Shown here in pieces: positions 1-64,000 of a stretch of DNA of 64,000 nucleotides. Each line of letters begins with the position of its first letter. The first letter of the stretch is position 1. Where the stretch lies: positions 11,168,001 through 11,232,000 of the forward strand of contig CP086569.2 of assembly GCA_009914755.4 (NCBI GenBank), read 5' to 3'. The stretch comes from the human T2T-CHM13v2.0 reference genome, Homo sapiens. The position numbers were made by a program, and so were the translations under genes. The notes below the pieces were generated by a model. That model ran no database searches. It was not told the DNA's origin and saw nothing but the letters and a program-made list of their open reading frames with translations.

Positions 1-1615
1 CTCCATCCCACTCCATTTCACTCCATTCCATTCCACCCCACTCCACACAACTTCACTCTACTCCGCTGAATTCCATACCAGTCCATTCCTCTCTACTCCA
101 CTCCACTCCATTCCTTTCCATTCCATTCCGTTCCACTCCATTACACTCCACCCCACTCCACTGCAGTCCTCTCCATTCCACTCCATTCCATTCCATTCCA
201 CAGCAGTCCATCCATTCCACTCCACTCCACTCCATTCCATTCCACACTACTCCATTACACACCACTCCACTCCATTCCACACCACTCCAGTCCATTCCAG
301 TCTGCTCCATTATACGCCATTGCGCTGCATTCCACTCCACTCCACTCCAGTCCACTCCACTCCACTCCAGTCCACTCCTCTTCATTCGATTCCATTCCAT
401 TCCCTTCCATTCCTCTACACTCCACTCCACTCAACTCCACTCCAATCCACTCCTCTCCATTCCATACCATTCCGTTCTACACCATGTCTCTCCACTCCAC
501 TCATCTCCACTCCACACCACTCGTCTTCATTCCATTCCTTTCTAAAACTTTCCACTCCTATCTACTCCACTCCATTCCGCTCCATTCCACTCCATCCCAT
601 TCCATTCCACTCCATTCCACTCCACTGCACTACACCCCACTCCACTCAACTCCACTCCATTCCCTAAGAATCCATACCACTCCATTCCACTCCACTCTAC
701 TCCATTCCATTCCACTCCATTGCACTCCACTCCACTCAACTCCACTCCACTCCACTCCATTCCATTCCACTTCACCCCACTCCACTCCTCTCCATTCCAG
801 TTGTCTCCACTCCACTCCTCTCCATTCCTCTCCCTTCCACTCCACTCCACTCGACTCCACTCCTCTTCACTACACTCCATTCCACTCCACTCCACTCCAT
901 GCATTCCACTCCATTCCATTCCATTCCCGTGCACTCCATTCCATTTCATTCCACTCCACTCGATTCCATTCCATTCCCTTTCACTCCATTCCATTTCATT
1001 CCACTTCACTTGATTCCGTTCCACTCCCTTCCATTCCACTCCCTTCCATTCCACTCCAATCCATTCCATTCCATCCCATGGTATTCCACTCCATTTCACT
1101 CCCCTCCACTACACCCCAATCCACTCAACTCTACTCCATTGCATAAGAATCCATTCCACTCTATTCCACACCATTCCATTCCATTCCATTCCACTCCATT
1201 CCTCCCCATTCGACTCCATTCCACTCCCCTCCACTCCATCCCATTCCACTCCATTCTACTCCACTCCATTCCACTCCACTGCACTCCACTCCACTCCACT
1301 CAACTCCAGTCCACTCCAATCCACTCCACTCCATTCCGTTTTATTCCATTTCATTCCATTCCATTCCAATCCATTCCGTTCCATTCCATTCCATTCCTTC
1401 CCATTCCACTCCACTCCATTCCAATCCACCGCATTACACTCCAATCCACTCCACTCCACTCGATTCCACTACATTCCATTCCATTCCAACCCATTCCATT
1501 CCACTCCACTCCATTCCACTCTATTCCATTCCATTGCTTTCCATTCCATTCCACTCCACTCCACTTCACTCCACTCTCTTCCACTCCATTTCTTTCCACT
1601 CCATTCCATTCCATT

Positions 1616-1690
1616 CCTTTCTTTACACAGGATCTCTCTGCGTCAAAAAGTCGGAAGTGCAGAGGCACAATATCAGCTCACATTTATTTT
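1616..1690 (-). mobile_element. Alu 3'-end-derived spacer, subtype B
   Basis: T-rich tract + CACAGGATCTCTCTGCGTCAAAAAGTCGGAAGTGCAGAGGCACAATATCAGCTCACATTTATTTTCACC. This is the reverse complement of the Alu 3' end with CpG decay. Confidence 0.65.
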
Positions 1691-1864
1691 CACCATTCCA
1701 TTGCATTACATTCCATCCCACTGCTTTCCACTTTTTTTCACTCCACTCCACTCCATTCCATTCCACTCCATTCCATTCCATTCGACTCCATTGCACTCCA
1801 CTCCACTCTTTTCCACTGCACCTCACGCCACTCCATTTCATTTCATACCATTGCATTCCAATCC

Positions 1865-1935
1865 TTTCTTTTGACAGAATATCACTGTGTTACCAAGTTT
1901 GGAGTGCAGTGGCACAATCTCAGCTCACATTACCT
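1865..1935 (-). mobile_element. Alu 3'-end-derived spacer, subtype A
   Basis: TTTCTTTTGACAGAATATCACTGTGTTACCAAGTTTGGAGTGCAGTGGCACAATCTCAGCTCACATTACCTGCCAACTTTC. Confidence 0.7.
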
Positions 1936-4900
1936 GCCAACTTTCATTGCATTGCATTCTATTCCATTTCATTGAATTGCATTGCAAGTCATTACATTCC
2001 ATTGAACGGAATTGCCTTGCATTGCATACCATTTCATTCCACTGCACTCCATTTCATTCCATTCCACTCCACTCCACTCCACTACATTCCATTCCCTTTA
2101 ATTACAATCCACTCCACTCCACTCCATTCCACTCCAATGCACTCCACTGCACTCCCCTCCATTCTGTTCAATTCCTTTCCATTTCTTTCCATTCCACTGA
2201 GTTCCACTCCATTCCATTCCATCCCTTTTCAATCCACTGCACTCCACTCAGTTCCACTCCATTACACTCCATTCCATGCCATTGATCTCCACTCCACTCC
2301 ACTCCTTCCCACTCCAACTTACTCCACTCCAGATCATTCCATTCAATTCCCTTCCACTCCAATCCACTACACTCCATTCCATTCAATTCCACTCCATTCC
2401 AGTTCATTCCACCAAATTACACTCCATTCCACTTCATTTCACTTCAATCCACTCCACTCCATTCCGTTCCCCTCCATTCCATGCCATTGCTCTCCACTGA
2501 ACTCCACTCCACTCCACTCCTTTCCACTCCAACCCACTCCAGTCCAGTCAATTCCACTCAATTCCATTCCACTCCACTCCATTCTACTTCATTCCATTCC
2601 AATCCTTTTCCCTCCACTCCATTTCATTCCACTCCACTCCATTCCATTCCACTCCTCTCCATTCCATTCCTGTGCACTCCACTCCACTCCACTCCATTCC
2701 ATTCCATTCCACTCCACTCCACACCACTCCATTCCATTCGATTACATTCCTTTCCACTCCACTCCACTGCACTCCATCCTAGTCCACTCTACTCCATTCA
2801 ATTCCATTCCATTCCATTCCACTGCACTCCACTCAACACCACTCAATTCCTCTACATTCCACTCCTCCATTCCATTCCATTCCCTTCCATTCAATTCCCC
2901 TCCACTCCACTCCAATGCACACCACTCCATACGACTCCACTCCATTCCAATCCAGTCCATTCCATTCTATTCCACTCCATTCCATTCCACTCCACCCAAT
3001 TCCATTCCAGTCCACTCCACCCCCCTCAACTACACTCCATTCCATTCCATTCCACTACACACCCCTCCACTCCATTCCATTAATTCCATTTCCCTCCACT
3101 ACTCTCCAGTCCATTGCTTTCCATTCCATTCCACTCCATTCCACTCCACTCCCCTCCAATCCATTCCACTCCATTCTTTTCCACTCCACTGCACTCCACA
3201 CTAGTCAACTCCACTCCACTCAATTCCATTCCATTGCATTCCACTGCAGTCTACTCAATTCCTCTCCACTGCACTCCTCCAATCCATTCCATTCCTTTCC
3301 ATTGCATTCCACTCCACTGCACTCCGATGCACAGCATGCCATTCGACTCCGCTTCACTCCAATGCAGTCCATTCCGTTCCATTCCATTCCACTCCATTCT
3401 ATTCCACTCCACCCAATTCCATTCCATTCCACTCCACTCCACTCCACTCAACTCCACTCCATTCTATTCCTTTCCAGTCCACTCCACACCACTCCATTCC
3501 ATTCCTTCCATTCCACTACACTCCCCTCCACTACATTCCATTCCACTCCATTCCCCTCTACTCCACTACACTCCATTGCATTCCATTTCATTCCACTCCA
3601 ATCCACTCCACTCCCCTCCACTCCTCTCCATTATTTTCAACTCCACTCCATTTCATTCCACTCAATGCTATTCCGTTTCACTCTGCTCTATTCCATTTCA
3701 TTCCATTCCATTCTATTCCATTCCATTCCATTCCATTCTTCTCCATTCCATTCCACTCCATTCCATTCCACTCCACTCCATTTCATTCCACTCCACTCCA
3801 CTCCCCTCCTATCCATTATACAATACTCCACGCCACTGTAAACCATTTCACTCCATTCCATTCGACTGCACTCATTCCATTCCACTTCACTCCATTCCAC
3901 TCCGTTCCACTCCACTCCAGTCCATTCCATTCCATTCCATTCCACTCCGTTCCACTCCTCTGCATTCCACTCCTCTCCATTCCTCTCCACTCCATTCCAC
4001 TGAACTCCACTTCCTTCCACTCCAGTACACTCCAATCTACTTCAGTCCACTCTACTCCATTCCAGTCCTCTCCACTCCACTCCATTCCATTCCTATCCAT
4101 TACACTGCACTGTGGTCCACTCCAATCTACTCCAATCCATTCCGTTCCGTTTTCTTCTGATCTGTTCCATTCTGCTCTGTTCCACTTAACTCCACTCCAC
4201 TCCACTGCATTCCATTACATCCGATTACATTCCACTCCATTAAACTCATCTCCACTCTACTACTCTCCACTCCACTCCATTCCACTCTATCGCATTCATT
4301 TCTGTTCCATTCCACTGCACTCCATTCCACCCCACATCCCTCTTCTTCATTCCATTCCATTCCAGTCCACACCATTCCATTCCTTTCCATTCCATTCCAT
4401 TCCATTCCACTCCACACCTCTCCACTAAACTCCACTCCATTCTATTCCATTCCATTCCATTCCATTACAATCCACTCCACTCCACTAATTCCCACTCCAA
4501 TCCACTCCACTCCATTCCATTCTGTTTCATTAAATTCCAGTCCATCCCATTCCAATCTACTCCATTCCATTCCATTCCACTCCAATCGACTCCACTACAC
4601 TCCATTCCACTACATTCCAATACATTGCATGCCATTCCAGTCAACTCCAATCCAACCCAGTCCACTCCAGTCCACTCCACGATATTCCATTCCACCCCAC
4701 TGCACTCCACTCCATTCCAATTCACTCCATTGCTATCCTTTCAATTCCACTCCATTCCATTCCACTCCCCTCCATAATATTCCACTCTGCTCCATTCCAT
4801 TCCAGTGCACTCCACTTCATTCCATTCCACTCCACTCCACACCACTCCATTCCATTCCACTCCTTTCGTTTCCACTCACCTGCACTCCACTCCACACTAG

Positions 4901-4966
4901 TCAAATCCACTCCACTTCTCCATTCCATTGCAATCCTTTCCATTCCATTCCACTCCACTCTACTCC

Positions 4967-5036
4967 AATGAAATGGAATAGAGGGGAATCGAATGGAATG
5001 GAGTGGAATGGAATTCCACTGAATGGAATGGAAAGT
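4967..5036 (-). repeat. Short strand-switch (inverted satellite segment): GGAAT-strand pentamers on the + strand
   Basis: AATGAAATGGAATAGAGGGGAATCGAATGGAATGGAGTGGAATGGAATTCCACTGAATGGAATGGAAAG lies inside an otherwise uniformly ATTCC-oriented array. It creates a GGAATTCC palindromic junction near 5010. Confidence 0.8.
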
Positions 5037-5929
5037 CAGCTTTCCATAGCTTTTCAGTCTATTCCATTTCCTTCCATTCCATTCCACTGCATTCCATTCC
5101 ATGCCATTCCATTCCATTCTATTCCATTCCATTGCACTACACTCCACAACACTTCAATCCACTCCACTCCACTCCATTCCACTCCACTCCAGTCCACTCC
5201 ACAATGCTCCACTCCACTCCACTCCATTCCACTCTACACCACTCCACTCCATTCTATTCCACTCCACTCCACGCCACGCCAGTCCACTCCACTCCATTCC
5301 ACTCTACTCCTATCCCTTTCATTCTATTCCACTCGACTCCACTCCACTCCACTCGAATCCATTCCACTCCACTCCACTCCATTCCTTTCCATTCTATTCC
5401 ACTCCAATCCACTCCATTCCACTCCTTTCCATTTCATTCTATTCAATTCCATTCCATTCAACTCCACTCCAATCCAGTACATTCCACTGCACTCCAATTT
5501 ACTCCATTCCATTCCATTCCACTGCATTCCACTCCATTTCACTCCACTCCATTCCACTCTACTGCAATCCATTCCATTCCATTCCAATCCAATCTATTCC
5601 ATTGCACTCCACTCCATTCCACTCCTCTCCACTCCACTCAACTCCATTCCATTCCACTCAACTCCATTCCACTCCACTCCATTCCGTTCCACTACACTCC
5701 ATTTCATTCCACTGCAATCCATTCCATTCCATTCCACTCCATTCCCCTCCATCCCATTCCTTTCAATTCCATTCCTTTCCACTGCACTCCACTCCACTAA
5801 ACTCCATTCCATTGCTTTCCGTTCTATTCCAGTCCATTCCAATCTATTCCACTCCATTCCATTCCACTCCACTCCTTTCCATTTCATTTCATTCCATTCC
5901 ATTGCAATCCCTTACATTCCACTCCATGC

Positions 5930-5997
5930 TTTCAAAAGGATCTCCTTCTGTCACACAGGCTGTAGCACAATAGCACAATCTCAGCACACATTTCTTT
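5930..5997 (-). mobile_element. Alu 3'-end-derived spacer, subtype D
   Basis: GGATCTCCTTCTGTCACACAGGCTGTAGCACAATAGCACAATCTCAGCACACATTTCTTTTCACC. Confidence 0.65.
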
Positions 5998-6205
5998 TCA
6001 CCATTCCATTCCATTCCATTCCATTCCATTCCATTCCATTCCATTCCACTCCACTCCTTTCCACTACACTCCACTAGACTCCACTCCTTTCCATTCCAAT
6101 CTACTCCACTCCACTCCACTCAATTTCATTCCATCACATTGCATTCCACTCCTTTCTACTCCACTGCACACCAGTCCTTTCCATGGCACTGCAATCCATT
6201 CCAAT

Positions 6206-6282
6206 ATTTTCTTTTGACAGGATTACTCTATCACCCAAGCTGGAGTGCAGTGGCACAATCTCAAGTCACATTTCATTTCACC
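6206..6282 (-). mobile_element. Alu 3'-end-derived spacer, subtype C1
   Basis: TTTTCTTTTGACAGGATTACTCTATCACCCAAGCTGGAGTGCAGTGGCACAATCTCAAGTCACATTTCATTTCACC. Confidence 0.7.
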
Positions 6283-6375
6283 ATTCTATTCCATTCAATT
6301 CCTCTACATTCCTTTCCATTCCACTCCTCTCCATGACTCTTCACTCCATTCCATTCTAATCCATTCCATTCCATT

Positions 6376-6455
6376 CTTTTATTTCGAATGTATCATACTC
6401 TGTCACCCAGACTGGAGTGCAGTAGCACAATCTTAACTCAACTTTCATTTCACCA
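6376..6455 (-). mobile_element. Alu 3'-end-derived spacer, subtype C2
   Basis: TTTTATTTCGAATGTATCATACTCTGTCACCCAGACTGGAGTGCAGTAGCACAATCTTAACTCAACTTTCATTTCACC. Confidence 0.65.
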
Positions 6456-7293
6456 TTCCATTCCATTCCATTTCATTCCGTTCCATTCCATTCCATTCCA
6501 TTCCATTCCATTCCATTCCATTCCAGTCCAGTCCACTTCACTCCACTCTACTCCATTCCACTCCACACCACTCTAATCCACTCCATTCCATTCCACTACA
6601 CTCCATTCCATTCCATTCCATTCCACTCCACTGCAGTCCACACCACTCCACTACATTCCACTCCATTGCACTCCACTCCACTCCCTTCTATTTCACTCCA
6701 TTCCACTCCATTCCATTCCAATTCAGTCCATTCCATTCCGTTCCACTCAATTCCACTCCATTCAATTCCATTCCATTCCACTCAACTCCACTCCATTAAT
6801 TCCACTCCTCTCAATTCCATTCCATTCCCCTCCACTCCATTCCATTTCATTCTGTTCCATTCCATTCCAATCCTTTTGTCTCCAGCCCATTCCATTCCAC
6901 TCTATTCCAATCGAATTCACTCCTTTCCATTCCACCCCATTTGACTCCACTCCACTGTATTCCACTCCGCTCCACTCCACTGCATTCCACTCCACTCCAT
7001 TCCACTCCACTCCATTCCACTCTACTCCACTCCACTCAACTCCATTCCATTCCCTTCAATTCCATTGCACTCCACTCAATTCCATTCCAGTACACTCCAT
7101 TTCATTCCACTCCTATCCATTCCATTCCATTCCACTCCATTCCATTCCATTCCACTCAACTGCACTCCATTCCACTCCATTCCATTTCATTCCATTCTAT
7201 TCCACTCCCTTCCACTCTACTCCACTACACTCCATTCCACTCCCCTTCATTCCATTTCATTCCATTCCATTGCAATCGCTTACATTCCACTCC

Positions 7294-7368
7294 TTTCTTT
7301 CCAAAGGATCTCCCTCTATCACACAGGCTGTAGCACAGTGGTACAATCTCAGCACACATTTCTTTTCA
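7294..7368 (-). mobile_element. Alu 3'-end-derived spacer, subtype D
   Basis: D-type signature (GGATCTCCCTCTATCACACAGGCTGTAGCACAGTGGTACAATCTCAGCACACATTTCTTTTCACC). Confidence 0.65.
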
Positions 7369-7548
7369 CCATTCCATTCCATTCCATTCCACTCCTCTCC
7401 ACTCCTTTCCACTACACTCGACTAGACTCCACTCCATTCCATTCCAATCTGCTCCACTCCACTCAATTTCAATCCACCCCATTCCATTCCACTCCTTTCA
7501 ACTCCACTCCACACCATTCCATTCCATGCCAGAGCAATCCATTGCAAT

Positions 7549-7625
7549 ATTTTCTTTCGACAGGATTACGCTGTCACCCAAGCTGGAGTGCAGTGGCACA
7601 ATCTCAAGTCACATTTCATTTCACC
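7549..7625 (-). mobile_element. Alu 3'-end-derived spacer, subtype C1
   Basis: C1-type signature. Near-identical to the copy at 6206, forming part of a ~1.35 kb tandem duplicate. Confidence 0.7.
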
Positions 7626-7717
7626 ATTTTATTGCATTCAATTCCCCTACATTCCATTCCATTCCACTCCACTCCATGATTCTTGACTCCACTCCATTCT
7701 ACTCCATTCCATTCCAT

Positions 7718-7795
7718 TCTTTTATTTCGAATGTATCACATTTTGTCACCCAGACAGGGGTTCAGTAGCACAATCTTAACTCAACTTCCATTTCA
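7718..7795 (-). mobile_element. Alu 3'-end-derived spacer, subtype C2
   Basis: C2-type signature. Near-identical to the copy at 6376. Confidence 0.65.
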
Positions 7796-9180
7796 CCATT
7801 CCATTCCATTCCATTTTATTCCACTCCATTCCATTCCATTCCACTCCACTCCACTCCAGTCCACTCCACTATATTCCACCCCATTCCACTCCACTCAACT
7901 CCCTTCTATTTCTCTCCATTCAACTCCATACCATTGCAATTCACTCCATTCCATTCCGTTCCACTCCATTCAATTCTATTTCATTCCACTCAATTCCAGT
8001 CCATTAGTTCCACTCCACTCTATTCCATTCCATTCCACTCTTCTCCATTCCATTCCTTTCCATTCCAGTGCTTTTGACTCCAACCCATTCAATTCCACTC
8101 TATTCCAATAGAATCCTCTCCTTTCCATTCCACCCCATTTCACTCCATTTGACTCCATCTCCACTGCATTCCACTCCACTCCACTCCATTCCACTTCACT
8201 GCATTCCATTCCATTGCATTCCAATTCATTCCATTCGACTCCACTACACTCCATTCCACTGAAATCCATTCCACTCCACTCCATTCCACTCCAATCCCTT
8301 CCCATCCACTCCATTCCACTCCATTCCTTTCCATTCTATTCCACTCCAATCCACTCCATTCCACTACATTCCATTCCATTCCATTCCATTCCATTGAACT
8401 CCACTCCAGTCGAGTCCCTTCCACTCCTCTCTTCTCCTTTCCATTCCATTCCATTCCATTCCACTCCTTTCCACTACATTTGACTCCACCCCATTCCACT
8501 CCACTGCAATGTATTCCATTCCATTCCTTTCTAATCCAATCTATTACATTCCACTCCACTCCACTCAATTCCATTCCATTCCACTCCATTCCATTCCAAT
8601 CCACTCCATTCCATTACACTCCATTTCTTTCCACTCCATTCCATTCCATTACATTCCACTCCATTCCACTGCATTCGATTCCACTCCACTGCACTCCACT
8701 CCACACCACTCCAATCCATGGCATTCCATTCCATTCCACTCCCCTCCATTCCACTCCGATCCACTTCATTCAACTCCACTCCATTCCACTCAACTCCACT
8801 CCATTCTATTCCATTCTACTCCTCTCCATTTCATTGCACTCCACTCCATTCCTTTCCATTCCATTCCACTGTAGTCCTCTCTACTCCTTTCTCTTCCCTT
8901 CCATGCAACTCCAATACACTCCATTCCAGTCCACCCTACTCCACTCCATTCCACTCCTCTCCACTCCACTCCACTATGCTTTAATCCACTAAACTACACT
9001 GAACTACATTCCATTCCACTCCACTCCACTTCACTCAACTCCACTACTCTACACTCCATTCCATTTCATTCCACTTCATTGCACTCGAATCCACTCCATT
9101 CCATTCAATTCCATTCCACTCCATTCCTGTCCACACCACTCCCCTCCACTCCAGTGGATTCCAATCCATTCCATTCCATT

Positions 9181-9260
9181 CCTTTCTTTCCACAGGATGT
9201 CTCTCTGTCACAAACGCTGGAGTGCAGTGGCATCATCTCCGCTCACATTTCTTTTCACCA
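9181..9260 (-). mobile_element. Alu 3'-end-derived spacer, subtype B
   Basis: CCTTTCTTTCCACAGGATGTCTCTCTGTCACAAACGCTGGAGTGCAGTGGCATCATCTCCGCTCACATTTCTTTTCACC. Confidence 0.7.
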
Positions 9261-11460
9261 TTCCATTGCATTCCCTTCCATCCCATTCCATTCAACTCTA
9301 TTACACTCCACTCCAATCCATTCCATTCCAATCCACTCCATCCCATTCCTTTTGACTCAATTCTACTCCACTCCACAACACTCTTCTCCACACCACTGCA
9401 CACCACTCCATTCCATTCCATTCCTTTCAATTACACTCCACTCCACAACACTCCTTTCCATTCCAATCCATTCCTTTCCACTCCATTCCATTCCACTCCA
9501 TTCCACTGCACTCCATTCCACTCCACTGCATACCACTCCACTCCACACTACCCCACTCCTCTCCATTACACTCCACTAGGCTCCACTCCACTCCAGTCCA
9601 TTCCACTCCACTCCACTCCACTACAGTCCACTGCATTTTACTACACTATACTACACTCCAATCCATTCCATTACAGTCCACTCCATTCCTTTCCACTCCT
9701 CTCCATTCCAATCCACTCCATGCCATTCCACTCCACTCTACTCCATTCCGTTCCACTCCACTCCATTCCACTCCACTTCACTCCATGCCTATTTACTCCT
9801 TTCCTCTCCAATCCATTCCATTCTATTTCCCTTCACTCCACTCCACTCCATTCCACTCCAATTCACTCCACTAAACTCCATTCCAGTCCACTACACTCCA
9901 TTCCAGTGCACACCACTCCACTCCAGTCCATTCTATTCCACTCCTCTCCATTCCTTTCCATGCAACTCCATTCTACACCACTGCACTCCAATCCAATCCA
10001 TTCCAGTCCACTCCACTACACTCCATTAATTCTACTCCAGTCCACTCCACTCCATTCGATTCCATTCCACTCCTCTCCACTCCCTTCCGTTCCATTCTAC
10101 TCCACCCCATTCCATTCCGTTACACACCATTCCACTCCACTCTATTCCACTCCACTCGACTCCACTTCACTCCACTCCATTCCATTCCATTCCATTCCTT
10201 TCCACTCTACTCCATTCCACACCACTCCACTCCATTACACTCCACTGCACTGTATTTCATTGCACTCCACTCCATTCCAATCCCCTCCATTCCATTCTGT
10301 TCCAATCGACTCCATTACACTGCACTCCACTCTATTCCACTCCACTCCACTCCAATCAAATCTATTCCAATCCTTTCCACTCCACTACATTCCACTCCAC
10401 TGCACTCCATTCCATACCATTCCATTCCTTTGCACTCCACTCCACTACACTGCACTACAATACTCTCCATTCCAGTCCACTCCACTCCATTCCACTCCAC
10501 TCCACTCCATTCCAATTCACTCCACCCCATTCCATTCCTCTCCACTCTATTCCATTTCATTTCTCTCCATTGCATTCCATTCCATTCCATTCCATTCCAT
10601 TCCATTCCACTTCATTCCACTCCATTCCATTCCACTCCACTCCATTCCAGTCCACTTCTTTCCAATCCACTCCACTCCACTCCACTCTAATCCATTTCAT
10701 TCCAATACACTCCAATCCACTCCACTCCCCTCCACTTGATTCCATTCTACTCCACTCCACCCTACTAAACTCCATTCCACTCCACTCCACTCCAATCCAC
10801 TCCTTTGCATTCCACTCCACTCCAATCCACTCTACTCCATTCCACTCTGCTCCATTTCAATCCAATCCATTCCAGTCCATTCCATTCCATTCCACTCTTC
10901 GCCATTCCATTCCACTCCATGCCATTCTGCTCCACTCCACTCCATTCCATTCCACTCCACTCCATTTCTCTCAACTGCACTCCACTCTACACCTATCCAT
11001 TTCATTCCACTCCACTCCACTGCATTCCATTCCACTCCTCTGCACTCCACTCCATTTCACTCCAGTACACTCCATTCCACTCCACTCCACTCTGCTTCAC
11101 TCCACTCAGCTCCATTCCTTGCCACTCCACTCTACTCCATTCCACTCCAATCTACTCCATTCCACTTCACTCTACTCCATTCCACTCCACTGCACTCCAT
11201 TTCATTCCAATCCCCTCCATTCCAGTCCACTCCACTCCATTCCATTCCAGTCCACTACACTCCACTCTATTCCACTCCTCAGTACTCCAATTCAATCTAC
11301 TCCACTCAATTCCACTCCAATTTATCCCAGTCCAGTCCACTCCGTTCCATTCCATTCCATTCCATTGCACTCCACTCCACTACACTACACTACGCTACAC
11401 TACACTACTCTCCATTATAGTCCATTCCACTCCATTTCAGTCGACTCCACTCCACTCCAC

Positions 11461-11700
11461 TCCATTCTATTCCACTCCATTCCATTCCATTCCACTCCAC
11501 CCTATGCCATTCCATTCCTCTCCATTCCATACTCTTCCATTCCATTACATTCAACTCCATTCCACTCCACTCCACTCCACTCCATTCTATTCCACTCCAT
11601 TCCATTCCATTCCACTCCACCCTATGCCATTCCACTCCTCTCCATTCCATACTCTTCCATTCCATTACATTCAACTCCATTCCACTCCACTCCACTCCAT
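11461..11700 (+). repeat. Near-exact tandem duplication, 2 x 120 bp
   Basis: 11461-11580 and 11581-11700 are identical apart from 1-2 mismatches. The overlapping track ORFs repeat the same 40-aa block twice. Confidence 0.9.
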
Positions 11701-11889
11701 TCCATTCCATTACTGTCCACTCCACTCCACTCCATTCCATTTCATTCCACTCCATTCCACTCCACTCCACACCCTTCCATTCCATTCTACTCCAATCCAT
11801 TCCACTCCATTCTATTCCATTCCACTCCATTCCACTCCACTGCACTCCCCTCACTTCCAGGCCATTCCATTCCACTCCATTCCATTCCA

Positions 11890-11970
11890 TTGCTTTCTTT
11901 CCACAGGATCTCTCTCTGTCAAAAGGGCTGGAGTGCAGTTGCACAGTATCAGCTCTCATTTCTTTTCACC
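11890..11970 (-). mobile_element. Alu 3'-end-derived spacer, subtype B
   Basis: B-type signature read directly. Confidence 0.7.
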
Positions 11971-12143
11971 ATTCCTTTGCATACCATTCCATAGAATTCC
12001 ACTCCACGCTTTTTCACTCCACTCCACTCCACTCCACACCACTTCCACTCCACTCCTTTGCACTCCACTGCACCCCACTTCACTCATTTCTACTCCACTT
12101 CACGCCATTTCATTCCATTCCATTTCACACCAATGGATTCTAT

Positions 12144-12230
12144 TCTTTCTTTTGACAACATATCACAGTGTCAGCCAGGGTGGAGTGCAGTGGTACAATC
12201 TCAGCTCATATGACAGGCCAACTTTCCATT
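12144..12230 (-). mobile_element. Alu 3'-end-derived spacer, subtype A
   Basis: A-type signature, followed by a (GCATT)n micro-array. Confidence 0.65.
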
Positions 12231-13583
12231 GCATTGCATTGCTTTTCACACCATTGCATTCCTTTGCATTGGAATGCATTGCATTGCATTCCATTCCATT
12301 CCACTCCATTCTATTCTATTCAATTCCATTCCACTCCATTCCATTAAATTCAACTCCACTCCACTCCACTAAACTCCACTCCACTCAATTCCATTCCATT
12401 GGTTTACCTTCCATTGCACTCCACTCCATTCCACTCCATTGCTCTCGACTCCAATTCACTGCACTCCATTCCAATCCATTCCACTCCTTTCTATTCCATT
12501 GCACTCGGATCCACTCCAATCCACTCCACTCCATTCCATTCCATTGCACTCCATTCCATCCATTCCACTCCGCTCCACTGCAACTCATTTCTCTCCAGTC
12601 CACTCCACTGCGTTGCATTCCACTCCAGTCCACTTCACTCCACTCCATTCCATTCCATTCCATTCCAATGCACTCCATTCCATTACATTCCACTTCACTC
12701 AATTCCATTCCATTCCATTCCATTCCAATGCACTCCATTCCATTAAATTCCACGCCACTCCACTTCACTACCCTCCACTCCATTCCATTTCATTCCATTG
12801 CAATCAAATCCACCCCACTCCATTCCACTCCATTGCTCTCCACTGCACTCCACTCCATTCCATTCCATTCCATTCCATTCCATTCCATTCCATTCCATTC
12901 CATTCCATTCCCCTCCATTCAACTCCATTCCATTTGATTCCACTCGAATCCACTCCACTCCACTCCACTACATTCCACTCCATTGCGCTACACTCCATTC
13001 CATTCCACTCCTCTCCACTCCACTCCAACCCATTCCACTCCAGTACACTCCACTGCATTCCATTTCACTCCACTCCACTCCATTCCACCACTCCACCCCA
13101 ATCCACTTTATTCCATTTGACTGCACTCCATTCCACTGCAACCCACTCCATTCCATTCCATTCCACTGCACTCCATTTCACTCCAATCCACTGCACTCAA
13201 CTCCATTCCACTCCACTCCACTCCCTTCCACTCCACTCCACTCAATTCCATTCCACTCCACTCCATTCCATTCAACTCCATTTCATTCCACTCCACTCCA
13301 CTCCACTAAATTCCACTGCATTCTATTCTACTCCAGTCAAATCTATTCCATTCTATTCCACTCCATTCCATTCCACTCCACTCCACTCCATTCCATTCCA
13401 CTCCATTCTATTTCACTTCATTCCATTCCAGTTCATTCCATTGCAGTCCACTCCACTCGCCTCCACTCCACTCACTCAATTCCACACCACTCTTCTCCAT
13501 TCCATTCCACTCCTCTCCCCTCCACTCTACTACACTCCACTCCACCCCACTTCATTCCATTCCGCTCCATTCCATTCCATTCC

Positions 13584-13660
13584 TTTCTTTCCACAGGATC
13601 TCTCTCAGTAACAAAAGCTGGAGTGCAGTGGCACAATTGCAACTCACATTTCATTTAACC
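13584..13660 (-). mobile_element. Alu 3'-end-derived spacer, subtype B
   Basis: B-type signature. Confidence 0.7.
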
Positions 13661-13860
13661 ATTCCATTGCATTCCATTCCATCCCATTCCATTCCACTCT
13701 ATTTCACTCAACTTTTCTCCACTCCATTCCATTCCACTCAATCCCATTCTGTTCTACTCCTTTCCACTCCACTCCTCTCAACTCCACTCCATTCCATTCC
13801 ACTGCATAACATGCCATTCGACTACATTCCACTCCACTCCACTCCACTCCAATCCACTCC

Positions 13861-13921
13861 ATTCCATTCCATTCCATTCCATTCCATTCCATTCCATTCC
13901 ATTCCATTCCATTCCATTCCA
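13861..13921 (+). repeat. Perfect (ATTCC)12 run
   Basis: read directly. It lies upstream of the A spacer at 13945. Confidence 0.9.
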
Positions 13922-13944
13922 TTTCACTCCATTGCATTCCATTC

Positions 13945-14025
13945 CTTTCTTTCAACACTATATCACTGTGTCACGCAGGCTTAAGTGCAGTGGCACAATC
14001 TCAGCTCACGTTACATGTCAGCATT
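13945..14025 (-). mobile_element. Alu 3'-end-derived spacer, subtype A
   Basis: A-type signature. Confidence 0.7.
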
Positions 14026-15469
14026 CCATTGCATTGCATTCTATTTCATTCCTTTCCATTCCATTCCATTTCATTCCATTCCATTCCACTGCACTCCACT
14101 CCATTCCATTCCATTCCACTGCACTCCACTCCATTCCACTCCATTCCATTCAATTTCTTTACATTCCATTCCACTCCACTCCAGTCCACTACACTCTATT
14201 CCATTCCATTCCACTCCACTCCACTCCACTACATTCAATTGAATTCCATTCCCCTGCACTCCACTCAATTTCATTCTATTCCACTCCATTTGATTACAGT
14301 CCACTCCACTCCATTCCACCCCACTCCACTCCATTCCATTCCTTCCCACTCCATTCCAGTCCACTCCATTCCATTCCATTCCATTCCATTCCAATGCATT
14401 CCATTCCACTCCATTCCAGTCCACTCCAGTCCACTCCACTCAACTCCATTTCATGCCGTTCTGCTGCACTCCATTCTATTTCACTCCACTGCATTCTATT
14501 CCATTCCATTCCACTCCATTGCATTCCACTCCTCTCCATTCCATTCCACTCCACTCCATTCCATTGCATTCCATTCCAGTCCACTCCACTGCACACGACT
14601 ACATTCCATTCAATTCCATTCTGCTCCACTGAACTCTAATCCATTCCATTGTAATTCATTCAATTCCACTCCACTCCAATCCACTCCAATCCATTCCACT
14701 CCATTCTACTCCATTCCATTCCTTTCCTCTCCATTGCATTCCACTTTATTCCATTCCACTGCATTCCACTCCATTCCACTGCTTCCCTTCCATTCCACTG
14801 CTTCCTCTCCATTCCATTCCATTCCATTCCATTCCATTCCATTCCATTCCATTCCATTCCACTCCACTTCATTCCACTCCATTCTATTCCATTCTACTAC
14901 ACTCCACACCACTCCACTCCATTTCACTCCATTTCAATCCATTCCACTCCATTCCATTCCCCTCCATTCCATTCCACTCTATTGCACTCCACTCAACTCC
15001 ACTCCATTCCACTGCTCTCCATTCCAATCCACTCCACTCCATTCCATTCCACTCTACTCCACTCCAGTCTACTCGACTCCACTCCATTCCACTCCATTCC
15101 ACTCCACTCAAGTCTACTCCATTCCATTACAATCCTCTCCATTCCATTCCACTCCACTCCTCTACACTCCATTCCACTCCTCTACACATTCCTTCTACTC
15201 CTCTCCACTCCCTTCCACTCTACTCCACTCCATTCCGTTCCATTCCACTCTACTCCAGTCCATTGCACTCCAATCCACTCCACTCCACTACACTCAATTC
15301 CACTCCAGTCCACTCCTTTCCACTCCTCTCCACTCCACTGCACTCCACTCCACTCCATTCCATTCCTTCCCATTCCATTCGACTCCATTCAACTCCACTG
15401 CACTACACTCCAGTCCACTCCATTCTAGTCCATTCCATTCCATTCCATTTCACTCCATTCTATTCCATT

Positions 15470-15560
15470 CCTTTCTTTCCACAGGATATCACTGGGTCAC
15501 TCAGACTGGAGTGCAGTGCCACAATCTCTCTTCACATTACATGTCAACTTTCCATTGCAT
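15470..15560 (-). mobile_element. Alu 3'-end-derived spacer, subtype A
   Basis: A-type signature, followed by a long (GCATT)-variant block. Confidence 0.7.
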
Positions 15561-15645
15561 TGCATTCTATTCCTTTGCATTGCATTACATTGTCTTGCTT
15601 TGCAGTGCTTTGCATTGCATTGAATTGCATTCCATTCCATTTGAT
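15555..15645 (+). repeat. (GCATT)-variant block following an A-type spacer
   Basis: CCATTGCATTGCATTCTATTCCTTTGCATTGCATTACATTGTCTTGCTTTGCAGTGCTTTGCATTGCATTGAATTGCATTCC. Confidence 0.8.
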
Positions 15646-16167
15646 TCCTTTTATTTCCACTACCCTCCATTCCACTCCATTCGATGCCACACCACTCCAT
15701 TTCATTCCATTCCCCTCCAGTCCATTCCATTCCTCCCCACTCCACTACACTATACCCCAGTCCACTCCATTCCATTCAACTCCACTCCATTTCGTTTCAC
15801 TCAACTCCATTCCATTCCATTCCATTCCATTCCACTTCAGTCCACTCCAATGCTTTCCGTTCCCCTCCGTTCCACTCCATTCCAGTCCACCCCACTCCAC
15901 TCCACTCTATTCCATTCCATTCCACACCACTCCACTCCATTGCAATCCACTCCACTGCACTAAATTTTGCTCCACTCCACTCCACTCAACTCCATTACAA
16001 TACACTCCACTTCACTCCACTCCAATTCCACTGCACTACACTCCATTCCATTCCACTCTGTTCCACTCCATTCCACTCCAGTCCACTCCATCCTTTTGCA
16101 TTCCACTCCATTGCACTCCACACCTCTCTACTACACTCAGTTCCATTCGAATCAATTCCATTCCGCT

Positions 16168-16250
16168 CCTTTCTTTCCAAATTAACTCTCTCTGTCACAA
16201 AAGCTGAAGTGCACTGGCACAGTCTCAGTTAACATTTCTTTTCACCATTC
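16168..16250 (-). mobile_element. Alu 3'-end-derived spacer, subtype B
   Basis: B-type signature (variant). Confidence 0.6.
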
Positions 16251-16450
16251 CATTGCATTCTATTCCTCAAATTCCATTCCACTCTATTTCACTCCACTCC
16301 ACTCCATTACATTCCACTCCATTCCATTCCATTCGACTCCTTTCCACTCCTCTTCACTTCATTCTACCCCACTCCACTCCAAAACACTCCATTCCATTCC
16401 ATTCCATTCCATTCCATTCCATTTCATTTCATTCCATTGCAATCTGTCAA

Positions 16451-16540
16451 TTTCTTTCGACAGGATGTCACTGTGTCACCCAGGCTGCAGTACAGGTGCA
16501 CAATCTCAGCTCACATTACATGTCTACTTTCCATTGCATT
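16451..16540 (-). mobile_element. Alu 3'-end-derived spacer, subtype A
   Basis: A-type signature. Confidence 0.7.
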
Positions 16541-17225
16541 GCATTGTATTCCATTCCATTAGATTCCATTGCATTCCTTTCCACTCCACTGAACTCCACC
16601 CCACTCCACTCCATTCCATTCCACTCCATTCCACGCCATGCCATTCCATTCCAATCCACTCCACTGCATTCCACTCCACTCCACTGCAGGACACTCCAGT
16701 CCACTCCTCTCCATTCCATTCCACTCCACTCCACTCCATTCAACTCCACTCCATTCCATTTTATTTCACTCCATTCCACTCCTCTCCACTGCATTCCATT
16801 CCATTCTACTCCACACCAGTCCACTCCACTCCACTCCATTCCACTCCACACCACCCCATTCCAATCTATTCCATTCCAGTCCACTCCTCTGCATTCCCTT
16901 CCTCTCCATTCCACTCCATTCCAGCCCATTCCTCTCTACTCCACACTACTAAAGTCCATTCCATTCCACTCCACTCCACTCCACTCCACTCCATTCCAGT
17001 CCATTCCTCTCCACTCCACTCCTTTCCACTCCACTTCACTCCATTCCACTCCTCTACACTCCATTGCATTCCACTCCATTCCATTCCATTCCACTCCACT
17101 CCACTCCATTCCACTCCTCCCCACTGCATTCCACTCCAATCCACTTCATTCCAATCCACTCCATTCCACTCCACTCTACTCCATTCCTTTCCATTCTGCT
17201 CCATTTTACTCCACTGCGTTCCATT

Positions 17226-17320
17226 CCTTTGTTTTCATAGTATATCACTTTGTCACCCTGACTGAAGTGCAGTGGCACTATCTCAGCTCACATTACATGT
17301 CAACTTCCCTTTGCATTTCA
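17226..17320 (-). mobile_element. Alu 3'-end-derived spacer, subtype A
   Basis: A-type signature (variant, ...GTCACCCTGACTGAAGTGCAGTGGCACTATCTCAGCTCACATTACATGTCAAC). Confidence 0.65.
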
Positions 17321-18388
17321 TTCTATTCCATTCCACTCCATTCCATTCCATTCTATTCCATTCCATTCCACTCTCCACTCCATTCCATTCCAATCCACTG
17401 CACTCCACTCCACTCGACTCTACTCCACAAAACTCCACTCCATTCCACTCCATTCCACTCCACTTCACTCCACTCCACTCCATTCCACTCCATTCTTCTC
17501 CATGCCATTCCATTGCATTCCACTCCACTCTATTCCATGCCACTCCACTCCATTCCAATCCATTCCACTCCACTCCATTTCATTCAAACCCACTCCACTC
17601 CACTCCACCTCACTCAATTCCACTCCACTCTTCTGCATTCCACTCCACTACACTCCATTCCATTCTATTCCACTCCATTCCTCTCCATTGCCCTCCATTC
17701 CTCACCACTCTACTCCAATCCACTCCACTCCACTTCACTCCAATCCATTCCATTCCATTCCATTCCATTCCATTCCATTCCATTCCATTCCATTCCATTC
17801 CCTTCAATTGCATTCTGGGCCATTTCATTCTATTCCACTCCACTCCGTTCCACTCCTCTGCACTCCATTCCACTCGAGTGCACTCGAACCCAATGAATTC
17901 CACTTCACTCCACTCCACTTCTTTCCATTCGACTCCACCCAACTCCATTCCTTTCTATTCCACTGCAATCCATTCGACTCCAATCCACTTCACTCCACTG
18001 CAGTCCTCCCCACTCCACTCCATTCCACTCCACTCCCTTCCACTCCACTCCATACCATTCCACTCCACTCCATTCTATTCCACTCCACCCCACTCCACTC
18101 CTCTCCACTCCATTCCATTCCACTCCACAGCACTCCAGTCCAACCTATTCCACTCTATTCCATTCCACTCCACTCCACTTCATACCAATCTACTCCACTC
18201 CATTCTACTCCATTCCATTCCATTACACACCTTTCCATTCCTTTCCATTCCACTCCATTCCATTCCTTTCCACTCCATTCTGCTCCGTTTCAATCCATTA
18301 GACTCCATTCTTTCCATTCCACTCCATTCCCCTACATTCCACTCCACTCTGCTCCACGCTATTCCATTCCACTCCATTCCATTCCAGT

Positions 18389-18465
18389 TCTTTCTTTCCA
18401 CAGGATCTCTCTCGCTCACAAAGGCTGGAGTGCAGTGGAACAATCTCTGCTCACATTTCTTTGTA
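18389..18465 (-). mobile_element. Alu 3'-end-derived spacer, subtype B
   Basis: B-type signature. Confidence 0.7.
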
Positions 18466-18649
18466 GCATTTCCTTGCATTCCATTCCATCCCATTCCATT
18501 CCACTCTATTTCACTCCATTCCACTCCACTCTCTTCCATTTCACTCAATCCCGTTCCATTCTACATTCAACTCCACTCCACTCCACTCCACTCCATTCCA
18601 TTCTATTCCATTCCATTTCACTACATTTCACTCCATTACATTCCATTCC

Positions 18650-18745
18650 CTTCTTTTGAAAGGATATCACTGTGTCAATCATGCTCGAGTGCAGTGGCAC
18701 AATCTCAGTTCACATTACATGTAACTTTCCTTTGCCTTGCATTGT
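18650..18745 (-). mobile_element. Alu 3'-end-derived spacer, subtype A
   Basis: A-type signature, followed by a (GCATT)n micro-array. Confidence 0.7.
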
Positions 18746-18800
18746 ATTCCAATGCATTGCATTGCATTACATTGCATTGCATTGAATTGCATTGCATTGC
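18741..18800 (+). repeat. (GCATT)n micro-array following an A-type spacer
   Basis: GCATTGCATTGCATTACATTGCATTGCATTGAATTGCATTGCATTGCATTCC. Confidence 0.85.
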
Positions 18801-19280
18801 ATTCCTATCCATTCCTTTCCATTCTATTGCATTACCCTCTACTCCACTCCACTCCACTCCAATACATTCCACTCCAGTCCACTCCATTCCTTTACTGTCC
18901 ACTCCACTGCTTTCCATTCCATCTTATTGCATTCCAATCCTTTCCACTTTACTCCACTCCGCTCAACTCCACTCCACTCCACGGCAGTCCATTCCACTCC
19001 ACTGCACTCCATTTCATTCTAATCCACTCCACTCCTTTCCATTCCATTCCTTTCCATTCCATTCCATTCTATTCCATTCCATTCCATTCCATTCCATTCC
19101 ACTCCACTCCACTCCAGTTAATTCCATTGCAACCCACTCTATTCCTTTCCAGTCCACTGCACTCCTTTCCATTCCATTCTGTTGCACTAAACTACAATGC
19201 ACTCCACTGCACTCAATTCCTTTGTACTCCATTCCAATCCATTCCATTCCATTCCATTGCAATCCCTTCCATTCCACTGC

Positions 19281-19355
19281 TTTCTTTTGACAAGATCTCC
19301 CTCGTTCACACTGGCTGTAATGTAATGGCACAATCTCAGCACACTTTTTTTCAGC
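19281..19355 (-). mobile_element. Alu 3'-end-derived spacer, subtype D
   Basis: D-type signature (variant). Confidence 0.6.
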
Positions 19356-19713
19356 ATTCCATACCATTCCATTCCATTCCACTCGACTCCTCTCCACTCC
19401 ACTCCTCTCCACTCCACTCCATTCCATTCCACTCCATCCCATTCCATTCGACTCCATTCTACTTCACTCCACTACTCTCCACTCCTCTCCACTCCATTCA
19501 ATTCCTTTCCATTCAACTCCACTCCACTCCACTCCATTCCACTCCACTCGAATCCACTTGACTACACTTCAATCCACTCCACTCCAATCCATTCCATTCC
19601 ACTCCAATCTATTCCACTCCACTCCATTCCACTCCACTCCATTCCACTCCACTGCACTCCACTGGACTCCATTCCACTCCATTCCATTCTATTCCACTCC
19701 ATTCCATTCCATT

Positions 19714-19790
19714 CCTTTCTTTCCACAGGATCTAACTCTGTCACAAAGGCTGGAGTGCAGTGGCACAATATCAGCACACATTTTTTAAAC
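19714..19790 (-). mobile_element. Alu 3'-end-derived spacer, subtype B
   Basis: B-type signature. Confidence 0.7.
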
Positions 19791-19977
19791 ATTCCATTGC
19801 ATTCCATTCCATCCCATTCCATTCCACTCTATTTCCCTCAACTACTCTCCACTCCATTCCATTCCACTCTATCCCATTGTGTTCAACTCTATTCCACTCC
19901 ATTTCACTCCACTCCACTCCATTCCATTCCATTCTATTCCATTCCATTCCATTCCATTACACCCCATTGTGTTCCAT

Positions 19978-20070
19978 TCCTTTCTTTCCTCAGGATATCA
20001 CCGTGTCACCCAGGCTGGAGTTCAGTGGCACAATCTCAGTTCACATTACATGTCAACTTTCCATTGCATT
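19978..20070 (-). mobile_element. Alu 3'-end-derived spacer, subtype A
   Basis: A-type signature. Confidence 0.7.
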
Positions 20071-20395
20071 CCATTCTATTCCATTGCATTCCATTGCATT
20101 CCATTCCATTTCATTTCGTTCCATTGTATTCCATTCGAAGTCATTCCATTCCACTCCGTTCCACTCCACTCCACTTCACTCCATTACATCCGATTCCATT
20201 CCACTCCATTCCACTCTTCTCCACTCCACTGCTCTCCATTCCACTCCATTCCACTCCATCCTCTTCCGTTCGGCTGCTTTCCACTGCACTCCACTCCACC
20301 TCACTCCACTCCACTTCATTCCATTCCTTTCCATCCCATTGTATTCCTATCCATTCCACTTCACTCCACTTCACTCCACTCCACTCCAGTCTACT

Positions 20396-20470
20396 CCATT
20401 CCATTCCATTCCATTCCATTCCATTCCATTCCATTCCATTCCATTCCATTCCATTCCATTCCATTCCATT
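20396..20470 (+). repeat. Perfect (CCATT)15 run
   Basis: read directly. It abuts the poly-T side of the C3 spacer at 20491. Confidence 0.9.
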
Positions 20471-20490
20471 CCACTGCATTCCATTCCATT

Positions 20491-20570
20491 CCTTTCTGTT
20501 GAGAGTATCTCACTCTGTCACCCAGCCTTGAGCACAGTGGCACAGTCTCAGCTCACATTTAATTTCACCT
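20491..20570 (-). mobile_element. Alu 3'-end-derived spacer, subtype C3
   Basis: GAGAGTATCTCACTCTGTCACCCAGCCTTGAGCACAGTGGCACAGTCTCAGCTCACATTTAATTTCACC. Confidence 0.7.
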
Positions 20571-20778
20571 CTCCATTCCATTCCATTCCACTCCACTCAA
20601 CTCCACTCCACTCCAATCCATTCCACTCCACTCCTCTCCACTCCATTCCAGTCCACTCGACTCCTTTCTATTCCATCCCATTCCATTATTCTCCTTTCCA
20701 CTCCTCTCCGCTCCAATCAATTCCATTACATTCTACTCCATTCCATGCCATTCTACTCCATTCCATTCCATTCCATTC

Positions 20779-20860
20779 CTTTCTTTTGACAGGATCTCAC
20801 TCTATCACCCAGGCTGGTGTGCAGTGGCACAGTCTCAACTCACATTTCATTTCACTATTC
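20779..20860 (-). mobile_element. Alu 3'-end-derived spacer, subtype C1
   Basis: C1-type signature. Confidence 0.7.
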
Positions 20861-21149
20861 CATTCCATTCCATTCCTTTTCATTCCATTCCATTCTACTG
20901 CACTGCACTCCAACCCACTCAATTTCACTCCACTCTCCTCCACTCCACTCCACTCCATTCCACTCCTCTCCACTCACCTCCACTCCACTCCAATCCACTC
21001 CATTCCTCTCCACTCCATTCCACTTTACTTCACCCCACCCCATTTCACTCCACTCCACTCTACTCTACTCCACTGAACTCCATTCCTCTCCACTCCATTC
21101 TATTCTATTCCATTCCATTCCATTCCATTCCATTCCATTCCATTCCATT

Positions 21150-21230
21150 CCTTTCTTTCTACAGGATCTCACTCTGTCACAAAGCCTGGAGTGCACTGGC
21201 ATAATCTCAGCTCACATTTCTTTTCACCAT
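21150..21230 (-). mobile_element. Alu 3'-end-derived spacer, subtype B
   Basis: B-type signature. Confidence 0.7.
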
Positions 21231-21256
21231 TCCATTGCAATAAATTCCATTCCGTT

Positions 21257-21340
21257 CCTTTCTTTCTACAGGATCTCACCTTTCACAAAGACTGGAATGA
21301 ACTCTGACAATCTCAGCTCACACTAATTTTCACCATTCCA
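21257..21340 (-). mobile_element. Alu 3'-end-derived spacer, degenerate B-like copy
   Basis: T-rich tract + ACAGGATCTCACCTTTCACAAAGACTGGAATGAACTCTGACAATCTCAGCTCACACTAATTTTCACC. Lies only ~107 bp after the previous B copy. Confidence 0.5.
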
Positions 21341-21475
21341 TCTCATTGCATTCCACTCTATTTCACTCCACTCTACTCTGTTCCACTACATTCCATTCCA
21401 TTCCACTCCAATCCAATACTTTCTACTCCACTCCACTCCCCTCCATTCCATTCCATTCCACTCCATACCATTCCA

Positions 21476-21565
21476 TTCCTTTATTTTGACAGGATCTCAC
21501 TCTGTCACCCAGGCTGGAGTGCAGTGGCACAACCTCCGCTCACGTTTTATTTCATCATTCCATTC
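21476..21565 (-). mobile_element. Alu 3'-end-derived spacer, subtype C2/C1
   Basis: TTTATTTTGACAGGATCTCACTCTGTCACCCAGGCTGGAGTGCAGTGGCACAACCTCCGCTCACG. Confidence 0.7.
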
Positions 21566-21944
21566 CGTTCCATTCCACTGCACTTCACCCTACTCCAATC
21601 AATTTTACTCCACTCCACTCCAAACCATTCCGTTCCATTCCATTCCACTCCACTCCACTCCATTCAACTAACTCAACTGCACTTCACTCCATCGCATTCC
21701 ACTAAACTCCATTCCACCACACTCGACTCCAGTCCCCTCTGCTCCACTCCACTACACTCCATTACATTTTACTCCACTCCACTGCATTCGACTCCACTCC
21801 ACTCCATTCCAATCTGCTCCGCTCCACTCCACTCCACTCCTCTCCACTCCACTCCATTCCATTCCATTCCATTCCATTCCATTCCATTCCATTCCATTCC
21901 ATTCCAATCCATTCCATTCCATTACACCCCATTGTGTTCCATTC

Positions 21945-22035
21945 CTTTCTTTCAGCAGGATATCACTGTGTCACGCAGTCTGGAGTGCAGTGGCACAATC
22001 TCAGTTCACATTACATGTCAACTTTCCATTGCATT
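21945..22035 (-). mobile_element. Alu 3'-end-derived spacer, subtype A
   Basis: A-type signature. Confidence 0.7.
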
Positions 22036-22275
22036 CCATTCCATTCCATTCCATTCCACTCCACTCAACTCCACTCCACTCCAATCCATTCCACTCCACT
22101 CCTTTCTACTCCATTCCAGTCCACTCGACTCCTTTCTATTCCATCCCATTCCATTATTCTCCTTTCCACTCCTCTACGCTCCAATCAATTCCATTCCATT
22201 CTACTCCACTCCATGGCATTCTACTCCATTCCATTCCATTCCATTCCATTCCATTCCATTCCATTCCATTCCATT

Positions 22276-22355
22276 CCTTTCTTTTGACAGGATCTCACTC
22301 TATCACCCGGGCTGGTGTGCAGTGGCACAGTCTCAACTCACATTTCATTTCACTA
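22276..22355 (-). mobile_element. Alu 3'-end-derived spacer, subtype C1
   Basis: C1-type signature. Near-identical to the copy at 20779. Confidence 0.7.
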
Positions 22356-22632
22356 TTCCATTCCATTCCTTTTCATTCCATTCCATTCTACTGCACTCCA
22401 CTCCACCCCACTCAATTTCACTCCACTCTTCTCCTCTCCACTCCACTCCATTCCAATCTGCTCCCCTCCACTCCACTCCATTCCACTCCATTCCATTCCA
22501 TTCCACTCCATTCCATTCCATTCCACTCCATTCCATTCCATTCCATTCCATTCCATTCCATTCCATTCCATTCCATTCCACTCCATTCCATTCCATTCCA
22601 TTCCATTCCATTCCATTCCATTCCATTCCATT

Positions 22633-22710
22633 CCTTTCTTTCCACAGGATCTCACTCCGTCAAAAAGGCTGGAAATCAGTGATACAATATCAGCTCACAT
22701 TTCTTTCACC
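22633..22710 (-). mobile_element. Alu 3'-end-derived spacer, subtype B
   Basis: B-type signature (variant). Confidence 0.6.
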
Positions 22711-22950
22711 ATTCCATTGTTATCCATTCCATCCCATTCTTTCCACTATATTTCACTCACCTCCACTCCACTCCGTACCATTCCTTTGCATCCCGTTCCA
22801 TTCGACCCCAGTACACTACACTCCAGTTCACTCCATTCCATTCCTTTCCTTTCCATTCCATTCCATTCCATTCCATTCCATTCCATTCCATTCCATTCCA
22901 TTACATTCCATTCCATTACATTCCATTATTTCACACCATTGCCTTCCAAT

Positions 22951-23040
22951 CCTTTCTTTCAACGGGATGTCACGGTGTCCCCCAGGCTGGAGTGCAGTGG
23001 CACAATCTCAGCTCGCATTACATGTCAACTTTCCATTGCA
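22951..23040 (-). mobile_element. Alu 3'-end-derived spacer, subtype A
   Basis: A-type signature. Confidence 0.7.
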
Positions 23041-23342
23041 TTACATTCTGTTCCATTGCATTCCATTGCATTCCATTCCATTCCATTCCATTCCAGTGCA
23101 ATCCATTCGATTCTATCTCCTTCCTTTTCATTCAATTCCATTACTTTCCACTCCTTTCCACTCCACTCCTTTACATTACATGCGATTCCATTCCACTCCA
23201 TTCCACTCCCCCGCACTCCACTTCACTCCATTCCACTACATCCCATTCCATTCCACTCCATTCCACTGCAATCCACTCCACCTCTCTCCACTTCACTTCT
23301 TTCCATTTCATCCCATTCCATTCCAATCCCTTCCATTCCACT

Positions 23343-23420
23343 CCTTTCTTTCGACAGGATCTATCACTGTCACACAGGCTGTAGTGTACTGGCACAATCT
23401 CAACACACATTTCTTTTCAA
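23343..23420 (-). mobile_element. Alu 3'-end-derived spacer, subtype D
   Basis: D-type signature. Confidence 0.65.
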
Positions 23421-23555
23421 CATTCCATCAGATTCCGTTACACTGCACTCCACTCCACTCCACTCCAGGACACTCCACTCCACTCCACTCAATTCCATTT
23501 CACTCCTCTCTACTCCACTCATTCCACTCCACTTGACTCTCCTCCAACTCATTCC

Positions 23556-23600
23556 ACTCCACTCCACTCCACTCCACTCCACTCCACTCCACTCCATTCC
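23556..23600 (+). repeat. (ACTCC)8 homogeneous variant-pentamer run
   Basis: CCACTCCACTCCACTCCACTCCACTCCACTCCACTCC. Confidence 0.85.
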
Positions 23601-23708
23601 ACTACTTCCCATTCCATTCCTCTCCATTCCACTCCACTCCACTTCAGTCCCTTCCACTCACCTCCAGTCCCTGCCATTCCTTTCCATTCCACTGCATTCC
23701 ATTCCATT

Positions 23709-23790
23709 CTTTTTTTCGAGAGTATCTCACTCTGTCACCCAGCGTGGTGTGCAGTGACTTAATCTCAGCTCACATTTCATTTCACCATTC
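23709..23790 (-). mobile_element. Alu 3'-end-derived spacer, subtype C3
   Basis: C3-type signature. Confidence 0.65.
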
Positions 23791-23994
23791 CATTCCATTC
23801 CATTCCATTCCATTCCTTTCCACTCCTCCCCAATCCACTCTTCTCCAGTCCAATCCATTCCACTCCACTCCATTCCTGTCCACTCCACTTCTGTCCATTC
23901 TATCCCATTCCGTTCCCCTCTTTTCCACTCCACACCACTCCAGTCAACTCTACTCAACTCCACTCCTTTCCATTCCACTCTATTCCATTCCATT

Positions 23995-24075
23995 GCTTTC
24001 TTTGTGAGTATCTCACACTGTCACCCAGGCTGGTGTTCAGTGACACAATCTCAGCTCACATTTCAATTCACCATT
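23995..24075 (-). mobile_element. Alu 3'-end-derived spacer, subtype C3
   Basis: C3-type signature. Confidence 0.65.
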
Positions 24076-24221
24076 CCATGACATTCCTTTCCATTCCATT
24101 CCATTCAATTCCATTCCATTCCTTTCCATTCCACTGCACTCCAATCCACTCCATTCAATGCCACTCCATGGCACTCAAGGCCATTCCATTCCATTATATT
24201 CCAATTCCTTCTCTTCTACTC

Positions 24222-24300
24222 CTTTCTTTTGACAGGATCTCCCTTTGTCCCACTGGGTGTACAGTAGTTGCACTATCTCATCACACATTATTTTCACCAT
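24222..24300 (-). mobile_element. Alu 3'-end-derived spacer, degenerate D-like
   Basis: TTTTGACAGGATCTCCCTTTGTCCCACTGGGTGTACAGTAGTTGCACTATCTCATCACACATTATTTTCACC. Confidence 0.5.
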
Positions 24301-24654
24301 TCTATTGCTTTGCGTTCTGTTCCGTTCCCTTATGTTCCGTATTGTTCCACTCTGTTCCACTCCACTCCCTTCCACTCCACTCCATTCAACTCCACTCCAC
24401 TCCTCTCCACTCCACTCCACTCCACTCCATTCCACTAAACACCACTCCACTCCAACCCACTACATTCCACTCCATTCCATTCCACTTATTTCCACTGCAC
24501 TCCACTCCACTCCATTCCACTCCCCTCCAGTCCATTCCACTATACTTCACTCCATTCCTCTCCACTCCATTTTACTCCACTGCATTCCACTTCACTCCAC
24601 TCCACTCCACTCCACTCCATTCCATTCCATTCCATTCCACTCCATTCCATTCCA

Positions 24655-24740
24655 TTCCTTTCTTTCCACACAATGTCACTCTGTCACAAAGGCTGTAGTG
24701 CATTGGCACAATCTTAGCTTCCATTTATTTACACCATTCC
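24655..24740 (-). mobile_element. Alu 3'-end-derived spacer, subtype B
   Basis: B-type signature. Confidence 0.65.
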
Positions 24741-24902
24741 ATTGCATTCCATTCCGTCCCATTCCAATCCATTCTATTTCACTCCACCCCACTCCACTCC
24801 ATCCCATTCCATTCGATTCCATTCCACTCCACTCCACTCCACTCCACTCTACTCCATTCCATTCCAACCCATGCCATTCCATTGCACTCCATTGCATTCC
24901 AT

Positions 24903-25000
24903 TCCTTTCTCTTGACAGGATTTCACTGTGTCACCCAGGCTGGAGAGCACAGGCAGAATGTCAGCTCACATTACAGGTTAACTTTCCATTGCTTTGCATT
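24903..25000 (-). mobile_element. Alu 3'-end-derived spacer, subtype A
   Basis: A-type signature (variant). Confidence 0.65.
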
Positions 25001-25435
25001 CTATTCCATTGCATTTCTTTCCATTCCATTCCATTCTGTTCAATTCTATTCGATTCAATTCCATTCCGTTCCATTCCATTCCATGCGGTCCACTCCACTC
25101 TACTCCACTACATTCCATTACATCCGATTTCATTCCACTCCATTCCACTCCACTACACTCTACTCCACTCCATCCCATTCCATTCCGCTCTATTCCACTG
25201 CACTGCACTGCACCTCAATCCACTCAACTTCATTCCATTCCATTCCATCCCATTCCATTCCTCTCCATTCCACTCCATTCTACTTCACACCACTCCACTC
25301 CAGTCCATTCCATTCCATTCCATTCCATTCCATTCCATTCCACTTCACTCCACTCCACTCCATTCCACTCCACTGCACACCACTCCACTCCATTCCAATC
25401 CTTCCCATTCCATTCAGCTCCATTCCACTCTATTA

Positions 25436-25490
25436 CTGAGCATGGATCTCAGTGTCACAATCTAAGCTCACATTTTATTTCACAATTCCA
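25436..25490 (-). mobile_element. Alu 3'-end-derived spacer, internally deleted copy
   Basis: CATGGATCTCAGTGTCACAATCTAAGCTCACATTTTATTTCAC. It lacks the CCCAGGCTGGAGTGCAGTGG core and the poly-T tract. Confidence 0.4.
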
Positions 25491-26003
25491 TTCCATTCAA
25501 TTCCATTCTATTCCATTACATTCCATTTCACTCCGTTCCACTTCACTCCACTCCAATACACTACATTCCATTACATCCGTTTCTATTCCACTCCATTACA
25601 CTCCTCCCCACTCCACTGAACTCCACGCCACTTCATTCCACTTCAACCCATTCAATTCCGCTCCTTTGCACTGCACTCCACTCAACCCCAATCCACTCAA
25701 CTTCATTTATTTCCATTCCACCCCATTCCATTCCTCTCCATTCCACTCCACTCAAATTCACTCCACTCCATTCCATTCCACTCCATTCCACTCCACTCCA
25801 TTCCAGTCCACTCCACTCCATTCCATTCCATCCCATTCCATTCCACTCTTTTCCACTCCGTTCCACTCCACTCCACTCCATTGCAATCCACTACACTCCA
25901 ATCGAATTAATTCCACTCCATTCCATTCCATTCCATTCCATTCCATTCCATTCCATTCCATTCCATTCCATTCCATTCCATTTCACTCCAATACATTCCA
26001 TAC

Positions 26004-26095
26004 CTTTCTTTCGACAAGATATCACTGTGTCACCCAGGCTTGAGTGCAGTGGCACAATCTCAGCTCACATTACATGTCAACTTTCCATTGCATTG
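26004..26095 (-). mobile_element. Alu 3'-end-derived spacer, subtype A
   Basis: A-type signature. Confidence 0.7.
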
Positions 26096-26484
26096 CATTC
26101 TATTCCATTGTATTCCATTCCATTCCAATCAATTCCATTCCATTCCAATACATTCCATTCCATTCAAGAAAATTCCATTCCATCCCGTTCCACTCCACTC
26201 CACTCCACTCCACTACATTTCATTACATCAGAATCCATTCCACTCCATTCCACTCCTTTCCACTCCACTGCACACCACTCCACTCCATTCCAATCCTTCC
26301 CATTCCATTCAGCTCCATTCCACTGCAGTCCACACCACCCCACTCCCCTCCAATTCATTCCATTCCATTCCGTCCCATTCCATTCCTCTCCATTCCACTC
26401 TACTCCATTTCACTCCACTCCTCTCTACTGCTGTTCATTCCATTCCCTTCCACTCCATTCCATTCCACTGCTTTCCGTTCCATT

Positions 26485-26565
26485 CCTTTCTTTTGAGAGT
26501 ATCTCACTCTCTCACCCAGCCTGGAGCACAGTGGCACAAACTCAGCTCATACTTCATTACAATTC
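26485..26565 (-). mobile_element. Alu 3'-end-derived spacer, subtype C3
   Basis: C3-type signature. Confidence 0.7.
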
Positions 26566-26715
26566 CATTGCATTGCATTCCATTCTATTCCATTCCATTC
26601 CATTCCATTCCATTCCATTCCATTCCATTCCATTCCACTTCACTCCACTCCACTCCATTCCACTCCACTCCACTCTAATCCATTCCATTCCATTCCAATC
26701 CCTTCCTTTTCTCTC

Positions 26716-26795
26716 CTTTCTTTCGACAGGATCTCCCTCTGTCACAGAGGCTGTAGCCTAGTGTCACAATCTCAGCACACATTTCCCTTCACCTT
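26716..26795 (-). mobile_element. Alu 3'-end-derived spacer, subtype D
   Basis: D-type signature. Confidence 0.65.
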
Positions 26796-27149
26796 TCCGT
26801 TCTGTTTTTTTCCTTTCCATTCTGTAACATTCCGTTCCACTCCACTCCACTCTATTCCACTCCACTCCACTCGGTTTCATTCCACTTTATTTGATTCCAC
26901 TCTATTGCACTGCACTCCATTCCACCCCACTCCACTCCATTCCACCCCACTCCACTCCATTCCACTCCATTCCATTCGGCTCCATTGCACTTCTCTCCAC
27001 TCCACCCCACTCCACTCCACTCCACTGCATTCCACTCCTCTCCACTCCACTACACTACATTCAACTCCACTCTACTCCACTCCATTCCACTCCCCTCCAC
27101 TCCACTCCACTCCACTCCATTCCATTCTATTACACTCTAGTCCATTCCA

Positions 27150-27235
27150 TTTCTTTCTTTCCCCAGGATCTCACTCTGTTACAAAAGTTGGAGTGCAGTG
27201 GCAGAATCTCAGCTCACATTTCTTTTCATCATTCC
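27150..27235 (-). mobile_element. Alu 3'-end-derived spacer, subtype B
   Basis: B-type signature. Confidence 0.7.
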
Positions 27236-27404
27236 TTTGCTTTCCCTTCCATTCCATTCCACTCAATTTCACTCCACTCCACTGCATTCCATTCCACTCG
27301 ATCCCATTCCATTCAACTCAATTCCACTCCACTCCACTTCACTCCACTCCACTCCAGTCCACTCCATTCCATTCCATTCCATTTCAGACCATTGCATTCC
27401 ATTC

Positions 27405-27500
27405 CTATCTTTCAACAGGATATCACTGGGTCACCCAGGCTGGAGTGCAGTGGCACAATATCAACTCACATTACATGTCAACATACAATTGCATTGCGAT
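27405..27500 (-). mobile_element. Alu 3'-end-derived spacer, subtype A
   Basis: A-type signature. Confidence 0.7.
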
Positions 27501-27824
27501 CTATTCCATTGCTTTCCATTGCATTCCATTCCTTTCCATTCCATTCCATGCAATTCAATTCCATCCCACTACATTCCACTACATTCCATTACATCTGATT
27601 CCATTCCACTACATTCCACTCCTCTCCACTCTACTGCACTCCACTCTACTCCATTCCACTCCATCCCATTTCATTCCACTTCATGCCGCTGCACTCCACT
27701 CTACCCTACTCCACTCCACTTCATTCAATTCCATCCCATTCCATTCCTCTCCATTCCATTCCACTCCACTTCCCTCCACTCCACTACATTCCTCTCTATT
27801 CCATTCCACTGCATTTCATTCCAT

Positions 27825-27905
27825 TCCTTTCTTTAGAGAGTATGTCACTCTGTCACCCATCCTGGAGCACAATGTCACAATCCCATCTCACATTTCATTT
27901 CACCA
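27825..27905 (-). mobile_element. Alu 3'-end-derived spacer, subtype C3
   Basis: C3-type signature. Confidence 0.65.
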
Positions 27906-28117
27906 TTCCGTTCCATTCCATTCCATTCCATTCCATTCCAGTCCATTCCAGTCCACTCCACTGCACTCCGCTCCATTCCAATCTATTCCACTCAACTCCA
28001 CTCCACTCTATTCCAGTTCACTCCACTCCTTTCAATTCCATCCAGTTCCAATGCACTGTTTTCCACTCCACTGCACTCCACTCCATTGCAGTCCATTCCA
28101 CGCCATTTCATTTCATT

Positions 28118-28200
28118 CCTTTCTTTTGACAGGATCTCACTCTGTTACCCAGGCAGGTGTGCAATGGCACAATCTCAGCTCACATTTCATTTCACCATTA
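28118..28200 (-). mobile_element. Alu 3'-end-derived spacer, subtype C1
   Basis: C1-type signature. Confidence 0.7.
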
Positions 28201-28305
28201 AATTCCATTGCATTCTATTCCACTGCACTCCACTACACTCAATTTCATTCGACTCCACTCCAATCCATTCTATTCCATTCCATTCCATTCCATTCCGTTC
28301 CATTC

Positions 28306-28340
28306 CGTTCCGTTCCGTTCCGTTCCGTTCCGTTCCGTTC
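28306..28340 (+). repeat. (CGTTC)7 CpG-retaining variant-pentamer run
   Basis: CGTTCCGTTCCGTTCCGTTCCGTTCCGTTCCGTTC read directly. Confidence 0.9.
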
Positions 28341-28380
28341 CATTCCATTCCATTCCATTCCAATCCCTTCCATTCAATTC

Positions 28381-28460
28381 CTTTCTTTCAACAGGATCTT
28401 CCTCTGTCACACAGGCTGTAGTGTAATGGACCAATCTCAGCACATATTTCTTTTCACTAT
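28381..28460 (-). mobile_element. Alu 3'-end-derived spacer, subtype D
   Basis: D-type signature. Confidence 0.65.
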
Positions 28461-28735
28461 TCCATTCCAGTTCTTTCCATTCCATTCTGTTCCATTCCGT
28501 TCCATTCCATTCCATTCCATTCCACTCCACTCTTCTCCACTCCACTCCACTCCTCTCAGTTCCCTCCACTCCATTCTAATCCACTCCACTCCTTTCCACT
28601 CCATTCCACTCCACTCCACTCCATTCCACTCCACTCCACTCCATTCCACTCCACCCCACTCCATTCCATTCCAGTCCACTCCACTCCACTTCACTCCATT
28701 CCACTCCATTCCATTCCACTCCATTCCATTCCATT

Positions 28736-28815
28736 CCTTTCTTTCCACAGGATCCCAATCTGTCACAAAGTCTGGAGTGTAGTTGCACAATCTCAGCTCA
28801 CATTTCTTTTGACCA
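28736..28815 (-). mobile_element. Alu 3'-end-derived spacer, subtype B
   Basis: B-type signature. Confidence 0.7.
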
Positions 28816-29022
28816 TTCCATTGCCTTCCATTCCGTCCCATTCCATTACACTCTATTGCACTCCACTCCACTCTACTACACTCCACTCCACTCAAATCCA
28901 TTCCATTCCATCCCATTCCATTCGATTCCATTCCACTCCACTCCATTGAACTGCACTCCACTCCATTCCCTTCCATTCCATTGCAACCATTCCATTCCAT
29001 TTCACTCCATTGCATTCCATTC

Positions 29023-29120
29023 CTTTCTTTTGGCAGGATATCACTGTGTCACCCAGGCTGGAGTGCAGTGGCACAATCTCAGCTCACATTACTTCTCAAC
29101 TTTCCATTGCATTGCATTCT
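29023..29120 (-). mobile_element. Alu 3'-end-derived spacer, subtype A
   Basis: A-type signature (TTTTGGCAGGATATCACTGTGTCACCCAGGCTGGAGTGCAGTGGCACAATCTCAGCTCACATTACTTCTCAACTTTCC). Confidence 0.75.
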
Positions 29121-29642
29121 GTTCAATTGCATTCCATTGCATCCCATTCCATTTCATTCCATTGCACTCCATTCCATTCAATTCCACTCCGTTGCACTCA
29201 ACTCCACTCCACTGCTTTCCATCACATCCGATTCCATTCCACTCCATTCCACACCTCTCCACTCCACTGCACTCCACGACAATCCATTCAACTACATCCC
29301 ATTCCATTCCACTCCACTCCACTCCACCATATTCCACTCAAGTTCATTCCATTCAATTCCATCCTATTCCGTTCTTCTGTATTCCACTCCGCTCCCTCCA
29401 CTCCTCTCCATTCCACTCCACTCCTTTCCACTCCACTCCATTCCACTCCTCTCCATTCCATTCCACTCCACTCTACTCCATTCCACTCCACTCCGTTCCA
29501 CTCCATGCCACTCCACTCCACTCCACCCCACTCCACCCACTCCGTTTCACTCCATTCCACTGCACTCCATTCCACTCTACTCCACTACATTCTCTTCCAT
29601 TCCACTCCACTCCATCCCACTCCACTCCATTCCATTCCATTC

Positions 29643-29725
29643 CTTTCTTTCCACAGGATCTCACTCTGTCACAAAGTCTGGAGTGAACTGGCACAATCTC
29701 AACACATATTTCTTTTCAGCGTTCT
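29643..29725 (-). mobile_element. Alu 3'-end-derived spacer, subtype B
   Basis: B-type signature. Confidence 0.7.
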
Positions 29726-29874
29726 ATTGCATTCTATTAAATCTTATTCCATTCCACTCTATTTTGCTCCTCTCCACTCCATTCCATTCCACTGCAGAAC
29801 GTTCCAATCGACTCCACTCCACTCCAATTCATTCCATTCCATTCCATTCCATTTAACTCCTTTGCATTCCATTA

Positions 29875-29970
29875 CTTTCTTTCGACAGGATATCACTGTG
29901 TCACTCAGGCTGTGGTGCAGTGGAACAATCTCATCTCACATTACATGCCAACTTGCCATTTTATTGCATT
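29875..29970 (-). mobile_element. Alu 3'-end-derived spacer, subtype A
   Basis: A-type signature. Confidence 0.7.
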
Positions 29971-30292
29971 CTATTCCATTGCATTCCATTCTATTCCATT
30001 CCATTCAATTCCAGTATATTCGACTCCATTCCACTCCACTGCACTCCACTCCACTACATTCAATTACATCCGATTCCATTCCACTCCACTCCACTCCTGT
30101 CCACACCACTGCAATCCAATCCATTCCATTCCACTCCATCCCATTGCATTACCCTCCCATACACTGTAATCCTCTCCCCCGCACTCCATTCCACTTCATT
30201 CCATTCCATTCCATTCCTCTCCATTCCACTCCACTCCACTCCCCTCCAGTCCACGCCATTCCATTCCATTCCACAGCATTCCATTCCATTCA

Positions 30293-30370
30293 TCTTTGGA
30301 GATTATCTCACTCTGTCACCCAGCCTGGAGTGCAGTGGCATAATCTCAGCTCACATTTTATTTCACCATT
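30293..30370 (-). mobile_element. Alu 3'-end-derived spacer, subtype C3
   Basis: C3-type signature (GAGATTATCTCACTCTGTCACCCAGCCTGGAGTGCAGTGGCATAATCTCAGCTCAC). Confidence 0.7.
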
Positions 30371-30551
30371 CCAGTCCATTTTATTCCATTCCATTCCACT
30401 CCACTCTTCTCCATGCCAATCGATTCCACTCCACTTCACTCCACTCCATTCCAGTCCACTCCACTCCTTTCCATTCCATTCCATTTCATTCCACTCCTTT
30501 CCACTCCACTCCACTCAACTCCACTCCATTCTACTCCATTCCATTCCATTC

Positions 30552-30630
30552 CTTTCTTTTGACACCATCTCACTCTGTTACCCAGACTGATGTGCAGTGG
30601 CTCAATCTCAGCTCAAATTTCATTTCACAT
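30552..30630 (-). mobile_element. Alu 3'-end-derived spacer, subtype C1
   Basis: C1-type signature. Confidence 0.65.
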
Positions 30631-30756
30631 TCCATTCCATTCCATTGCATTGCATTCCATTCCATTCCAATGCACTCCACTCCTCGCCACTCAATTCCAC
30701 TCCACTCTACTCCAGTCCATTCCTTTCCATTACATTCCAATCCCTTCTATTCCACT

Positions 30757-30835
30757 CCTTTCTTTCAACAGGATCTCCCTCTCTCACACAGGCTGCAGTT
30801 TAGTGGCACAATCTCAGCACACATTTCTTTGCAAC
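30757..30835 (-). mobile_element. Alu 3'-end-derived spacer, subtype D
   Basis: D-type signature. Confidence 0.65.
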
Positions 30836-31218
30836 ATTCCATTGCATTCCATTCCATTCCATTCCACTCCGTTCCTCTCCACTCCACTCCACCCAATTCC
30901 AATCCACTCCATTCCACTCCACTCCACTCTACTCCCTTCCACTCCACTCCACTCCAGTCCACTCCATTCCAATCTACTCCGTTCCACTCCACTCCAATGC
31001 ACTCCTCTCCATTCCATTCCTTTCTGCACCATTCCACTGCAATCCACTCCACCCCAATCGACTCCACTCCACTCCACTACTTTCCACTCCAGTCTACTCC
31101 ACTCCATTCCATTAAGCTCCACTCCACTCCATTACATTAAGCTCCACTCCATTTCACTTCACTCCATTCAACTCCACTCCACTCCTTTCCATTCCATTCC
31201 ACTCCATTCTATTCCACT

Positions 31219-31300
31219 CCTTTCTTTCCACCGGGTCTCTCTCTTTCACAAAGTTTGTAGTGCAGTGGCACAATCTCAGCTTATATTTATTTTCACCATT
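31219..31300 (-). mobile_element. Alu 3'-end-derived spacer, subtype B
   Basis: B-type signature. Confidence 0.65.
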
Positions 31301-31485
31301 TCATTGCATTCCATTCCATCCCATTCCATTCCACTCTTTTTCACTCCTCTCCCCTCCACTCTATCCCATTTCACTCCATCCCATTCCATTTGATTCCATT
31401 CCACTCCACTCCACTCCACTCCACTCCATTCCGTTCCTTTCCATTCTATTCTATTCCATTCCATTGCTCTCCATTGCATTCCATT

Positions 31486-31580
31486 ACTTTCTTTCGATAG
31501 GATTTGACTGTGTCACACAGGTTGGAGTGTAGTGGCACAATCTCAGCTCACATTACATGTCAACTTTCCATTTCTTTTCA
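31486..31580 (-). mobile_element. Alu 3'-end-derived spacer, subtype A
   Basis: A-type signature. Confidence 0.7.
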
Positions 31581-31996
31581 TTCTATTCAATTGCATTCCA
31601 TTCCATTCCATTCCATTCCGTTCCGTTCCGTTCCATTCCGTTCCGTTCCATTCCATTTCATTTAATTCCATTCCATTCAACTCCTTTCCACTCCACTCCA
31701 CCCCACTCAACTACATTCCATTACATCCGATTCCGTTCCACTCCATTCCACTCCTCTCCACTCCACTCCACTCCACTCCACTCCACTCCATTCCACTCCA
31801 TCCCATTCCATTCGGCTCCATTCCACTGCACTCCCCTCCACCCCAATTCACTCCACTTCATTCCATTCTGTTCCATCCCATTCAATTCCTCTACATTCCA
31901 CTCCGATCCTCTTCACTCCACACCACTCCAGTCCACTCCATTTCATTGCATTCTCTTCCATTCCATTCCAGTCCATTCCACTCCATCTCATTCCAT

Positions 31997-32080
31997 TCCT
32001 TTCTTTTGAGAGTATTTCACTCTGTTACCAAGACTAGAGTGCAGTGGCACAATCTCAGCTCCCATTTCATTTCACCATTC
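31997..32080 (-). mobile_element. Alu 3'-end-derived spacer, subtype C3
   Basis: C3-type signature. Confidence 0.65.
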
Positions 32081-32388
32081 CAATCCATTCCATTCCATTA
32101 TATTCCACTCTGTTCAATGCCACTCCACTACATTCCATTACATCCGATTCCACTCCATTCCATTCCTCTCCTCTCTACTCCACTACACTCCACTACATTC
32201 CATTCCACTCCATCACCTTCCATTCGGCTCCATTCCACTGCAGTCCACTCCACCCTAATCCAATCCACTTCATTCCATCCCATTCCATCCCATTCCATTC
32301 CTCTTCATTCCACTCCAATCCACTTAACTCCACCCACTCCGTTCCAGTCCACTCCATTTCATTGCATTCCATTCCATTCCACTCCATT

Positions 32389-32470
32389 CCTTTCTTTTGA
32401 GATTATCTCACTCTGATACCAATCCTATAGCACAGTGGCAAATTCTCAGCTCACATTTCATTTCACCATT
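32389..32470 (-). mobile_element. Alu 3'-end-derived spacer, subtype C3
   Basis: C3-type signature (diverged). Confidence 0.55.
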
Positions 32471-32735
32471 CCTTTCCATTCCATTTTATTCCTTTGCATT
32501 CCATTCCATTCCACTCCACTCTACTCCAATCATCTCCACTCCATTCCATTCCACTCTGTTCCAGTCCACTCCTCTCCATTCCATTCCATCCCATTTCATT
32601 CCACTCATTTCCACTCCATTCCACTCCACTCCATTCTACTCCACTCAAATCCTCTGCTCTCCACTGCACTCCACTCCACAAAATTGCTCTCCAATCCATT
32701 CCATTCCATTCCATTTCACTCCATTGCATTCCATT

Positions 32736-32830
32736 CCTTTCTTTCCACAGGATATCACTGTGTTACCCAGGCTTGAGTACAGTGGCACAATCTCAGCTCA
32801 CACTTCATATCCAGTTTCCATTGCATTCCA
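32736..32830 (-). mobile_element. Alu 3'-end-derived spacer, subtype A
   Basis: A-type signature. Confidence 0.65.
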
Positions 32831-33162
32831 TTCTATTCCATTCCATTCCATTCCGTTAAATTCCTTTCCATTCCCTTCCACTCCACTCCACTACGTTTCA
32901 TTACATCCAATTCCATTCTACTCTATTCCACTTCTCTCCACTTCACTGCACACTACTTCACTTCATTCCACTCCATCCCATTACATTCCGCTCCATTACT
33001 CTGCACTCCACTCCACCCCACTCCACTCCTGTTGATTCCATTCTATTCAATCCCATTCTATTCTTCTCCATTCCACTCTACTCCACTTCACTCAATTCCA
33101 CTCCACTGCAGTCCAATCCTTTCCATTCCATTCCATTCCATTCCACTGCGTTTCATTCCATT

Positions 33163-33240
33163 CCTTTCTTTCGAGACTATCTCACTCTGTCACCCAGCCT
33201 TTAAGCAGAGTGCACAAACTAAGTTCACATTTCATTACCA
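33163..33240 (-). mobile_element. Alu 3'-end-derived spacer, subtype C3
   Basis: C3-type signature (diverged). Confidence 0.55.
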
Positions 33241-33325
33241 TTCCATTCCATTTCTTTCCTCTACACTCCAGTACTCCTCTCCACTCCATTCCATTCCATT
33301 CCATTTTACTCCATTGCATTGCATT

Positions 33326-33410
33326 CCTTTCTTTTGACAGGTTCTTCCTCTGTCACCCAGGCTGGTGTGTTGTAGCACAATCTCGGCTCACATTTCATTT
33401 CACCAATCCA
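33326..33410 (-). mobile_element. Alu 3'-end-derived spacer, subtype C1
   Basis: C1-type signature. Confidence 0.65.
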
Positions 33411-33502
33411 TTCCACTACACGCCACTCCACTCCACTGAATTCCACTCCACTCCACTGCAATCCATTCCTTTCCATTACATTCCATTCCATTCCTACTAT
33501 TT

Positions 33503-33585
33503 CATTTCTTTCTTTTGACAGGATCTCCCTCTGTCACACAGGCTGTAGCATAGTGGTAAAATCTCAGCACACGTTCCTTTTCACC
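33503..33585 (-). mobile_element. Alu 3'-end-derived spacer, subtype D
   Basis: D-type signature. Confidence 0.65.
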
Positions 33586-33673
33586 ATTCCATTCCATTCC
33601 ATTCCACTGCATTCCACTCCACCCCACTCCACTCCTCCCCATTCCATTCCATTCCACTCCTTTCAATCCCATT

Positions 33674-33755
33674 CCTTTCTTTCCACAGGATCTCACCCTG
33701 CCACAAATGCTGGAGTTCTGTGGCACAATCTCAGCTCACTTTTCTTTTCACTATT
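33674..33755 (-). mobile_element. Alu 3'-end-derived spacer, subtype B
   Basis: B-type signature. Confidence 0.65.
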
Positions 33756-33935
33756 CCATTGCATTCTATTCCATCCCATTACATTCCACTTTATTTCACT
33801 CCACTCCACTCTAATCCACTCCACTCCACTCCATTCCACTTCACTTCATCCCATTCCATTCGACTCCATTACACTCACCTCCACTCCATTCAATTCCTTT
33901 CCGTTCCATTTCTTTTCACACCATTGCATTCCATT

Positions 33936-34035
33936 CCTTTCTCTCAACAGGATGTCACTGTGTCCCCCAGGCTGGAGTGCAGTGGAACAATCTCAGCTCA
34001 CATTACATGTCAGCTTTCCATTTCATTGCATTCTA
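33936..34035 (-). mobile_element. Alu 3'-end-derived spacer, subtype A
   Basis: A-type signature. Confidence 0.7.
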
Positions 34036-34385
34036 TTCCATTGCATTCCATTCCATTCCATTGCATTCCATTACATTCCACTCCACTCCACTCCACATCA
34101 TTACATTAAATCTGATTCCACTCCACTGCACTCCACTACATTTCATTACTTCTGATTCCATTCCACTCCTCTCCACTCCACTGTACACCACTACACTCAA
34201 TTCCACTCCATCCCCTTCCATTCCGCTCCATTCCACTGCACTCCACTCCACCCCACTCCACTCCACTTCATTCCATTCCACTTCATGCCATTCCATTCCT
34301 CTCCATTCCACTCTACTCCACTTAACTCCATTTCACTCCACTGCAGGCCACTCCATTCCATTCAGTTCCACTGCATTCCATTCCA

Positions 34386-34465
34386 TTCCTTTCTTTTGAG
34401 AGTACCTCGCTCTGTCACCCAGCCTGGAGTGCAGTGGCAGAAATTCAGTTCACATTTCGTTACTA
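34386..34465 (-). mobile_element. Alu 3'-end-derived spacer, subtype C3
   Basis: C3-type signature. Confidence 0.65.
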
Positions 34466-34572
34466 TTCGATTCCACTCCATTCCATTCCACTGTACTCCA
34501 CTCCACTCAATTCCTCTCCATTCCACTCCAACTGATTCCATTCCATTCCATTCCAATCTCTTCCATTCAACT

Positions 34573-34655
34573 CCTTTCTTTCAACAGGATCTCCCGCTGT
34601 CACACAGGCTGTTGCCTAGTGGCACAGTCTCAGCACACATTTCTTTTTGCAATTC
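34573..34655 (-). mobile_element. Alu 3'-end-derived spacer, subtype D
   Basis: D-type signature. Confidence 0.65.
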
Positions 34656-35059
34656 CATTCCATTCCATTCCATTCCATTCCATTCCACGCCCCTCCATTC
34701 CACTCCACTTCGTTACATTCCACTTTACTCCACTCCACTCCATTCCACTCCACTCCACTCCATTCCATTCCAGTTTATTCTATTCCACTCCATTGCACTG
34801 CACTCCATTCCACCCCACTCCTCTCCATTCCACTCCATTCCATTCCTCTCCATTGCACTGTAATCCACTCCATCCCTCTCCACTCCACTCTACTCCACCA
34901 CATTCCACTCCACTCCACTCCATTCCAATCCACTCCATTCCACTCCCCTCCATTCCACTCCTCTCCATTCCTCTCCACTACACTCCACTTCACTCCACTC
35001 CACTCCATTACACTACACTCCAATCCATTCCATTCCATTACTCTCCATTCAATTCCATT

Positions 35060-35145
35060 ACTTTCCTTCCACAGGATCTCACTCTGTTACAAAGTTTGGA
35101 GTGCAATGGCACAATCTCAACTCACATTTCTTTTCATCATTCCAT
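35060..35145 (-). mobile_element. Alu 3'-end-derived spacer, subtype B
   Basis: B-type signature. Confidence 0.65.
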
Positions 35146-35306
35146 TGCATTCCATTCCATTACACTCAGTTTCACTCCACTCCATGCCACTCCATTCCAT
35201 TCTCCTCCATCCCATTCTATTCGACTCCATTCCACTCAACTCCACTCCACTCCACTTCAGTCCTCTCCATTCCATTCCACTAAATTCCAGTGCCTTCCAT
35301 TCCATT

Positions 35307-35390
35307 AGTTTCTTTCGAGAGTATCTCACTCTGTCACCCAGGCTGGAGCGCAGTGGCACAATTTCAGCTCACATTTCATTTCACCATTCC
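35307..35390 (-). mobile_element. Alu 3'-end-derived spacer, subtype C3
   Basis: C3-type signature. Confidence 0.7.
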
Positions 35391-35563
35391 ATTCCATTCC
35401 ATTCCATTCCATTCCATTCCATTCCATTCCATTCCACTCTAATCCATTAAACTCCACTCCACTACACTCCATTCAATTCCACTCCATCCCATTCCATGCC
35501 ACTCCTTTCCACTCCAGTCCACTACACTCTGTACCATTCATTTCCACTCCATTCCATTCCCTT

Positions 35564-35650
35564 GCTTTCTTTTGACAGTATCTCACTCTGTCACCCAGGC
35601 TGGTGTGCAGTGACACAGTCTCAGGTCACATTTCATTTCACCATTCCATT
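35564..35650 (-). mobile_element. Alu 3'-end-derived spacer, subtype C1
   Basis: C1-type signature. Confidence 0.7.
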
Positions 35651-35789
35651 GCATTTCATTCCGTTCCATTATATTCCATTCCACTCCATTCGACTGCACT
35701 CCACTCCGATCCACTCAATTCCACTGCACTCCACTGGAATCCATTCCATTATATTCTATTCCATTCCAATCCTTTAAATTCCGCTCCAT

Positions 35790-35870
35790 TCTTTCAAAAT
35801 GATCTCCCTCTGACACACAGGCTGTAACATAGTGGCACAATCTCAGCACACATTCCTTTTCACCATTCCA
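35790..35870 (-). mobile_element. Alu 3'-end-derived spacer, subtype D
   Basis: D-type signature. Confidence 0.65.
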
Positions 35871-36202
35871 TTCCGTTCTGTTCCGTTCCACTCCATTGCA
35901 TTCTGTTCCATTCCATTCCATTCTGTTCCACTCCTTTCCACTCCAATCCACTCCACTCCATTCCATTTCACTCCATGTCATTTCAATCCACTCCACTCCA
36001 GTCCATTACACTCCAATTCACTCCACCCCACTCCATGCCATTCCACTACGTTCCATTCCGTTCCATTGCACTGCACTCCACTCCACCACACTCCACTCTA
36101 CTCCAGTCCACGCTATTGCACTGCACTCCACTCCACTTCACTCCACTCCACTCCAATCCATTCAAATCCATTGGATTCCATTTCAATCATTGTATTCCAT
36201 TC

Positions 36203-36300
36203 CTTTCTTTCAACAGGATATCACTGTGTCACCCAGGCTGGAGTGCAGTGGCACAATCGCAGCTCACATTACATGTCAACTTTCCTTTGCATTGCATTCT
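36203..36300 (-). mobile_element. Alu 3'-end-derived spacer, subtype A
   Basis: A-type signature. Confidence 0.75.
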
Positions 36301-36623
36301 ATAACATTGCATTGCATTCCATTCCATTCCATTTCACTCCGTTCCACTCCAATCTATTCCAATCCACAACATTCCATTACATCCGATTCCATTCCACGCC
36401 ATTCCACTCCCCTCACCTCCACTGCACTCCATGCCACTGCATTCCACTGCATCCTTTTCCATTCCACTCCGTTAGTCAGCACTCCCTTCTTCCTGACTCC
36501 ACTCCACTTCATTCCATTCCATTCCTTCCCATTCCATTACACTCCTTTCTCCTCCACTACACTTTACTCCACTCCACTCCAGTCCACTGCATTCCATTCC
36601 ATTCCACTGCATTCCATTCCATT

Positions 36624-36710
36624 CCTTTCTTTCAATAGTATCCCACTCTGTCACCCAGCCTGCAGTGTAGTGGCACAATCTCAGCTCGAATTTCATTCAC
36701 CTATCCATTC
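36624..36710 (-). mobile_element. Alu 3'-end-derived spacer, subtype C3
   Basis: C3-type signature. Confidence 0.65.
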
Positions 36711-36923
36711 CATTCCATTCCATTCCATTCCATTCAATTCCACTAAATCCACTCCACTCCAATCCATTCCAGTTCACTTCACTCCTTTCCAGTCCACGCA
36801 ACTCCTTTCCATTCCATACCATTCCATTCTTCTCCTTTCCACTCCACTCCAGTCTACTCCAATCACCTCCATTCCATTCCATTCCATTCCATTCCATTCC
36901 ATTCCATTCCATTCCATTCCATT

Positions 36924-37005
36924 CCTTTCTTTTGATAGGATCTCACTCTGTCACCCTGGCTGGTGTGCAGTGGCACAATCTCAGCTCACATTTCATTTCA
37001 ACATT
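36924..37005 (-). mobile_element. Alu 3'-end-derived spacer, subtype C1
   Basis: C1-type signature. Confidence 0.7.
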
Positions 37006-37760
37006 CCACTCCATTCCATTCCACTGCACTCTACTCCACTTAATTCCACTCCACTCCACTCCAATCAATTCCATTCCACTCCTTTCCACTCCATTCCATT
37101 CCATTCCACTCCAATCCACTTCACTCCACTAAACTCCACTCCACTCTACTGCATTCCATTCCGTTCCATTACAATCCACTCTATTCCACTCCATTCCACT
37201 CCACTCCACTCCAGTCCATTCCATTTCATTCCACTCCAATTCATTCCATTCCATTCTACTTCACTCCACTCCATTCCATTTCATTTCATTCCATTCCATT
37301 CCACTCCACTCCACTCCATTCCATTCCATTCCACACCCCTCCAATCCACTTAATTCCACTCCACTTCACTTCCTTCAATTCCACTCCTCTCCAATCCATT
37401 CCTCTCCACTCCATTCTATTCCACTCCAATCGATTCCATTCCACTCCTCTCCATTCCATTCCGTTTCACTCCACTCCCCTCCACTCCATTCCACTAAACT
37501 GCACTCCACACCACTCCATTCCATTCCACTCCACTCCATTCCATTCCACTTCACTCCATTCCACTCTATTGAACTCCACTCCAGTCCATTCCATTCCATT
37601 CTATTCCACTCCATTCCATTCCTCGCTATTCCACTCCACTCCATTCCACTCAACTCCACTTCATTCCACTCCATTCCAGTCCACTCGACTCTACTCGAGT
37701 CCAGTCCACTCCACTACCCTCCATTCCATTCCATTCCATTCCATTACATTACATTGCACT

Positions 37761-37895
37761 CCGATCCACTCCACTCCACTCCACTCCAGTCCTTTCCATT
37801 CCCTTCCATTCCCTTCCATTCCTTTCCACTCCGATCCACTCCACTCCACTCCAGTCCTTTCCATTCCCTTCCATTCCCTTCCATTCCTTTCCACT
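37761..37895 (+). repeat. Tandem duplication, ~70 bp + ~65 bp
   Basis: CCGATCCACTCCACTCCACT(CCACT)CCAGTCCTTTCCATTCCCTTCCATTCCCTTCCATTCCTTTCCACT is repeated twice. The second copy lacks one CCACT. Confidence 0.85.
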
Positions 37896-38215
37896 CCGTT
37901 CCGTTCCACTCCACTCCACTCCAATGCATTCCATTACATACGAATCCATTCCACTCCAATCCACTCCTCTCCACTCCACTGCACTCCACTCCATTCCACT
38001 CTATCCCATTCCATTCCACTCCATTCCACTGCACTTCACTCTACCCCTTATCACTACACTGCATTATCTTCCATTCCATCCCATTCTGCTCCACTTCACT
38101 ACATTCCACTACACTTCACTCCACTCCATTCCACTCCAGTACACTGCATTCCATTCCATTCCATTCCATTCCATTCCATTCCATTCCATTCCATGGCACT
38201 GCATTCCATTCCATT

Positions 38216-38300
38216 GCTTTCTTTCGAGAGTATCTCACTCTGTCACCCATCCTGGAGTGCAGTGGCACAATCTCAGCTCACATTTCATTTCACCATTCCA
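38216..38300 (-). mobile_element. Alu 3'-end-derived spacer, subtype C3
   Basis: C3-type signature. Confidence 0.7.
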
Positions 38301-38472
38301 TTTCATACCATTCCATTCCACTCCACTCCACTAGACTCCACTCCAATCCATTCCACTCCACTTCACTTCACTCCATTGCAGTCCACTCCACTCCTTTCCA
38401 GTCCATCCCATTTCTTTCCACTCCGCTCCACTCCACTCCATTCCATTCCATTCCACTGCTCTCCAGTCCATT

Positions 38473-38555
38473 CCTTTCTTTTGACAGAATATAACTCTGT
38501 CACCCAGGCCCGTCTGCAGCGGCACAATCTCAGTGCATATTTCATTCCACCATTC
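38473..38555 (-). mobile_element. Alu 3'-end-derived spacer, subtype C1
   Basis: C1-type signature (variant). Confidence 0.6.
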
Positions 38556-38684
38556 CATTCCATTCCATTTAATTCCGTTCCACTGCACTCCACTCCACTG
38601 CACTCTATTCCACTCCACTCCACTCCATTCCATTCCATTCCATTCCATTCCATTCCATTCCATTCCATTCCATTCCATTCCACT

Positions 38685-38765
38685 TCTTTCTTTCAACATA
38701 TTCTCCCTCTGTCACACAGGCAGCAGCGCAGTGGCAAAATCTCAGCACACGTTTCTTTTTGCATT
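38685..38765 (-). mobile_element. Alu 3'-end-derived spacer, subtype D
   Basis: D-type signature. Confidence 0.6.
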
Positions 38766-38935
38766 CCATTTCATTCCATTCTATTCCATTCCAATCCCCT
38801 CCACTGCTTTCCACGCCACTCCACTTCACCCCATTCCATTCCACTCTACTCTACGCCATTCCACTCCTTTTCATTCCATTCCACTCCTTTCCTCTCCACT
38901 GCACTTCATTCTATTCCACTCCTTTCCATTTCAAT

Positions 38936-39020
38936 ATTTTCTTTTGACAGGATCTCACTCTGTCACGCAGGATGGAGTGCAGTGGCACACTCTCAGCTCA
39001 TATTTCATTTCACCATTCCA
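38936..39020 (-). mobile_element. Alu 3'-end-derived spacer, subtype C1
   Basis: C1-type signature. Confidence 0.7.
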
Positions 39021-39126
39021 TTTTATTCCACTCGCCTCCATTCCATTCCATTCCACTCCACTCCAATCCTCTCCATTTTACTTCCCTCCACTCCATTCCA
39101 TTCCATTCTACTCCATTCCGTTACAT

Positions 39127-39210
39127 TCATTTATTTTGACTGGATCTCACTCTGTCACCCAGACTGAAGTGCAGTGGCAAAATCTTAGCTCACATTTCAT
39201 TTCACCATTC
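39127..39210 (-). mobile_element. Alu 3'-end-derived spacer, subtype C2
   Basis: TTTATTTTGACTGGATCTCACTCTGTCACCCAGACTGAAGTGCAGTGGCAAAATCTTAGCTCACATTTCATTTCACC. Confidence 0.7.
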
Positions 39211-41062
39211 CATTCCATGCAATTACAGTCCATTCCAATACATTCCATTCCTTTCCATTCCATCACACTCCACTCCACGCCACTCCATTTCAGTCCACTA
39301 TGATACATTGGACTCCAAACATTCCATTCCACTCCATGCCCTTCCATTCCATTTCATTCCACTTCACTCCACAGCACTCCACTCCACTCAATTCAAGTCC
39401 ACTCTACTTCACTCCACTCCACTCCGTTCCAATCCATTCCACACCACTCCTTTGCATTCCACTCTACTCCATACCATTCCACTCCATTCCACTGCACTCC
39501 ACTACATTCCTTTCGACTCCATTTTATTCCATTCCATTCCATTCATTTCCATTCCATTCCATTCCACTCTGTTCCATTCCATTCCATTCCGTTCCAATCC
39601 ATTCCATTCCATACCATCCCATTGCACTCCATTCCACTCCATTCCATTCCATTCAACTACATTCCACGCCACTCTATTCCCTCCCATAGCATTCCATTCC
39701 ATTCCACTCCACCTCACTCCATTCCACTCCACTCCACTCCATTCTACTCCATTCCACTCCACTCCACTCCACTCCATACTATTCCTCTCCACTCCACTCC
39801 ATTCCACTCGATTCCGCTCCATTCCTCTCCACTCCACTCCATTACACTCCATTCTACTCCACTCCACTCCATTCCATTCCATTCCATTCCATTCCACTAC
39901 TCTCCATTCCATTACACTCCACTCTATTCCATTCCATTCCACTCCGTTCAACTCCATTCTATTCCATTCCTTTCCATTCCACTCCACTCCAATCCACTCG
40001 ATACCACTCCACTCCATTCCATACCATTCCACTTCATTCAACTCCATTACACTCAACTCCATTCGACTCCACTGCAATCCATTCCATTCCATTCCCTTCC
40101 AATCCACTCTATTCCATTCCACTCCACTCCATTCCACTCCACTCCTCTCCATTCCACTCCACTCCTCTCCATTCCACTCCACTCCAGTCAACTCCATTCC
40201 ACTCCACTCAAATCCATTCCACTCCCCTCAACTCCATTCCACTCCACTCTCTTCCATTTCACTCCAATCCATTCCATTATGTTCTACTCCAACCTACTCT
40301 ATTCCATTCCATTTCATTCCATTCCACTCCCCGCCACTGCACTCATTTCCATTTCATTCCATTCCACTCCATTCCACTCCACGCCTCTCCACTTCTCTCC
40401 ACTCCATTCAATTCCATTCCATTGCATTCCACTCCTTTCCACTCCACTCCATTCCACTTTACTCCATTGCATTCTGTTCCACTCCACTCCATTCCATTCC
40501 ATTCCACTGCAACCCATTCCATTCCTCTCCATTCTTTTCCACTCCAGTCCATTCCACTCACCTACATTTAACTCCATTCCACTCCATTCCACTCCACTAC
40601 ACTCCTCTTCACTCCTCTCCATTCCATTTTTCTCCTTTCCTTTCCAATCCACCCCATTCCATTCCATTCCACTCCACTCCATTCCAGTCCACTTTTTTCC
40701 ACTCCACTCCACTACATTCCGTTCCACTCCAGTCTACTCCAGTACACTCCACTCCACTCCATGTCACTCAACTACACTATTTTATATCCAATTCCATTTC
40801 ACTCTATTCCACTCCTCTCCCTTCCACTGCCCTTCACTCCACTCCATTAAACTACATCCTGTTCCATTCCCCTCCATTCCAATGCACTCCACTTCTCCCC
40901 ACTCCACTCCACTTCATTCCTTTTCATTCCACCCCATTACATTCCTCTCCATTGCATTACAATCCACTTCAGTCCTCTCCACTCCACTCCAGTCCACTCC
41001 TTTCATTCCATTCCGTTCCATTCCATTCCATCCCATACATTCCACTCTATTCCATTCCATTC

Positions 41063-41145
41063 CTTTCTTTAGAAAGTATCTCACCCTGTCACACAGCCTG
41101 GATTTCAGTGGCACAATCTCAGATCCCATTTCATTTCACCATTCC
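41063..41145 (-). mobile_element. Alu 3'-end-derived spacer, subtype C3
   Basis: C3-type signature (variant). Confidence 0.6.
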
Positions 41146-41324
41146 ATTCCATTCCATTCCATATCATTCCATTCCACTCCACTGCACTCCACTCCACTCC
41201 ACTCCACTCCATTCCATTCCAATCCACACCTTTCCATTCCATCTCATTCCATTCCTCTCCTTTCCACTCCACTCCACTCCACACCACTCCTGTCCATTCA
41301 ATTCCACTCCATTCCGTTCCGTAC

Positions 41325-41405
41325 ATTTATTTTGACAGGATCTCACTCTGTCTCCCAGGCTGGTGTGCAGTGGCACAATCTCAGCTCACATTTTATTTTG
41401 CCATT
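41325..41405 (-). mobile_element. Alu 3'-end-derived spacer, subtype C2
   Basis: C2-type signature (TTTATTTTGACAGGATCTCACTCTGTCTCCCAGGCTGGTGTGCAGTGGCACAATCTCAGCTCACA). Confidence 0.7.
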
Positions 41406-41515
41406 CCATTCCATTCCATTCAGTTTCACTGCACTCCACTCCTGTCCACTCAATTCCACTCCACTCCACTCCAATCCTTTCCATTCAATTCCATTCCAAT
41501 CCCTTGCATTCCACT

Positions 41516-41600
41516 CCTTTCTTTCGAAAGGATCTCCCTCTGTCACACAGGCTGTAGCACAGTGACACAATCTCAGCACACATTAATTTCACCATTCCAT
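41516..41600 (-). mobile_element. Alu 3'-end-derived spacer, subtype D
   Basis: D-type signature. Confidence 0.65.
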
Positions 41601-41791
41601 TCCATTCCATTCCATTCCGCTCCATTCCATTCCATTCCACTCCACTCCACTCCTTTCCACTCCACTCCACTCCATTCCATTCCACTCTACTCCACTCCAC
41701 TACACTCTATTTCATTCCATCCCTTTCCATTCCACTCCTATCCAATCCACTCCTCTCCATTCCATTCCATGCCACTGCATTCCATTCTAAT

Positions 41792-41875
41792 ATTTTCTTT
41801 TGACAGGATATCTCTGTCACCCAGGCTGGAGTGCAGTGGCACAATCTCAGCTCACATTTCATTTCATCATTCTAT
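41792..41875 (-). mobile_element. Alu 3'-end-derived spacer, subtype C1
   Basis: C1-type signature. Confidence 0.7.
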
Positions 41876-42026
41876 TCCATTCCATTCCATTCCATTTCCC
41901 TAAATTCCATTCCTTTCCACTCCACTCCACTCGACTACTCTCCTCTCCACTCCATTCCATTCCATTCCATTCCATTCCATTCCATTCCATTCCATTCCAT
42001 TCCATTCCACTCCATTCCATTCCACT

Positions 42027-42110
42027 CCTTTTTTTCGACTGGATCTCACTCTGTCACCCAGACTGGAGTGCAGTAGCTCTATCTTAGCTCATATTTCATT
42101 TAACTATTCC
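42027..42110 (-). mobile_element. Alu 3'-end-derived spacer, subtype C1
   Basis: C1-type signature (variant). Confidence 0.6.
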
Positions 42111-42962
42111 GTTCCATTCCATTCCATTCCGTTCTAGTCAATTTCATTCCAGTACACTCCACACCACTCCACTCCATTCCATTCCACTCCATTCCACTCC
42201 ACTCCACTCCATTCCCTTCTACTCCATTCCATTCAATTCCCTACCATTCCATTCCATTCCACTCCACTCCAGTCTACTCCACTTCACTACATTCCATTCT
42301 ATTCCATTCCATTCCATTCCACTCCACTCCACTCCTCTCCACTCCATTCCACTAAATTCCACTCTGCTGCATTCCATTCTACTCTACTATAATACACTCT
42401 ACTCCATGCCACGCCACTCCACTCCACTCAAATGCATTCCACTCCATTGTACTCAATTCCTCTCCACTCCCCTCAACTCCAATCCATTGCACTCCATTCT
42501 ACTTCATTTCATTCCATTCCATTCCACTTCACTCCATTACATTCCATTCCACTCTACTCCATTCCATTCCATTCCATTCCCCTCCACTCCGTTCCATTCC
42601 ATTCCATTCCATTCCATTCCATTCCATTCCATTCCACTCCACTCCTCACCACTCCACTCCACTCCATTCCATTCCATTCCTTTCTCTTCCAATCCATTCC
42701 ACTCTGCTCCACCCCACTCCACTCCATTCCACTCAAATCAATTCCATTCCACTCCATTCCACTCCATTCCACTCCACTCCATTCCAGTCCACTCCATTCC
42801 TCTTCACTCTACTCCATTCCACTCCACTTAATTCCACTCCAGTCCACTCTAGTCCAATCCCTTCCACTCCAATCCACTCCTCTCAATTTCATACCCCTGC
42901 ACTCCATTCCATTCCACTGCACTCCAATCCACTACACTCAACTCTACTCCACTCCACTCCTC

Positions 42963-43012
42963 TAGGCTCTGTTTGGTTCCATTTGTTTTCTTCTGTTCCT
43001 TTCAACTTCAAT
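42963..43012. other. Short unique non-pentameric insertion of unknown origin
   Basis: AGGCTCTGTTTGGTTCCATTTGTTTTCTTCTGTTCCTTTCAACTTC. It has no pentamer periodicity and is not of the Alu-spacer type. Confidence 0.5.
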
Positions 43013-43131
43013 CCACTCCATTCCTTCCCCCTCAACTACATTCCATTACATCAGATTCCATTTCACACCATTCCACTCCTCTCCACTCCACTCCACTCCA
43101 TTCCATTCCATACCACTGCATTCCATTCCAA

Positions 43132-43215
43132 TATTTTCTTTCGACAGAATCTCACTCTGCCACCCAAGTTGAAGCGCAGTGGCACAATCTCAGCTCACAT
43201 TTCATTTCACCATTC
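43132..43215 (-). mobile_element. Alu 3'-end-derived spacer, subtype C1
   Basis: C1-type signature. Confidence 0.65.
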
Positions 43216-43639
43216 CATTCTCCTCCATTCCATTTCATTCCACTCCACTCCACTCCTCTCCATTACACTCCACTCCACTCCATTTTATTCCACTCCACTT
43301 CATTCCATTCCACTCCATTCCATTCCACTCTATTCCATTTCATTCCACTCCACTCCACTCCACTCCATTCCACTCCACTCCACTCCATTCCATTCTACTC
43401 CATGCCATTCCATTCCACTCAATTGAATTCGACTTCGTTCCATTCCAGTCCACTCCACTCCACTCGACTCCATTTCAGTCTGCTCCATTCCATTCCATTC
43501 CACTCCATCCCATTCCATTTGACTCCATTCCACTCCACTTCACTACATTCTACTCCACTCCACTCCACTCCACTCCACTCCACTCCACTCTACTCCACTC
43601 TATTCCATTCCATTCCATTCCATTCCATTGCATTCCATT

Positions 43640-43735
43640 ACTTTCTTTTGGCAGGATATCACTGTGTCACCCAGGCTGAATTGCAGGTTTACAATCTCAG
43701 CTGACATTACATGTCTTCTTTCCATTGCATTGCAT
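43640..43735 (-). mobile_element. Alu 3'-end-derived spacer, subtype A
   Basis: A-type signature (variant). Confidence 0.6.
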
Positions 43736-44434
43736 TGCATTCCATTCCATTCCATTTTATTTCATTCCATTCCATTGCATACCATTCCATTCCATTCCAC
43801 TCCATTCAGTTCCACTCCACTGCACTCCAATCCACTCCACTCCACTCCACTCCACACCACTGAACTCCACTCCACTCCACTCCATTCCATTCCACTCCAT
43901 TCAACTCCACACCATTCCACTCCATTCCTCTCAACTCCATTTCACTCCACTCCACTCCATTCCACTCCTCTCCATTCCATGCCATTCTACTGCAGTCCAC
44001 TCCACTCCATTCCACTCCACTCTCCACCATTCCATTTTATTCCTCTCCTTTCCACTTTTCTCCACTCCATTCAATTCGACTCCACTGCAGTCCACTCAAC
44101 TCCACTACATTCCACTCCACTCCACTCATTTCCAATCATACCATTCCATTCCAGTCCACTCCACTCCATTCCATTACACTCCATTCGACTCCATTCCATT
44201 CCATTCCACTTCATCCACTCCATTCCATTCCACTCCACTCCATTCCACTCCTCTCCACTCCATTCCACTCCCCTCCGCTCCATTCCTTTCCACTCCACTC
44301 CTCTCCATTCCACTCCACTCCACTCCATTCCACTCCTCTCCACCCCATTCTACTCCACACCACTCCATTCCGATACACTCCGTTCCACTCCATTCCTTTA
44401 TATTCCATTCCTTTTCACTCCATTGCATTCCATT

Positions 44435-44530
44435 CCTTTCTTTTGACAGGATATCGCTGTGTCACCCTTGCAGGAGTGCAGTGACACAATCTCAACTCTG
44501 ATTACATGTCAACTTTCCATTTCATTGCAT
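44435..44530 (-). mobile_element. Alu 3'-end-derived spacer, subtype A
   Basis: A-type signature (variant). Confidence 0.6.
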
Positions 44531-44865
44531 TATATTCCATTCCATTCCATACCATTCCACTCAATTCGTTTCCACTCCACTCCACTGCAATCTACTCCAC
44601 ACCACTCCACTCCATGCTGCTCCATTCCACTCCACTCCTCTCCACTCCATTCCATTCCACTCCATTCCACTCCACACCATTCCATTCCATTCCACTCCAC
44701 TCTCTTACACTCCACTCCACTCCATTGCACTCCACTGCATGCCATTCAACCCCACTCCAATCCAATCCACTCCACCTCTTTCCACTCCTCTCCATTCCAC
44801 TCCACTACACTCCAGTCCTTTCCATTCCACTCCGTTCCTCTCTATTCCACTCCATTCCACAACAC

Positions 44866-44912
44866 TCTACTCCACTCCACTCCACTCCACTCCACTCCAC
44901 TCCACTCCACTA
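44866..44912 (+). repeat. (ACTCC)9 run
   Basis: CTCCACTCCACTCCACTCCACTCCACTCCACTCCACTCCACTAC. Confidence 0.85.
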
Positions 44913-44961
44913 CATTCCATTCCTTTCCATTCCATTCCATTTCACTCCATTGCATTCAATT

Positions 44962-45055
44962 ATTTCTTTGGACAGGATATCACTGTGTCACTTAGGCTGG
45001 ATTCAAGTGGCACAATCTCAGCTCACATTACGTGTCAGCTTTCATTGCATTGCAG
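44962..45055 (-). mobile_element. Alu 3'-end-derived spacer, subtype A
   Basis: A-type signature (variant). Confidence 0.6.
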
Positions 45056-45381
45056 TCTATTCCATTTCATTCTCTTCCATTCCATTCCTTTCCATTCCAC
45101 TCTCTTCCACTCCACTCCACTCCACTACATTCCATTACATCCGAGTGCATTCCACTCCATTCCATTCCTCTCCAATGCACACCACTCCACTCCATTCCAC
45201 TCGATCCCATTCAATTATGCTCCATTCCACCTCATTCCCCTACACCCCACTCCACTCCACTTCGGTCCATTCCATTGCATCCCATTCAATTCCTCTCCAT
45301 TTCACTCCACTCCACTTCTCTCCACTTCACTGCACTCTTGTCCAATCCATTCTATTCCATTCCACTGCATTCCATTAAATT

Positions 45382-45465
45382 CCTTTCCCTCAAGAGTATC
45401 TCACTTTGAAACCCTGCCTGGAGTGCAGTGGCACAATCTCCGTTCCCATTTCATTTCACGATTCC
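45382..45465 (-). mobile_element. Alu 3'-end-derived spacer, subtype C3
   Basis: C3-type signature (diverged). Confidence 0.55.
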
Positions 45466-45624
45466 ATTCCATTCCATTCCACTCCACTCCAATCCATTCC
45501 ATTCCACTGCACTCCCTTCCATTCCAGTCCACTCCACTTCTTTCCATTCCGTCACACACCAATCCACTCCTTTCCACTCCACTCCCCTCCATTCCATTCG
45601 ATTGCACTCCATTCCATTCCATTC

Positions 45625-45710
45625 CTTTATTTTGATTGGATCTCACTCTGTCACGCAGGCTGGTGTGCAGTGGCACAATCTCAGCTAAGATTTCATTTCA
45701 CCATTCGTTT
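45625..45710 (-). mobile_element. Alu 3'-end-derived spacer, subtype C2
   Basis: C2-type signature (TTTATTTTGATTGGATCTCACTCTGTCACGCAGGCTGGTGTGCAGTGGCACAATCTCAGCTAAGA). Confidence 0.65.
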
Positions 45711-46074
45711 CCATTCCATTCCATGGCACTTCACTCCACTAGAATCAATTTTACTCCATTCCTCTCCACTCCAAACCATTCCCTTCCATTCCATTCTAAT
45801 CCATTCCACTCCACTACCCTCCACTCCACTCCACTCCATTCAACTACACTACATTCCACCTCACTCCATCCCATTCCACTCCACTCCATTCCACTCCACT
45901 CCGCTATAGTCCCCTCTAATCCACTCCACTCCACTCCATTCCGTTCTACTCCACTCCATTCCATTCCCCTCTGATCCCCTCCACTCCACTCCATTCCATT
46001 CCATTCCATTTCGTTCCGTTCCATTCCATTCCATTCCATTCCATTCCATTCCATTCCATTCCATTCCATTCCAT

Positions 46075-46160
46075 TCCTTTCCTTTCCACGGGATCTCACT
46101 CTGTCTAAAATTCTGGAGTTCAGTGGTACAATCTCAGCTAACATTTATTTTCACCATTCC
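46075..46160 (-). mobile_element. Alu 3'-end-derived spacer, subtype B
   Basis: B-type signature (variant). Confidence 0.6.
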
Positions 46161-46320
46161 ATTTCTTTCAATTCCTTCCCAGTCCATTCCACTCTATTTC
46201 ACTCCACTCCTCTCCACTCCACTCCATTCCATTCCTCTTCATCCCATTCCATTCAACTCCACTCCAATCCACTCCACTCCATTCCATTCCATTCTATTTC
46301 CCTCCATTACATTGCATTCC

Positions 46321-46415
46321 TTTCTTTCGACGGGATATCACGGTGTCACTGAGGCTGGAGTGCAGTGGCACAATCTCAGCTCTCATTACATGTCAACTTT
46401 CAATTGCATTGCATT
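46321..46415 (-). mobile_element. Alu 3'-end-derived spacer, subtype A
   Basis: A-type signature. Confidence 0.7.
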
Positions 46416-46726
46416 CTATTCCATTGCATTTCATTGCGTTCCATTCCATTCCATTCCAGTGCATTCCATTACATTCCATTACATTCCTGTTCATTCAATG
46501 CCATTCCTTTCCACTCCATTCTACTCCACTCCACTCTACTACATTACATTACATGCAATTCCATTCCTCTCCATTCCCCTCCTCTCCACTCCACAGCCCA
46601 CCACCCCACTCCATTGCACTGCCTCCCATTCCTTTCCACTCCATTCTACTGCAATCCACTCCACCCCACTCCACTCCACTTCATTCCATTTCATCCCATT
46701 CCATTCCAATCCCTTCCATTCCACTC

Positions 46727-46805
46727 CTATCTTTCGACAGGATCTCTTTCTGTCACACAGTCTGTAGCGTAGTGACACAATCTCAACACACATTTCTTTT
46801 AACCA
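46727..46805 (-). mobile_element. Alu 3'-end-derived spacer, subtype D
   Basis: D-type signature. Confidence 0.65.
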
Positions 46806-47212
46806 TTCCATTCCATTCCTTTCTATTCCATTCCATTCCATTAGATTACATTACATTACATTACACTCCACACCACTCCAGTCCACTCCACTCCACTCCA
46901 CTCCACTCCTGTCCATTCCATTTCACTTCACTCCACTCTAAACATTGCACTGCACTCCACTCCTCTCCAATACATTCCACTCCATTCTATCCCACTCCAC
47001 TCCACTCCACTCTGTTTCACTCCACTCCATTCCAATCCACTCCACTCCATTCCATTCCACTCCACTCCACTCCATCCATTCCACTCCACTCCATTCCATT
47101 AAATTCCATTCCATTCCATTTCACTCCACTCCACTCCACTCCACTCCATTCCATTCCACTCCACTCATCTCCACTCCTTTCCTTTCCATTCTATTCCATT
47201 ACATTGCACTTC

Positions 47213-47310
47213 ATTACTTTCTTTTGACAGGATATCACTGTGTCACTCAGGTTGGAGTGCAGTGGCACAATCTCAGCTCACATTACATGTCAACTTTTCT
47301 TTTTATTGCA
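47213..47310 (-). mobile_element. Alu 3'-end-derived spacer, subtype A
   Basis: A-type signature. Confidence 0.7.
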
Positions 47311-47672
47311 TTCTATTCAATTACATTCCATTGCATTCCATTCCATTCCATTCCATTCCATTCTATTCCATTCCACACCATTCCACTCCACTCCACTCCC
47401 CTCAGCTACATTCCATTGCATCCGATTCCATTCCATTCCATTCCACTCCTCTCCCCTCCACTGCACTTCACTACACTCCATTCCACTCCATCCCATTCCA
47501 TTCGGCTCCATTCCACTGCACTCCCCTCCACCCCAATCCACTCCACTTAAATCCATTCCATCCCATTCCATTCCTCTCGATTCCACTCCAATCCACTTCA
47601 CTCCACTCCACTCCAATCCAGTCCACTCCATTTCATTGCATTCCATTCCATTCCACTCCATTTCATTCCATT

Positions 47673-47755
47673 CCTTTCTTTCAAGAGTATCTCACTCTGT
47701 CACCCATACTGGAGCACAGTGGCAGAATCTCACCTCACATTTCATTTCACCATTC
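47673..47755 (-). mobile_element. Alu 3'-end-derived spacer, subtype C3
   Basis: C3-type signature. Confidence 0.65.
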
Positions 47756-48190
47756 CATTCCATTCCATTCCATTCCATTCCATTCCATTCCATTCCACTG
47801 CACTCCACTCCAATCCACTCCAGTCCACTCCGCTCCACTCCACTCCACTCCTTTCCATTCCATTTCACTTCACTCCATTCTACTCATTCCACTCCACACC
47901 ACTCCACTCCCATCCATTCCACACCATTTCATCCCACTCCACTCCACTGCACTTCACTCCATTCCACTCCAATCCACTTCACAGCATTCCACTCCACTCC
48001 ACTCTATTTCACTCCACTCCATTCCATTCCACTCTACTCCACTTCACTCCATTCCAAACCCTTCCACTCCACTGCACTCCACTCCATCCATTCCACTTCA
48101 CTCCATTCCACTCCATTCCATTCCACTGCATTTCATTCCACTCCACGCACCTTCACTCCACTCCATTCCATTCCACTCCATTCCGTTCCA

Positions 48191-48270
48191 TTTTTTTTCT
48201 TTCCACAGCATCTCTCTCTGTCACAAAGGCTGCAGTGCAGTGGCACAGTCAGCTTCATTTCTTTTCACCA
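48191..48270 (-). mobile_element. Alu 3'-end-derived spacer, subtype B with small internal deletion
   Basis: TTTTTTTTCTTTCCACAGCATCTCTCTCTGTCACAAAGGCTGCAGTGCAGTGGCACAGTCAGCTTCATTTCTTTTCACC. Confidence 0.6.
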
Positions 48271-48382
48271 TTCCATTGCATTCCATTCCATCCCTTTCCA
48301 TTCCACTCTATTTCACTCTACTCCACTCCACTCCATTCCATTCCATTCTATTACATTCCATTTCACTCCATTGAATTTCATT

Positions 48383-48480
48383 CCTTTCTTTCAACAAGAT
48401 ATTACTGTGTCACCCAGGCTGGAATGCTGTGGCACAATCTCAGCTCACATTGCATGTCAACTTTCCGTTGCATTGCATTC
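48383..48480 (-). mobile_element. Alu 3'-end-derived spacer, subtype A
   Basis: A-type signature. Confidence 0.7.
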
Positions 48481-48787
48481 TTTCCATTCCATTCCATTCC
48501 ACTCCGTTCCAGTCCACTCAACTCCACTCCACTACATTCCATTATATATGATTCCATTATACTCTATTCCACTACTCTCCACTCCGCTGCACTTCACTCC
48601 ACTCCACTGTACTCCATCCCATTCCATTGCGCTCCACTCCCCTGCACTCCAATCCACCCCACTCCACTTCATTACATTCCATTTCACCTCATTCCATTCC
48701 GCTCCATTCCACCCTACTCCACATCACTCCTCTCCCCTCCAACCCACTCCATTTCATTCCATTGCATTCAACTACATTCCATTCCAT

Positions 48788-48870
48788 TCCTTTCTTTCGA
48801 GAGTATCTCACTCTGTCACCCAGTCTGGAGCACAATGGCAGAAACTTAGCTCACATTTTATTTCACCATT
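48788..48870 (-). mobile_element. Alu 3'-end-derived spacer, subtype C3
   Basis: C3-type signature. Confidence 0.65.
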
Positions 48871-49065
48871 CCATTCCATTCAATTCCATTCCGTTCCACT
48901 CCACTCCACTCCACTCCATTCCAATCCATTCCACTCCACTCCACTCCACTCCATTCCAGTCTACTCCACTTCATTCTATACCATCCCATTCCATTCCCCT
49001 CCTTTCCACTCCACTCCACTCCAGTCCATTGCATTCCATTACACTCCATTCCATTCCATTCCATT

Positions 49066-49150
49066 CCTTTCTTTTGACAGGATCTCACTCTGTAACCCAG
49101 GCTGGTGTGCAGTGACACAATCTCAGCTCACATTTCATTTCATCATTCCA
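49066..49150 (-). mobile_element. Alu 3'-end-derived spacer, subtype C1
   Basis: C1-type signature. Confidence 0.7.
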
Positions 49151-49263
49151 TTCCACTGCGTTCCATTCCACTGCACTCCACTCCACTCCACTCCACTCAA
49201 TTTCACTCCACTCCACTCCCATCCATTCCATTCCATTACATTCTAATCCCTTCTATTCCATTC

Positions 49264-49345
49264 CCCTCTTTTGACAGGGTCTCCCTCTGTCACGCAGGCT
49301 GTAGCATAGTGGCGAAATCTCAGTAAATATTTCTTTTCAACATTG
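49264..49345 (-). mobile_element. Alu 3'-end-derived spacer, subtype D
   Basis: D-type signature. Confidence 0.65.
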
Positions 49346-49680
49346 CATTCCACTCCTTTCCATTCCATTCTGTTCTATTCCATTCTGTTCCATTCCATTC
49401 TGTTCCATTCCATTCCGTTCCGTTCCATTCCACTCCACTCAACTCCATTCCACTCAACTCCACTGCACTCCACTCCACTCCACTCCATTCCATTCCAATC
49501 CATTCAAATCCACTCCACACCACTCCATTCTACTCCCCTCCACTCTACTCCACTCCACTCAATTCCACTGCACTCCACTCCTCTCCATTCCACTCCCCTC
49601 CATTTTCCACAACTCCACTCCACTTCATTCTACTCCACTCCACTCCATTCCATTCCATTCCAATTAATTCCATTCCATTC

Positions 49681-49765
49681 ATTTATTTTCGCAAGATCTC
49701 ACTCGGACACAGAGCCTGCAGTGTAGTTGCACAATCTCGGCTCATATTTCTTTTGACCATTCCAT
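49681..49765 (-). mobile_element. Alu 3'-end-derived spacer, subtype B
   Basis: B-type signature (variant, retains CpGs: CTCGGACACAGAGCC...AATCTCGGCTCA). Confidence 0.6.
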
Positions 49766-49935
49766 TGCATTCCATTCCATCTCATTCCATTACACTCCGT
49801 TTCACTCCTCTCCACTCCATTCCATTCCACTCCATCCCATTCCATTCGAATTCATTCCACTCCACTCCAATCCACTACTATCCAATCCACTACATTCCAT
49901 TAAATTCGCTTCCATTTCTCTCTATCGATTCCATT

Positions 49936-50035
49936 CCTTTCTTTCCACAAAATATCACTGTGTCACCCAGGCTGGAAGTGCAGTGGCACAATCTCAGCTC
50001 ACATAACGTGTCAACTTTCCATTGCATAGCATTCT
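49936..50035 (-). mobile_element. Alu 3'-end-derived spacer, subtype A
   Basis: A-type signature. Confidence 0.7.
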
Positions 50036-50661
50036 ATTCAATTGCATTCCATGGAATTCCATGGCATTCCATTCCATTGCATTCCATTCCATTCCATTTC
50101 ATCCCATTCCAATCCATTAGATTCCACTCCATTCCACTCAACTCCACTCCACTACACTACATTCCATTACATCTGATTCCATTCCACTCCATTGTAATCC
50201 TCTCCAATCCACTGCACTCCACTCCAATCCATTCCACTCTATCCCATTCCATTATGCTCCAATCCACTGCCCTCCACTCCACACCACTCCAATCCACTTC
50301 ATCCCATTCCATTCCATCCCATTCCATTCTTCTCCATTCCACTCCCCTCCACTCCACTCTGTTCCACTATATTCCTTTCCACTCCACTCCATTCCACGCC
50401 ACTCCATTTCACTCCACTGCACTCCACTGCATTCCACTCCACTGCACTCCACTCTACTCCTTTCCACTGCACTCCATTCTATCCCACCTCCACTCCACTC
50501 CATTCCACTTCACTTCAATCCACTCTGTTTGAATCCATTCTATTCCACTCCAATCGACTCCACTCCAATCCACTCCACTCCATTCCACTCCACTCCACTC
50601 CCTTCCACTCCACTCCACTCCACTCCACTCCACTTCCTTCCATTCCATTCCACTCCATTCC

Positions 50662-50745
50662 TTTCCTTTCTTTCCACAGGATCTCACTCTGTCACAAAGG
50701 CTGGAGTGCACTGGAACAATCTCAGCTCACATTTCTTTTCACAGT
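50662..50745 (-). mobile_element. Alu 3'-end-derived spacer, subtype B
   Basis: B-type signature. Confidence 0.7.
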
Positions 50746-50962
50746 TGTATCGCTTTCTATTCCATTCCATTCTATTTCACTTCATTCCACTCCACTCCAC
50801 TCCTCTTTACTCCAATCCACTACATTCCATTACACTCGATAAGATTCCATTCGACTCCATTCCACTCCACTCCTGTCCAGTCCACTCCACTGCACTCCAC
50901 TCCACTCCAATCCACTCCATACCACTCCATTCCATTTCATTTCACTCCATTGCATTCCATTC

Positions 50963-51060
50963 CTTTCTTTCAACAGGATATCACCGTGTCACACAGGATG
51001 GAGTGCAGTGTCACAATCTCAGCTCACTTTACATGTCAACTTTCCATTACATTGTATTCT
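50963..51060 (-). mobile_element. Alu 3'-end-derived spacer, subtype A
   Basis: A-type signature. Confidence 0.7.
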
Positions 51061-51693
51061 ATTCCATTGCATTCCATTGCATTCCATGGCATTCCTTTCC
51101 ATTCCATTCCATTCAATTCCATTCCATTCTACTCCGTTCCACTCCATTCCACTCCACTACACTACATTCTGTTACATCCGATTCCATTCCACTCCATTCC
51201 ACACCTCTCCACTCCACTGAACTCCAAGCCTACCCATTCCACTGCATCCCATTCCATTCTGCTATATTCCACTGTACTTCTGTCCACCCCACTCCACTCA
51301 ACTTCATTCCATTCAATTCCATCCTATTCCATTCTTCACCATTCTACTCCACTCCACTCCTTTCCATTCCACTCCAGTCCTTTCCACTCCACTCCATTCC
51401 ACTCGACTCAATTCCACTCCACACCACTCCACTCTAATCCATTCCAATCCACTCCATTCAAATCCACTCCGCTCCACTCCATTCCACCCTCCTGCATTCC
51501 AATCCAACCCACTCCACTCCATTCCCCTCTGCTCCACTCCCTTCCACTCCTCTCCACTCCACTCCCTTGCAGTCCTCTACACTCTGTTGCACTCTACTCC
51601 AATCCACTACCCTTCTGTCCACTCCACTCCACTCCATTATATTCCACCCCACTCCACTCCATTCCATTCCATTAAACTCCATTCCCTTCCATT

Positions 51694-51775
51694 CCTTTCT
51701 TTCCACCGGATCTCTCTCTGTCACAAAGGCTGTAGTGCAGTGGCACAATCTCAGCTCATATTTCTTTATACCATT
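51694..51775 (-). mobile_element. Alu 3'-end-derived spacer, subtype B
   Basis: B-type signature. Confidence 0.7.
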
Positions 51776-51895
51776 CCATTGCATTCCATTCCATCCCATT
51801 CCATTCCACTCTCTTTCACTCCACTCCACTGTACTCTATCCCATTTAACTCCATCCCATTCCATTCGAATCCATTCCACTACAATCCACTCCACT

Positions 51896-51955
51896 CCATT
51901 CCATTCCATTCCATTCCATTCCATTCCATTCCATTCCATTCCATTCCATTCCATT
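51896..51955 (+). repeat. Perfect (CCATT)12 run
   Basis: read directly. Confidence 0.9.
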
Positions 51956-51970
51956 GCACTTTATTGCATT

Positions 51971-52075
51971 CCTTTCCTTTCTTTCGACAGGATATCACTG
52001 TTTCACTCAGGTTGGAGTACAGTGGCACATTCTCAGTTCACATTAGATGTGAACTTTCCATTTCATTGCATTCTG
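51971..52075 (-). mobile_element. Alu 3'-end-derived spacer, subtype A
   Basis: A-type signature. Confidence 0.7.
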
Positions 52076-52402
52076 TTCAATTGCATTCCAATGCATTCCA
52101 TTCCATTCCATTCCATTCCACTCCTTTCCACTCCACTCCACTGAGGTACGTTCCATTGCATCCGAGTCCATTTCACTCCATTCCAATCCTCTCCACTCCA
52201 CTACACTCCATTCCACTCCATCCCATTCCATTCAGCTCCATTCTACTGCACTCCAATCCAACCCATTCCACTCCATTTCATTCCATTCCATTCCATCCCA
52301 TTCCATTCCTCGCCATTCCTCGCCATTCCACTCCAGTCCACTCCACTCCACTCCAGTTCACTCCATTTCATTGCATTCCATTCCATTCCATTCCATTGCA
52401 TT

Positions 52403-52485
52403 CCTTTCTTTCGAGAGTATCTCACTCTGTTACCAAGCCTAGAGCACAGTGGCACAATCTCAGCTCGCATTTCATTTCACCATTC
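52403..52485 (-). mobile_element. Alu 3'-end-derived spacer, subtype C3
   Basis: C3-type signature. Confidence 0.65.
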
Positions 52486-52899
52486 CTTTCTGTTCCATTC
52501 CATTCCATTCCATTCCATTCCATTCCATTCCATTCCAATACATTCCATTCCATTCCACCCCATTCCATTCCATTCCATTCTATTTCATTCAATTCCATTA
52601 CATTTGACTCCTTTCCATTCCACTCCACTCCACTCAACTACATTCCATTTCAATCCATTCCACTCCTCTCCAATCCACTCCACTCCACTTTACTCCATTA
52701 CACTCCATCCCATTCCATTCGTCTCCATTCAACTGCACTCCACTCCACCCCAATCCACTCCACTTCATTCCATTCCATCCCCTTCCATTCCTCTCTATTC
52801 CAATCCAATACACTTCACTCCACTCCACTCCACTCCAGTCCACTCCATTTCATTGTTTTCCATTCCATTCCATTCCATTCCACTCCATTCCATTCCATT

Positions 52900-52985
52900 C
52901 CTTTCTTTCTAGAGTATCTCACTCTTTTACCAAGCCTAGAGCCCAATGGCACAATCTCAGCTCACATTCCATTTCTCCATTCCAT
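52900..52985 (-). mobile_element. Alu 3'-end-derived spacer, subtype C3
   Basis: C3-type signature (diverged). Confidence 0.55.
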
Positions 52986-53251
52986 TCCATTCCATTCCAC
53001 GCCATTCCAGTTCACTCCTTTCCATTCCCTTCCATCCCTTTCCATTCCACTACTTTCCACTTCTTTCCAGTCCACTCCACTCCACTCTACTCCACTCCAC
53101 TCCATTCTACTCCACTCAATTCCACTTCGCTCAACTCCACTCCACTAAATTCCACTCCACTCCATTCCATTCCATTCCATTCCTTTCCATTCGATTCCAT
53201 TCCATTCCATTCCTTTCCATTCCATCCTTTTCACTCCATTGCATTCCTTTC

Positions 53252-53350
53252 CTTTCTTTTGACAGGATATCACTGTGTCACTCAGGCTTGAGTGCAGTGG
53301 CACAAACTCGGCTCCCACTACATATCATCTTTCCATAGCATTGCATTCTA
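53252..53350 (-). mobile_element. Alu 3'-end-derived spacer, subtype A
   Basis: A-type signature (variant). Confidence 0.65.
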
Positions 53351-53726
53351 TTCAAATGCATTCCATTCCATTCCATTGCATGCCATTCCATTCCATTCCA
53401 TTTAATTAAATTCCATTCCATTCCTTTCCCCTCCACTCCACTCCACTCCACTACATTTCATTACATCGGATTCCGTTCGATTCCATTCCACTCCTCTCCA
53501 CTCCACTTCTCGCCACTCCACTCCATTCCACTCCATCCCATTCCATTCTGCTCCATTCCTCTGCACTCCACTCCACCCCACTACACTCCAATTCATTCCA
53601 TTCCATTCTATCACATTCCTTTCCTCTCCATTCCACTGTACTCCGCTTCACTCCATTCCACTCCACTGCATTCCACTCCATTCCATTCCATTCCATCCCA
53701 TTCCATTTCACTCCATTGCACTCCAT

Positions 53727-53805
53727 TCCTTTCTTTCATCAGGATATCACTGTTACCCAGGCTTGAGTGAAGTGGCACTATCTCAGCTCACATTTCTTTT
53801 CACCA
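53727..53805 (-). mobile_element. Alu 3'-end-derived spacer, A/B hybrid (A-type head, B-type tail, small internal deletion)
   Basis: AGGATATCACTGTTACCCAGGCTTGAGTGAAGTGGCACTATCTCAGCTCACATTTCTTTTCACC. Confidence 0.55.
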
Positions 53806-54047
53806 TTCCATTCCATTCCTTTCCATTCTGTTCCATTCAATTCCATTCCATTCCACTCCTTTCCACTCCACTCCACTACATTCCATTACACTCCATTCCA
53901 CTCCTCTCCACTCCACTCTACTCCACTCCACTTCATTCCACTCCATCCCACTCCATTCGGCTCCATTTCACTGCACTCCTCTCCACTCCAATCCATGCCA
54001 TTTCATTCCATTCCATCCCATTCCATTTCACTACCTTACAATCCATT

Positions 54048-54145
54048 CCTTTCTTTCAAAAGGATATCATTGTGTCAGCCAGGCTTAAGTGCAGTGGCAC
54101 AATCTCAGCTCACACTATATATCAACTTTACATTGCCTTGCATTC
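54048..54145 (-). mobile_element. Alu 3'-end-derived spacer, subtype A
   Basis: A-type signature (variant). Confidence 0.65.
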
Positions 54146-54530
54146 TATTCCATTGCATTCCATTCCAATCAATTGTATTCCATTCCATTCCATTTCATTC
54201 CATTGCATTCCATTCCATTCCATTCCATTCCATTAAATTCAATTAAGTTCCATTCCATTCCGTTCCACTCCACTCCTCTCCACTACATGTCATTTCTTCT
54301 GATTCCATTCCACTCCTCTCCACTCCACTGCACACCACTCCACTCCATTCCACTCCATCTCATTCCATTCCACTCCATTCCATTGCACTCCACACCACCC
54401 CACTCCACTCCAATTCATTCCATTCCATTCCATCCCATTCCAATCCTCTCCATTCCTCTCTACTCCACTTCATTCTATTCCACTCCACTGCAGTCCACTC
54501 CATTCCATTCCATTGCATTGCATTCCATTC

Positions 54531-54610
54531 CCTTCTTTCGAGGGTATCTCATTCTGTCACCCAGCCTGGAGTGTAGTGGCACAAACTCAGTTTACATTTC
54601 ATTACCATTC
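54531..54610 (-). mobile_element. Alu 3'-end-derived spacer, subtype C3
   Basis: C3-type signature. Confidence 0.65.
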
Positions 54611-54840
54611 CATTTTACTTCTTTCCATTCCATTCCATTCGATTCCATTCCATTCCATTCCATTCCATTCCATTCCATTCCATTCCATTCCTTTCCGTTC
54701 CATTCCATTCCTTTCCATTCCGTTCCACTGCACTCCAATCCACTCCACTCAATTCCACTACACTCCACCACAATCCATTCCATTCCATTCCATTCCATTC
54801 CATTCCATTCCATTCCATTTGAATCCCTTCCATTCCACTC

Positions 54841-54925
54841 CTGTCTTTCGACAGAATCTTCCTCTGTCACACAGGCTGTTGTGTAAAGGCACAATCTCAG
54901 CACACATTTCTTTTCACCATTCAAT
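54841..54925 (-). mobile_element. Alu 3'-end-derived spacer, subtype D
   Basis: D-type signature. Confidence 0.65.
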
Positions 54926-55045
54926 TTCGTTTCATTCTGTTCCATTCCGTTCCGTTCCATTCCGTTCCACTCCACTCCACTCAACTCCATTCCACTCCAC
55001 TCCACTCCACTCCAGCCCATTCAGTTTCACTCCATTGCATTCCAT

Positions 55046-55145
55046 TCCTTTCTTTGGACAGGATATCACTGTGTCCCCCAGGCTGGAGTGCAGTGGCACA
55101 ATCTGAGCTCACATTAAATGCCAACTTTCCATTGCATTGCGTTCT
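55046..55145 (-). mobile_element. Alu 3'-end-derived spacer, subtype A
   Basis: A-type signature. Confidence 0.7.
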
Positions 55146-55965
55146 ATTCCATTGCATTGCATTGCATTCCATTCCATTCCATTCCATTCCATTCCATTCC
55201 ATTCCATTCCATTCCATTCCATTCCACTCCATTCCATTCCAATCCCTTCCATTCCACTCTCCTCCACTCTAATCCACTAAATTCCATTTCATCCGCCTCC
55301 CTTCCACTCCTTTCCAGTCCTCTCCACTCCACTGCACTCCTCTCCAATATATTCCACTCCATCCTATTTAATTCTGCTCCATTCCACTGCACTCCACTCC
55401 ACCCCACTCCACTCCACCTCATTCCATTCCATTCTTTCCAATCCCATTCCTCTCCATTCCACTCCACTCCACTTCATTTCACTCCATTCCCCTCCAGTCC
55501 ACTTCATTCCATTCCATTCCATCCTATTCCACTCCACCCCACTCCACTCCATTTCATTGCATTCCCTTCAATCCCATTCCTTTCGTCTCCATTCCACTCC
55601 ACTTCACTCCCCTCTAGTCCAATCCACTCCACTCCACTCCATTCCGTTACATTTCATTCCATTCCATTCCATTCCTCTCCGTTCCACTACACTAAACTCC
55701 GCTGCACAACATTCCATTACATTCGATTTCATTCCACTACATTCCACTCCTCTCACCTCCTCTGCACTCCATGCCACTGCATTCCACTTCATCCTTTCCC
55801 ATTCCGCTCCATTTCACGGCACTCCCCTCCACCCGACTCCACTCCACTTCATTCCATTCCATTCCTTCCCATTCCATTCCACTCCTTTCTACTCCACAAC
55901 TTTACTCCAGTCCACACTAGTCCACTCCATTCGATTCCGTTCCGATGCACTGCATTCTGTTACAT

Positions 55966-56050
55966 TCCTTTCTTTCAAGAATATCTCACTTTGTCACCCA
56001 GCCAGGAGTGCAGTAGCACAATCTCAGCTAGCATTTCATTTCACCATTCC
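55966..56050 (-). mobile_element. Alu 3'-end-derived spacer, subtype C3
   Basis: C3-type signature. Confidence 0.65.
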
Positions 56051-56226
56051 ATTCCTTTCCATTCCACTCCATCAACTCCACTCCACTCCACTCCAATTAA
56101 TTCCACTCCACTCCATTCCAGTCCACTACACTTCTTTCCATTCCATCCCATTCCATTGCATTCCTTTCCACTCCACTCCAGTCCACTCCATTCCACTCCA
56201 TTCCATTATACTCCATTCAATTCCAT

Positions 56227-56310
56227 TCCTTTCTTTTGACAGGATCTCACTCTGTCACCCAGGCTCGTGTGCAGTGGCACAATCTCAGCTCACATTACAT
56301 TTCACCATTC
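56227..56310 (-). mobile_element. Alu 3'-end-derived spacer, subtype C1
   Basis: C1-type signature (retains one CpG: GGCTCGTGTGCAG). Confidence 0.7.
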
Positions 56311-56413
56311 CATTCCATTACATTCCACTGCACTCCACTCCACTCAATTCCACTCCACTACACTCCAATCCATTCCATTCCATTCTGTTCCATTCCATTA
56401 CTTTCCATTTCAT

Positions 56414-56495
56414 TTCTTTCTTTTCACAGTATGTCCCTCTGTCACACAGGCTGTAGCATAGTGGCAGAGTCTCAGCACACATTTCTTTTCACCAT
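56414..56495 (-). mobile_element. Alu 3'-end-derived spacer, subtype D
   Basis: D-type signature. Confidence 0.65.
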
Positions 56496-56591
56496 TCCAT
56501 TCCATTTCATTCTGCTCTATTCCACTGCACTCCACTGCACCCCACTCCACTCCACCCCATTCCCTTCCATTCCACGCCATTCAATTCCATT

Positions 56592-56675
56592 CCTTTTTTT
56601 CCACAGGATCTCACTCTGTCACAAAGCCTGGAGTGCATTGGCACAATCTCAGCTCACATTTCTTTTCACCATTCC
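56592..56675 (-). mobile_element. Alu 3'-end-derived spacer, subtype B
   Basis: B-type signature. Confidence 0.7.
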
Positions 56676-56887
56676 ACTCCATTCCATTCCATTCCATTCC
56701 ATTCCATTCCATTATATTCGCCTCTATTTCACTCCACTCCACTCCACTCCACTCCATTCCATTTCACTCCGTTCCATTCCATTCGACTCCATTCCACTGC
56801 ACTCCACTGCACTGCACTCCATTCCACTCCACTCCACTCCATTCCATTCCTTTCCATTACATTTCATTTCACTCCATTGCATTTCAT

Positions 56888-56985
56888 TCTTTTCTTTTGA
56901 CAGGATATCACTGTGTCCCCCAGGCTGGAGTACAGTGGCACAATCTCAGCTAACATTACATATCAGCTTTCCATTGCCTTGCATT
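56888..56985 (-). mobile_element. Alu 3'-end-derived spacer, subtype A
   Basis: A-type signature, followed by (GCATT)6. Confidence 0.7.
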
Positions 56986-57030
56986 CTATTACACTGCATT
57001 GCATTGCATTGCATTGCATTCCATTCCATT
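56985..57030 (+). repeat. (GCATT)6 micro-array following an A-type spacer
   Basis: CATTGCATTGCATTGCATTGCATTGCATTCC. Confidence 0.85.
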
Positions 57031-57070
57031 CCATTCCATTCCATTCCATTCCACTGCATTCCATTCCATT

Positions 57071-57155
57071 CCTTTCTTTCGAGATTATCTCACTCTGTCA
57101 CCCAGCCTGGAGCGCAGAGGCCCAATCTCTGCTCACATTTCATTTCACCATTCAA
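57071..57155 (-). mobile_element. Alu 3'-end-derived spacer, subtype C3
   Basis: C3-type signature. Confidence 0.65.
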
Positions 57156-57342
57156 TTCCATACCATTCCATTCCATTCCTCTCCACTCCACTCCACTCCA
57201 CTCCAGTCCATTCTACTCCACTCCACTCCATTCCAGGCCACTCCCCTCCTTTCCATTCAATCCCAATCCATTCCACTCCTTTCCACTCCACTACACTGCA
57301 CTGCACTGCATTCAATTCCATTCCACTCCATTCCATTCTATT

Positions 57343-57425
57343 CCTTTCTTTTGACAGGATCTCACTCTGTCACTCAGGCTGTTGTGGAGTGGCATCATCT
57401 CAGCTCACATTTCATTTTACCATTC
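57343..57425 (-). mobile_element. Alu 3'-end-derived spacer, subtype C1
   Basis: C1-type signature. Confidence 0.65.
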
Positions 57426-57540
57426 CATTCCATTCCATTGCGTTCCATTCCACTGCACTCCAATCCACTCCACTGAATTCCACTCCATTCCACCAAAATT
57501 AATTCCATTTCATGGAATTCCAATCCCTTCCATTCCACTC

Positions 57541-57620
57541 CTTTCTTTCGACAGGATCTTCCTCTGTCACACAGGCTGTAGCATAGAGGCACCATCTCAG
57601 CACACATTTCTTTTCTCCAT
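57541..57620 (-). mobile_element. Alu 3'-end-derived spacer, subtype D
   Basis: D-type signature. Confidence 0.65.
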
Positions 57621-57696
57621 TCCATTCCGTTTCATTCTGTTCCATTCTGTTCCATTCCATTCCGTTCCACTCCACTCAACTCCATTCCACTCCACT

Positions 57697-57745
57697 CCAC
57701 TCCACTCCACTCCACTCCACTCCACTCCACTCCATTCCACTCCAC
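57697..57745 (+). repeat. (ACTCC)9 run
   Basis: read directly. Confidence 0.85.
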
Positions 57746-57782
57746 TCCTTTGCATTCCGTTTCACTCCATTGCATTCCATTC

Positions 57783-57880
57783 CTTTCTTAGGACAGGATA
57801 TCACTGTGTCACCCAGGCTGGAGTGCAGTGGCACAACCTCAACTCACATGAAATGTCAACTTTTCATTGCATTGCATTAT
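57783..57880 (-). mobile_element. Alu 3'-end-derived spacer, subtype A
   Basis: A-type signature. Confidence 0.7.
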
Positions 57881-58355
57881 ATTCCATTCCATTCCATTCC
57901 ATTCCATTCAACTCCATTCCATTCCACTCCATTCCTTTCCACTCCACTCCACTCCAATCTACTACATTCCATTTCATCCAACTCCCTTCCACTCCATTCC
58001 ACTCCTCTCCATTCCACTGCACTCCCCTCGAATATATTACACTCAATCCTATTTAATTCCACTCCATTCCACTGCACTCCACTCCACTACACTTCATTCC
58101 ATTCCATTCTTTCCCATTCCATTCCTCTCCATTTCTCTCCACTCAACTTCACTCCACACCACTCCAGTCCACTTCATTCCATTCCATTCCATCCTATTCC
58201 AATCTACCCCACTCCACTTCATTTCATTGCATTCCCTTCGATCCCATTCCTTTCCTCTCCATTCCACTCCACTTCACTCCCCTATACTCCACTCCACTAC
58301 ATTCTACCCTAATCCCCTCCACTCCACTCCAAGCCACTCCACTCCATTCCATGCC

Positions 58356-58420
58356 ATTCCATTCCATTCCATTCCATTCCATTCCATTCCATTCCATTCC
58401 ATTCCATTCCATTCCATTCC
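58356..58420 (+). repeat. Perfect (ATTCC)13 run
   Basis: read directly. It abuts the B spacer at 58419. Confidence 0.9.
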
Positions 58421-58500
58421 TTTCTTTCCACCGGATCTCACTCTGTCAAAAAGGCTGGAGTTCAGTGGTATAATCTCAGCTCACATTTCTTTTCACCATT
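58419..58500 (-). mobile_element. Alu 3'-end-derived spacer, subtype B
   Basis: B-type signature. Confidence 0.65.
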
Positions 58501-58610
58501 CCATTGCTTTCCATTCCATCACGTTCCATTTTACTCTATTTCACTCCACTCCACTCCATTCCACCCTATTCCATTCCTTTCCATTCGATTTCACACCATT
58601 GCATTCCATT

Positions 58611-58710
58611 CCTTTGTTTCAAAGGGATATCACGGTGTCACCCAGACTGGAGTGCAGTGGCAGAATCTCAGGTCAAATTACATGTGAACTTTCCATTGAA
58701 TTGAATTCTA
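58611..58710 (-). mobile_element. Alu 3'-end-derived spacer, subtype A
   Basis: A-type signature (variant). Confidence 0.65.
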
Positions 58711-59017
58711 TTACATTGCATTCCATTCCATTCCATTCCATTCCAGTGCATTCCATTCCATTCCATTCCATTCCTTTTAATTCAATTCCATTCCTTTCCA
58801 ATCCGTTCCACTCCACTCCAATCCACCCCACTACATTCTATTACATGTGATTCCATTCCACTCCATTCCACTCCTCTCCACTCCACAGCATTCCACTCCA
58901 CTCCATTCCACTACATTCCATTCCATTCCACTCCATTCCACAGCAATCCTCTCCACCCCACTCCACTCCACTTCATTCCATTTCATCCCATTACATTCCA
59001 ATCCCTTCCATTCCACT

Positions 59018-59100
59018 CCTTTCTTTCAACAGGAACTCTCTCTGTCACACAGGCTGTAGCATAGTGGTACAATCTCAACACACATTTCTTTTCACCATTC
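59018..59100 (-). mobile_element. Alu 3'-end-derived spacer, subtype D
   Basis: D-type signature. Confidence 0.65.
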
Positions 59101-59527
59101 CATTCCATTCCATTTCATTCCACTCCATTCCATTCCATTCCATTCTATATCGTTCCATTCCATCCACTCTACTCCACTACACCCCAGTCCATTCTGCTCC
59201 ACTCCACTCCGTTCCCCTCCATTCCGTTCCATTTCATCCACGCTACTCCACTCATTCCACTCCACTCCACTCCAATGCATTCCACTCAACTCCATCCCAC
59301 TTTGCTACACTCCACTTCATTTCATTCCATTCCATTCTGTCCCATGCCATTCCTCTCCTTTCCACTCCACTCCGCTCCTCTCCATTCCATTCCACTCCAC
59401 TCCACTCCATTCCATTCCACTGCATTCCACTCCACGCCACTCCATTCCACTCCACTCCATTCCACTCCCCTCCACTCCACTCCACTTCACTCCACTCCAT
59501 TCCATTCCACTCCACTCCATTCAATTC

Positions 59528-59610
59528 CTTTTTTTTCCACAGGATCTCACTCTGTCACAAATACTGGAGTGCAGTGGCAGAATCTCAGTGCACATTTCTT
59601 TTCACCATTC
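59528..59610 (-). mobile_element. Alu 3'-end-derived spacer, subtype B
   Basis: B-type signature. Confidence 0.7.
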
Positions 59611-59790
59611 TATTGCATTCCTTTAAAACCCATTCCATTCCACTCTATTTCAGTCCATTCCACTCCAGTACACTCCATTACATTCCACTCCATCCCTTTC
59701 CATTAGAATCCATTCCACTCCCCTCCACTCCACTCCACTCCATTGCTTTCCGTTCCATTCCATTTCATTTCACTCCATTGCATTCCAATC

Positions 59791-59885
59791 CTTTCTTTCA
59801 ACATGCTGTCACTGTTTCACCCAGTCTGGAGTGCAGTGGCACAATCTCAGCTCACATTACATGTCAACTTACCTTTGCATTACAT
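59791..59885 (-). mobile_element. Alu 3'-end-derived spacer, subtype A
   Basis: A-type signature. Confidence 0.7.
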
Positions 59886-60225
59886 TCTATTCCATTGCAT
59901 TCCACTGCATTCCTTTCCATTCCATTCCATTTCACTCCATTCAACTCCACTCCACTCCAGTCCATTACATTCCATTACATCAGATTCCGTTGCACTCCGT
60001 TCCACTCCTCTCCACTCCACTGCACTCCACTCCATTCCATTCCATTCCATTCCATTTCCTTCCACTCCATTCAACTTCACTCCACCCCACCCCACTCCAA
60101 TTGATTCCATTCCATTCTGTCCCGTTCCAATCCTCTCCATTCCACTCCACTCCACTTCACTCCACTCCTCTCCAGTCCACTCCATTTAATTCCATCCCCT
60201 GGGATTCCATCAGATTCCTTTCTTT

Positions 60226-60305
60226 CGAGGGTATCTCACTCTTTCAACCACCCTGGAGCGATGTGGCACAATCTCAGCTCACATTTCATTTCACCATTCT
60301 ATTCC
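60226..60305 (-). mobile_element. Alu 3'-end-derived spacer, subtype C3
   Basis: C3-type signature (diverged). Confidence 0.55.
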
Positions 60306-60464
60306 ATTACATTACATTCTATTCTGTTCCACTCCACTCCACTCCATTTCACTCCACTCAACTCAACTCCACTCCACTCCATTACACTACACTACACTCC
60401 ATTCCACTCCACTGCACTGCACTCCACTCCATTCCATTCCATTTCACTCCATTGCATTCCATTC

Positions 60465-60565
60465 CTTTCTTTAGACAGGATATCACTGTGTCACCGAGGC
60501 TGGAGTGCAGTGGCACAATCTCAGCTCACATTACATGTCAACTTTCCTTTCCATTGCGTTCTAGT
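60465..60565 (-). mobile_element. Alu 3'-end-derived spacer, subtype A
   Basis: A-type signature. Confidence 0.75.
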
Positions 60566-61005
60566 CCAATGCATTCCATTCCATTCCATTCCATTCCACT
60601 CCGTTCCATTCCACTCCACTCCACTCCAATCCACTACATTCCATTTCATCCAACTCTCTTCCACTCCATTCCACTCCTCTCCACTCCAGTGCGCTCCACT
60701 CCAATATATTCAACTCCATCCTATTTAATTCTGCTCCATTCCACTTCACTCCATTCCACCCCACTCCACTCTACTTCATTCCATTCCATTCCTCTCCATT
60801 CCACTCCACTCCACTTCACTCCACTCCACATCAGTCCACTTCATTCCATTCCATTCCATCCCATTGCACTCCAACCCACTCTACTCCTCTTCAATGCATC
60901 ACCTTCCATCCCATTTCTTTCCTCTCCATTCCACTCCAGTTCAATCCACTCTACTCCACTCCACTCTACTTCCCTCCTCTCCACTCCACTCCATTCCATT
61001 CCATT

Positions 61006-61090
61006 CCTTTTTTTTCACATGACCCCGCTCTGTCAAAAAGGCTGTAGTTCAGTAGTACAATCCCATCTCACATTTCTTTTCACCATTCCA
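61006..61090 (-). mobile_element. Alu 3'-end-derived spacer, subtype B (diverged)
   Basis: TTTTTTTTCACATGACCCCGCTCTGTCAAAAAGGCTGTAGTTCAGTAGTACAATCCCATCTCACATTTCTTTTCACC. Confidence 0.55.
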
Positions 61091-61502
61091 TTGCTTTCCA
61101 TTCCATCCCATTCCATTCCACTCTATTTCACTACATTCCAATCCATTTCATTCCACTCCATCCCACATCTTTCAACTCCACTCCACTTAATTCCATTCCA
61201 TTCCATCACATTCCATTCCACTACACTCCCTTCCACTCCCCTCCACTCCCCTCCACTCCCCTCCACTCCACTCTATTCCACTCCGATCCACTCCACTCCA
61301 GTCCACTCCATTCAATTCCATTTCAGTCCACTCCTCTCTACTCCATTCCACTCCACTCCATTCCACTCCACTGAATTCCCCTCCACTCCACTCCATTCTA
61401 CTCCATTCCACTTCATTCTATTCCACTCCACTCCACTCCAATCCACTCCTTTCCACTCCATTCCACTCCACTCCATTCCATGCCACTCCACTCCATTCCA
61501 TT

Positions 61503-61580
61503 CCTTTCTTTCCACAGGATCTCACTCTGTCACAAATGCTGGAGTGCAGTGGCACCATCTCAGCACATTTCTTTTCACCA
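61503..61580 (-). mobile_element. Alu 3'-end-derived spacer, subtype B
   Basis: B-type signature. Confidence 0.7.
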
Positions 61581-61756
61581 TTCTGTTGTATTCCTTTCCA
61601 TCCCATTCCATTCCACTCTGTTTCACTCCATTCCACTCCACTCCACTCCATTCGGTTCCACCCCATACCTTTCCTTTCGACTCCATTCCACTCCACTCCA
61701 CTCCACTCCATTGCATTCCATTCGTTTCCATTCCATTTCACTCCATTGCATTCCAT

Positions 61757-61855
61757 TCCTTTCTTTCGACTAGCTATCACTGTGTCACCCAGGCTGGAGT
61801 GCAGTGGCACAATCTCAGCTCACATTACATGTCAACTTTCCATTGCATTGCATTC
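61757..61855 (-). mobile_element. Alu 3'-end-derived spacer, subtype A
   Basis: A-type signature (near-consensus). Confidence 0.75.
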
Positions 61856-62258
61856 TCTTCCGTTGCCTTCCACTACATTGCATTCCATTCCAGTCAATTC
61901 CATTCTATTCCACTCCATTCCACTCCACTGCACTACACTGCAGTACATTCCATTCCATTCATTCCATTCTACTCCATTCCACTCCACTGCACTCCACTCC
62001 ACTACATTCCATTACATCTGATTGCGTTCCACTCCATTCCACTCCTGTCCACTCCACTGCACACCACTCCCCTTTGTTCCATTCCATTCCGCACCATTCA
62101 AGTGCAGTCCACTCCACCCCACTCCATTCCACTTCATTCCATTCCAATCCATTCAGTCCCATTCCATTCCTCTCCATTCCACTCCACTCCATTTCACTCT
62201 CCTCCACTATTCTTCAGTCCACTCCATTCCATTTCATTCCACGGCATTCCATTCCATT

Positions 62259-62340
62259 CCTTTCTTTCTAGGGTATCTCACTCTATCAACCAGCCTGGAG
62301 CACTGTGGCACAATCTCAGCTCACATTTCGTTTCACCATT
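62259..62340 (-). mobile_element. Alu 3'-end-derived spacer, subtype C3
   Basis: C3-type signature. Confidence 0.65.
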
Positions 62341-62576
62341 CCATTCCATTCCACTCCTCTCCACTCTATTCCACACTTCTCCACTTCATTCCATTTCATC
62401 CCATTCCATTCCTCTCCATTCCACTATAGTCCACTTCACTCCACTCCACTAAAATCCACTCCAATCCATTCCATACCATTCCATTCCACTGCACTCCATT
62501 CTACTCCACTCAATTCCTCTCCGCTCCACTCCAATCTATTTCATTCCATTCCATTTCAATCCCTTCTATTCCACTC

Positions 62577-62660
62577 CTTCCTTTTGACAGGATCTCCGTC
62601 TGTCACACAGGCTGTAGCGTACTGGCACAATCTCAGCACACATTTATTTTCACCATTCTC
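62577..62660 (-). mobile_element. Alu 3'-end-derived spacer, subtype D
   Basis: D-type signature. Confidence 0.65.
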
Positions 62661-63093
62661 TCCCATTCTCTTCCATTCCATTGCATTCCATTCCGTTCCA
62701 TTCCATTCCATTCAATTTCGTTCCACTCCACTCCACTCCACTCAACTCCATTCCACTTCACTGCACTTAACTCCACTCCATTCCATTCCACTTCACTCTA
62801 TTCCAATGCACTCTAATCCTCTCCACTCTATTGCACTCAACTCCATTCCACTCCACTGCCCTCCCCTCCACTCCATTCCACTCCACTCAATTCCAATCCA
62901 TTCCACTACAATCCACTTCCACTCCACTACAATCCACTCCATTCCACTCCACTCCATTCCACTCTACTCCACTACAATCCACTCCATTCCACTCCAGTCC
63001 ATTCCACTCTACTCCACTACAATCCACTCCATTCCACTCCACTCCATTCCATTCCACTGCATTCCATTCCATTCCTCAGCATTCCATTCCAAT

Positions 63094-63180
63094 CCTTTCT
63101 CTCGACAGTATCTCACTCTGTCACCCAGCCAGGAGTTCAGTAGCACAATCACAGCTCACATTTCATTTCATCATTCCATT
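63094..63180 (-). mobile_element. Alu 3'-end-derived spacer, subtype C3
   Basis: C3-type signature. Confidence 0.65.
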
Positions 63181-63329
63181 CCTTTTCATTCCATTCGTTC
63201 AATTCCATTCCATTCCACTTCACTGCACTCCACTCCATTCCACTCCACTCCACTCCACTTCCCTCCGTTCCACTCCAATCCATCCCACTCCACTCCACTA
63301 TATTCCATTCTGTTCCACTCCATTCCATT

Positions 63330-63410
63330 CCTTTCTTTCCACAGGATCTCACTCTGTCACAAAGGCTGATGTGCAGTGGCTCAATCTCAGCTCAGATTTC
63401 TTTTCACCAT
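63330..63410 (-). mobile_element. Alu 3'-end-derived spacer, subtype B
   Basis: B-type signature. Confidence 0.7.
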
Positions 63411-63572
63411 TCCATTCCATCTTATTCCTTTCCACTCCATATCACTCCACTCCCATCCTCTCCACTCCGTTCCATTCCACTACTTCCCATTCCATCTGAC
63501 TCCATTCCACTTCACTCCACTCCATTCCATTACTTTCCATTCCGTTCTATTTCACTCCATTGCATTCCATTC

Positions 63573-63670
63573 CTTTCCTTTGACAGGATATCACTGTGTC
63601 AGCCAGGCTGGATTCAAGTGACACAATCTCAGCTCACAGTACACGTCAGCTTTCCATTATATTGCACTCT
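63573..63670 (-). mobile_element. Alu 3'-end-derived spacer, subtype A
   Basis: A-type signature (variant). Confidence 0.65.
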
Positions 63671-63760
63671 CTTCCATTTCATTCAATTCCATTCCATTCT
63701 AGTCCATTCCATTCCATTCCACTCCATTCCATTCCATTCCACTCCATTCATTCCATTCCA

Positions 63761-63815
63761 TTCCATGCCATGCCATGCCATTCCATGCCATGCCATGCCA
63801 TTCCATGCCATTCCA
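63761..63815 (+). repeat. (CCATG)-variant pentamer run
   Basis: TTCCATGCCATGCCATGCCATTCCATGCCATGCCATGCCATTCCATGCCATTCC. Confidence 0.85.
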
Positions 63816-64000
63816 CTCTGTTCCACTCTATTCCACTACACCACACCACATTCCGTTACATCAGATTCCATTCCACTCCATTCCACTCCTCTCCACTCTA
63901 CTGAACTCCACTCCACTCCATTCCACTCGATCCCATTCAATTCCACTCCATTCCCCTCTACTCCCCTCCACCCCACTCCACTCCACTTCAATCCGTTTCA

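What the first reader, a model, noticed from the sequence alone, without database searches (positions are those of the whole stretch)
4967..5036. Only strand-switch in the window: ~70 bp inverted satellite segment with a GGAATTCC palindromic junction
The + strand briefly reads GGAAT-type pentamers (AATGGAATGGAGTGGAATGGAATTCCACTGAATGGAATGG). It contains an HSat2-like TCGAATGG. The flanks on both sides stay ATTCC-oriented. This small inversion creates an inverted repeat capable of hairpin or cruciform formation. It may mark an ancient breakpoint or a patch left by repair.
Basis: seen in the sequence. Interest (0 to 1): 0.55.

Follow-up and report, generated by a model that had tools for sequence, protein, structure and literature searches.

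The report
Small inverted patch in pentamer satellite
A 70-base stretch of a long, old (CATTC)n-type satellite array lies back to front, which is most likely a harmless scar of a replication or repair error of a kind already known in such arrays.

Summary
The window is 64 kb of diverged (ATTCC/ACTCC)n satellite, C-rich on the + strand throughout. Only 4967-5036 reads as 13 G-type pentamers. All 8 + strand matches to GGAATGGAAT (≤1 mismatch) lie there, against 3,659 on the - strand. Flipping exactly 4967-5036 restores normal satellite likelihood. The other ~130 G-rich spots are antisense Alu 3'-end fragments built into the array, not inversions.

Two details are wrong. GGAATTCC lies inside the patch and is not a junction; the same octamer occurs twice in purely forward context. 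TCGAATGG is the reverse complement of a variant that occurs 33 times in the forward array, so it is not an HSat2 marker.

The reverse complement of the patch has no close donor anywhere (best 85%, typical for this array). The hairpins at both junctions are no stronger than those made by simulated random inversions. One rare motif (TTCAGT) mirrored at the right junction hints weakly at fold-back copying.

The region has by far the strongest single-strand folding potential in the window, but the arms are imperfect.

Best reading: a real, functionless micro-rearrangement scar, probably from template switching. Strand switches in HSat3 arrays are published. Low interest.

The parts
4967..5036 (-). 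Inverted satellite patch: 70 bp, 13 pentamer slots, that reads as GGAAT/GGAGT-type on the + strand and as ordinary ATTCC/ACTCC-type on the - strand.
   Evidence: Sequence. The orientation scan scores 66.5 against a next best of 11.5. The maximum-likelihood flip boundaries are 4967-5036. All + strand GGAATGGAAT-like matches lie here.
4954..4987 (.). Left junction quasi-palindrome: TCCaCTCTAcTCCA [ATGAAA] TGGAaTAGAGgGGA, with 12 of 14 positions paired and a 6-nt loop.
   Evidence: DNA fold of -7.8 kcal/mol. 77% of 600 simulated in-place inversions give a left junction at least as stable.
5018..5058 (.). Right junction quasi-palindrome. It has a perfect 8-bp stem, ATGGAAAG (5028-5035) with CTTTCCAT (5040-5047), a 4-nt loop TCAG (5036-5039), and an outer 6-bp stem, ACTGAA (5018-5023) with TTCAGT (5053-5058).
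   Evidence: DNA fold of -10.2 kcal/mol, z -4.76. 62% of simulated inversions are at least as stable. A rare 6-mer mirrored across a junction occurs in only 0.6-0.9% of 3,000 simulations (post hoc).
5009..5018 (.). TGGAATTCCA, a perfect 10-bp palindrome inside the patch. The pentamer slot TCCAC (5015-5019) is the only C-type unit in the patch.
   Evidence: Sequence. The same GGAATTCC occurs at 50053 and 57514 in purely forward context. Re-flipping 5013-5020 improves the forward likelihood only slightly, from -8.57 to -8.28.
4989..4996 (.). It is the reverse complement of the array's own CCATTCGA variant.
   Evidence: CCATTCGA occurs 33 times on the + strand and TCGAATGG once. The HSat2-type longer motifs I tried from memory have no match.
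5037..5060 (+). Non-canonical stretch just right of the patch (CAGCTTTCCATAGCTTTTCAGTCT). It holds two of the window's six AGCTTT. It may be error-prone fill-in at the junction or simply a diverged satellite variant.
   Evidence: k-mer counts. TCAGCT also occurs as a plain satellite variant at 11106, 26309 and 52232, so the origin is undecided.

Best explanation
A 70-bp piece of the satellite itself sits in reverse orientation inside an old, non-homogenised (CATTC)n-derived array that carries interspersed antisense Alu 3'-end fragments.

I read it as a real, selectively neutral scar of a single local replication or repair accident. The most likely accident is a short template switch, that is, fold-back or microhomology-primed synthesis on the opposite strand at a stalled fork or break, followed by a switch back. 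The result replaced or inverted about 70 bp and left a few non-canonical bases at the right junction.

It has no function of its own. Its only consequence is that it gives an otherwise G-free strand something to pair with, which creates a local imperfect inverted repeat.

Shown: the orientation flip, its uniqueness in 64 kb, its satellite origin, and its folding potential.
Inferred: the mechanism and the neutrality.

I put about 0.93 on 'real inverted satellite patch with no function' and about 0.5 on template switching as the way it arose.
For: - Orientation flip: searches show a clean, in-register flip bounded at 4967 and 5036.
- Satellite origin: flipping it back returns the 6-mer likelihood from -10.2 to -7.95, with background at -7.52±0.55.
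- Ordinary member of this array: the reverse complement matches the array at 83-85% identity.
- Signs of untidy synthesis rather than a clean cut and paste:
  - the pentamer register changes from 2 to 1 (mod 5) across the patch;
  - about 24 non-canonical bases with duplicated AGCTTT follow the right junction;
  - the rare 6-mer TTCAGT/ACTGAA is mirrored about the right junction next to a perfect 8-bp stem with a 4-nt loop, which happens in 0.6-0.9% of simulated inversions.
- Literature:
  - short template switches and microinversions of tens of bases are an established mutation class (PMC5453318, PMC8755829);
  - HSat3 arrays are known to hold many inversion breakpoints (bioRxiv 10.1101/2021.07.12.452052);
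Against: - No donor was found. Neither flank nor any place in the window matches the reverse complement better than background. The local best is 77% against 80±5% for controls. Mirror-anchored extension from the right junction falls at the 48th-80th percentile of 118 other CTTTCCAT sites.
- The junction hairpins are no stronger than in random simulated inversions.
- The TTCAGT result was noticed first and tested afterwards, so its p-value is optimistic.
- Register shifts also occur elsewhere nearby, for example 4 to 2 at about 4910-4922.
- An in-place flip of already diverged sequence would also leave no donor.
- No ancestral or allelic state is available.
Confidence: 0.5

Rival explanations
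1. A clean in-place inversion. Two nearby breaks, or one break processed on both sides, released about 70 bp that was re-ligated backwards by end joining, with no copying from a template.
For: - No donor exists anywhere in the window, as expected if the segment was simply turned round.
- Flipping it back gives near-normal satellite.
- The junction hairpins are what any flip in this satellite produces.
Against: - The pentamer register is not conserved across the patch: 2 becomes 1.
- The right junction carries non-canonical bases and a mirrored rare motif.
- From general knowledge, a free 70-bp fragment is more likely to be lost than re-ligated, and published microinversions are attributed to replication-based mechanisms (PMC8755829, PMC5453318).
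Confidence: 0.28
2. An imported fragment. A piece of the same satellite family from a distant part of the array, or from another chromosome, was captured at a break and inserted backwards. This includes the case of a reverse-transcribed satellite transcript.
For: - The patch is ATTCC-rich while its left flank is ACTCC-rich.
- The best matches to its reverse complement are distant, at 22.5 kb and 54.6 kb, rather than local.
- The register shifts across it.
Against: - Those distant matches are only 84-85% and are typical for any 70-mer.
- The right flank is just as ATTCC-rich as the patch.
- There is no target-site duplication, no poly-A, and no other insertion signature at the junctions.
Confidence: 0.12
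3. An assembly or sequencing artefact, such as a chimeric or fold-back read incorporated into the consensus.
For: Satellite arrays are hard to assemble, and no read-level data can be examined here.
Against: - The patch is flanked by the same orientation on both sides within 70 bp, so it would need two artefactual junctions in one read.
- From general knowledge, fold-back artefacts give exact reverse complements of adjacent sequence. Here the local best is 77% and the global best 85%.
- The patch carries its own private variants (AGAGG, CGAAT, TCCAC).
Confidence: 0.05
4. Not inverted satellite at all, but a degenerate copy of the Alu-derived unit. That unit is the other source of G-rich spots in the window.
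For: - The unit's core GGAGTGCAGTGG resembles GGAGTGGAATGG.
- TGGAGTG and GTCA[AG]CTTTCCAT are 29 nt apart in both the patch and 'type B' units, by eye.
- TCAGCT at 5036 lies mostly (73 of 78) inside Alu-like units.
Against: - An nhmmer profile of 86 units does not align the unit body to the patch on the + strand. Only the pentamer flanks of the model align, and they do so on the minus strand.
- The 29 intervening bases match at about chance level, 10 of 29 by eye.
- The other four TCAGCT outside units are plain satellite variants.
- The patch keeps a perfect 5-bp register.
Confidence: 0.02

Closest known systems
Inversion breakpoints (strand switches) inside human HSat3 and other pericentromeric satellite arrays (Altemose et al., bioRxiv 10.1101/2021.07.12.452052; Altemose et al. 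2014, PMC4022460)
   Same: Both are orientation flips within an array derived from (CATTC)n. The T2T centromere paper reports over 200 inversion breakpoints in the chr9 HSat3B5 array. [quoted passage not shown]
   Different: The text I read describes strand annotation of whole arrays and does not give the sizes of those inverted segments. Here the inverted segment is only 70 bp, in an array that otherwise keeps one orientation for 64 kb. Species, chromosome and subfamily of this window are not known.
Short template-switch mutations and microinversions (Löytynoja & Goldman 2017, PMC5453318; Potapova, Kondrashov & Mirkin 2022, PMC8755829)
   Same: These are local events of tens of bases that leave an inverted stretch and can create hairpin-forming inverted repeats. 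They are attributed to replication template switching or to microhomology-mediated break-induced replication.
   Different: - The 59 'definite' human-chimpanzee microinversions are 17-33 nt, are exact reverse complements of the orthologue, and are flanked by perfect or near-perfect inverted repeats.
- Here the stretch is 70 nt and no orthologue is available.
- No donor is detectable.
- In a satellite almost free of G on one strand, pre-existing flanking inverted repeats are hardly possible.
HSat3 arrays intermingled with Alu fragments on the Y and acrocentric chromosomes (T2T-Y paper, bioRxiv 10.1101/2022.12.01.518724)
   Same: The host array is pentameric CATTC-type satellite with interspersed Alu fragments and no local homogenisation. 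This matches that paper's description. The window holds 133 antisense Alu 3'-end fragments, and its segments are only about 72-73% identical to one another.
   Different: Identity with those human arrays could not be tested, because no primate genome is available in the tools. The classical satellite-3 decamer CAACCCGA(G/A)T, recalled from memory, is absent from the window.
Palindrome or cruciform-prone sites such as long AT-rich palindromes at translocation breakpoints
   Same: It is an inverted repeat with a short spacer, and it has far more single-strand folding potential than its surroundings.
   Different: Those sites have near-perfect arms of hundreds of bases. Here the arms are about 77% complementary and the perfect stems are at most 8 bp. 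No instability is shown.

Membership tests
(CATTC)n-derived pentameric satellite (HSat2/HSat3 superfamily) | Array built from diverged CATTC/ATTCC pentamers with strong strand asymmetry | tested here: met
   TRF finds period 5 over 2-63954. There are 3,168 ATTCC and 2,659 ACTCC on the + strand against 13 GGAAT. GC skew is -0.65 to -0.90 in every kb.
Classical HSat3 (satellite 3 proper) | Interspersed CAACCCGA(G/A)T-type decamer among the pentamers (feature recalled from memory) | tested here: not met
   CAACCCGA has 0 matches on either strand. Only the partial CAACCC occurs, 18 times. The array is therefore 'HSat3-like' by pentamer only, and no subfamily is assigned.
HSat2 | Longer diverged unit rich in CATTCGATTCCATTCGATGAT-type motifs (recalled from memory) | tested here: not met
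   ATTCGATGAT, TCGATTCCATTCGAT and related strings have 0 matches. The single TCGAATGG in the patch is the reverse complement of a common local variant, CCATTCGA, which occurs 33 times.
HSat3 with intermingled Alu fragments (Y/acrocentric type, T2T-Y paper) | Alu fragments interspersed in pentameric satellite, without local homogenisation | tested here: met
   There are 133 copies of a ~73-bp fragment, all in one orientation. Copies are 71-93% identical to the seed copy. Orthology to the human arrays was not tested.
Short template-switch event (four-point model) | The changed stretch is the reverse complement of a nearby template sequence | tested here: inconclusive
   The local best is 77%, against 80±5% for forward controls. 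Anchored mirror extension is not better than at 118 control sites. The only positive sign is the mirrored rare TTCAGT, seen in 0.6-0.9% of simulations, post hoc.
Short template-switch event (four-point model) | An ancestral or sister sequence shows the pre-event state | not testable with these tools
   No primate genomes or reads are available. Exact-match scans of metagenome, prokaryote-genome and viral collections returned only two chance bacterial hits.
Definite microinversion (Potapova et al. criteria) | Flanked by perfect or near-perfect inverted repeats, with an exact reverse complement of the orthologue | tested here: inconclusive
   Each junction is itself a quasi-palindrome, but any flip in this satellite gives that. 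I saw only a 3-nt ACT...AGT pairing of the two ends, by eye. The orthologue test is not possible.
Cruciform-forming palindrome | Long, near-perfect arms with a short spacer | tested here: not met
   The longest arms are 73 nt at 77% complementarity with a 33-nt spacer. The perfect stems are 8 bp and 4 bp.

The most novel reading that the evidence does not exclude
The patch records one multi-step template-switching event. In that event the polymerase changed strand at least three times within 70 bp: G-type from 4967 to 5012, an 8-nt forward-type ATTCCACT at 5013-5020, then G-type again to 5036. The switches would have pivoted on the array's rare palindromic sites, of which TGGAATTCCA is one. 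The isolated GGAATTCC flips at 50053 and 57514 would be minimal versions of the same process. If so, palindromic variant pentamers would be recurrent seeds of strand switching in CATTC satellites, and could explain how such arrays acquire the many inversion breakpoints reported for them.
Probability: 0.15. Interest if true: 0.3.

Novelty: already known. Interest (0 to 1): 0.1.

Why it matters
It matters little by itself. It is one example, at the small end of the size range, of the strand switches already reported in HSat-type arrays.

Practical value:
1. A 70-bp flip makes a unique, mappable marker inside an otherwise monotonous array.
2. It is the one place in 64 kb where the strand, or a transcript of it, can fold back on itself. 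It should therefore be kept in mind when interpreting non-B DNA predictions, polymerase stalling, or double-stranded RNA signals from satellite transcripts.

A survey of many such patches across complete genomes could show whether palindromic variant pentamers seed inversions.

Tried and rejected
1. Paralogous copy of the region within the window. BLAST of 4400-5600 against the window gave nothing above 73.5% identity. TRF found no long period. The patch therefore cannot be compared with sister repeats.
2. Local donor or fold-back copy. Ungapped scans, gapped scans and a mirror-anchored alignment showed no excess over controls.
3. Junction palindromes as a mechanistic signature. They are no stronger than in 600 simulated in-place inversions.
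4. Patch as a degenerate Alu-derived unit, or as sitting in one. The nhmmer profile and the TCAGCT test did not support this. A possible G-depleted relic of such a unit lies just upstream, at about 4860-4925, and is not the patch itself.
5. Nested 8-nt re-inversion at 5013-5020. It gives only a marginal gain in likelihood and is left open.
6. The same junction elsewhere. Exact-pattern scans of metagenome contigs (2 scans), prokaryote genome contigs (1) and viral contigs (2) found nothing relevant. The two 21-mer hits lie in ordinary bacterial sequence with no satellite context. None of these collections is a primate genome, so this says little.
7. My first mirror alignment was centred on the wrong coordinates. 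I redid it with the correct centre, 5037.5.

Full report
**What the window is.** All 64 kb are a diverged pentameric satellite. Tandem Repeats Finder reports one period-5 array over 2-63954 at 65% matches. The + strand carries 3,168 ATTCC and 2,659 ACTCC but only 13 GGAAT. GC skew is -0.65 to -0.90 in every 1-kb bin.

Any two stretches are only about 72-73% identical, and no long-period repeat is seen. The array is therefore old and not homogenised.

Built into it are 133 copies, all in one orientation, of a ~73-bp element. Its consensus is TTTCTTTCGACAGGATCTCACTCTGTCACCCAGGCTGGAGTGCAGTGGCACAATCTCAGCTCAC. That points to a primate.

The T2T-Y paper describes HSat3 arrays 'intermingled with Alu fragments' on the Y and acrocentric chromosomes, without local homogenisation. 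This fits the window, but I could not test identity. The classical satellite-3 decamer, recalled from memory, is absent.

**Checking the observation.** The quoted sequence is there.
- 4967-5036 parses as 13 pentamer slots in one register, and 12 of them are G-type.
- All 8 + strand matches to GGAATGGAAT with at most one mismatch lie at 4970-5034. The - strand has 3,659.
- An orientation log-odds scan scores the segment at 66.5. The next best is 11.5, and the runners-up examined are almost all the GGAGTGCAGTGG core of the Alu-derived element rather than inverted satellite.
- When every pair of flip boundaries is tried, 4967-5036 gives the best forward likelihood, tied with 4968-5035.
- Flipping it back raises the mean 6-mer log-likelihood of 4900-5100 from -10.2 to -7.95, against a background of -7.52±0.55.

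**Corrections to the description.**
- GGAATTCC (5010-5017) lies inside the patch. G-type pentamers go on for another 19 bases, and the true junctions are at about 4966/4967 and 5036-5039.
- The same octamer occurs at 50053 and 57514 in purely forward context. There, flipping the 7-mer ATGGAAT to ATTCCAT restores canonical likelihood. It is thus a recurrent micro-variant and not the mark of this inversion. It also shows that the patch is the only long strand switch, but not the only flip.
- TCGAATGG (4989) is the reverse complement of CCATTCGA, which occurs 33 times in the forward array. The HSat2-type longer motifs I tried are absent.

**Where the patch came from.** Its reverse complement is an ordinary member of this array.
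- The best ungapped match anywhere is 83%, against 86±4% for forward control 70-mers.
- The best match within ±400 bp is 77%, against 80±5% for controls.
- By BLAST, every top hit is on the minus strand, at 84-85%, scattered at 13.9-55 kb. The best score sits at the 19th percentile of controls.

There is thus no recognisable donor, near or far. Two histories are compatible with this: an in-place flip of already diverged sequence, at any age, or an old copying event whose arms have since decayed to background.

**The junctions.** Both are quasi-palindromes.
- Left junction: 12 of 14 positions pair around a 6-nt loop, at -7.8 kcal/mol.
- Right junction: a perfect 8-bp stem, ATGGAAAG with CTTTCCAT, around TCAG, plus an outer ACTGAA/TTCAGT stem, at -10.2 kcal/mol.

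This looked like a fold-back signature, so I tested it. In 600 simulated in-place inversions of random 71-bp stretches of this satellite, 77% of left junctions and 62% of right junctions were at least as stable. Extending the mirror symmetry from the right junction is no better than at 118 other CTTTCCAT sites. The palindromes therefore follow automatically from flipping a 5-bp repeat.

One thing goes beyond that. The outer stem pairs a rare motif: TTCAGT occurs 27 times in 64 kb. Such a mirrored rare 6-mer appears in only 0.6-0.9% of 3,000 simulations. I noticed it first and tested it afterwards, so this is only a hint.

Three observations lean towards error-prone templated synthesis and away from a clean cut and re-ligation:
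- the mirrored rare motif;
- the ~24 non-canonical bases after the patch, which hold two of the window's six AGCTTT;
- the change of pentamer register from 2 to 1 across the patch.

Register shifts also occur nearby without any inversion, so the case is weak.

**Folding potential.** The 200-nt windows that contain the patch fold at up to -45.3 kcal/mol as single-stranded DNA. The window-wide mean is -4.4±4.9, and the best unrelated site, an Alu-derived unit, reaches -23.1. For 4880-5125 the value is -40.7 against -19.7±3.5 for shuffles, z -6.05.

The arms are only about 77% complementary and the perfect stems are at most 8 bp. Cruciform extrusion from duplex DNA is unlikely by general knowledge of cruciform requirements, and nothing here shows instability.

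**Alternatives examined.**
- Degenerate Alu-derived unit: rejected. A profile of 86 units aligns only its pentamer flanks to the patch, and on the minus strand. TCAGCT at the right junction also occurs as a plain satellite variant elsewhere.
- Artefact: unlikely. It would need two junctions within 70 bp. Fold-back artefacts also give exact reverse complements of neighbouring sequence, which is not what is seen. Only reads can settle this.
- Imported fragment: cannot be excluded, but it has no positive support.

**Comparison with what is known.**
- The T2T centromere study annotated strand along whole arrays and found over 200 inversion breakpoints in the chr9 HSat3B5 array. It also noted that HSat3 units often include fragments of ancient transposable elements.
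- Altemose et al. 2014 set aside 1,738 HSat2,3 reads that matched both strands as possible inversion breakpoints.
- Short template switches and microinversions of tens of bases are an established mutation class.

The present patch is a small example of these known things. It fails, or cannot be put to, the strict tests for a 'definite' microinversion or template switch, because no ancestral state is available.

**Verdict.** It is best explained as a real, functionless rearrangement scar in an old satellite, probably made by template switching. I give about 0.93 to 'real and neutral' and about 0.5 to that mechanism. It belongs to a kind already known, and its interest is low.

Noticed in passing
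window, 133 sites from 1620 to 63648 (for example 46323-46395): A ~73-bp antisense Alu 3'-end fragment, poly-T included and with most CpG sites decayed, is part of the array. It occurs 133 times, always in the same orientation, mostly 180-530 bp apart. It has two tail flavours: ...CACATTTCATTTCACCATTCC and ...CACATTACATGTCAACTTTCCATT. These fragments account for nearly all other G-rich spots in the window.
   Followed up: partly
window 1940-5949, 9258-11895, 39205-41065: Stretches of 2-4 kb contain no Alu-derived fragment, whereas from about 19 kb to 37 kb the fragments are dense. The inverted patch lies in the first Alu-free stretch. The array therefore has domains of different unit structure.
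   Followed up: no
window ~4860-4925: A profile of the Alu-containing unit aligns weakly here (CTCCTTTCGTTTCCACTCACCTGCACTCC...ACTAGTCAAATCCAC...). It looks like a relic unit whose G-rich core has been lost or overwritten by pentamers. It ends about 40 bp left of the inverted patch.
   Followed up: partly
window 50051-50057, 57512-57518, 12268-12275: These are isolated single-pentamer flips in forward context: ATGGAAT (giving GGAATTCC) twice, and ATTGGAAT once. Turning these 7-8 bases round restores canonical satellite likelihood, so they look like micro-inversions or 2-3-base multinucleotide changes at sites with self-complementary AT flanks.
   Followed up: partly
window 11106, 26309, 52232: A recurrent satellite variant block, CA[CT]TCAGCTCCATTC, at two of the three sites followed by ACTGCA. 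It accounts for three of the four other TCAGCT found outside Alu-derived units.
   Followed up: no
window ~4910-4922 and 4962-5061: The pentamer register (start of ATTCC/ACTCC, mod 5) shifts from 4 to 2 about 50 bp left of the patch and from 2 to 1 across it. It then stays at 1 for at least 235 bp.
   Followed up: partly
L001 7679-7699 and L002 477-497: The 21-mer GGAAAGTCAGCTTTCCATAGC from the right junction has one exact match in a metagenome contig and one in a Bacteroidales MAG. Both lie in ordinary non-repetitive bacterial sequence and are chance matches.
   Followed up: yes

What the first reader, a model, noticed from the sequence alone, without database searches (positions are those of the whole stretch)
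27825..29120. Higher-order repeat: ordered C3-C1-D-B-A superunit of about 0.9-1.3 kb
Spacer subtypes are defined by shared internal substitutions and by subtype-specific flanks. They recur in the same order at 27825-29120, 30293-31580, 33163-34035, 48788-50035 and 55966-56985. The stretch 57071-58710 follows the order C3-C1-D-A-B-A. Many partial or permuted instances also occur, including C3-C1-D, B-A pairs 230-370 bp apart, and doublets such as C3-C3, C1-C1 and A-A-A. This is a complex higher-order structure with variable (ATTCC)n filler, typical of unequal-crossover evolution, and it offers markers for assembly validation.
Basis: seen in the sequence. Interest (0 to 1): 0.7.

Follow-up and report, generated by a model that had tools for sequence, protein, structure and literature searches.

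The report
Old five-part repeat in pentamer satellite

Summary
A profile search finds 136 copies of an 85-90 bp non-pentameric spacer, all on the + strand. Order is far from random: 73 of 135 transitions are the cyclic successor, against 27.4 ± 4.7 expected. Spacings, 80-bp flanks and fillers are also subtype-specific, so the ancestral unit is about 1.6 kb.

The spacer is the last ~58 bp plus A-tail of an Alu, antisense to the ATTCC strand, with CpG decay shared by all copies. This indicates a single capture.

It is not a homogeneous HOR. Copies of one subtype differ by ~16% whatever their distance, and whole units are only 75-80% identical. It is a relict, rearranged nested tandem repeat of an HSat3A4-like satellite.

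The same subtypes, order and spacings recur in independent metagenome contigs, probably host (human) contamination. A variant in D (T at column 46) is private to this array's C3-C1-D-B-A lineage. The class is known (HSat3 with Alu fragments). I did not find the ordered subtypes described in the papers searched. Species and chromosome could not be determined.

The parts
1..64000 (+). Continuous pentameric satellite, with ATTCC and ACTCC in nearly equal amounts on the + strand. It carries 136 Alu-derived spacers, all in one orientation. Spacers are sparse in 1-20 kb and dense in 20-64 kb.
   Evidence: TRF reports period 5 over 2..63954. Composition is 41% C and 5% G. Pentamer census: ATTCC 14727, ACTCC 13445. 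Apart from the spacers, only two short patches break the 5-bp period.
27825..29110 (+). Canonical superunit 1: C3 27825-27913, C1 28117-28205, D 28379-28468, B 28735-28824, A 29021-29110.
30288..31573 (+). Canonical superunit 2: C3 30288, C1 30550, D 30756, B 31218, A 31485.
33162..34023 (+). Canonical superunit 3, a compact copy with shortened fillers: C3 33162, C1 33325, D 33506, B 33673, A 33935.
48788..50025 (+). Canonical superunit 4: C3 48788, C1 49065, D 49262, B 49679, A 49935.
55966..56977 (+). Canonical superunit 5: C3 55966, C1 56227, D 56414, B 56591, A 56888.
57070..58697 (+). Variant unit C3-C1-D-A-B-A.
38215..39216 (+). Second superunit type C3-C1-D-X-E. Its D copy carries C at column 46. 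A second copy lies at 41061-42114; the two stretches align at 76% identity with an offset of 2863.
41061..42114 (+). Second copy of the C3-C1-D-X-E superunit.
5090..8670 (+). Two copies of a D-X-E unit with a period of 1364-1368 bp (D 5923 and 7291; X 6205 and 7548; E 6375 and 7718). This is the best long self-alignment in the window: 79% identity over 2254 bp.
49346..52183 (+). Local B-A two-spacer unit repeated three times with a period of about 1 kb (B 49679, 50664, 51693; A 49935, 50961, 51975).
   Evidence: offset 974, 76% identity.
20572..20950 (+). The only recent duplication or conversion tract in the window. It is ~97% identical to 22040-22448, with one ~30 bp indel, and includes the C1 spacers at 20777 and 22275.

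Best explanation
The window is a stretch of primate classical satellite 3 (HSat3A4-like, ATTCC/ACTCC pentamers). Its repeat hierarchy has three levels.

1. One Alu 3' end (~58 bp plus the A-tail remnant, antisense to the ATTCC strand) became embedded in the pentamer array once.
2. The block [Alu fragment + ATTCC run + ACTCC-rich core + ATTCC run], 200-440 bp long, duplicated in tandem. The copies diverged into positional variants: C3, C1, D, B and A, plus X and E.
3. A five-block superunit of about 1.6 kb, C3-C1-D-B-A, was amplified as a unit. A sister form, C3-C1-D-X-E, was amplified as well.

In this array the amplified C3-C1-D-B-A lineage came from a founder carrying a private D variant, T at column 46. 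Amplification then stopped. Copies decayed independently to ~9-10% from their subtype consensus without local homogenisation. Out-of-register exchange or slippage deleted, duplicated and reshuffled whole blocks and changed filler lengths, mostly in 5-bp steps.

The spacers are passive markers of ancestry. Nothing indicates that they have a function.

Shown here: single origin of the spacer, discrete subtypes, order, spacing, filler homology, absence of homogenisation, and the private variant. Inferred: the order of events and the exchange mechanism.
For: Single capture:
- All 136 copies are on the + strand with the same end points.
- The reverse complement of the consensus aligns to a published Alu consensus (PMC5454918) at positions 226-283 plus the A-tail.
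- The five mismatches in the first 49 bp are all CpG>TpG and are shared by the family.

Discrete subtypes.

Order: 73/135 successor transitions against 27.4 +/- 4.7 expected, and five exact C3-C1-D-B-A runs against 0.04 expected.

The whole unit, not only the spacer, is the repeated entity:
- Intervals are transition-specific: medians 262, 201, 435, 259 and 440 bp (Kruskal-Wallis p = 2e-6).
- Flanks predict the subtype.
- Fillers of the same transition type are more alike than fillers of different types (z = 14.6).
- All fillers share one architecture: ACTCC makes up 9% and 17% of the two pentamers in the end deciles and ~60% in the middle.

Propagation at the superunit level:
- D has T at column 46 in all 16 copies set in a B/A context.
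- D has C there in exactly the 4 copies followed by X-E.
- In independent contigs, D in a C3-C1-D-B/A context has C46 in 17 of 17 copies with a base at that column.

The structure is family-wide. Of 120 metagenome contigs carrying the spacer, several show the same order (for example L092, L040, L011, L032) and the same spacings. The A and D subtypes were recovered de novo, and C1 by its position.

The amplification is old and unhomogenised:
- Same-subtype divergence is 15.6-16.6% in every distance bin from 0 to 64 kb.
- No long self-alignment exceeds 81% identity.
- There is a single ~400 bp tract at ~97% identity.

Literature:
- HSat3 arrays on the Y and the acrocentrics are intermingled with Alu fragments, without local homogenisation (10.1101/2022.12.01.518724).
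- HSat3 repeat units include TE fragments and form nested tandem repeats (10.1101/2021.07.12.452052).
Against: - Only 54% of transitions are canonical, and only 5 complete units exist in 64 kb. The 'unit' is therefore a statistical consensus, not a regular period.
- The k-mer interval spectrum has no array-wide peak.
- The first 20 kb barely shows the superunit; it holds mostly isolated B-A pairs.
- Assignment to HSat3A4 is indirect. The window contains no exact copy of any published subfamily 24-mer.
- Copy divergence of ~10% from consensus is high for an Alu-derived sequence under ordinary substitution rates, and the transition/transversion ratio is 0.83. Neither is explained.
- Contig counts are not independent, because several contigs are the same locus from different samples.
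- Short-read metagenome assemblies of satellites can be chimeric.
Confidence: 0.85

Rival explanations
1. The ordered pattern is a by-product of a few recent large segmental duplications within the array, not of an ancestral superunit.
For: Some local multi-kb self-alignments exist, at offsets of 1364, 2863, 974 and 6504-10289 bp. There is one ~97% identical 400-bp tract.
Against: Those alignments are only 75-79% identical, which is close to the 72-75% background of any pentamer stretch aligned against any other. The five complete units are not near-identical to one another. Same-subtype divergence does not depend on distance. The same order and spacing occur in independent contigs that share no more than 90% identity with the window.
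Confidence: 0.05
2. The spacers are many independent Alu insertions into the satellite, later truncated.
For: Alu elements do insert into HSat3. The T2T-Y preprint describes HSat3 intermingled with Alu fragments.
Against: All 136 copies share orientation, both end points and the same CpG>TpG changes. They also share the same downstream degenerate pentamers (ATTTCATTTCACC) and a dominant pentamer phase. Subtype differences are few point substitutions on a common backbone.
Confidence: 0.01
3. Assembly or sequencing artefact: a collapsed or mis-joined repeat, or errors creating apparent subtypes.
For: Satellite arrays are error-prone in assemblies. The transition/transversion ratio is unusually low.
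Against: Subtype alleles are linked across many columns and to flanks, spacing and neighbours. The same subtypes and order appear in independently assembled contigs from other samples. At 15-25% divergence between copies, collapse is unlikely.
Confidence: 0.02
4. The superunit is maintained because it is functional, for example as a spaced array of protein-binding or transcribed elements, rather than being a neutral relic.
For: From general knowledge, not tested here: HSat3 is transcribed under stress in human cells. The order and spacing are conserved across loci.
Against: There is no homogenisation or sign of constraint. Copies are ~10% from consensus with a near-uniform spread. Almost half of the transitions are rearranged. 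From general knowledge, the retained Alu part lacks the left-arm A and B boxes of the Pol III promoter. There is no Rfam match.
Confidence: 0.03

Closest known systems
Human satellite 3, subfamily HSat3A4 (acrocentric short arms and Y; clone pTRS-47), as defined by Altemose et al. 2014 (PMC4022460) and mapped in T2T-CHM13
   Same: The array is pentameric and built from GGAAT and GGAGT units, which is how I recall pTRS-47 being described. It lacks the B-type 10-mer. Related contigs carrying the same spacer contain the most common HSat3A4-specific 24-mer exactly, 7 times, and none of the HSat3A1-A3, A5 or B 24-mers; single contigs carry one exact HSat2A2 or HSat3A6 24-mer. The best self-alignment in the window has an offset of 1364 bp, against a published pTRS-47 unit of 1366 bp.
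   Different: The window itself has no exact subfamily 24-mer, only 3 within one mismatch. The 1.37 kb unit is present only twice, at 79% identity. The dominant structure here is a five-spacer unit of ~1.6 kb.
HSat3 arrays intermingled with AluY fragments on chrY and the acrocentrics (T2T-Y preprint 10.1101/2022.12.01.518724)
   Same: Alu fragments are interspersed in HSat3. There is no local homogenisation of the fragments; one search agrees.
   Different: That paper reports no clustering of the fragments by subgroup or chromosome. Here the fragments cluster sharply by position within a superunit. One variant is private to this array's lineage.
Nested tandem repeats of HSat2/HSat3, such as DYZ1 (3.6 kb, HSat3A6) and the 1.77 kb HSat2A2 unit
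   Same: A kilobase-scale unit built from diverged pentamers, evolving by local expansion.
   Different: From the literature, those arrays show regular periodicity: the published repeat units reproduce the read topology of HSat2A2 and HSat3A6, and DYZ1 occurs primarily as ~3.6 kb units. This array is decayed and irregular and is recognisable only through its Alu-derived landmarks.
HSat1B / DYZ2 (2.5 kb composite unit with one Alu-derived subunit)
   Same: A single Alu-derived piece co-amplified as part of a satellite unit.
   Different: It belongs to an unrelated AT-rich family with one Alu piece per unit, and the chrY copies are highly homogenised. Here there are five short Alu pieces per unit and no homogenisation.
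Divergent alpha-satellite HORs (dHORs)
   Same: An ordered set of monomer types whose copies have decayed, so that the order is partly lost. The T2T centromere supplement notes that for some dHORs only the number of monomer types is clear.
   Different: The monomers here are composite (Alu fragment plus pentamer runs) and vary from 200 to 440 bp, rather than being 171-bp alpha monomers.

Membership tests
Classical satellite 3 (HSat3-type pentameric satellite) | An array derived from (ATTCC)n / (GGAAT)n pentamers. | tested here: met
   TRF period 5 over 2..63954. ATTCC and ACTCC rotations dominate the pentamer census.
HSat3 A branch (versus B branch) | Absence of the interspersed B-type 10-mer (CAACCCGAGT / ACTCGGGTTG). 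This criterion is recalled from memory. The B1 24-mer in PMC4022460 contains CACTCGGGTTG. | tested here: met
   Zero occurrences on either strand.
HSat3A4 subfamily (Altemose 2014) | Presence of subfamily-specific 24-mers. Only the single most common one per subfamily was available. | tested here: inconclusive
   The window has 0 exact matches and 3 within one mismatch. Contigs with the same spacer have 7 exact and 43 within one mismatch; no HSat3A1-A3, A5 or B 24-mer is exact in them, though HSat3A6 and HSat2A2 each have one exact hit. About 1.3 exact matches would be expected in 64 kb, so zero is not informative.
pTRS-47 higher-order unit | A 1.37 kb tandem unit (1366 bp) and sequence identity to the clone. 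| tested here: inconclusive
   An offset of 1364-1368 bp is seen once, as two copies at 79% identity.
Homogeneous higher-order repeat (alpha-satellite sense) | Copies of the multi-monomer unit are much more alike (typically 95-100%) than the monomers within a unit. | tested here: not met
   Same-subtype spacers are 84% identical, against 73-80% between subtypes. Whole units are 75-80% identical. Only one tract of at least 150 bp exceeds 92% identity.
Higher-order / nested tandem repeat in the broad sense | Distinct monomer types recurring in a fixed order, with homology extending over the whole unit. | tested here: met
   Order, spacing, flanks, fillers, and a neighbour-linked variant.
Alu-derived sequence | Alignment to the Alu consensus. 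| tested here: met
   The consensus aligns to positions 226-283 plus the A-tail of the consensus printed in PMC5454918. Mismatches in the first 49 bp are CpG>TpG. The Alu subfamily cannot be assigned, because the site I recall as distinguishing Y from S lies outside the retained part.
Human origin / specific chromosome | Near-identity to a mapped human sequence. | not testable with these tools
   No primate genome collection was available. No contig was more than 90% identical over at least 250 bp. Exact ORF look-up was negative. Bacterial-genome and viral scans were negative.

The most novel reading that the evidence does not exclude
The Alu fragments of HSat3A4-type arrays may not be an unstructured swarm, as the T2T-Y analysis suggested. 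They may instead be positional variants of an ancient superunit of about 1.6 kb with five blocks (or more), with array-private variants such as D-T46. If so, they record which acrocentric or Y arrays were seeded from which founder unit. They would then serve as a phylogenetic marker system for exchange between heterologous acrocentric short arms and the Y.
Probability: 0.3. Interest if true: 0.4.

Novelty: new member of a known kind. Interest (0 to 1): 0.3.

Why it matters
The finding gives a concrete, testable decomposition of an otherwise featureless 64 kb of pentameric satellite. The decomposition consists of spacer types, their order, their spacings and one array-private variant.

If it holds across complete assemblies, the subtypes could be used in three ways:
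- to annotate HSat3A4-type arrays;
- to trace how arrays on different acrocentric chromosomes and the Y are related;
- to detect rearrangements.

It does not reveal a new kind of element or a function. It refines the description of a known satellite class.

Tried and rejected
- **Average-linkage clustering** only peeled off outliers. Ward and spectral clustering were used instead.
- **k-mer interval spectrum** (NTRprism-like): there is no array-wide period. The two strongest peaks, at 1326-1376 and 1476-1500 bp, coincide with the offsets of two local duplications.
- **Published subfamily 24-mers**: none is exact in the window.
- **Locating the source**: the 20-mer scan of bacterial/archaeal genomes and of viral contigs gave 0 hits. 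The metagenome scan gave 120 related contigs, none overlapping the window at high identity. Exact look-up of ten window ORFs in the protein collection gave 0. I ran no further search on this, because sample accessions would not name the organism.
- **Rfam** at E <= 10 on 27700-31700: no match. This is expected for a ~60-nt piece of a 7SL-derived element.
- **Literature**: I found no description of ordered Alu-fragment subtypes in HSat3. The pTRS-47 paper and the published Science version of the centromere paper are not held. The preprint supplement gives no subfamily-level unit structure.
- **Independent Alu insertions and assembly artefact** were considered and rejected; see the rival explanations.

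Full report
**What is in the window**

All 64 kb is one uninterrupted pentameric satellite. TRF reports period 5 over 2..63954. The + strand is 41% C and 5% G. ATTCC and ACTCC are present in nearly equal amounts. The only regular interruptions are copies of an 85-90 bp non-pentameric spacer. A profile built from the five spacers in the reported interval, iterated once, finds 136 copies, all on the + strand. Outside these copies only two short patches break the 5-bp period.

**What the spacer is**

The family consensus is TTTCTTTCGACAGGATCTCACTCTGTCACCCAGGCTGGAGTGCAGTGGCACAATCTCAGCTCACAT, followed by degenerate pentamers (ATTTCATTTCACC).
- Its reverse complement aligns to positions 226-283 of a published Alu consensus (PMC5454918), and continues into an A-rich tail remnant. 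An Alu consensus written from memory gave the same alignment.
- The five mismatches in the first 49 bp are all CpG>TpG on the Alu sense strand.
- These changes, both end points and the orientation are shared by the family.

The spacers therefore descend from one captured Alu 3' end, not from many insertions. I recall that the site separating AluY from AluS lies just outside the retained part, so the Alu subfamily cannot be assigned here. Rfam gives no match.

**Check of the observation: subtypes**

- Ward clustering of 85 aligned columns gives silhouettes of 0.22-0.25 for k=3-6. Column-shuffled controls give about 0.02-0.04, with a maximum of 0.10.
- Spectral clustering agrees (ARI 0.95).
- At k=5 the clusters hold 38, 27, 23, 20 and 28 copies.
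- Each subtype is defined by 2-8 substitutions. These are present in 45-100% of its copies (18 of 24 at >=0.8). 18 of 24 are at 0-7% in the other subtypes; the rest, some shared between subtypes, reach 27%.

**Check of the observation: order**

- Reading the subtypes along the window, the complete order C3-C1-D-B-A occurs five times, starting at 27825, 30288, 33162, 48788 and 55966.
- 57070-58697 reads C3-C1-D-A-B-A, as claimed.
- 73 of 135 neighbour transitions are the cyclic successor. Permutation gives 27.4 +/- 4.7, with a maximum of 50 in 20000 trials.
- Five exact runs compare with 0.04 expected.

**The whole unit is repeated, not only the spacer**

- Start-to-start intervals are specific to each transition. 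Medians are C3>C1 262, C1>D 201, D>B 435, B>A 259 and A>C3 440 bp (Kruskal-Wallis p = 2e-6). They sum to about 1.6 kb.
- Eighty bases of purely pentameric flank predict the subtype with 57-63% leave-one-out accuracy, against 28% for the majority class.
- Fillers of the same transition type align better than fillers of different types (z = 14.6 by label permutation).
- Every filler has the same architecture: ATTCC-rich ends and an ACTCC-rich core. ACTCC makes up 9% and 17% of the two pentamers in the end deciles and about 60% in the middle.

The basic block is therefore [Alu fragment + ATTCC run + ACTCC-rich core + ATTCC run], 200-440 bp long, and the superunit is five such blocks.

**More types and a second superunit**

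- Four copies (6375, 7718, 39127, 42026) form a sixth type, E.
- The four copies just upstream of them (6205, 7548, 38935, 41791) lack the C1 diagnostic change and look near-ancestral. I call them X.
- Together they define C3-C1-D-X-E at 38215-39216 and 41061-42114.
- They also define D-X-E at 5923-6464 and 7291-7807, with a period of 1364-1368 bp. This is the best long self-alignment in the window (79% over 2.25 kb).
- A point variant in D separates the two superunits perfectly. All 16 D copies in a B/A context have T at column 46. Exactly the four D copies followed by X-E have C. By my calculation the chance of this partition is 1 in 4845.

This shows that superunits, not single blocks, were the units of propagation.

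**Independent sequences**

These are presumably host DNA.
- None overlaps the window: the maximum is ~90% identity over 250 bp, and long alignments sit at the 72-77% background.
- The contigs carry 697 spacers. The A and D subtypes re-emerge de novo with the same or nearly the same consensus, and C1 is recovered by its position after C3.
- Contigs such as L092, L040, L011 and L032 read C3-C1-D-B-A with the same spacings. A is followed by C3 in 35 of 40 cases, and C3 by C1 in 79 of 92.
- Many other contigs are runs of generic spacers, so the family also contains differently organised domains.
- These counts are not independent, because several contigs are the same locus from different samples.
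- In the contigs, D copies in a C3-C1-D-B/A context carry C46 in 17 of 17 copies with a base at that column. T46 is therefore private to this array's C3-C1-D-B-A lineage, which implies local amplification from one founder unit, or a species difference.

**Age and dynamics**

- Copies lie 8.5-10% from their subtype consensus.
- Same-subtype pairwise divergence is 15.6-16.6% in every distance bin from 0 to 64 kb (Spearman rho 0.04). There is no local homogenisation.
- No long self-alignment exceeds 81% identity.
- The only stretch of at least 150 bp above 92% identity is a ~400 bp tract, 20572-20950 versus 22040-22448, at ~97%.
- A k-mer interval spectrum shows no array-wide period. Its two strongest peaks coincide with the offsets of two local duplications.
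- Non-canonical transitions are block skips (16, 12 and 20 for one, two and three blocks skipped) or same-type doublets (14), tallied from the table.
- Interval lengths fall in one pentamer phase in 58% of cases.

This fits deletion and duplication by out-of-register exchange or slippage. That mechanism is inferred, not shown.

**Comparison with what is known**

- The T2T-Y preprint states that some HSat3 arrays on the Y and the acrocentrics are intermingled with Alu fragments. It reports no local homogenisation and no clustering by subgroup or chromosome.
- The T2T centromere preprint notes that HSat3 units include ancient TE fragments. It introduces the term 'nested tandem repeat' for irregular kilobase-scale units.
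- Altemose et al. 2014 list subfamily 24-mers and a 1366 bp pTRS-47 unit for HSat3A4.
- The window has no exact subfamily 24-mer. The related contigs contain the HSat3A4 24-mer exactly seven times and none of the HSat3A1-A3, A5 or B ones; single contigs carry one exact HSat2A2 or HSat3A6 24-mer.

I therefore file the window as HSat3A4-like, with membership not proven. It fails the test for a homogeneous HOR and meets the broader definition of an ordered higher-order or nested tandem repeat. In the papers I could search, I did not find the positional subtypes, their order, or the array-private variant described. The pTRS-47 paper and the final centromere paper were not available.

**Verdict**

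The accurate description is a relict, rearranged five-block superunit of about 1.6 kb in an Alu-tagged satellite 3 array. This is a new, well-resolved example of a known kind of structure, with modest value as a marker system and no evidence of function. Species and chromosome remain undetermined.

Noticed in passing
window, all 136 spacers (Alu-derived columns): The substitution spectrum of copies against their subtype consensus has a transition/transversion ratio of 0.83. G>T and C>A are frequent (G>A 7.3%, C>T 5.7%, G>T 5.2%, C>A 3.3% per site). Together with ~10% divergence from consensus, this looks unlike ordinary neutral decay of an Alu.
   Followed up: partly
window 20572-20950 versus 22040-22448: This is the only recent event in 64 kb: a ~400 bp tract at ~97% identity with one ~30 bp indel, about 1.47-1.5 kb apart, which is roughly one superunit. 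It could be a duplication or a gene-conversion tract.
   Followed up: partly
window 1-20000 versus 20000-64000: Spacer density changes sharply. The first 20 kb has pure pentamer stretches of up to 4 kb and mostly isolated B-A pairs and D-X-E units. From ~20 kb onwards spacers occur every 200-500 bp. Weak 75% self-alignments at offsets of 6.5 and 10.3 kb hint at a larger-scale repeat in the sparse part.
   Followed up: no
Type E is rare here (4 copies), but a matching cluster of 55 copies exists in the related contigs.
   Followed up: yes
window, D spacers, alignment column 46 (for example 28379 versus 38684): T versus C at this column partitions the 20 D copies perfectly by downstream neighbour: B/A context versus X-E. 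T is almost absent (2%) from D copies in the related contigs.
   Followed up: yes
window 36457-36491: The only clear patch that is neither spacer nor pentameric (…CCGTTAGTCAGCACTCCCTTCTTCCTGACTCC…). Its origin was not examined.
   Followed up: no
window, + strand throughout (for example 59831-62452): There are very long ORFs, up to 873 aa, with 94 of at least 170 aa. They are simply a consequence of the G-poor, stop-poor composition. None of ten tested is in the protein collection.
   Followed up: yes
They are presumably host contamination. Several are the same locus from different samples with filler-length differences, for example L040, L092 and L032.
   Followed up: partly
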